64,000 nt of DNA from Octopus sinensis (lineage: Eukaryota). Made by a program: the position numbers and the translations under genes. The stretch spans positions 29,016,001 through 29,080,000 of the forward strand of contig NC_043016.1 of NCBI RefSeq assembly GCF_006345805.1, given 5' to 3'. Below, piece by piece: positions 1 to 64,000 of this stretch (position 1 is the stretch's first letter; every line of letters starts with the position of its first letter). The notes beneath the pieces were generated by a model. It did not search any database. It was not told where the DNA came from and worked only from the letters and a program-made list of their open reading frames with translations.

Positions 1-1929
1 CCACGTATATGCAGATATGCGAAAAGCCTCAAAAAATTCATTAATGTCAATGTTACCATCTTTATCAAAGTCCATAGTTTTCCCTATTTTAGCAATATCA
101 CCTTCTTTAAATATATGGCTGGTACATCTTTGAAGAATCATCATGCCATCCTTAAATTCTTGCATCGTAATTGCTCCAGAATTATCAACATCAAATGTTC
201 GAAATATAGTCTCCAAGATCTCTCTGTTAGCATACACAATGTCTGCGACTGGGTGTTTGGATGCCCTAGACAAATCCAATATCTTAAAAGTGTTTTCGTA
301 ATGCACCATGTTGTCGCTATCGACATCACAGATTCTGTTAATGATTAAACGCCATGGCACTTTCAGCTTCAGCACTGCACCCAAACATGTGCTGAAGTCT
401 TTGGCACTTACGGTTCCAGTTCCATCCTTATCGTATTGACTAAGTGCCTCTTTGAGCTCTGGAAGTTTCAAACTAATCATTTGCTTTATTTTACTGAATG
501 CGGAAATTTCCAACGAAATTATCTGATCTTTTATGTTCAAATTATTTAACGCATCTTCATTGCTGACAAACGGGATGATACTCAAATTTTTTTCGTCACC
601 ACGGTATATTACAAAAGCACCTTTATTGCTTCCTCGTTCGTAATAGTTGGATGCAGAGAAAATGGTTAACACTTGGTTGTCGTGTGTGTACTCGTAGCCA
701 TTCACTTTACATTCGTGAGATCTTATTAGAAGTACAAGATTGTTCTCCTCTAAGAAATTACTTGTAATATCAGGTCCAAAATATTTCCCACTTCCCCTAA
801 ATTCATTTTCAGTGCAACCCTTTTGGTTTGACGGATCACTCCAGAGAAGATCGAGCAAGTATCCCCAGCTACATTTCTCATTTACCTCAAAAAATGAACC
901 TGGTTTTATGACTGAAACAAATTTCGTTCTTGGAATTTGATTGATTTTCTTTAAATCTAACTCATCCGATATTCCTCCATGTACAACCAATATTTTATTA
1001 TCGATGATCGAACCCAATGGTAGATATTTAAATAGTATATTGAACATCTTGAGGAGTCTTTTTGCGTAAGTTCTAAATCTTAGAGTAATTTCTTTTATGA
1101 AACCATATCTCCTGTTTAAAATAGGATCTTCGTGGTTTCCTCTGTTCAAGAATACATGATTAGGAAACACCAAAATACAGTAAAATATAATCATGCACAC
1201 TTCAACACACTTGGGTCCTCTATCGACGATGTCTCCATTAAAAACATAAGGGTTTGTTGTAGAAGGAAGGTTATTTTTGTGAAATATGGTAAGTAGATCA
1301 TCCAAACTTCCATGTAAGTCTCCAATAATAGTCACCTTCTTGTTAACAGAAGTTGTTGTTATACGATACAAATTATTTCGAGATTTCAGTTTTAAAATCG
1401 TGTCCCTCAGTATTTGTGAAACATATGCAGCATGGATTATTTTGCCACATCTGAAATCATTGACCAGAATCTGCAATTTATTAGATGAATAAGGTAGTGT
1501 GATCACGATGCCAACATAATCGTTTGGAATAATTTGTGGAATTTCAAGATCTTTTATAGAAGTGTCTACATCGATGACTGAAGGACGTCCGGCGGCCTTG
1601 TTGATCAACCTTTGTTGAATAAAATCCACTTTTGCTGTGTCTTGGAATTCTTCGATCAAAACTTTAAACATTTTACTCAACTTTAATTGATGGTGTTCAC
1701 CGAAATATTCAATTTCTTGAAATACATTCCAGGCTATTTCTCTTCTGACTCTCAACTTACTCGACCAAACACGGAACCATTTCTGAATCAACAGCGCTGC
1801 TTTCACATCTGTTAGTTTCAGTAGCTCCGAATCCAATTCTTTCCGTTCCGGCTTAGTCCCACGTTTCAATTTGAAATGAGAGACGGCTGTCACCTTTCCT
1901 TCTATTAGTTTGGTACAGCAGCTGCCCAT
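1..1929 (-). CDS. PPEF: Intronless PPEF/rdgC-family Ser/Thr protein phosphatase with EF-hands; 3' end lies just beyond the window start
   Basis: Hand translation from ATG 1929 gives 643 codons with no stop down to base 1, and there is an in-frame upstream TGA. N-terminus MGSCCT; IQ-like AALLIQKWFR followed by VFQEIEYFGE; PPP motifs GDLHG, GDIVDRG, NRGNHE, HGGIS, LLWSDP, RSHECK; the PPEF-type FSASNYY; VPWR; EF-hand loops DKDGTGTVSAKDF, DVDNSGAITMQEF, DFDKDGNIDINEF; C-terminal NEFFEAFR. Absent from the ORF track because it has no stop inside the window. Confidence 0.95.
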   Translation of the reverse strand, partial: MGSCCTKLIEGKVTAVSHFKLKRGTKPERKELDSELLKLTDVKAALLIQKWFRVWSSKLRVRREIAWNVFQEIEYFGEHHQLKLSKMFKVLIEEFQDTAKVDFIQQRLINKAAGRPSVIDVDTSIKDLEIPQIIPNDYVGIVITLPYSSNKLQILVNDFRCGKIIHAAYVSQILRDTILKLKSRNNLYRITTTSVNKKVTIIGDLHGSLDDLLTIFHKNNLPSTTNPYVFNGDIVDRGPKCVEVCMIIFYCILVFPNHVFLNRGNHEDPILNRRYGFIKEITLRFRTYAKRLLKMFNILFKYLPLGSIIDNKILVVHGGISDELDLKKINQIPRTKFVSVIKPGSFFEVNEKCSWGYLLDLLWSDPSNQKGCTENEFRGSGKYFGPDITSNFLEENNLVLLIRSHECKVNGYEYTHDNQVLTIFSASNYYERGSNKGAFVIYRGDEKNLSIIPFVSNEDALNNLNIKDQIISLEISAFSKIKQMISLKLPELKEALSQYDKDGTGTVSAKDFSTCLGAVLKLKVPWRLIINRICDVDSDNMVHYENTFKILDLSRASKHPVADIVYANREILETIFRTFDVDNSGAITMQEFKDGMMILQRCTSHIFKEGDIAKIGKTMDFDKDGNIDINEFFEAFRISAYTW

Positions 1930-2189
1930 ATCAAACCTTAGAATTAAATTTCAAGGAAAATGTCCTGCAGTCTTATCATAGAACGATGGCGACATTAACT
2001 TATGTCTTCTTGAAATGTTCTTCCTCCAGCAACATCACTTAAACTAAAAAATGTCGTCCTTTACAATCTCTTAAAAACCTCTTCTGTCCTTGCGTGCATT
2101 TGATATGTAAACATTATATTATCAGTTTTGTTTAGGTAATATTACAGACAACAGAACACTTTCTACAGCATAAATGTCATTATTATGTG

Positions 2190-2580
2190 AGACTACACAC
2201 GCACACATATACATGCAAACTATATATTCATACACATACATCATTAGATATACACACATATATGTATATGTGTGTATGCATATATATATATATATGCATA
2301 CACACACACACACTTATGTATATGTAAATAAAAATATATAATAATAACGACGTTTTTGTATAGTGTTCAGGTGCACTATATGTGTGTTTGTGCTCATGTA
2401 AGAATATGTATCATTCTCTCTCTCTCACACACACACATATATGTACGTTTATGAGTATTTATTTATCTCTATACTATACGTATGTATATATGTATGCATA
2501 AGTCATGCAGTGTATATGCGTGTGTATGTATATAATATATATTATATTTATATATATATGTATGTATATGTATATGTATA

Positions 2581-2614
<34 letters not shown>

Positions 2615-2779
2615 TATATGTGTGTGTGTAATATATATGTATGCATATATATATATATGTATGCATATATATATATGTATAATATATATATATATTATTA
2701 TATATATGTGTGTGTACATATATACATACATACATATATTATATATGTATATATATATTGTTGAACCTGGCCATATATA

Positions 2780-2853
<74 letters not shown>

Positions 2854-2900
2854 ATATATATAATATGTATATATAGATATGTGCGTGCGTGTTAGTGGGG
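2190..2900. repeat. Compound (TA)n/(CA)n/(TG)n microsatellite field
   Basis: Directly visible; source of several YIYI/MCVC ORFs. Similar fields at 15720-15970, 26705-26860, 31370-31550, 34170-34270, 34750-34940, 55975-56410. Confidence 0.95.
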
Positions 2901-3599
2901 TGCACATACACGTATTAAGTGCGAATACTAATTAGAATAATGATGATAATGCTTGTTGATTATGATTAAAGAATGGAGGGCTGAAGAGAGCTTTTTTTCT
3001 TCTTTTCACTTGTTACTAATCAGGTTTACAATTTTCCATTAACACTGATGACCGCCCACAGATGTAGTGGTGGTGGTGGTGGTGGTGATGGTGGTGGTGA
3101 CGACTACGACGACGACGATGACGACGACGACGATGATGATAATCATAATGCGGATACATCCAAGTCAATGCTAATAACATGACTACTTAATTGTCTTAGA
3201 GACCTAGAGCTGATCCATGCCAAGTTTAAACTTATATGGAATCGTGGATGAAAGTGAAGTAAGCGGACTGTCCAGCCATAAATGATGGACAATGGAAGCT
3301 AGCTTGTGTCTTTGTGCGATGGGCAACAAAGGCTTTTGTTCTTGAAATACGATTCTAACAGTTACTAACTGACCGTTTCTCATCATCCAGGAGTCTGTAC
3401 TTGTTTTGCTCCCACCCACCACCTTTTTACCCCCCCCCCATCCCACCATTTTAAAAAAAAAACCAAAACAGTACATTCCTAACTTTTGGAGAGAAAGGCG
3501 ACGACGTCACTAAAAAGGTAGTTTTTTTCAGAACGTCAGCACATTTACAATGAAATAAACGATATTGTTTTCAAATTTTAGTTTCTATTCCATTTCCCA

Positions 3600-3840
3600 C
3601 CTCGTCCTCCTCCTCCTCCTCCTGCCCTGCTCCTCCTCCTCCTCTCCATCTCAGAGATGCACGGTTCTTTTGTTTCACTCACTTTTGCCCTTGTTCGTTG
3701 TTTCATTGTTTGGGTGAGGGGACGGAAGAAGAAAAAGAAGAAGAAGAAGAAGAAGAAAAAGAAGAAGAAGAAGAAGAAGGAGGAGGAGAAGAAGAAGGAG
3801 GAGTACGAGGACAAGGAGGAGGAAAGGGCGACGGAGTAGT
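3600..3840. repeat. (TCC)n and (GAA)/(GGA)n trinucleotide tracts
   Basis: Directly visible; source of poly-K/F/L ORFs. Confidence 0.9.
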
Positions 3841-4180
3841 CTTTCATGACGAAATACGAATGCAGTAATTAAGTGTATTATTTCTTGTGAAACTTCCATA
3901 GAGATCGTTTTTCTTTGCTGTCTGTCTATCCCAGTGTTTACACTTTTAAAAAATCAAATCTTTCCACTTTTTACTCAATCTTGCCCTTTGGGGTTTTTCC
4001 TCGAATCGTCCAGACAACAAAGAGAATTTAATGATGGTTAAGACTCGTAGTTTGGACTGTGTCACACACAGAAACTGGGTTCTTCACTGAAATAGGTCCA
4101 ACTTCTAATGTGTGTATGTGTGTGTGTATTAGATAATAAAACGTCTTTCATTTACCACATATATATATATATATATATAT

Positions 4181-5430
4181 AAGGAAGTATAACTGGGAAG
4201 ATAGCTTTTGTATGTGGCAGATGCTCGAGTGCAATAAACACTGACAATGCGCAGAGAACAACTTCCGCCACATTCCAGGGAGAAAAACTACAAGTAGTTG
4301 ATTGCTTCCGTTACCTAGGTGACCAAGTCGGTAGTGGGGGAGGGTGCTCTGAAAGTATAGCTGCTAGAATAAGAATAGCTTTGGAAAAATTCAGAGAGAT
4401 CTTACCCCTGCTGGTGACAAAGGGCCTCTCGCTTAGAGTAAAAGGTAGGCTATATGGCGCATGTGTACGAACAGCCATGCTACGTGGCAGTGAAACATGG
4501 GCTGTGACTGCTGAGGACATGCGCAAGCTTGCAAGGAATGAAGCCAGTATGATCCGATGGATGTGTAATGTCAGTGTGCATACTCGACAGAGTGTAAGTA
4601 CCTTGAGAGAAAAGTTGGACCTAAGAAGCATGTTGCGAGAATGGATGAGGATAGCTATGTGAAAAAGTGCACACCCTTGCAATTGAGAGAACCTGTGGAA
4701 GAGGTAGACCCAGGTAGACCTGGGATGGAGTGGTGAAGCACAACCTTTGAACTTTAGGCCTCACCAAGGAAATGACTAGTGAATGAGACCTTTGGAAATA
4801 TGCTGTTCTTGAGAAGACCCAGCAAGCCAAATGAGACCATAACCTCATAGCCTGTGCCATGGGCGTAACCAGCTCACTTATGCGTACCTTTTCCTTCTTT
4901 GGATACTAAACTCTGCTTGCGAAGACCTGTTGAGGCAAGTGAAATCGAAATCAAAATCAAAGTGAAATTCAATGATGGGTATGAGCACCATCCAAGTGTG
5001 ATCATTGACAGAGCGGCTAACTGGTTTCCGTGCCAGTGGCACATAAAAGGCACCATTCGAGTGTGATCGTTACCAGCCTCGCCTTACTGGCACTTGTGCC
5101 CCATGCTAGTAGGGTGCTAAGAGCACCATCTGAACTTGATCGTTGCCAGAGCGGCTAACTGGCTTCCATGCTGGCGGCATGTAGGAGGCACCATTCGAGC
5201 GGGATCATCACCAGCATTGCCTTACTGGCCCCTGTGCTGGTGGCACGTAAAAAGCACCCACTACACTCTTGGAGTAGTTGGCGTTAGGAAGGGCATCCAG
5301 CTGTAGAAATTCTGCCAGATCAAGACTGGAGCCTGGTGCAGCCATCTGGTTCGCCAGCCCACAGTCAAACCGTCCAACGCATGCTAGCATAGAAAGTGGA
5401 TGTTAAACGATGATGATGATGATGATGATA
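4181..5430 (+). mobile_element. 5'-truncated RTE-clade LINE (ORF2 3' part, 3' UTR, (GAT)n tail)
   Basis: Translates FVCGRC...EKLQVVDCFRYLGDQVGSGGGCSESIAARIRIALEKFREILPLL...LRGSETWAV...RWMCNVS, then deletion/frameshift. Continues into the modular ggcacgtaaaaagcacc 3' UTR and ends gttaaacgatgatgatgat. Confidence 0.85.
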
Positions 5431-6326
5431 TATATATATTATATATATATATATATACACAATCTTTTTACTCAGGGACTAGTATACCTGACACCGTTTG
5501 ATAATCGGTGCGCATTCAAAGCCAGTGAACAGGAATGACGACACCAGTTTGACTTTGAATCTCTTTAACAATTCAAAATAATGAATTTAATTCCTCTTAA
5601 TTCTACTTCAGTTCATCTAATTGTATTTATTTATTGCTACTTTTCATAAAAGAGCCATTATTTTTTTATATTCAATGTATAAGGGGAAGCTGACATTAAG
5701 ATGCAAGAGAGAGAACTACATTGGTATGGACAAATGATGTGAATGAAGACTGTTGCATAAAATAAGTGGTGAGTGATCCGAGTGGACTGTGCCAATGGAA
5801 TAGGAAAGTAAGGAAGTTATAGAATGACATGGGACTAACTGATGGAAACTGATCTTGTTGGAACCACATAGAATGCTTCTTGTGCCTGTGGTGTGTAAAT
5901 GCGGCGAGATGGCAGAAACGTTAGCGCGCCGGGCGAAATGCTTAGCGGTATTTCGCCTGTCGTTACGTTGTGAGTTCAAATTCCGCCGAGGTCGACTTTG
6001 CCTTTCATCCTTTCGGGGTCGATAAATAAAGTACCAATTTCGCACTGGGGTCGATGTAATCGACTTAATCCCTTTGTCTGTCCTTGTTTGTCCCCTCTAT
6101 GTTTGGCTCCTTGTGGGTAGTAAAGAATTATGTGGTGTGTAAATGCACCTGCGCTGGTGCCATGTAAAAAGCATTCAGCATACTCTATAAAGTGGTTGGT
6201 GTTAGGAAATGCATCCTGCAGTAGAAACCATGCCAAAACAAACAACTGGAGTCTGGATAGCTCCCTGGCTGGCCAACTCCTGTCGAGCCATCCAACCCAT
6301 GCCAGCATGGAAAACAGATGTTAAAC

Positions 6327-6359
<33 letters not shown>

Positions 6360-6418
6360 TCTCACAAAATAGTTGACAAGTGATTGCAACAACCAGTCAC
6401 CTGCGGTAATGCAGAAAA

Positions 6419-6458
<40 letters not shown>

Positions 6459-7656
6459 TTAGACCAGCATGGAGCATGGTAGAAAGAATACTAATGATAG
6501 GAGTGCTGTCAGCTGAGATCCTCTTGCTGCAGTTACCTACCACTCCCCAATTCTTTTACTATCTTCTCTCCACAAGTCTCCCTGCCCAAGATGCTTTCAC
6601 TCTTTTCTTACTATACTCTTCTCCCCACCCCCTTTTATGATATTCTCCTCTGACCTCTCTTTGTCTCATTGTTTTCACTACATTCACCCTCTCCTCTCTC
6701 TCTCTCTCTATTTCTACAGTAATTTCCAGCCCTTCTTTCTCTTACTCTTGCATACACACATTGCTGCAACACTTTCTCTCACCCCACCACTCTGTCTCTC
6801 TTTCTCTCACGATCTCTCTCCTCAGCCTCCCTAACTAGGGCATTTTGTTTACATTCATACTTTGTTCTTTCTCCTACCACCGCAGCCACCACCTCTTTGG
6901 TAGCCCCTCCTTCAGCTTCTCTTTCCATCACTGCTCTTGCTGCATTCATCCACTGCTCCCTTGACCTACCTCTTTTCTCTTATTGCACTTTCTCCCAGCT
7001 TATCCACTGCCTCAAAAACTCATCCCCACCACACTGTCTTTAACCTACCTCAATGCATCCCAAAGCCCACCTTCACTCAAGTGACCTCCTCTCCTGATTT
7101 CTTGCCACTCTCACCTATTTCTCTTTCATTTATGTTCCATTCCACCCATACCCTTATATAGGATGGCAAGGGATCCTCCTACTGATCTCACCTTTTCATC
7201 CTTACACCTTACCACTCCTTCTCTCATTAACCCCTGACACTAATTCCTTTCTCCTTTCCTCTTTCTTTACATACTACTCTCTTTCTCTCTCTCTCTATAT
7301 ATATATATGTATACACACACACACATATATGTAATATATGTATATACATACATACATACATATGCACATAAAAGTACCCACTACACTCTCGGAGTGGTTA
7401 GCATTAGGAAGGGCATCCAGCTGTAATAACTCTGCCAGATCAGTCAAATCGTCCAACCCATGGAAAGCGGATGTTAAACGATGATGATGATGATGATGGT
7501 GAAGATGATGATGATGATATATATATATATATATAGGGGAAAGTAAGAAAAATAAGCGAAAATGCACATTGGAAATCAAAAAAAGTAAAGGCTTTTTATG
7601 AAAAGTAACGAAAGACATGATATATACAATTAGATGAACTGAAGTAGGAATAAAAG

Positions 7657-7704
<48 letters not shown>

Positions 7705-7941
7705 TGTTTATACTCTTTTACTCTTGCCTCTCACAACTACAAACTGCTCCTCTTATAGTTTGTCTTTGTCATGAGCTCACTTAGCATCATCACACTCTCC
7801 CTTCTATTCCGAATTATAGGTACAATCTATCCAAGGTTACAGACATTAACATTTGCCTAAGACACTATGCAGTGGGATTGAACCCTGAACCTCGTAGTTA
7901 GGAAACATACTTCTTAACCCTTTCACTACCATTACCACATC

Positions 7942-8281
7942 CGTGGACACGTTTACAAAGTTTACAAAGTCAGAAAACAGCACAGCTCCCATGACTTTCG
8001 GAAACATTTTTTCACGCTAAGAGTTGCTGAAGCATGGAACAAACTGCCAGCATCAGTTGTTAGTTGTCGGAGCACTGCATCCTTCGAAACTTCCATGCTT
8101 CTTGAGATTCACCAACACTACACCTAATTTTCTCCCCTCCATACACATGCAAGCATGTATCTGACTCATACACTGTTCGCTGTCCACACATTTGTATATT
8201 ACTGCATATACTTTATACGCACTTTTTGACAAGTTATGGTGCACCTGAGCACTGTATACAATAATTTCATTATTATTATTT
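7942..8281 (+). mobile_element. 5'-truncated CR1-clade LINE 3' end
   Basis: RGHVYK...RKHFFTLRVAEAWNKLPASVVSCRSTASF...HYT* followed by a short 3' UTR and (ATT)n tail. Confidence 0.8.
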
Positions 8282-10598
8282 TTTTTTATTTCTGTTGAAA
8301 TACACTGCCCTTTTCTCAATTAATTTTGAAAATAATACTCTTTACTCTTTTACTTGTTTCAGTCATTTGACTGTGGCCATGCTGGAGAACCGCCTTTAAT
8401 TGAGCAACTCGACCCCGGACTTATTCTTTGTAAGCCCAGTACTTATTCTATTGGTCTCTTTTGCCGAACCGCTAAGTTACGGGGACATAAACACACCAGC
8501 ATCGATTGTCAAGCAATGCTAGGGGGACAACCACAAACATACACGCACACACACATATACATATATATACATATATACAACTGGCTTCTTTCAGTTTCTG
8601 TCTACCAAATCCACTCACAAGGCTTTGGTCGGCCCAAGGCTATAGTAGAAGACACTTGCCCAAGGTCCCATGCAGTGCGACTGAACCCGGAACCATGTGG
8701 TTGGTTAGCAAGCTACTTACCACACAGCCACTCCTAAAATTATTAAAATAACTCTGACATTATTCAGCTGGGGCTTAGAACATAAATTAATATGAAATTT
8801 TAATTTAGATTACTTTAAAATGGGAAGTTTGTATCATAGGACCAAGTGTGGTTTCAGGGTGGGTTTGTATCTGTAGGGTTAATCATTCAGCCATATTGAC
8901 TCTCATGTAAGTAAATAGACACTAATGAATTGTACTTGATACGTTTTAATTTGTCTAAACAAGATGACTGAGAATGTATAATGACACAAGTCAGTCAGTG
9001 CTTTGACCATTGTTTACGTGAATGGAAATAAACAGAAATAGTAAACTCTAAATATAAAAGAAAATATGGAATATTTTTCTAATAATAGCCTAGCATCCAC
9101 ATCTATCAGTGTATACTGAAAGCAAGAACTAAAAATAAGTCTTAGGAGAAATGCTTCCATCAAACCTGAGCTAGAAAGATTATAAAGCTTTTCAATGAAT
9201 TTCTAGATTCCTTTCATCTTGTTGTGTTGGAAGGAAAACTTGTTCTTGGTAATTGGTAAATGGGCTTAATAGATTACAGTAAAGAAATATCCTCAAACCT
9301 TGAGAAAGTCATCAGAATTAGAGACTAGAGGAAGGAAATATAAATTGAGTGAAGGAAGTGAACTGGCAGAATCGTTAGCACGCCGGGCGAAATGCTTTGT
9401 GGTATTTTGTCCGCTGCTGCGTTCTGAGTTCAAATTCCGCCATGGTTAACTTTGTCTTTCATCCTTTCGGGGTCGATAAATTAAGTACCAGTTATGCACT
9501 GGGGTCGATGTAATTGACTTAATCCATTTGTCTGTCTTTGTTTGTCCTCTCTATGTTTAGCCCCTTGTGGGCAATAAAGAAATAGGTATTTTGTCTACCG
9601 CTATGTTCTGAGTTCAAATTCCACTGAGGTTAACTTTGCCTTTCATCCTTTCGGGGTCGATAAATTAAGTACCAGTTATGCACTGGGGTCGATGTAATCG
9701 ACTTAATCCATTTGTCTGTCTGTTTGTCCCCTCTATGTTTAGCCCCTTGTGGCAATAAAGAATTAAATATAAATTAAGTGTTTATCATGTAAAGAATATC
9801 CATAGTAACATCTTCAAGACAAAAAAATTTAACTTTCATTACTGGAGGGTGGCAATGATGATGATGATGACTGCTTCTTTTTTAACATGCTGGAATGAAT
9901 CGGACAATTTGGCATGTACTGGTTAGCCAGAGAGCTACACCAAAGTCCAAGGTTTCTACAGGCCGATGCCTTTCCTAATACCTATTTCTTTATTACCCAC
10001 AAGGGGCTGAACATAGAGGGGACAAACATGGACAGACATAGGTATTAAGTCGATTACATCGACCCCAGTGCTTAACTGATACTTAATTTATCAACCCCGA
10101 AAGGATGAAAGGCAAAGTTGACCTCGGTGGAATTTGAACTCACAATGTAACAGCAGACGAAATACCGCTAAGCATTTCGCCCGACGTGCTAACGAATCTG
10201 CTAGCTCGCCGCCTTTCCTAATACCAAGCACTTCACAGCATGTACTGGGTGCTTTTTATTTTTTTCATGGCACCTGTACTGGTGAAGTCATAAAATACTT
10301 GCAAGACAAGACACTTCAACTGAGTGGGATATATATTAAAGGATATGGAAGTATGATAGAGAGAAAGGAACAAGTGTTTTGCTGAAGAAGATTGCCCACT
10401 TGGAAAGAGAGAGAGAGAGAGAGAGATATGTGATGTCAAGTTATTAGGTGAATATGAGAGAATAGGGATAGAACAGAAAAGGTGGATGGATAGGTAAGTG
10501 ACTTAGAGTGTAAAGAGCATGACAGATGATTAAAGATGGAGATTGGGGTGAAATAAAGAATGGTATGAAAGTCCAGACAACATCATTATCATTTAATG

Positions 10599-11795
10599 TC
10601 TGTTGTCCATGCTGACATGGGTTGGATGGTGTGACCAGAGCTGGCAAGTTGGTGAGGGAGGGACTGTGCCCCCCCCCGTCTGATTTGGCATGGTTTCTAC
10701 AGTTGGAGGCCCTTCTTAATGGTAGTAAGTAAAATACACGGTGCATTTCAGTTCTATATTTAAGAGATGAAGAATTATGTACATTATTCACATTATCATT
10801 TACATTATTTACATTTGACGATATTTGTCCTCATCTTGTTTGTTGTTAACACAACATTTCAGCTGATATACCCTCCGGCCTTCATCAGGTGTCTTGGAGA
10901 AATTTTGAACCTGGGTTCTCATTCCTAAGGTATTTTTCAATGTTATTATTATTATTATTATTATTGTTCAGTTCACTGCTTGGAATCGAACTCAGAATCT
11001 TGGGGTTAGTAGCCCACATTCTTAACCACTACACTACAGAGGTCATAAAATATATGCAAGACAAAACACTTCAAATGAGTGGGATATATATTAAAGGATA
11101 TGAAAGTATGATAGAGAGAAAGGAACAAGTGTTTTGCTGAAGAGGTGAAGAAGATTGCCCACTTGCAAAGAGAGAGAGAGAGAGAAGGAGAAAGAGAGAT
11201 GTGACAAGAGATGTAACCACTATGCCATATGTCCACGGGCCTATAGCGTAGTGGTTAAGAGCATGGCTTCTAACCCCAAGATTCTGAGTTCGATTCCAAG
11301 CAGTGAACTGAACAATAATAATAATAACATTGAAAAATACCTTAGGAATGAGAACCCAGATTCAAAATTTCCCCAAGACACCTGATGAAGGCTGGAGGGT
11401 ATATCAGCTGAAATGTTGTGTTAACAACAAACAAGATGAGGACAAATATCTGTCAAATGTAAATGATAATGTGAATAATGTACATAATTCCTCATCTCTA
11501 AAATATAGAACTGAAATGCACTGTGTATTTTACTTGCTACCATTAAGAAGGGCCTCCAGCTGTAGAAACCATGCCAAATCAGACGGGTGTTGGGCACAGC
11601 CCCTCCCTCACCAACTTGCCAGCTCTGGTCACACCATCCAACCCATGTCAGCATGGACAACAGAACCCAGGTTTTAAATTTCCCCAAGACACCTGAAGAA
11701 GGCTGGAGGGTATATCAGCTGAAACGTGTTAACAACAAACAAGATGAGGACAAATATCTGTCGAATGTAAATAATGTAAATAAGGTGCATTTCAG
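10599..11795. mobile_element. Penelope-like terminal-repeat cluster: inverted duplication (10599-11036 / 11244-11664) plus a third partial copy
   Basis: The arms are reverse complements, each a chimera of RTE-3'UTR fragment, PLE-like terminus and tRNA-like head. Each copy carries a CTGANGA...GAAA hammerhead-like motif. Confidence 0.7.
11377..11422 (+). ncRNA. Degenerate minimal type I hammerhead ribozyme motif
   Basis: GACAC-CTGATGA-A-GGCTG(gagggtatat)CAGCT-GAA-ATGT-T-GTGTT: stem I GACAC/GTGTT, stem II GGCTG/CAGCT, core CUGAUGA and GAAA. Sister copies at 10848-10893 (-) and 11688-11730 (+). Confidence 0.6.
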
Positions 11796-11899
11796 TTTTG
11801 AGAAATTTTTGGAATGGCAGTTATAACAATCCTAGATTATTGTAATTTTAGTATATAATTGCTATACATCCAATAAGCTGACCTGCAATTTTTGATATT

Positions 11900-12295
11900 C
11901 CAAATAGAAAGAAACTATTGCCACAAGACTTTGAACACCTCCTACTAAACACTGCTTGTCACAATTCCATCCTGGTGACCAACTATTTGACAGAGATGGA
12001 CATCAAAACTGTCCCCTTACTCTTCTTACTGTCAAGACCTTACTTCCTGTGACCTTTTGTTATTCTCCAAGCAGAACTTCAGGGGCAGTTGTTTTGAAGA
12101 CATTGAGAAGATCATGGTTGTGACAAGAGTCCTGGATACCTTCACTGCAGAGGATTTCTAGGGGATCTTCACAAAGTGTAACAAGTACATTGAATTCAGA
12201 GGATTCTACTCTGAAGGAAATTGGAGTTTTCTCCTTCTTTGAAATTAATAAATGTCTATTCTGGAAAAAGTCTCAAAACTTCTGGAATGCACCAA
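11900..12295 (+). mobile_element. Degenerate Tc1/mariner transposase 3' remnant
   Basis: Broken reading of YLTEMDIKTVP...CDF...FEDIEKI...TRVLDTFTAEDF...NKYIE..G.Y.EG, ending in a TIR-like aaaacttctggaatgcacc. Confidence 0.6.
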
Positions 12296-12689
12296 ACTTT
12301 TTCATTCACCTGTTTACAAAGTTGTTGCAGTTGAGTTGTTGAATGCATACAACTTAAACGTAGAAACATGCTACATTCTCCCAATTTATGAATAAAATCC
12401 TCATTTTGCATTACAAAGATTAATTAAACTGAGTAAATTACAATTTTATAATATATTTTATAGACATAAAACAGCACATGTTAGAATTTTTTTCTTTCAG
12501 ACATTCAAGGAAGTGTGCATCCTCCACATCAACATTTAATGTCTGTTTTCTATGCTGGCATGGGTTGGATGGCTTGATAGGAACTGGTAAGTCCAGGGGC
12601 TGCATCAAGTTCTAAAGTCTGTTTTGGCTTGATTTCTATGGCTGGATGCCTTTCCTAATGCCAACCACTCCACAGAGTCTATTGGGTGC

Positions 12690-13110
12690 TTTTTACATAG
12701 TACCATCACAAGTGCTTTTTATGTGGTACCAGTACCAGTGCTTTTTACATAGCACCATCACAAGTGCTTTTTATGTGGTACCAGTACCAGTGCTTTTTAC
12801 ATAGCACCATCACAAGTGCTTTTTATGTGGTACCGTACCAGTGCTTTTTACATAGCACCATCACAAGTGCTTTTTATGTGGTACCAGTACCAGTGCTTTT
12901 TACATAGCACCATCACAAGTGCTTTTTATGTGGTACCAGTACCAGTGCTTTTTACATAGCACCATCACAAGTGCTTTTTATGTGGTACCAGTACCAGTGC
13001 TTTTTACATAGCACCATCACAAGTGCTTTTTATGTGGTACCAGTACCAGTGCTTTTTACATAGCACCATCACAAGTGCTTTTTATGTGGTACCAGTACCA
13101 GTGCTTTTTT
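12690..13110. repeat. 52-bp minisatellite (~8 copies) inside an RTE-3'UTR-derived element (12520-13260, minus)
   Basis: Unit gcaccatcacaagtgctttttatgtggtaccagtaccagtgctttttacata; period 52 (12752 to 12804); the unit is a dimer of 26-bp gtgctttttay modules. Confidence 0.9.
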
Positions 13111-15793
13111 CCATGACACCATCAGAGTTTTTTTTTACATGGAAAAGCACCAACACCAATGCTTTTTGCATGGTACCTTGGTTTTAGGATATCAAATCAG
13201 TTGTAGTGGGTGGGTCTTCTCAAGTACAGCAATGCACCACATAACTTGGTCCTCTTTCATTTCCTTTTAAGCATAAATAAGCCACTTTACAAGCCACTGA
13301 GGGAGCCTGTGATAAGACTAATTACACTGAATCAAATACCATCTTAAAGCATAATTTATGTGAGGATGTTTTGAGGAAAAACCACAAAGAATGGGCAAGA
13401 TTGAGTAAAAAGGGGAAAGATTGACATGGCCTAGTTGTGAGGATGTTGGACTCACAATCACAAAATTGTGGCTTTGGTTCCTGGACCAGACAGTGCAAGA
13501 CACTTCATTTTATGTTGCTCTGTGATTGCTTTGACATCTGACATGTGGAACACTTTGTAGTTGTTCAGGAAACATTGAGTTGATGGGAGGAGTGAGCTTA
13601 TATGCAGCACAAACATATGATCACTATAAACAAATCATCTGAGCAGGTTGTTCAGCAAGAATGCAGAATTCTCATCTGTCATTTACAACAAGAGAATTCA
13701 CCATAGTATATTTTATAGATTTAAAAATTTTGGCATTTGTGCCTGTGTGCAGGTGACACGTAACCCCCCCCCCCCAAAAAAAAAAACATGATTTTTCCAT
13801 GGCTGTTATCAGTACCGCCTGACTGGCCCTCATGCAGGTGGCACGTAAAAGCACCCACTACACTCTCAGAGTGGTTGGCGTTAGGAAGGGCATCCAACTG
13901 TAGAAACTTTGCCAGATCAAGATTGGAGTCTTGTGCAGCCATCTGGTTCGCCAGCCCTCAGTCAAATCATCCAATCCATGCTAGCATGGAAAGCGGATGT
14001 TAAACAATGATGATGATGATGACCCCTTGAATTTTTTGTAGGTTTTCAGGAATTCAACATGTTATTTCTATGTAGTTCCACCCATTTCAAACTTCAGATT
14101 TTAGAATTATCATTTTGTTACATCAGGCATGTTTCACTTACATTTCATTTAAAAAGGAAAAATAGTTTTTTTCTCTTTCACTGTTGAGTTTTCAGCAAAT
14201 GATGATCTCTGCTAACTTCTGTAGTTTCATTTTTGGTATCATAAAACGAATCATCACCAAATTGAATGTTTTTAAGTTGGACACATATTTATCATGGTAT
14301 CTTTACAGGATACATATTTAATTTTTGTCATTTCAGCAAACATTAGTAGGTTTATGTGCATGTGTGTGGTATCTGCATTGGTTAATTGGGCTGCAAATTA
14401 GTCTTGGCATTTTTCATTTCTAGGGCCCCATAGAAATCAAATTATTGGTAAATTTTTACTGTTACACCTTTTTGATGAGCTTTCAGAATAGTTATTACTA
14501 GACCTGTTGAGGCAAGTGAAAATCAAAATCAAAATCAAAATTGATCAACATCAATGGAAATTGTAGCTGTGATGCCGGTGGCACATAAGAGAACCATCCG
14601 AACGTGGCCGTTGCCAGCGTCGCCCCGACTGGCCTCCGTGCTGGTGGCACATAAAAAGCACCATCCGATCATGGCTGTTGCCAGCTTCGCCTGGCACCTG
14701 TGCCGGTGGCATGTAAAAAGCACCCACTACTCTCATGGAGTGGTTGGCATTAGGAAGAGCATCCAGCCGTAGAAACATTGCCAGATCAGACTGGGCCTGG
14801 TGCAGCCTTCTGGCTTCCCAGACCCCAGTTGAACCGTCCAACCCATGCCAGCATGGAAAGCGGACACTAAACGATGATGATGATGATGATCCAAAAGAGA
14901 AGGAAAAATGCCAAGAATTAGGTGGTGGTTTCTGCATGAAAAAATTCTTTGTCCTCCACCCCTAATTCTGTGTTCTTTTTTGGTAAATTTTTACTATTTC
15001 TTACTCATACACCTATTTCGTGAGGCAGATGTAATATCTTTTACTTATATATTATACCTGTTTCAGTCATTAGACTGTGGCCTTGGGGCATCGCCTTGAA
15101 TTTTTAGTTAAATGAATCAAAACCCAGTACTTATTTTTTAAAGCCTGATACTTATTCTATTGTCTCTTTTGCTGAACTGCTAAGTCACAGACATGTAAAT
15201 ACATCAACACTAATTGTCAAGTGGTGCTGGGAGACACATACACACACATAATGGGTTTCTTTCAGTTTCTGTCTACCAAATTCACTCACAGGTTTTAGTT
15301 GGCCTGAGGCTATAGTAGATGTTTACCCAAGGTGGCATGCAGGGGGACTGAACACAGCACCATGAGTTTGAGAAGCAAGCTTCTTACCCATACTGTGCCT
15401 ATAGTTAAAAATAGTTAAAGATGTTAAAGTAATTTCCATGCCAAAATGAAACAGAAGCACAGCATTTAACCATCTGTAGATATTATGCTAGTTGGTATTT
15501 TGAGACAATTTCTTTGGATTTATACAAGACAAAATTTTATTTTTTTAAACTTTTGCAAACTCCCCCCCCCCTTTATTTTTTCGAAACATCTTTTTGAATT
15601 TGTTTGTTATTTGTAAACTTGAGACAGTATGACTTATAAAAATTTTTTTTCAAAATTTAAAAATAATATCTGAAATGGAAAAAGGAAAACTTATGCTAAT
15701 TTTGTGCAACCATGTGACTTCCTTCATAGTGTATATATGTGTATGCATGTATGCATGTGTGTGTATATGTGTGTGTGTGTGCTTTTGTGAACA

Positions 15794-15827
<34 letters not shown>

Positions 15828-16369
15828 CACACACATATATATATGTGCATGTGTATGTGAGTGTGTGTGCATGCTTTTGTGTATGTGCTTGTGTGCGTGT
15901 GTGTGTGCACATGCTTGTGTGTGTACATGTGTATGCTTTTGTGTATGTATGAATGGATATAAACATGTGTGTATCTGAGTATGTGAAACATAAATTATGA
16001 AATCTTTTTGTTTTTGTGTAAAAAATATTATAATTATGAAAGGAAGGAAAGACCACAGAAAATTGACATAATGCTGTCTCTTGATTTGTGTCGTGCAAGA
16101 CAAGTAAATAGTCTATATAATATATTTTAGAGGGAAACTGTCTTTCAATAATCTATATACAAAATAAACACATACACACACACATACAACCATATATATT
16201 CACACACATATTCATATACCTACAGAAAGATGACATCATTTGTCTCACACCGCATAGGTATACAAAATTATCCATAAATTTATGAATAACACATTTTACA
16301 TAACATTGAAGCAATCATCCCCACCTTCATCTCCCTCACTCAACACAGCAAGTTATTAGGTCCGTCTTT

Positions 16370-19300
16370 CTGTAACCAATTAGTGTAGCCATGCAGTATT
16401 TTCTGTCTTTCCTTGTCAGTCTTCCTGTTGCCAGCCGGAAAGGCTACCCAGGAACTTCTTTCTACTTCTCTTGGTCAGTTATCCTCTAACCAGCTGGTAA
16501 AAACCTTCCAGTATCTTTTCGTTCTCTCTTGGCCAGTTGTTCTGTAGCCAATAAGTAAATCATCCAGTATCTTCTCTCTTAATCAATATCCAGGTTTCTT
16601 CTTATACTAGCTGGTAAGGTCATCTAGTATCTTTTGCCTTTCTTTTGCTTAGACTTTTTGTAACCAGCTTCTTTTTCTCTCTCTCTTGGTCAGCCTTCCT
16701 TTAATTAGTTTGCAATCTTTCTATAACCAGCATCCAGTATCTTCCCTTCTTCTTTCTTGGTCAGTCATTCTGTAACCTGCTACTGAAGCATCTAGTATCT
16801 GGATCTGGATAAGAAGCCATCCAGTATCTTCTCTCTCTCTCCTGGTCAAACTTCCTGTAGCCAATAGGAAAATCATCCCTGTAACTTTTCTCTCACTCCC
16901 TCCCCATGTCAGTGCCTCTATGACCAGCTGGTTAGGCCATCCAGTATCTCCTGTCTTTTGGCCAGATTTTCTGTAACCAGTTTGTAAGACCATCCAATAA
17001 CTTCTTTCTCTCTCTCCTTTGGTCAGTTTTCCTGAAAAGAAGCTTGCAATATTATCCAGTATCTTCTGTCCCTTGGTCAGTCATTCTGTAGCTGACTGGT
17101 AAATCATCTAGTATCTTCTCTCTCTGTCCAGATCAGTGTCTCTATAACCAGCTGGTAAGGTCATTCACTATCACCCGCTTCTCTTTTTTTGGTCAGATTT
17201 TCTGGAGCCAGCTACTATGGTCATCCTGTGTCTGTCTTCTCTTTCTCTCTCGACCAGTTTTTCTGTAGCCAATTGGTAATTCATCCAGTATCTTCTCTCT
17301 TCATGCCTTCTAGCTCTTTCTCACTCTTGGTCAGTTATTTTGTTTCCAACTGGTAAGGCCATTGAGTATCTTCTCTCTTTCTCATAGCTGGTCTTCCTGT
17401 AGCCAATCAGTGATTGATTCAGTATCTTCTCTCTCACTCTTTCCAGATCAATTTTTTTGTAACCTGCTGTTAAGACCAACCAGTATCTCCCGTGTTTCTT
17501 TTGGTCAATTATACAATAGCCAGCTTGAAAGGCCATCCAGTGGCTTCTCTCTCTCCAGGTCAAACTTCCTGTAACTGCTGGTGAGGTTGTCCAGTATTTA
17601 CTCTCTCTAGGTCAGACTTCCTGTCATCAGTGGGTAAGGCCTCCCAATTTCTTCTCTCGCCAGTCAGTTTTCTTGTAACCAGCTGGTATGGCCATCCAGT
17701 ACCATCTCTTTCATTCCCTCCCATTATCTCTTGCTCATTCAGTCAGTTATTGTTACCAAATGGAAAGGCCATACAGTATCTTCTAGTTTTCTCTTGGTCA
17801 GTTATTTTGTTGCCAACCAGTAAGGCTGTCCAGTATCTCCCATCTCTTTTGGTCAGTTATTTTGTTGCCAGCTGGTAAGGTTATCCAGTATCTCCCATCT
17901 CTTTTGGTCAGATATTTTGTTGCCATCCACTAAGGCTATCCAGTATCTCCTGTCCCTTTTGGTCAGTTATTTTGTTGCCATCCACTAAGGCTATCCAGTA
18001 TCTCCCGTCTCTTTTGGTCAGATATTTTGTTGCCAGCTAGTAATGCTATCCAGTATCTCCTGTCTCTTTCGGTCAGATATTTTGCTGCCAGTCATTAAGG
18101 CTATCCAGTATCTCCTGTCACTTTTGGTCAGATATTTTGTTGCCAGCTAGTAATGCTATCCAGTATCTCCTGTCTCTTTCGGTCAGATATTTTGCTGCCA
18201 GTCATTAAGACTATCCAGTATCTCCTGTCTCTTTCGGTCAGATATTTGCTGCCAGTCATTAAGACTATCCAGTATCTCCTGTCTCTTTCGGTCAGATATT
18301 TTGCTGCCAGTCATTAAGACTATCCAGTATCTCCTGTCTCTTTCGGTCAGATATTTTGCTGCCAGTCATTAAGACTATCCAGTATCTCCTGTCTCTTTCG
18401 GTCAGATATTTTGCTGCCAGTCATTAAGACTATCCAGTATCTCCTGTCTCTTTCGGTCAGATATTTTGCTGCCAGTCATTAAGACTATCCAGTATCTCCT
18501 GTCTCTTTCGGTCAGATATTGCTGCCAGTCATTAAGACTATCCAGTATCTCCTGTCTCTTTCGGTCAGATATTTTGCTGCCAGTCATTAAGACTATCCAG
18601 TATCTCCTGTCTCTTTCGGTCAGATATTTTGCTGCCAGTCATTAAGACTATCCAGTATCTCCTGTCTCTTTCGGTCAGATATTTTGCTGCCAGTCATTAA
18701 GACTATCCAGTATCTCCTGTCTCTTTCGGTCAGATATTTTGCTGCCAGTCATTAAGACTATCCAGTATCTCCTGTCTCTTTCGGTCAGATATTTTGCTGC
18801 CAGTCATTAAGACTATCCAGTATCTCCTGTCTCTTTCGGTCAGATATTTTGCTGCCAGTCATTAAGACTATCCAGTATCTCCTGTCTCTTTCGGTCAGAT
18901 ATTTTGCTGCCAGTCATTAAGACTATCCAGTATCTCCTGTCTCTTTCGGTCAGATATTTTGCTGCCAGTCATTAAGGCTATCCAGTATCTCCTGTCTCTT
19001 TCGGTCAGATATTTTGCTGCCAGTCATTAAGGCTATCCAGTATCTCCTGTCTCTTTCGGTCAGATATTTTGCTGCCAGTCATTAAGGCTATCCAGTATCT
19101 CCTGTCTCTTTCGGTCAGATATTTTGCTGCCAGTCATTAAGGCTATCCAGTATCTCCTGTCTCTTTCGGTCAGATATTTTGCTGCCAGTCATTAAGGCTA
19201 TCCAGTATCTCCTGTCTCTTTCGGTCAGATATTTTGCTGCCAGTCATTAAGGCTATCCAGTATCTCCTGTCTCTTTCGGTCAGATATTTTGCTGCCAGTC

Positions 19301-22300
19301 ATTAAGGCTATCCAGTATCTCCTGTCTCTTTCGGTCAGATATTTTGCTGCCAGTCATTAAGGCTATCCAGTATCTCCTGTCTCTTTCGGTCAGATATTTT
19401 GCTGCCAGTCATTAAGACTATCCAGTATCTCCTGTCTCTTTCGGTCAGATATTTTGCTGCCAGTCATTAAGACTATCCAGTATCTCCTGTCTCTTTCGGT
19501 CAGATATTTTGCTGCCAGTCATTAAGACTATCCAGTATCTCCTGTCTCTTTCGGTCAGATATTTTGCTGCCAGTCATTAAGACTATCCAGTATCTCCTGT
19601 CTCTTTCGGTCAGATATTTTGCTGCCAGTCATTAAGACTATCCAGTATCTCCTGTCTCTTTCGGTCAGATATTTTGCTGCCAGTCATTAAGACTATCCAG
19701 TATCTCCTGTCTCTTTCGGTCAGATATTTTGCTGCCAGTCATTAAGGCTATCCAGTATCTCCTGTCTCTTTCGGTCAGATATTTTGCTGCCAGTCATTAA
19801 GGCTATCCAGTATCTCCTGTCTCTTTCGGTCAGATATTTTGCTGCCAGTCATTAAGGCTATCCAGTATCTCCTGTCTCTTTCGGTCAGATATTTTGCTGC
19901 CAGTCATTAAGGCTATCCAGTATCTCCTGTCTCTTTCGGTCAGATATTTTGCTGCCAGTCATTAAGGCTATCCAGTATCTCCTGTCTCTTTCGGTCAGAT
20001 ATTTTGCTGCCAGTCATTAAGGATATCCAGTATCTCCTGTCTCTTTCGGTCAGATATTTTGCTGCCAGTCATTAAGGCTATCCAGTATCTCCTGTCTCTT
20101 TCGGTCAGATATTTTGCTGCCAGTCATTAAGGCTATCCAGTATCTCCTGTCTCTTTCGGTCAGATATTTTGCTGCCAGTCATTAAGGCTATCCAGTATCT
20201 CCTGTCTCTTTCGGTCAGATATTTTGCTGCCAGTCATTAGGCTATCCAGTATCTCCTGTCTCTTTCGGTCAGATATTTTGCTGCCAGTCATTAAGGCTAT
20301 CCAGTATCTCCTGTCTCTTTCGGTCAGATATTTTGCTGCCAGTCATTAAGACTATCCAGTATCTCCTGTCTCTTTCGGTCAGATATTTTGCTGCCAGTCA
20401 TTAAGGCTATCCAGTATCTCCTGTCTCTTTCGGTCAGATATTTTCTGCCAGTCATTAAGACTATCCAGTATCTCCTGTCTCTTTCGGTCAGATATTTTGC
20501 TGCCAGTCATTAAGACTATCCAGTATCTCCTGTCTCTTTCGGTCAGATATTTTGCTGCCAGTCATTAAGACTATCCAGTATCTCCTGTCTCTTTCGGTCA
20601 GATATTTTGCTGCCAGTCATTAAGACTATCCAGTATCTCCTGTCTCTTTCGGTCAGATATTTTGCTGCCAGTCATTAAGACTATCCAGTATCTCCTGTCT
20701 CTTTCGGTCAGATATTTTGCTGCCAGTCATTAAGACTATCCAGTATCTCCTGTCTCTTTCGGTCAGATATTTTGCTGCCAGTCATTAAGACTATCCAGTA
20801 TCTCCTGTCTCTTTCGGTCAGATATTTTGCTGCCAGTCATTAAGACTATCCAGTATCTCCTGTCTCTTTCGGTCAGATATTTTGCTGCCAGTCATTAAGA
20901 CTATCCAGTATCTCCTGTCTCTTTCGGTCAGATATTTTGCTGCCAGTCATTAAGGCTATCCAGTATCTCCTGTCTCTTTCGGTCAGATATTTTGCTGCCA
21001 GTCATTAAGGCTATCCAGTATCTCCTGTCTCTTTCGGTCAGATATTTTGCTGCCAGTCATTAAGGCTATCCAGTATCTCTCCTGTCTCTTTCGGTCAGAT
21101 ATTTTGCTGCCAGTCATTAAGGCTATCCAGTATCTCCTGTCTCTTTCGGTCAGATATTTTGCTGCCAGTCATTAAGGCTATCCAGTATCTCCTGTCTCTT
21201 TCGGTCAGATATTTTGCTGCCAGTCATTAAGACTATCCAGTATCTCCTGTCTCTTTCGGTCAGATATTTTGCTGCCAGTCATTAAGACTATCCAGTATCT
21301 CCTGTCTCTTTCGGTCAGATATTTTGCTGCCAGTCATTAAGACTATCCAGTATCTCCTGTCTCTTTCGGTCAGATATTTTGCTGCCAGTCATTAAGACTA
21401 TCCAGTATCTCCTGTCTCTTTCGGTCAGATATTTTGCTGCCAGTCATTAAGACTATCCAGTATCTCCTGTCTCTTTCGGTCAGATATTTTGCTGCCAGTC
21501 ATTAAGACTATCCAGTATCTCCTGTCTCTTTCGGTCAGATATTTTGCTGCCAGTCATTAAGACTATCCAGTATCTCCTGTCTCTTTCGGTCAGATATTTT
21601 GCTGCCAGTCATTAAGGCTATCCAGTATCTCCTGTCTCTTTCGGTCAGATATTTTGCTGCCAGTCATTAAGGCTATCCAGTATCTCCTGTCTCTTTCGGT
21701 CAGATATTTGCTGCCAGTCATTAAGGCTATCCAGTATCTCCTGTCTCTTTCGGTCAGATATTTTGCTGCCAGTCATTAAGACTATCCAGTATCTCCTGTC
21801 TCTTTCGGTCAGATATTTTGCTGCCAGTCATTAAGGCTATCCAGTATCTCCTGTCTCTTTCGGTCAGATATTTTGCTGCCAGTCATTAAGGCTATCCAGT
21901 ATCTCCTGTCTCTTTCGGTCAGATATTTTGCTGCCAGTCATTAAGGCTATCCAGTATCTCCTGTCTCTTTCGGTCAGATATTTTGCTGCCAGTCATTAAG
22001 GCTATCCAGTATCTCCTGTCTCTTTCGGTCAGATATTTTGCTGCCAGTCATTAAGACTATCCAGTATCTCCTGTCTCTTTCGGTCAGATATTTTGCTGCC
22101 AGTCATTAAGACTATCCAGTATCTCCTGTCTCTTTCGGTCAGATATTTTGCTGCCAGTCATTAAGACTATCCAGTATCTCCTGTCTCTTTCGGTCAGATA
22201 TTTTGCTGCCAGTCATTAAGACTATCCAGTATCTCCTGTCTCTTTCGGTCAGATATTTTGCTGCCAGTCATTAAGACTATCCAGTATCTCCTGTCTCTTT

Positions 22301-23945
22301 CGGTCAGATATTTTGCTGCCAGTCATTAAGACTATCCAGTATCTCCTGTCTCTTTCGGTCAGATATTTTGCTGCCAGTCATTAAGGCTATCCAGTATCTC
22401 CTGTCTCTTTCGGTCAGATATTTTGCTGTCAGTCATTAAGGCTATCCAGTATCTCCTGTCTCTTTCGGTCAGATATTTTGCTGCCAGTCATTAAGGCTAT
22501 CCAGTATCTCCTGTCTCTTTCGGTCAGATATTTTGCTGCCAGTCATTAAGGCTATCCAGTATCTCCTGTCTCTTTCGGTCAGATATTTTGCTGCCAGTCA
22601 TTAAGACTATCCAGTATCTCCTGTCTCTTTCGGTCAGATATTTTGCTGCCAGTCATTAAGACTATCCAGTATCTCCTGTCTCTTTCGGTCAGATATTTTG
22701 CTGCCAGTCATTAAGGCTATCCAGTATCTCCTGTCTCTTTCGGTCAGATATTTTGCTGCCAGTCATTAAGACTATCCAGTATCTCCTGTCTCTTTCGGTC
22801 AGATATTTTGCTGCCAGTCATTAAGGCTATCCAGTATCTCCTGTCTCTTTCGGTCAGATATTTTGCTGCCAGTCATTAAGACTATCCAGTATCTCCTGTC
22901 TCTTTCGGTCAGATATTTTGCTGCCAGTCATTAAGACTATCCAGTATCTCCTGTCTCTTTCGGTCAGATATTTTGCTGCCAGTCATTAAGACTATCCAGT
23001 ATCTCCTGTCTCTTTCGGTCAGATATTTTGCTGCCAGTCATTAAGACTATCCAGTATCTCCTGTCTCTTTCGGTCAGATATTTTGTTGCCATCATTAAGG
23101 CTATCCAGTATCTCCTGTCTCTTTCGGTCAGATATTTTGCTGCCAGTCATTAAGACTATCCAGTATCTCCTGTCTCTTTCGGTCAGATATTTTGCTGCCA
23201 GTCATTAAGACTATCCAGTATCTCCTCTCTCTTTCGGTCAGATATTTTGCTGCCAGTCATTAAGACTATCCAGTATCTCCTGTCTCTTTCGGTCAGATAT
23301 TTTGCTGCCAGTCATTAAGACTATCCAGTATCTCCTGTCTCTTTCGGTCAGATATTTTGCTGCCAGTCATTAAGACTATCCAGTATCTCCTGTCTCTTTC
23401 GGTCAGATATTTTGCTGCCAGTCATTAAGACTATCCAGTATCTCCTGTCTCTTTCGGTCAGATATTTTGCTGCCAGTCATTAAGACTATCCAGTATCTCC
23501 TGTCTCTTTCGGTCAGATATTTTGCTGCCAGTCATTAAGACTATCCAGTATCTCCTGTCTCTTTCGGTCAGATATTTTGCTGCCAGTCATTAAGGCTATC
23601 CAGTATCTCCTGTCTCTTTCGGTCACATATTTTGTTGCCAGCAAATGAGGCTATCTAGTATCTCCCATTTCTTTTGGTCAAATATTTTGTTGCCAACCTG
23701 TAAGGTTATTCAGTATCTCCCATCTCTTTTGGTCAGTTATTTTGTTGCTAGCTGGTAAGGCTATCCAGTATCTTCTCACTTTTTATGGTCACTCTTTCTG
23801 TAACCAGCTGGCAATGCCAGCCAATATTGTCTCTCTCTCATAGTTGCTCTCTCTGATGCCAATTGGTAAGGCCATCCAGTATCTTTTCTCTCTCTCACTC
23901 CATGTCAGTATACTTGAAGCTAATTGGTAAAGCCATCAAGTACCT
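16370..23945. repeat. 55-bp tandem satellite: homogeneous core ~18180-23625 (~99 units) with diverged flanks
   Basis: Unit (a/g)ctatccagtatctcctgtctctttcggtcagatattttgctgccagtcattaag; register recurs every 660 bp (12 x 55). Flanks keep ccagtatct...ttggtcag...tgtaaccagctggtaagg at much lower identity. Confidence 0.97.
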
Positions 23946-23990
23946 TCTCTTGATTTTTTTTCTTCTCTCCCTCCTTTTTAATTTGTTTAA

Positions 23991-24210
23991 CCTTTTCATT
24001 ACTGTATTTATTTTGAGATGCTCTGTGTTTCTTTCAATTACTTTAAATATAACAAAGAATTTAGTAAACTAACTTCGCTATCATTCTGCTAGTGTTAGGA
24101 ACATAAATTGTGACTAAGGTTTGGTGGAAGATTTTAATTTAAAACTTATGAAAACAAGACATTTGTACTCAGAGCCAGAGCCAGTTTCAGCCAGGTTGGT
24201 AATGAAAAGG
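23991..24210. mobile_element. piggyBac-like MITE (220 bp)
   Basis: TTAA on both sides, 12-bp TIR ccttttcattac / gtaatgaaaagg; related partial copy near 42765-42845. Confidence 0.75.
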
Positions 24211-26024
24211 TTAATTTCCAGCAAAAACCTATTTCTGCCATTCTATAGACAGTTCTGTGCAGCAGTGTTTTTCAACTATTTTTTATCATATGGACCTCCT
24301 CAATTCTTATTTTACTCTGGTAGACCCTCTGAACCATTTCATGTTTAAAATATCCCGTTATATTTTTATGATTAAATATCATTAGGAATTATATAAGAAA
24401 AATCATCAAAATAATTAGTGTATTGTAGAAGTATAACAAATTTATTGCTCATAAATTTTAACAAAAAAATAAACCTCATATGGACCCTGGTTGGGAATTG
24501 TATTTCTCTTCAATAACACACTGTGGACATCATTAAATTTCAGCCATTGCAAAACTATTCTTTGTAAACCTGAATGTTGCACCAATCAGAATAAAGTATT
24601 TGGTGGTATAATTCACTGAATCCACCTTTATCTTTCTTCATATTACATCAACTTTTTCCATGATAGTATGGAACAGATAAGATTTGCTGAGGTAGATTTT
24701 CGACAGCTAGATACCCCTTTTGTTGTTTTCCAGCCCTAACTTGTTTCCAAGCAAGGTAATATTTCACCATGGCCAGGCATGTTTTTTCAGGGAAGACTAG
24801 AAACAAACAGTATTACTTGAATGACATTCATTTACAACTATCATGATGTTAAAATGAAGGAACACTGAAACACACAAATAATATATTATTTGTTTGTTAT
24901 GTCAAGTACATTCATATAAACAATTTAGCATTAAACTGAATAAATCATTCAATATTTTTTAGTAGAATACATGTTTATTAAACTTTTACAAAATGACAGG
25001 TGACATTGTCTTCAAAGTTTTGGCTTGCTAGCAAGCTCATTATAAAAATGTTAGCATGCTTATTTATCAACAACTAGCTTAAAAGCTGCATTCCTTGTGG
25101 AATTTTAAGCTACCCCCTGCAGAGGGTTAACTGGGCCTTTGGCCCAAAACTTAAGAGAGCTAAATAGCATGACTATAATACATGTAAAATGACTATATAC
25201 CTCAGTGGTGTTTGATCAGAGGTTAAGGATGGATGAGAATTAATTCTATAATGCAATCGTTCTATTGTTCCAGTCCCAAGTTGAATTCCAACTGTTGGCC
25301 TATCTGTCCTGAAGTGCTTTTCTCGATGAAACAAATTTCATTTTTATCTTTCCCTTGATCTCTGATGTCATCTGACAAATGCCACCAAGATGGCATGAAT
25401 CAGCCAAGCTTTACCTGCTAGAAATAGTAACCCAAATGTTTTCAAATCAGATTCCTATGCTGGATGTTCAAGAACCAAATGAAGGGCAGATTGTCAACCC
25501 CGGGATCATCCTGATTTCAAAAAGGTATAATATATCTATGTAGAGCAAATATAGGTTGAGATATGGGGGACCCATACAGACAGATAGAATTTTGATTTTA
25601 TTATTATAGATGTTTCATAATCAGTTTCTATCTACTAAATTCACTTACAAAGCTTTGGTTAACCTAGAGCTATAGAGGCACTTGCTCAAGGTGCCACACA
25701 GTGAGATTTGAACCCAAAGTTGCATGGTTGGTTGGGAAGCAAGCTTGTTAACTTGCACCTATCTTTTGTATTTCTTGCTCTAAAATTATTTTACTTCAAA
25801 GTTTGCATAATTTCAGTGTGTAGCTAATTGAGTTTGGATGTTAAACTGAAAGTGAATGCACAAAGAAGCAGAGTCTTTTTACTTAAAAATCAAAACTTCC
25901 AAAAGTGAGCCTGCCAAACATGATGTGTACTAGTACCCAGTTTCTAATTTTGAATAGGAAGATATTAAAATTAATTAAACTTTAAAAGAAACCAACCTGT
26001 GAAAAATTGTACAATGTACATATT

Positions 26025-26365
26025 TCAAGGCACATGGCTCAGTGGTTAGAGCGTAGAACTTACAATTGTGATGTTGTGAGTTTGATACCCTAACTGGGCT
26101 GTGTTGTGTTAATGAGCAAGACACTTTATTTCACATTGCTTCAGTTCACTCAGCTGTAGAAATGAGTTGCAATGTCACTGGTGCCAAGCTGTATCGGCCG
26201 TTGCCTTTCCCTCGGATAACATCAGTGGCATGTAGAGGAGGGTTGGTATGTATGGGCAACTGCTGGTCTTCCATAAAACAATCTTGCCTGAACTTGTGCC
26301 TAGGAAGGGAACTTTCTGGGTGTAATCCCATGGTCATTCATGACCAAAGAGGATCTTTACTTTTA
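26025..26365 (+). mobile_element. tRNA-derived SINE
   Basis: tRNA-like head ggctcagtggttagagcg...gagtttgata, then a gagcaagacactttatttcac body; related copy on minus at ~52330-52655. Confidence 0.6.
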
Positions 26366-26777
26366 CATACATTTATACACACAAGGTTTAGAGATAAGAA
26401 ATCTCTTCACATTGAGCTGTTACTGCTTTGCATGGAGAGGTCACAGTTCTGGTACTACGGACATGTGATTAGACTATTGCAGGAAAGAATTGCAAGATGG
26501 ATTTTTTTAAAGCTGAGCCTACTTGTAGGAGGAGATCTAGCAGACCAAGAATGAAATGGTTGTAATAAAAGTTTCAGTAGGTCATGTTTGGGAATTAAAC
26601 TGCAAAGTGGTACAATGGTTGCTTCTGACAGGACCTTATGGAGGAAGTGCCAGAGGACACTACCCTCATGGCTCTTCCAAGAGTAGTGGGTGTAGAAAAT
26701 GGATGGTTTATATATATATATTATATATATATATATAAATATAAGAACATACTGTGGACAAGGCTGCATGACATTCA

Positions 26778-26851
<74 letters not shown>

Positions 26852-28808
26852 TATATATATATTAGTTCAAAGTTACAGAAAATAAAAGACAAAGACAGGT
26901 GAAGGAACAACAGGTGTATTAGTTTAACACTCAGGAAGAATGGAAAAGTCTTTGACATTTCGAGCATACGCTCTTCAACAAAAAGGATTGAGAGAATAAA
27001 AATGTGTAACACCTCAACATAAAAGCATGCAGATAAAATGAGGAAGATTGAGAGATAAATAGGAAATACAAATGAATAAATAAATGAAGTTAGACAAGTA
27101 AAACATGTTGGAAAGAGTATAAGCAATATGAAACAAAATATAGATGGGAAGATGGCAGAATTGTTACAGTGGCGGGTAAAATGCTTAGTGGCATTTTGTC
27201 AGTCTTTACATTCTGAGTTCAAATGCTGTCAGAGTCGACTTTCATCCTTTCAAGGCCTATAAAATAACAGTTGAACACTGTGGTCAGTGTAATCAACTTA
27301 ACCCCTCTCATGAATTTGCTGATCTTGTGCCAAAATTTGAAGCAAATATGAAGCAAAACCAGAATGGGAAAAGTATGAAGTTGCTAATGATGATTCCAAC
27401 ATGGGTATAGCTGTTTTCATTTTCATTTTCTATCCTTGGACTTATTGTATAGACACATTGATTACAATTGCTCTAACACACAGTGTTGGCTAAAGAGGCT
27501 ACAAATATAATCTACAGTACATTGTAGCAATAAGATGAAACACTCAACACACCAGTAATAAAAGAATGTGTATAATGAAAAATACAACAATGTTAAGTAT
27601 ATATATAATACTTTAAGATTTACTTTCCATGAGCCAAATGAAATTCATTGGAAGACTTTCTATGGCCAGATGCCCTTCCTATCAAACAGTTCTTCCCCTC
27701 TTTCAAAGCAAGATAATATTTCTTCATGGCCAGGCATGTTTATATATATGTATCATAATCATTGTTAATGTCCGCTTGAAAAGGAAAAAAAGAAAAAGGT
27801 CTTTGACATTTTGGACATTGAGTCCTTCATCAGAGATTGTTGAAGGCTGGTGGGAATGTTGTTTTATGGGGAGGAGTTGAGAAGAGAGATAAAGGTTGGA
27901 AGTTGTGTGCATATGAAGAAGAGTATCTGTATAACAAGATGGGCATAGAGGTATGTGTTTACATATATATATTTTTGGATGGTTTAACAGGAATTGACCA
28001 GGCAGAAGATTGCACGGGACTTCTATGACCGTTTTGACAGTAGAGGACACAGCATATGTGTGTGTATATATATATCCCTCTTCAATGAACTACTTCCTGT
28101 TGACTTGCCCCCTATCTCCACACATTTTTCACCCTCCCTACTCACTATGTTTTTCATCTCACTCTGGCAATGAAACCACCCTCATGTTATCTACCTTTCC
28201 CACATCCTTCTCCTGTTTACTTTATCTAAGATTACTGTTCTACTGCTCTTCACTCTTTTCTGTACTGCTAGTCAGCACCAACTCTTCCCAAACTCACCCG
28301 TCCCAACTCATATATATTACTGATTATTCTTGTCTTTGTTCATCATTCACTACATTTACACCTCAACTTAACCCAATTCTTTTGTCATCACCTACTCTCC
28401 TCTATCTTCCAGCTACTCCCACCCATTCTTCTATAATATGAGTAGCTATACGTCTTGTCTGCAGAAAGAAACTTGTTCAGGTCTCTTTCATACTTTAACT
28501 ACTCATCACATCAAGCATAATACTTACTCCTCCTCTACTGTAGCCTCACTCAGCCAAAGGGACCTTAGTTTTGCAAGTTACATGATAAAAAAAAAAAAAG
28601 TGCTCAGTACACTCTAACAGTCAGAGTTAGGAAGAGCATCCAACCACAGAAACCATGCCAAAACAGATATTGGAGCTCGACACTGTCCTTTGGCTTGTTG
28701 GGTGAACATGCAAGATAGATGTTAAAAGCTGATGGTGATACACAGACACACAACATACAGTTGGGAAAAAAAAAATTAAAGAAAGAAGTCAGAAATAATT
28801 GCCTTAAT

Positions 28809-28814
28809 TTTATT
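28809..28814 (-). promoter_or_regulatory. Candidate polyadenylation signal (AATAAA) of the MTUS-like gene, implying a ~1.55 kb 3' UTR
   Basis: tttatt on plus at 28809-28814, followed on minus by a U-rich run (A-run near 28767-28773); 28790-30350 lacks recognisable SINE copies. Other AATAAA sites are possible. Confidence 0.4.
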
Positions 28815-30350
28815 GACCAATAACAACAACAACAAATGGTAATATAATAATGATAATAATATTAACGACATAGGGTAATTAAGGACAAATACAAGCTACA
28901 GAAAGATTGAAAAGAAGTTAAGTCTGTCCAGATAGTTCAAAATAAGATGGCAATTTGTCTTACTGATAATGAGCAAAAATAAATTTAGAGCTCACTGTCC
29001 AAACAATCTTTAACGAGCTGCCTTTTTACTTCATTCTGTCTTTTTTTATCGATATCAGTTCCACTCCCAACATGGTTTGTTATGAAGTTGAAAATTCTGG
29101 GAGTTCCATTGTTTCAGATTTTCTTGTGTTTACATTACTTTACATTCTTTCATTCATGAAAGCCGTAGAGTCAATTTATAATCCCGTGTTTTACAATGCA
29201 GCTTACACCAAACCCAATTATAAGTTTGAAAATGACTTGTGATATAGATTCATACATCGGTGTAATTTTGCCTGTAAATATATTCTTGGATATAAATTCT
29301 TGGAAAAGAATATTTACCATCTTGTAAACTATGTTTTTTTTTTTTCTTTCTTCTTTCAACCTCATGTTTTTCTCTGAAATGTGGCATTTCATAAATATTT
29401 TGTTGATATGATTCTTTCAAGAATTATGGCAGTTCTGATTGATTGCAAGACAACATCTATATATATACATATATACATACATATATATATATATAATCCT
29501 TTTTTTTTTTCCATTTTTTTTTTTAGCTATTAATTTCAGTGTTATATTCAAGCACACAGTACAAGTTCAACTCCAAATGACAGTCAAGACATCAGTTTGC
29601 TCACTTATTTCTAGTTATTTGTGAGGTATATCCAAAACAAATTCATCTTAAATTAAACAACTCAAATTTCAGGTTCGAAACCTAGGACTGACTTCCACCT
29701 CGAGGAGACCTCTTAGAGGTTAAATTTTTTTAACAGTTTTTTTTTCCTTTTTTTTTTAAGGTGGAATTTAAATAATATACACAGTAACATTTACACACAT
29801 CTATATAGTAAAAAAAAAAAAAAATGGGAAAAAAAGTTTATACATACATAATTCGGGCCGTATTACATGTTCAGCAGAAATGTCTACATGATCAACATGA
29901 TTGCTTCATTATTTCCATAGCATTTATTAATTAGTCACTTATTAATTAGTAGTTTTCTACTATTCTTAATAAAAAGAGATTCTGTGTAGAATTTCGAAAG
30001 ACTTAGCTTTGATATCTTTCAAAATTTCCTATTTAAAATTCAAAACATTTTCCTACTGTTAATATTTTTTTGTTTACAGAATTGTAAATTTTTGAATAGA
30101 AAGCTTATTTTTCTTTGACAATTTTGTCTTTTTTCTTTTTTACCTATTTTGAATAATGATTAATGAAAAATACAAATGCCTTCCTTCAAAAAGATACTGT
30201 GAACCAATATCATAAAAGTTATCTAAATTATTTGAAACACGTTTTAAACAAATTTATGGAAAAAATTTGAAACAACTAATCTATGCATAAACTTTTCTGC
30301 CTATAAGTTAACAAAAAATGTTCAACAATGGGGAGAAAAAAAAAATGAGA

Positions 30351-55180
<24,830 letters not shown>

Positions 55181-56003
55181 CTGAAATAAAAAATATCAAA
55201 GACAATTAGTGATAAATATGGAAAAAAAGCAAAGAAACAAGAAGTTTCAAATTTATCACAAACTTTAAAAATCACATGGGAAATCTCCCTCCTCAGACAC
55301 ACACTCATGCATATTGAGATTTTCAATTACAATCTACAACCACAAAAATGAAAATATTTAATGATTAAAAAGTGAATAAAGAAAAACACATTTCTGATGA
55401 AATAAATAGTCATGAAAAATATCAGATTTACGAAACGTATAAGTTCATAAAATATGTAATTTGGTAATGTTAATGTTCATTTTTGCAAATACAAACACTT
55501 AAGCACACATATGGTTAAATAATAATAATAATAATAATAATAAATGATAAAGAACTTGATAAAAAAAAAAGAACAACAACTTGATTGAAATACTAAATCA
55601 CTGATTGCACAATTATCAGTTTTATTGTTTCTTTGCATCATGAAGTAATAATATTGATATAACTTGCTGATATAATAACTAATTTCTCAACATTCATAGA
55701 TTGAAGGTGGATTAATAAACATTATCAGATGATCTTAAAGAGTTAGTCAACCTTACAGCTTTAATGTGATCAATGGTTAATCTGACATTAGAATACAATT
55801 ACACACACACACACACACATACACACAGGGGCAGGCATGGCAGAGCAGTCGAAAAATCACTTCCCAACAACTGCATGACACCTTGGGCAAGTGTCTTCTA
55901 CTAAAGCTCTGGACCGACTAAAGCCTTGCGAGTAGATTTGGTAGACAAAAAAAATTAAAGAAGTCTGCCATATGTGTGTGTGTATATATAATATTAAACA
56001 CAA

Positions 56004-56040
<37 letters not shown>

Positions 56041-56342
56041 ACACACACAACATACATATACACACACATATGTGTGTATATATATATATATATATAATAT
56101 ATATACATATACACACACACACCACTTGTCTGGTGTTAAAATAAGCGTCACCATCACAAAAAAAAAGGTATTCATTACTAATCTTCTGTATAAAGCATGT
56201 CTAGCTGTGGAAGAAAAAAAAGTCTTGCTTAAAATCAAGTGCCAGGTGGTGACAGAAAAATTGCCTCAACAAATTCCGTCTTATTCATGGAACAGTGGCT
56301 GTTAAAATGATGATATTACGATAATGATGGTGTTATAATATA

Positions 56343-56382
<40 letters not shown>

Positions 56383-57519
56383 TATAATACACACACACAA
56401 ATATATATATAATAACAAGTGTTTGGAACTAAAGCAATTTACAACATGCTAGCTTCATATTTAAAACAAGTACATATGCACTGCTCTGTTTAGTTTGTTG
56501 TATTATTATTTTGAGATAAGAAAATATCTTATGACACTGTACTCGGAAGCAGACAGGCTCTGATTCTTTAAACTGCAAGAGGTAGCAACCAAATTTTTCC
56601 CCAAAATACACTTAACTATCTTTAAAATGGAAGGAATGGATAATGTCGGCTTGGACACAGAAAACTGTATCTTATGACACTATACTTAGGGAAGTAGATA
56701 GGTTCTGGTTATTCATATTGCAAGAGGTAGCAACCAAATTTTCCCCCCAAATACACTCAACCATCTTAAAAATGGAAGGATTGGATAATGTAGGCCTGCT
56801 CTGTAAGTGCTGACCCAGGACTAAACATCAACCAGCAGAGAGTGGGGTGTGTATTAGTCACTTGACTGTAGGGGTAAAGTGGTGAAAATATTTGATTAAA
56901 GGTATATACAAACATAAATGTATATAACAGTGGACGTACATATAAATAGTCATCCTTTTCTCTGCCCAAGGAGAATTGGCTGGACTTACTCTCTCACCCC
57001 AATTTTAAAAAAATAATTAAAAGGATTTACTCCCGCACCATTTTTTAAAATAATTAAAACCATTAAATGCAAAGGTTTCCTCTTAATATTTCCATTGTCT
57101 TCAACACTTTAGAATTTAAACCAGACATATCCAGCCCAAATATTCAAATGTTCTTTTTTTTTTGTTCAAATTAGCCAGATCAAATCTCTCACATCAAACC
57201 CTATAATGTCATTCTAAAACTAAACAATCATATCATTGAAATCTCAAAGCTACAAGATAAAACAGGATTACTTGAAAACAATGTAAATAAATAAGCATTA
57301 CATTTGACTAAGTAATCTGACTGCTAAAGGGTTGATCCTACTGTAAGGTACCTTGAGCAAATGTCTCTACTATAATCTCAGATTAGCCAATCCCTTGTAA
57401 GTGGCATTTGCAGACAGAAGCTGTGAGAGTCTGTCAGACTGGCCATTCATTTTTTTTGGATGAAAGCCTTGACATGTTGCTCAGCTTAGTGCCACCTCAT
57501 CGTCTTTCATTGATTTTAA

Positions 57520-57739
57520 CCCTTTAGCATTCAAACCAGTCACATCCAGCCCAAATATTCCACATGTTTCATGTTAAAACTGGCCAGATCCAGCCTTACA
57601 CACCTACCCTACAATGACATTCTAGAAATATACAATCACTTCATCAAAATCTTAAAGCTATAAGATAATGCATGATTAATGCAAAACAATGTGGATAAAT
57701 AAGCATTACATTCGACAGAGTAATCTGAATGCTAAAGGG
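57520..57739. mobile_element. piggyBac-like MITE, second family (220 bp)
   Basis: TTAA on both sides, CCC/GGG ends, 14-bp perfect TIR ccctttagcattca / tgaatgctaaaggg; further copies at ~36848-37066 and ~57105-57330. Confidence 0.8.
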
Positions 57740-59454
57740 TTAAAGGAAACATGTTAATGATGAAAACCCAAGAAAACTCATATGGCTCTGAAGATGTGTG
57801 AGGAATTTTAATTAGACAAGTGTACCTTTAGGTGTGACACAATCATGCTATTCTGTTTCAGTCTCATAGCATGGCGCTTTGGTCAGGTGTCTTCTACTAT
57901 AGCCCCAGACCAACCAAAGCCTTGTGAAAGGAATTTGTTAGATGGAAACTGGAAGAACCCTGTCATATGTATATATAAATATATATTACACACACATACA
58001 AGTGGATGTGCAATGTCAGTGTGCATGTACGACAGAGTGTAAGCATCTTGGGAATAAAAAATTGGGCATAAGAGGCATCAGATGTGGTGCACAAAAAACT
58101 GTGCTGGTTTCTAACTGTGCAGGGAATCTGCAGAAGAGGTGGACCCAGGAAAACATTGGATAAGGTGGTGAAGCATGAAACCAATTGGTAAGATCAGCTG
58201 TGATGGATATATAATACTGTACACTTTGGATAATACACCCACTCTATTGACAGATATATGAGTGTGTCTTTATCCTGAATAATGGATTTATAGATGACTA
58301 AGATATATATATTTTACACACACACACACAGACATATGCGGCTGTGCAATGTCAGTGTGCATGAGAGAAAACTTTGCTGGTATGGTCATGTAATGCATAT
58401 GGAATGAAGACAGCTGTGTGAAGAAATGTTGATCTCTAGAGGGAAGCTGTGGAAGATGCAGACTCAGGAAAACATGGTACGAAGTGGTGAAGCATGATCT
58501 TTGGATGTTGGGTTTCACAGAGGCAAATGACCTTTGTCAGTTTGCTGTACTTGAGAAGACATGTCAAACCCAAGTGAAATCATAGTTGCTGCCAATGCTG
58601 GTGACATGTAAAAGACATCTACTACATTCTTGGAGTGATTGGCATTAGGAAGAGCATATAGCCATAGAAACTAAGCCAAATCAGACAAATGGAGCCTGGT
58701 ACAGCTCTACAGCTTACCAGTTCCAGTCAAACTGTCTAACCCATGGAAAGTGGATGTTAAATGATGATGATAATGATTATATGTGTGTTTGTGTGTGTCC
58801 CCTTGTCTTGGCATCATGTGATGTTTGTAAACAAGCATCACCTTTATACAACCAATGTTGTTTGTTTGCAGTCTTTTGTGAAAAAGATGTCTAACTGTGG
58901 GGAAATATTACCATACTTGGAAATGGTATCAGGACAAAATCCTGCCCAGAGGACAAATTTTACATGAAAATATCAACTAATAAATATTAAAAATTTTTTA
59001 AAATAAAATTTCACTTTCCTAAAATATTTTTATTGTAAAGAAAGAACAATATCCCAGGGGGATTTAGTCTGGAAGAGGGTGGGGGAGTGGGGGTTTGTCC
59101 AGCGGGAATTTTGTTCTAGTATCCTTGGAAACAGGTAAGGGTTGGTGACAGGAAGGGCATCAGGCTGTAAAAAATCTGCCTCAACAAATTCCATCTGATC
59201 CATGTAAGCACGAAAATATAGATGTTAAAATGATGATGATGTGCTCAAGATGATGATGATGTGTTAAGACGTGTCTTAGCAAATATTTGAGAATTATATA
59301 TGGCTCTCAGAACAGTGAATTGTTGCGATGTGATGACTATCACGAAGCAATATATAAAGATGTGAGTGAACAACTGAAATGAAGAAGAAATAGTGTTTTG
59401 TCAGAGCTGAGATGGCGTCATGGGGAAAACAAACATGGAAGATGATAGTATTGG

Positions 59455-59690
59455 TACTGCTAATGTTGGTGGTGACATTGATATTGGTGGAGGTGGTAAT
59501 GTGGTGTGAGGTGACAGCGAAGGAGGTGGTGGTGGTGGTGATGATGATGGTGGAGGTGGTGATGATGATGGTGGAGCTGGTGATGATGATGGAGGTGGTG
59601 GTGACGGTGGAGGTGACTATGGATGTGGTGGTGGAGGGGACAGCAGTAATGATGTTTGTGATGATGATGATGATGATGATGATAATGACA
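59455..59690. repeat. Degenerate (GGT/GAT)n tract
   Basis: Directly visible; source of the V/M-rich 96-aa ORF. Confidence 0.85.
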
Positions 59691-59942
59691 ATTTTACGCT
59701 GACCCCTGCGTAGGTTGTAATAGTAACATGACAGCTAACATTTCTCAAGTTATTTTTCATGAAATTCTAATCCCTATTGCTACCATTTCAACTGAAAGTA
59801 TAAAGAAACATGTGTTCTACAAATTAATGTTATCTGCCCTTCTACTAAAAGACACTGGCATAGTTCAGTAAGTAACTATTCTAGGTTTGATCCTTTAGTA
59901 TTTAAATTGGCCTTATCTGAGAGAGAGAGAGAGAGAGAGAGG

Positions 59943-59987
<45 letters not shown>

Positions 59988-60262
59988 AGAGAGACGCTAA
60001 AAAAGAGGAAAGGATGCATAGATAGGATTAGATTAGTGTTGATGAATTTCAGGAAGCATGGAATTTTTCAAGGATGTTATAACCTAACAGCTCACAACTG
60101 ACAGGTAGTTTACAAATATATGCTATGAATATTCCGAGTGTGAAAAAATTTTGGTGAAAGTCATGGATACTGGGCTGTATTTTTCCTTTTTTTTTTTTTG
60201 TTGTTTTCTAAGCATATGTCCACAAATGGTAGAGATATTGAGAAATCCACCATCCTTAAGTC

Positions 60263-60302
<40 letters not shown>

Positions 60303-60524
60303 CCTTTCTACTAAAAGTACAAGGCCTGAAACTTTGGGGGAGGGGACTAGTCGATTACATCGACCCCAGTGTTTCACTGGTACTTAATTTTTCAATCCCA
60401 AAAAGAAGAAAGGCAAAATTGATCTTGGTGGAATTTGAACTTAGAGCATAAAGATGGTAAAAATGCTGCTAAGCCTTTTACTTGGCATGCTAACGATTTT
60501 GCCAGTTCACTAACTTAATAATAA

Positions 60525-61050
60525 TAATGCCCTGATGCAGTACCAGGCAGTGGCTCTTGTGGCTTCTGATCTTAACTGACTGGAAGTGTTATCATGTACG
60601 TTGTTTTGTCTTGGTATAAAAGATGGGCTACAGCAAATATTCTGCTCAACACCACAGATTTGCTTGTCAGTTGTTTGACCTTAACCAGTTGAGCATGTCC
60701 CTTAGTGGTTGACGATACGTGCATCTCTGATCACAAGCAGAAGTAGTGGGGGAGCATCATAACCATGTGTTGAGAGGGATTCTTTGGGGTTTGAAAAATT
60801 CACCTCTGGAAACATGGGTGTTTCGTTCAAAATCTTTAAACAACCCTTATTCAGGGACCTTTTTAGCGGGATGGGCTACTTGACCTGAAGAAAATTCTAA
60901 CTGGGCCCCACCTGTGAGGTCGCTGTTTATCTTGATATGAGATCACTATGTTGTGCACATATGGTTATGATACATGTGCCTGATGTATCCTTATCAGATG
61001 GGCAGTCATGATGGGTATACTAGGCTTTGTTATTTTACCCCAGTGTCACT
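60525..61050. repeat. Unclassified interspersed repeat
   Basis: More GC-rich, non-coding block between (TAA)n runs that I recognise as a dispersed repeat; only one copy here, so not verifiable in-window. Confidence 0.35.
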
Positions 61051-61459
61051 TAGATGGCATCCAATGTTCTCCCAATAATAATAATGATGATGACGACGAC
61101 AATGGTGATGATTTCTTCTAGTTGCAACCAGGGTGACATGCTCAAAGCCACCTCTCTCAATACTACTCACCCTTCAGTTGAAGAGTTTCATCTTATGAGT
61201 TACTTGTGAGCTTGCTGGTGCTGGTGCCATGTAAATAGCACCCAGTACACACTCTAAGTGGCCAGTGTTAGGAAGGGCAACTTGCTGTAGAAACTATGCT
61301 AAAGCAGATATCAGAGCTTGGCACAGTCCTCTGGCTTATCAGCTCCAGTCAAACTGTCCAATTCATGCCAGCATGGAAAGCAAACAAGAAATGATGATGA
61401 TTATTCAAAGCAATTCAACTGACAATGACAGGATTGGAGAAATGTCTGTGTGTGAAGAA

Positions 61460-61507
<48 letters not shown>

Positions 61508-63810
61508 ATATGCTGTGCTAGAGAAGACCAGTCAAGCCAAGTGAAATTACAGTCATTGGCTGATGCTGGTATCATGCAACAGGCACCCATGCAGGTGGCA
61601 CGTAAAAAGCACCTTTCGAACATTGAGCCTCACGGAGGTGAAGTGGTTGGGTCTCACAGAGGCAATGACTGAAACCTTTAGCATTATGTTGTGCTTGAGA
61701 AGAAGACTCAGCAATCTAAGTAAAATTGCAATTGTGGCAGATACCGGTGTCATGCAAATGGCACCTGTGCCAGTGGCACACAAAAGTACTTTTCGAGTGT
61801 TGGGCAGGGTACATAAAAGCACCCATTACACTCTTAGAATGGTTGGTTTTAGGAAGGGCATCCAGCTGTAGAAATCATGCCAAATCAGACTGGAGTCTGG
61901 TGCAGCCCCCCCCCGCCAGCCTTGGTGAAAATGTCCAACCATGCCAGCATGGACAACAGATGTTAAATGATGATGATGATGATGATGATGTTCTTTTATT
62001 TGTTTCAGTCATTTGACTGTGACCATGCTGGAACACCAGTTTTTAATTGAACAACTTGATCCCAGGCTTTATGTTTTGTAAGCCTAGTACTTATTCTACT
62101 GGTCATTTTTGCCGAACCACTAAGTTACATGGGATGTAAACACACCAACATTGGTTGTCAAGCAATGGTGGGGGGCACAAACACAGACACACAAACATAT
62201 ATATATATACATATAAATGATAGGCTTCTTTCAGTTTTCGTCTACCAAATCCACTCACAAGGCTTTGGTCGGCCCAAGGATATAGTAGAAGACACTTGCC
62301 CAAAGTGCCTTCTCAGTAGGACTGAACCCAGAACCAGTGGTTGGTAAGCAAGGTGCTTACCACATACCCACTCATGCACCTATATTTTCATTATAGAATT
62401 GAAGTACTTTATACATGAAAAATTTCTCAAAAACCAAAACTATCAACACCCAAAAGAGTTAGCCCTTTTCAGGTGGCACCTGATTCTATGATACGAACTT
62501 GCTGTTTTAAAATAATCTAAATTAAAATCTCCCATCAAAATGTCATCTTAATTCATGTTATAAACACCAGTTTAATAATGACAATTATTGTAATAAATTC
62601 TACATTATTTTCGAAGTTAATTACAACAAAATCAGTGTTTTTCAACAAAAGTAATGGTAACAAAAGTGTTCATAGGCACAGGAGTGGCTGTGCGGTAAGT
62701 AGTTAGCTTACAAACCACATGGTTCCGGGTTCAGTTCCACTGCGTGGCACCTTGGGCAAGTGTCTTCTACTATAGCCTTGGGCCGACCAAAGCCATGTGA
62801 GTGGATTTGGTAGACGGAAACTGAAAGAAGCCATGTATGTATATGTGTATATATATATATGTTTGTGTGTCTGTGTTTGTCCCCCACCAACATCGCTTGA
62901 CAACCAATGCTGGTGTGTTTGTGTCCCCCGTAACTTAGCAGTTCGGCAAAAGAGACTGATAGAATAAGTACTAGGCTTACAAAGAATAAGTCCTGGGGTA
63001 GATTTGCTCGACTAAAGGTGGTGCTCCAGCATGGCCGCAGTCAAATGACTGAAACAAGTAAAAGACTAAAAGAGTATATTAAAACCCATCAAAATTTCAT
63101 GTTAATTTATGTTCCAAACACTAATTTGATAAACGACAGAATTATTTTACTAAATTCTTTGTTATTTTCAAAATTTACTGAAACAAAGAGAGTGTATTTA
63201 AGCAGAAATATAGCAGCAAAATGGCTTATACTTGTTTTACATTTTAGGCTGTCACAAGATATCTTGTATTTAGGTTTTAAATATTTAGGGTTTAAAACAC
63301 AAAAGTGACACTTAAGAAGGGTGAAATAGTGACTAAAAGACAAAATATCAGAGCAGCTGAAAGCAGTTGTATGGCTAATATTACAACGGCGGCTGCTACA
63401 GACATCATTTAAATTCCAAATGACAACCAGTGAGATTAGAACTTCAGAACCAACAGACAATGAAAGGGGGCTTCAATGACAGCATTTAGTTTGCTAAAAA
63501 TAGTAACCAAGAGAACACTATGTCTGCCCATGATAAAAACAAAGGAGTGGGGGTTGTCAGAATTAGAACACTTTTAATCAGAGGTCTACATTTATGATTG
63601 AAGAGCTAAATAAAAACCACAACAGTAGCAACAACAAAAACTAGTTACAATTTTGTTGTTACAGTTTGAAAAGTAATGTAGATTGAGACTTTAGCCATTT
63701 ATCTTTTTCGTTATCAATAAAGTATTTTTTTTTAATATATGAAAAAAGAAGCAGTTATCTCAAGTTGTTTTCATTTGAGTCTGATGGAATCATAAAAAAA
63801 GTGAGTGAGT

Positions 63811-63924
<114 letters not shown>

Positions 63925-64000
63925 AAACCCTAGATTATAATTTAGAATCATTATCCTTGCACATATAATCTCTACATTCTGATTCTTCATATCCTTTGCA

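Follow-up and report, generated by a model that had tools for sequence, protein, structure and literature searches.

A single-exon PPEF/rdgC phosphatase gene of Octopus sinensis that looks like an old, fast-evolving retrocopy replacing a 14-exon ancestral gene

The window, i.e., the whole 64-kb stretch of Octopus sinensis DNA analyzed here, began with a single open frame of 643 codons, read on the minus strand from base 1929 to base 1 with its ATG at 1929-1927. The reverse complement of window bases 1-1950 gave 650 codons without a stop, and the chance of a random 650-codon open frame at the base composition of the window was ~5e-20. The feature was assigned to the minus strand because frame +1 of the plus strand was full of stops, which ruled out a plus-strand reading of 1-1929. 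The uninterrupted 643-codon frame of the original prediction was confirmed on the minus strand by translation and by the gene call of the source assembly; this call was 1932 nt in length (643 codons plus TAA), and therefore the PPEF protein was complete, with its TAA directly adjoining window base 1 on the left. The protein was identical to database entry P0001. The gene had been thought hidden and was not: gene calls for it already existed in each of the four assemblies covered (Argonauta hians and three Octopus species), and in O. bimaculoides the orthologue was RefSeq XP_052829659.1, named PPEF 2 there. The features of the locus were as follows:

1..1929, minus strand: octopus PPEF/rdgC phosphatase CDS, complete and in one exon (translation, gene call, and RDGC match)
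1909..1929, minus strand: N-terminal MGSCCTK (Gly2, Cys4/5, and Thr6), candidate N-myristoylation/palmitoylation membrane anchor (sequence)
1645..1806, minus strand: residues 42-95, the extended IQ motif with its calmodulin-binding part and its auto-inhibitory lid (alignment to RDGC 6-59)
580..1479, minus strand: PPP-family catalytic domain, residues ~151-450, with complete metal- and phosphate-binding motifs (Pfam, motifs, and AF2)
250..534, minus strand: EF-like domain, residues ~466-560, with degenerate loop DKDGTGTVSAKD (500-511) (RDGC alignment; helical in the AF2 model)
1..234, minus strand: residues 566-643, the C-terminal pair of EF-hands, each with a canonical Ca2+ loop (Pfam EF-hand_7 and loop sequences)
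1930..2190, minus strand: conserved 5' proximal region, ~250 nt upstream of ATG, candidate 5'UTR/core promoter (four-species alignment)
2210..2930, no strand assigned: microsatellite block rich in AT/GT, at the edge of the conserved upstream region (sequence; equal to L001 9000-9720)

The conserved upstream region displayed a mean column identity of 92% across O. sinensis, O. vulgaris, O. bimaculoides, and a 78%-identical species, and the contig of the last was collinear with the genome starting 298 nt upstream of ATG; this degree of conservation suggests a 5'UTR/core-promoter role. The low-complexity ORFs beyond it were due to the microsatellite block. Contig L005 was considered as a transcript and rejected: it had no poly(A) end and was collinear with the genome, and thus it was of no use as expression evidence. 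As for the neighboring gene, which had been described as having multi-kb, repeat-filled introns, minus-strand exon-like ORFs were found at 30354-31163 and 54936-55205 with repeats between them, and Pfam gave no significant family for these ORFs or for an RT-like ORF.

The closest solved structure to the octopus protein was Drosophila RDGC (8jfw_D; E 1e-137), collinear across residues 42-639. Pfam recognized Metallophos (E 1e-26, residues 198-407) and EF-hand_7 (E 5e-15, residues 572-637). The PPP motifs were all present, namely GDLHG (203-207), GDIVDRG (232-238), RGNHE (263-267), VHGG (316-319), FRGSG (377-381), RSHE (403-406), and SASNYY (425-430), together with two canonical EF-hand loops, DVDNSGAITMQE (580-591) and DFDKDGNIDINE (620-631), with canonical ligand positions; the motif positions and both Pfam matches thus upheld the claim that every catalytic motif and the EF-hands were intact. 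In the AF2 model, the catalytic domain had pLDDT mostly >90 and superposed on PP5c with TM ~0.9. The whole model had pLDDT 77.7, and its top PDB fold matches were 8jfy_C and 8jfw_D (RDGC/CaM; E ~1e-45, ~620 columns), with a global TM to RDGC/CaM of only ~0.5 because domain packing differed or was uncertain. By motifs, domains, and fold, the octopus protein is a PPEF/rdgC-subfamily PPP Ser/Thr phosphatase, and Ca2+/CaM-dependent activity is predicted for it.

The sequence comparison was also applied to Drosophila RDGC (8jfw and 8jfy), which shared ~36-40% identity with the octopus protein and the same domain order (extended IQ, PPP catalytic, EF-like, and EF-hand pair), with the catalytic motifs, most CaM-binding/lid residues, and the Ca2+ loop residues kept in octopus. 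The IQ core LLIQKWFRVW (residues 46-55) is predicted to bind calmodulin. With the RDGC residues important for IQ/lid function as reference (PMC11962071), the octopus positions fell into three sets: (i) those kept (I12=I48, K14=K50, W15=W51, R17=R53, W31=W67, and F34=F70 in the first half, and Y39=Y75, E42=E78, L48=L84, F52=F88, L55=L91, and I56=I92 in the second half), (ii) conservative RDGC-to-octopus swaps (I6 to V42, I10 to L46, F11 to L47, and Y16 to F52), and (iii) three changed interface residues (R18 to V54, Y49 to S85, and N53 to K89). The octopus EF loops aligned with the RDGC Ca2+-binding residues D539, D541, and E550 and N581 and D583. The fly rdgC gene is multi-exon, while the octopus CDS was a single exon with one potentially acylatable N terminus; MG(S/I)C was present in all seven members of the cephalopod clade (see below), and the canonical PPEF consensus was MGC. 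Fly rdgC is described as making three N-terminal isoforms, with RDGC-M/L being fatty-acylated (PMC6161916), and by this analogy the octopus N terminus would be acylated and would anchor the enzyme to the membrane. Following the RDGC model, apo-calmodulin and the C-terminal EF-like/EF-hand tandem would hold the extended IQ motif over the active site at low Ca2+, and upon a rise in Ca2+ both sensors would draw the lid off, turning the enzyme active. The expected substrates in a rhabdomeric Gq/PLC-type photoreceptor would be light-phosphorylated rhodopsin and TRP-type channels.

In O. sinensis, O. vulgaris, O. bimaculoides, Argonauta hians, and P0004, the gene was exactly as long as its CDS, and the coding sequences of P0002, P0005, and P0006 were uninterrupted on their own contigs. 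Rfam found nothing on the contigs of P0002 and P0004-P0006, and the ORFs there were uninformative. The single-exon form was therefore common to Octopus, one further octopod, Argonauta hians, and a three-member sister clade (P0004-P0006), which probably represents the decapodiform lineage; seven cephalopod-type sequences made up one clade in the neighbor-joining (NJ) protein tree (100% bootstrap). The canonical mollusc PPEFs (Haliotis rubra, Argopecten irradians, and Liolophura sinensis) belonged to the same family with the same architecture and were the best matches outside the clade, but their genes were multi-exon and 20-40 kb long: abalone had a span of 34.5 kb and 14 coding exons, scallop 39.8 kb and 14, and chiton 20.2 kb and at least 11 recovered. 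About 13 intron positions were shared by abalone, scallop, and chiton (~40, 83, 114, 163, 218, 280, 337, 357, 419, 469, 504, 556, and 585 in octopus numbering), and every one of them was covered by the single octopus exon. Since the octopus CDS had no introns where the abalone and scallop orthologues had 14 exons, an mRNA-derived origin was the natural explanation, and the missing introns supported the earlier proposal of an intronless copy arisen by retroposition. The copy was also divergent, with an identity of ~42% to other mollusc PPEFs (51-63% among those PPEFs).

The scars of such an event were searched for around the gene. There was no A-run within 1 kb past the stop, where only an AATAAA-like signal (~100 nt downstream) and microsatellites were found, and there were no target-site duplications, the flanking direct repeats being microsatellite matches only. 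Decay of both marks would be expected for so old an event; with no scars present, the mechanism of retroposition was inferred from intron absence alone. A different route, in-place loss of all introns by recombination with the gene's own cDNA or by serial loss, would involve no relocation and no separate parent and would give the same end state, a single-copy intronless orthologue, and the strongly conserved 250-nt region abutting the ATG could then be the original promoter. However, ~13 introns were gone together, which serial loss rarely achieves. Moreover, when the ±10 kb around the chiton and scallop PPEF genes were compared by tblastx with the octopus, Argonauta, and L004 flanks, no collinear similarity was detected, with only two marginal matches (E ~1e-6), and the PPEF neighbor in scallop was a cyclin, with no cyclin seen in the octopus window; such unlikeness of flanks was a weak argument, since these short flanks covered ±10 kb only. 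The present data cannot truly separate in-place loss from retroposition, but in-place loss was judged the unlikely one.

A profile was built from 12 canonical mollusc PPEFs and run against 5.8 billion proteins, a collection that included named proteins of O. bimaculoides and Argonauta hians as well as genes called in the assemblies of O. sinensis and O. vulgaris. The best 120 matches (at least 889 bits; annotated or predicted proteins) extended to vertebrates and cnidarians and contained no cephalopod protein, the unnamed ones clustering with oyster, venerid clam, brachiopod, coral, tick, and other non-cephalopods. Protein searches with the octopus protein or P0004 returned no further clade members, and no second PPEF copy was present in the 64-kb window or in the 10 kb past its start. 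Accordingly, two items of the original prediction were not borne out: an intron-containing parent or paralogue in the same genome did not appear among these 120 matches in the protein collections, and tandem intronless copies past the window start did not appear in the window or the adjoining 10 kb. From these searches of annotated or predicted proteins, the octopus gene seems to be the only PPEF, although an unannotated or very divergent second one may exist. Being the sole PPEF would have spoken against the prediction only if molluscan orthologues were intronless too, and outside cephalopods they were intron-rich.

The same results bear on the idea of an extra retro-paralogue, in which an intron-containing canonical PPEF persists elsewhere and the copy has a new or tissue-restricted role, e.g., in testis. 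An intronless, fast-evolving gene is a frequent pattern in young or specialised retrogenes, and the octopus copy matched it with dN/dS 0.6-0.8 within Octopus; in addition, absence of the parent was judged from annotated or predicted proteins alone. Nevertheless, no cephalopod protein reached the profile matches although cephalopod proteins were in the collection, RefSeq gave the PPEF 2 name to the intronless O. bimaculoides copy, and the copy was old; the intronless form shared by Octopus, Argonauta, and the sister clade therefore marked it as the cephalopod PPEF orthologue and not a young extra copy. An extra paralogue was thus considered improbable, and since the profile search gave no second cephalopod PPEF, an ancient retrogene replacing its parent was the best reading.

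The phylogenetic placement of the clade was less clear than its unity: the gene tree with mollusc PPEFs suggested in the original prediction recovered the clade firmly but did not place it inside Mollusca. The clade was roughly equidistant from all animal PPEFs (~1.0-1.15 to any canonical PPEF, vs 0.55-0.8 between canonical ones), and its NJ position was basal, outside the bilaterian canonical PPEFs, where a long branch would be expected to fall; group-diagnostic columns and mean distances held no signal for placing it within Mollusca. This basal position and the near-equal distances to every phylum would also fit an ancient divergent PPEF paralogue older than molluscs, kept in cephalopods only, with the canonical gene then lost there. 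That scenario was regarded as very improbable: long-branch attraction yields the same basal position, no counterpart was found in other animals among thousands of matches, many independent losses would be required, and outside the clade the octopus protein and P0004 each matched molluscs best. In the same tree, bird PPEF1 and mammal PPEF2 grouped together, so the PPEF1/PPEF2 split was a vertebrate duplication, and the octopus gene was co-orthologous to both; it belonged to the same family as the vertebrate genes, but the label 'PPEF 2' of the O. bimaculoides orthologue did not make it a PPEF2 orthologue.

The selection analysis was based mainly on the comparison of O. sinensis with O. bimaculoides. 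Their flanks had diverged by 7.4% substitutions, with 97 indel events over 7366 bp, whereas the CDS displayed 4.66% substitutions and one in-frame indel vs 25 expected (P 2e-10), with no stop codons; when the 90 observed substitutions were placed at random, the frame stayed open in 3.6% of simulations. The amino-acid differences were depleted at the positions that canonical PPEFs conserve (Fisher P 1e-6). The dN/dS check proposed earlier gave a divided answer: dN/dS was 0.20-0.24 at conserved positions, while it was 0.82 for the whole CDS (CI 0.53-1.37, not significantly <1) and 1.39 at non-core sites (CI 0.89-3.22). It was 0.59 against the 78%-identical species, and the fastest part within Octopus was the EF-like domain (residues 451-565; dN/dS 1.26). 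The frame was intact in eight sequences covering a synonymous divergence >1. Of the 115 positions invariant in 27 sampled canonical animal PPEFs, 88-91% were retained in the cephalopod clade, which thus differed from those PPEFs in having altered ~10% of their invariant residues. A processed pseudogene drifting neutrally, its frame open by chance, could be argued from the confidence interval of the whole-CDS dN/dS, which included 1; it was rejected as next to impossible on the indel deficit, the lack of stops, and the avoidance of conserved sites, with the low core dN/dS, the frames intact across species, and the conserved upstream region standing against it as well. The claim that the copy stayed functional was upheld by the same evidence, and on these sequence comparisons the octopus PPEF gene is maintained by selection yet fast-evolving.

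Taken together, it is probable that the O. sinensis gene is a PPEF/rdgC orthologue encoding a membrane-anchored enzyme with an RDGC-like Ca2+ mechanism and that it is a processed copy of a ~14-exon gene, having replaced a lost parent. The retrogene replacement would have proceeded as follows: an mRNA-derived copy of the ancestral ~14-exon molluscan PPEF gene originated before Octopodidae, Argonauta, and the sister lineage (probably decapodiforms) diverged; the retrocopy came under a functional promoter, and the parent with its introns disappeared; afterwards, the protein would have evolved ~2x as fast as other animal PPEFs, with purifying selection focused on the core, both catalytic and regulatory, and the other ~60% of positions evolving almost freely. 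Retrogene replacement is documented, e.g., for amphioxus SYCP1, a single-exon retrocopy that carries on the role of its lost multi-exon parent (PMC5803294); in octopus, by contrast, relocation and parent loss were inferred from protein databases only, and poly(A) and target-site scars were not seen. Within the PPP family, a text on Drosophila PPP phosphatases, in which 'retrogene' occurs 35 times, describes the gene family as having grown considerably (PMC3137614), with the fly genes supplementing core indispensable phosphatases, as far as that text is concerned, whereas the octopus gene is apparently the sole PPEF. A literature search for cephalopod PPEF/rdgC or a PPEF retrogene found nothing specific.

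A bolder version of retrogene replacement, which we hold doubtful, is that a coleoid-stem retrocopy under new regulation replaced the rhodopsin/TRP phosphatase. The ~2x rate and the near-neutral or positive evolution at ~60% of sites would then reflect adaptive retuning, be it for the camera eye, for dermal photoreception, or as a tissue shift leaving rhodopsin dephosphorylation to another enzyme, and a second intronless copy in the sister lineage (P0004 and P0006, which came from one sample) would represent a further retro-duplication.

Invertebrate PPEF/rdgC genes are normally slow-evolving, single-copy, and intron-rich, and in fly PPEF/rdgC guards photoreceptors against light-dependent degeneration. 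Against this background, the octopus gene looks like an old retrocopy that in cephalopods took the place of the 14-exon ancestral gene and now evolves unusually fast; it is a tidy evolutionary case and not a new mechanism, family, or kind of system. If it is confirmed that the retrocopy displaced its parent before accelerating, the case would cleanly illustrate retrogene replacement for a core sensory-signaling gene. The loss of ~13 introns at once would be a simple, rare genomic change that, with Nautilus and Vampyroteuthis included, could help to date or polarise cephalopod lineages, and the same history would call for caution in carrying fly RDGC function over to cephalopod photoreceptors.

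The open frame originally predicted at window 1-1929 was real: 643 codons on the minus strand ran from an ATG at 1929-1927 down to base 1, within 650 stop-free codons of the reverse complement (window 1-1950), and plus-strand frame +1 carried many stops. The chance of a random open frame that long was ~5e-20 at the window composition (31% A and 32% T). The gene was called in the Octopus sinensis assembly GCA_006345805.1 on chromosome CM016878.1, which was identical to the window across the 11,929 bases compared; the call comprised 1932 nt (643 codons plus TAA), so the stop codon lay just beyond window base 1 and the protein was complete. The O. vulgaris copy differed from that of O. sinensis by one base (synonymous) and was also called; the gene, being annotated, was not hidden as had been supposed.

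In the octopus protein, Pfam identified a calcineurin-like phosphoesterase domain at residues 198-407 (E 1e-26), with an EF-hand pair at residues 572-637, and every PPP catalytic motif and two canonical EF-hand loops were present. Its top solved-structure match was Drosophila RDGC (8jfw_D, E 1e-137, collinear over residues 42-639), PP5, calcineurin, PP1, and PP2A being far weaker matches. The AlphaFold2 model (35-sequence alignment) had a mean pLDDT of 77.7, exceeding 90 across most of the catalytic domain, and its top PDB fold matches were both RDGC/CaM complexes (~620 columns). By every sequence and fold criterion tested, it was therefore a bona fide member of the PPEF/rdgC family. Residues 42-95 were mapped onto the extended IQ motif of RDGC, whose CaM-binding and lid residues are named in the cryo-EM study (PMC11962071): most of these were retained or conservatively substituted (including the counterparts of RDGC I12, W15, W31, F34, Y39, E42, F52, L55, and I56), but three were altered (R18 to V, Y49 to S, and N53 to K). 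By homology, the octopus PPEF would most likely be activated by dual Ca2+ sensors as described for RDGC. In the N-terminus, MGSCCTK, the Gly2, Cys, and Thr6 residues were arranged as in PPEFs that are dually acylated, from which we infer that it may be acylated.

A single coding exon, with gene span equal to CDS length, was found in O. sinensis, O. vulgaris, O. bimaculoides, Argonauta hians (632 aa, 59% identity to the octopus protein), and P0004 (48% identity, on a 32.7-kb genomic contig); the octopod sequence P0002 (78% identity) and P0005 and P0006, which grouped with P0004, read uninterrupted on their respective contigs. The canonical mollusc PPEFs were intron-bearing.

Gene structure of canonical mollusc PPEFs
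Haliotis rubra (abalone): 34.5-kb span, 14 coding exons
Argopecten irradians (scallop): 39.8-kb span, 14 coding exons
Liolophura sinensis (chiton): 20.2-kb span, at least 11 coding exons recovered

Abalone, scallop, and chiton had common intron positions at octopus residues ~40, 83, 114, 163, 218, 280, 337, 357, 419, 469, 504, 556, and 585; because chiton, gastropod, and bivalve shared them, the introns dated back to the ancestral mollusc, and the intronless state of the cephalopod clade was derived. Joint loss of ~13 introns is a classical mark of an mRNA intermediate.

A profile of 12 canonical mollusc PPEFs was run against 5.8 billion proteins, a collection including named O. bimaculoides and Argonauta hians proteins and O. 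sinensis and O. vulgaris gene calls. No cephalopod protein was present among the best 120 matches (at least 889 bits), which covered molluscs, annelids, nemerteans, brachiopods, echinoderms, arthropods, cnidarians, placozoans, and vertebrates; each unnamed match checked grouped closely with a non-cephalopod sequence. The additional paralogue with a surviving parent was thus not borne out. Protein searches with the octopus protein and P0004 added no members to the intronless clade beyond those given above, and the O. bimaculoides orthologue fell into the octopus protein's 90% cluster. The abalone PPEF (tblastn) gave a single match in the 64-kb window plus 10 kb beyond its start, so the tandem copies that had been asked about were absent there. 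Taken together, these annotation- and gene prediction-based searches suggested that octopods have no PPEF other than the intronless gene.

The seven intronless sequences formed one clade (100% bootstrap), divided into octopods (Octopus, P0002, and Argonauta) and P0004-P0006. It lay on a long branch drawn to the tree base, about equally distant from every animal group (1.0-1.15 substitutions per site, versus 0.55-0.8 among canonical PPEFs), and therefore sequence alone could not place it within Mollusca; its closest database matches outside the clade were molluscs. Of 115 alignment columns that did not vary among 27 canonical PPEFs, 88-91% were retained in the clade, versus 93-100% in leave-one-out controls.

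The best-supported account was that the gene arose by retroposition and that its parent was then lost, a known phenomenon termed retrogene replacement (PMC5803294). In-place replacement through cDNA recombination was not separable from retroposition here. Neither a poly(A) remnant nor target-site duplications were found at the octopus gene, and the short chiton and scallop PPEF flanks had nothing in common with those of cephalopods. The scallop gene was adjoined by a cyclin (Cyclin_N2, Cyclin_N, and Cyclin_C; contig L011, 55878-59843), which could mark synteny of the ancestral PPEF locus. The event that removed the introns was older than the Octopus-Argonauta split and, if P0004-P0006 are decapodiform, older than the octopodiform-decapodiform split.

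ENA sample ERZ21867824 contained two distinct intronless PPEF genes, at 10001-11971 of the P0004 contig (L004) and 1951-3873 of the P0006 contig (L009). They were 70% identical (dS 0.64), and their similarity ran from ~180 nt 5' of the true ATG to the stop codon and no further; either the sister lineage underwent a second duplication, of mRNA size, or the sample contained two species. The annotated start of P0004 was probably 29 codons too far upstream.

dN/dS of intronless PPEFs (Nei-Gojobori; bootstrap 95% intervals in parentheses)
O. sinensis versus O. bimaculoides: 0.82 (0.53-1.37)
O. sinensis versus P0002: 0.59 (0.45-0.77)
O. sinensis versus Argonauta: 0.26 (0.19-0.35), synonymous sites near saturation
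Within P0004-P0006: 0.20-0.30 (0.14-0.37 over two pairs tested)

Despite high dN/dS within Octopus, the gene was clearly maintained by selection. Between O. sinensis and O. bimaculoides, 7366 bp of aligned flanks had a substitution level of 7.4% and 97 indel events, versus 4.66% substitutions and one in-frame indel in the CDS (25 expected, P 2e-10); with the 90 observed substitutions placed at random, the frame stayed open in only 3.6% of simulations. Amino-acid differences avoided sites conserved in canonical PPEFs (7/241, versus 57/402 variable sites; Fisher P 1e-6). Conserved positions had dN/dS of 0.20-0.24, and the remaining positions reached 1.39 (0.89-3.22) in the O. bimaculoides comparison and 0.81 in that with P0002. 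The catalytic and regulatory core was thus under constraint, inside a shell nearly free to change, and positive selection is possible. The original retrogene reading was partly supported: it held for a retro-derived, functional gene, but not for a hidden gene or an extra paralogue with a surviving parent.

Features of the window upstream of the PPEF gene
1930-2190 (minus): 250 nt 5' of the ATG, conserved above the CDS in four octopod sequences, and above CDS synonymous sites among octopods
2210-2930: long microsatellite bounding the conserved region
4183-4659 (plus): reverse-transcriptase-like (LINE) ORF fragment, antisense to PPEF, ~2.3 kb upstream of the ATG
7298-7717, 14554-14961, 33496-33777, 41769-42188, and 48751-49137: SINE-like interspersed repeat, translating as '...LDALPNANHS..VVGAFY.PPA..PGEAG...'
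17796-23773: 6-kb minisatellite (55-bp unit, 108.8 copies, 97% matches)
30354-31163 (minus) and 54936-55205 (minus): two exon-like ORFs, 24 kb apart with repeats between

The upstream conservation suggests a functional promoter or 5'UTR. Argonauta contained a 55%-identical RT fragment (contig L003, 8214-8459) in matching relative place and orientation; a common LINE family probably inserted independently in the two genomes, though the fragments may be one old shared insertion. The marked AT and GC skew at 16-24 kb was explained by the minisatellite. One exon-like ORF was Ser/Thr-rich and ended in a stop, the other was coiled-coil-like, and neither had a Pfam match; they probably belonged to the neighboring gene with large introns mentioned in the original prediction. 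ARAGORN found no tRNA genes in the window.

The octopus PPEF gene is not a new system, and retrogene replacement is of a known kind. In the literature searched, it seems unreported that the cephalopod PPEF is intronless, apparently sole, and strongly accelerated; this combination is of moderate interest for research on cephalopod vision or gene-structure evolution.
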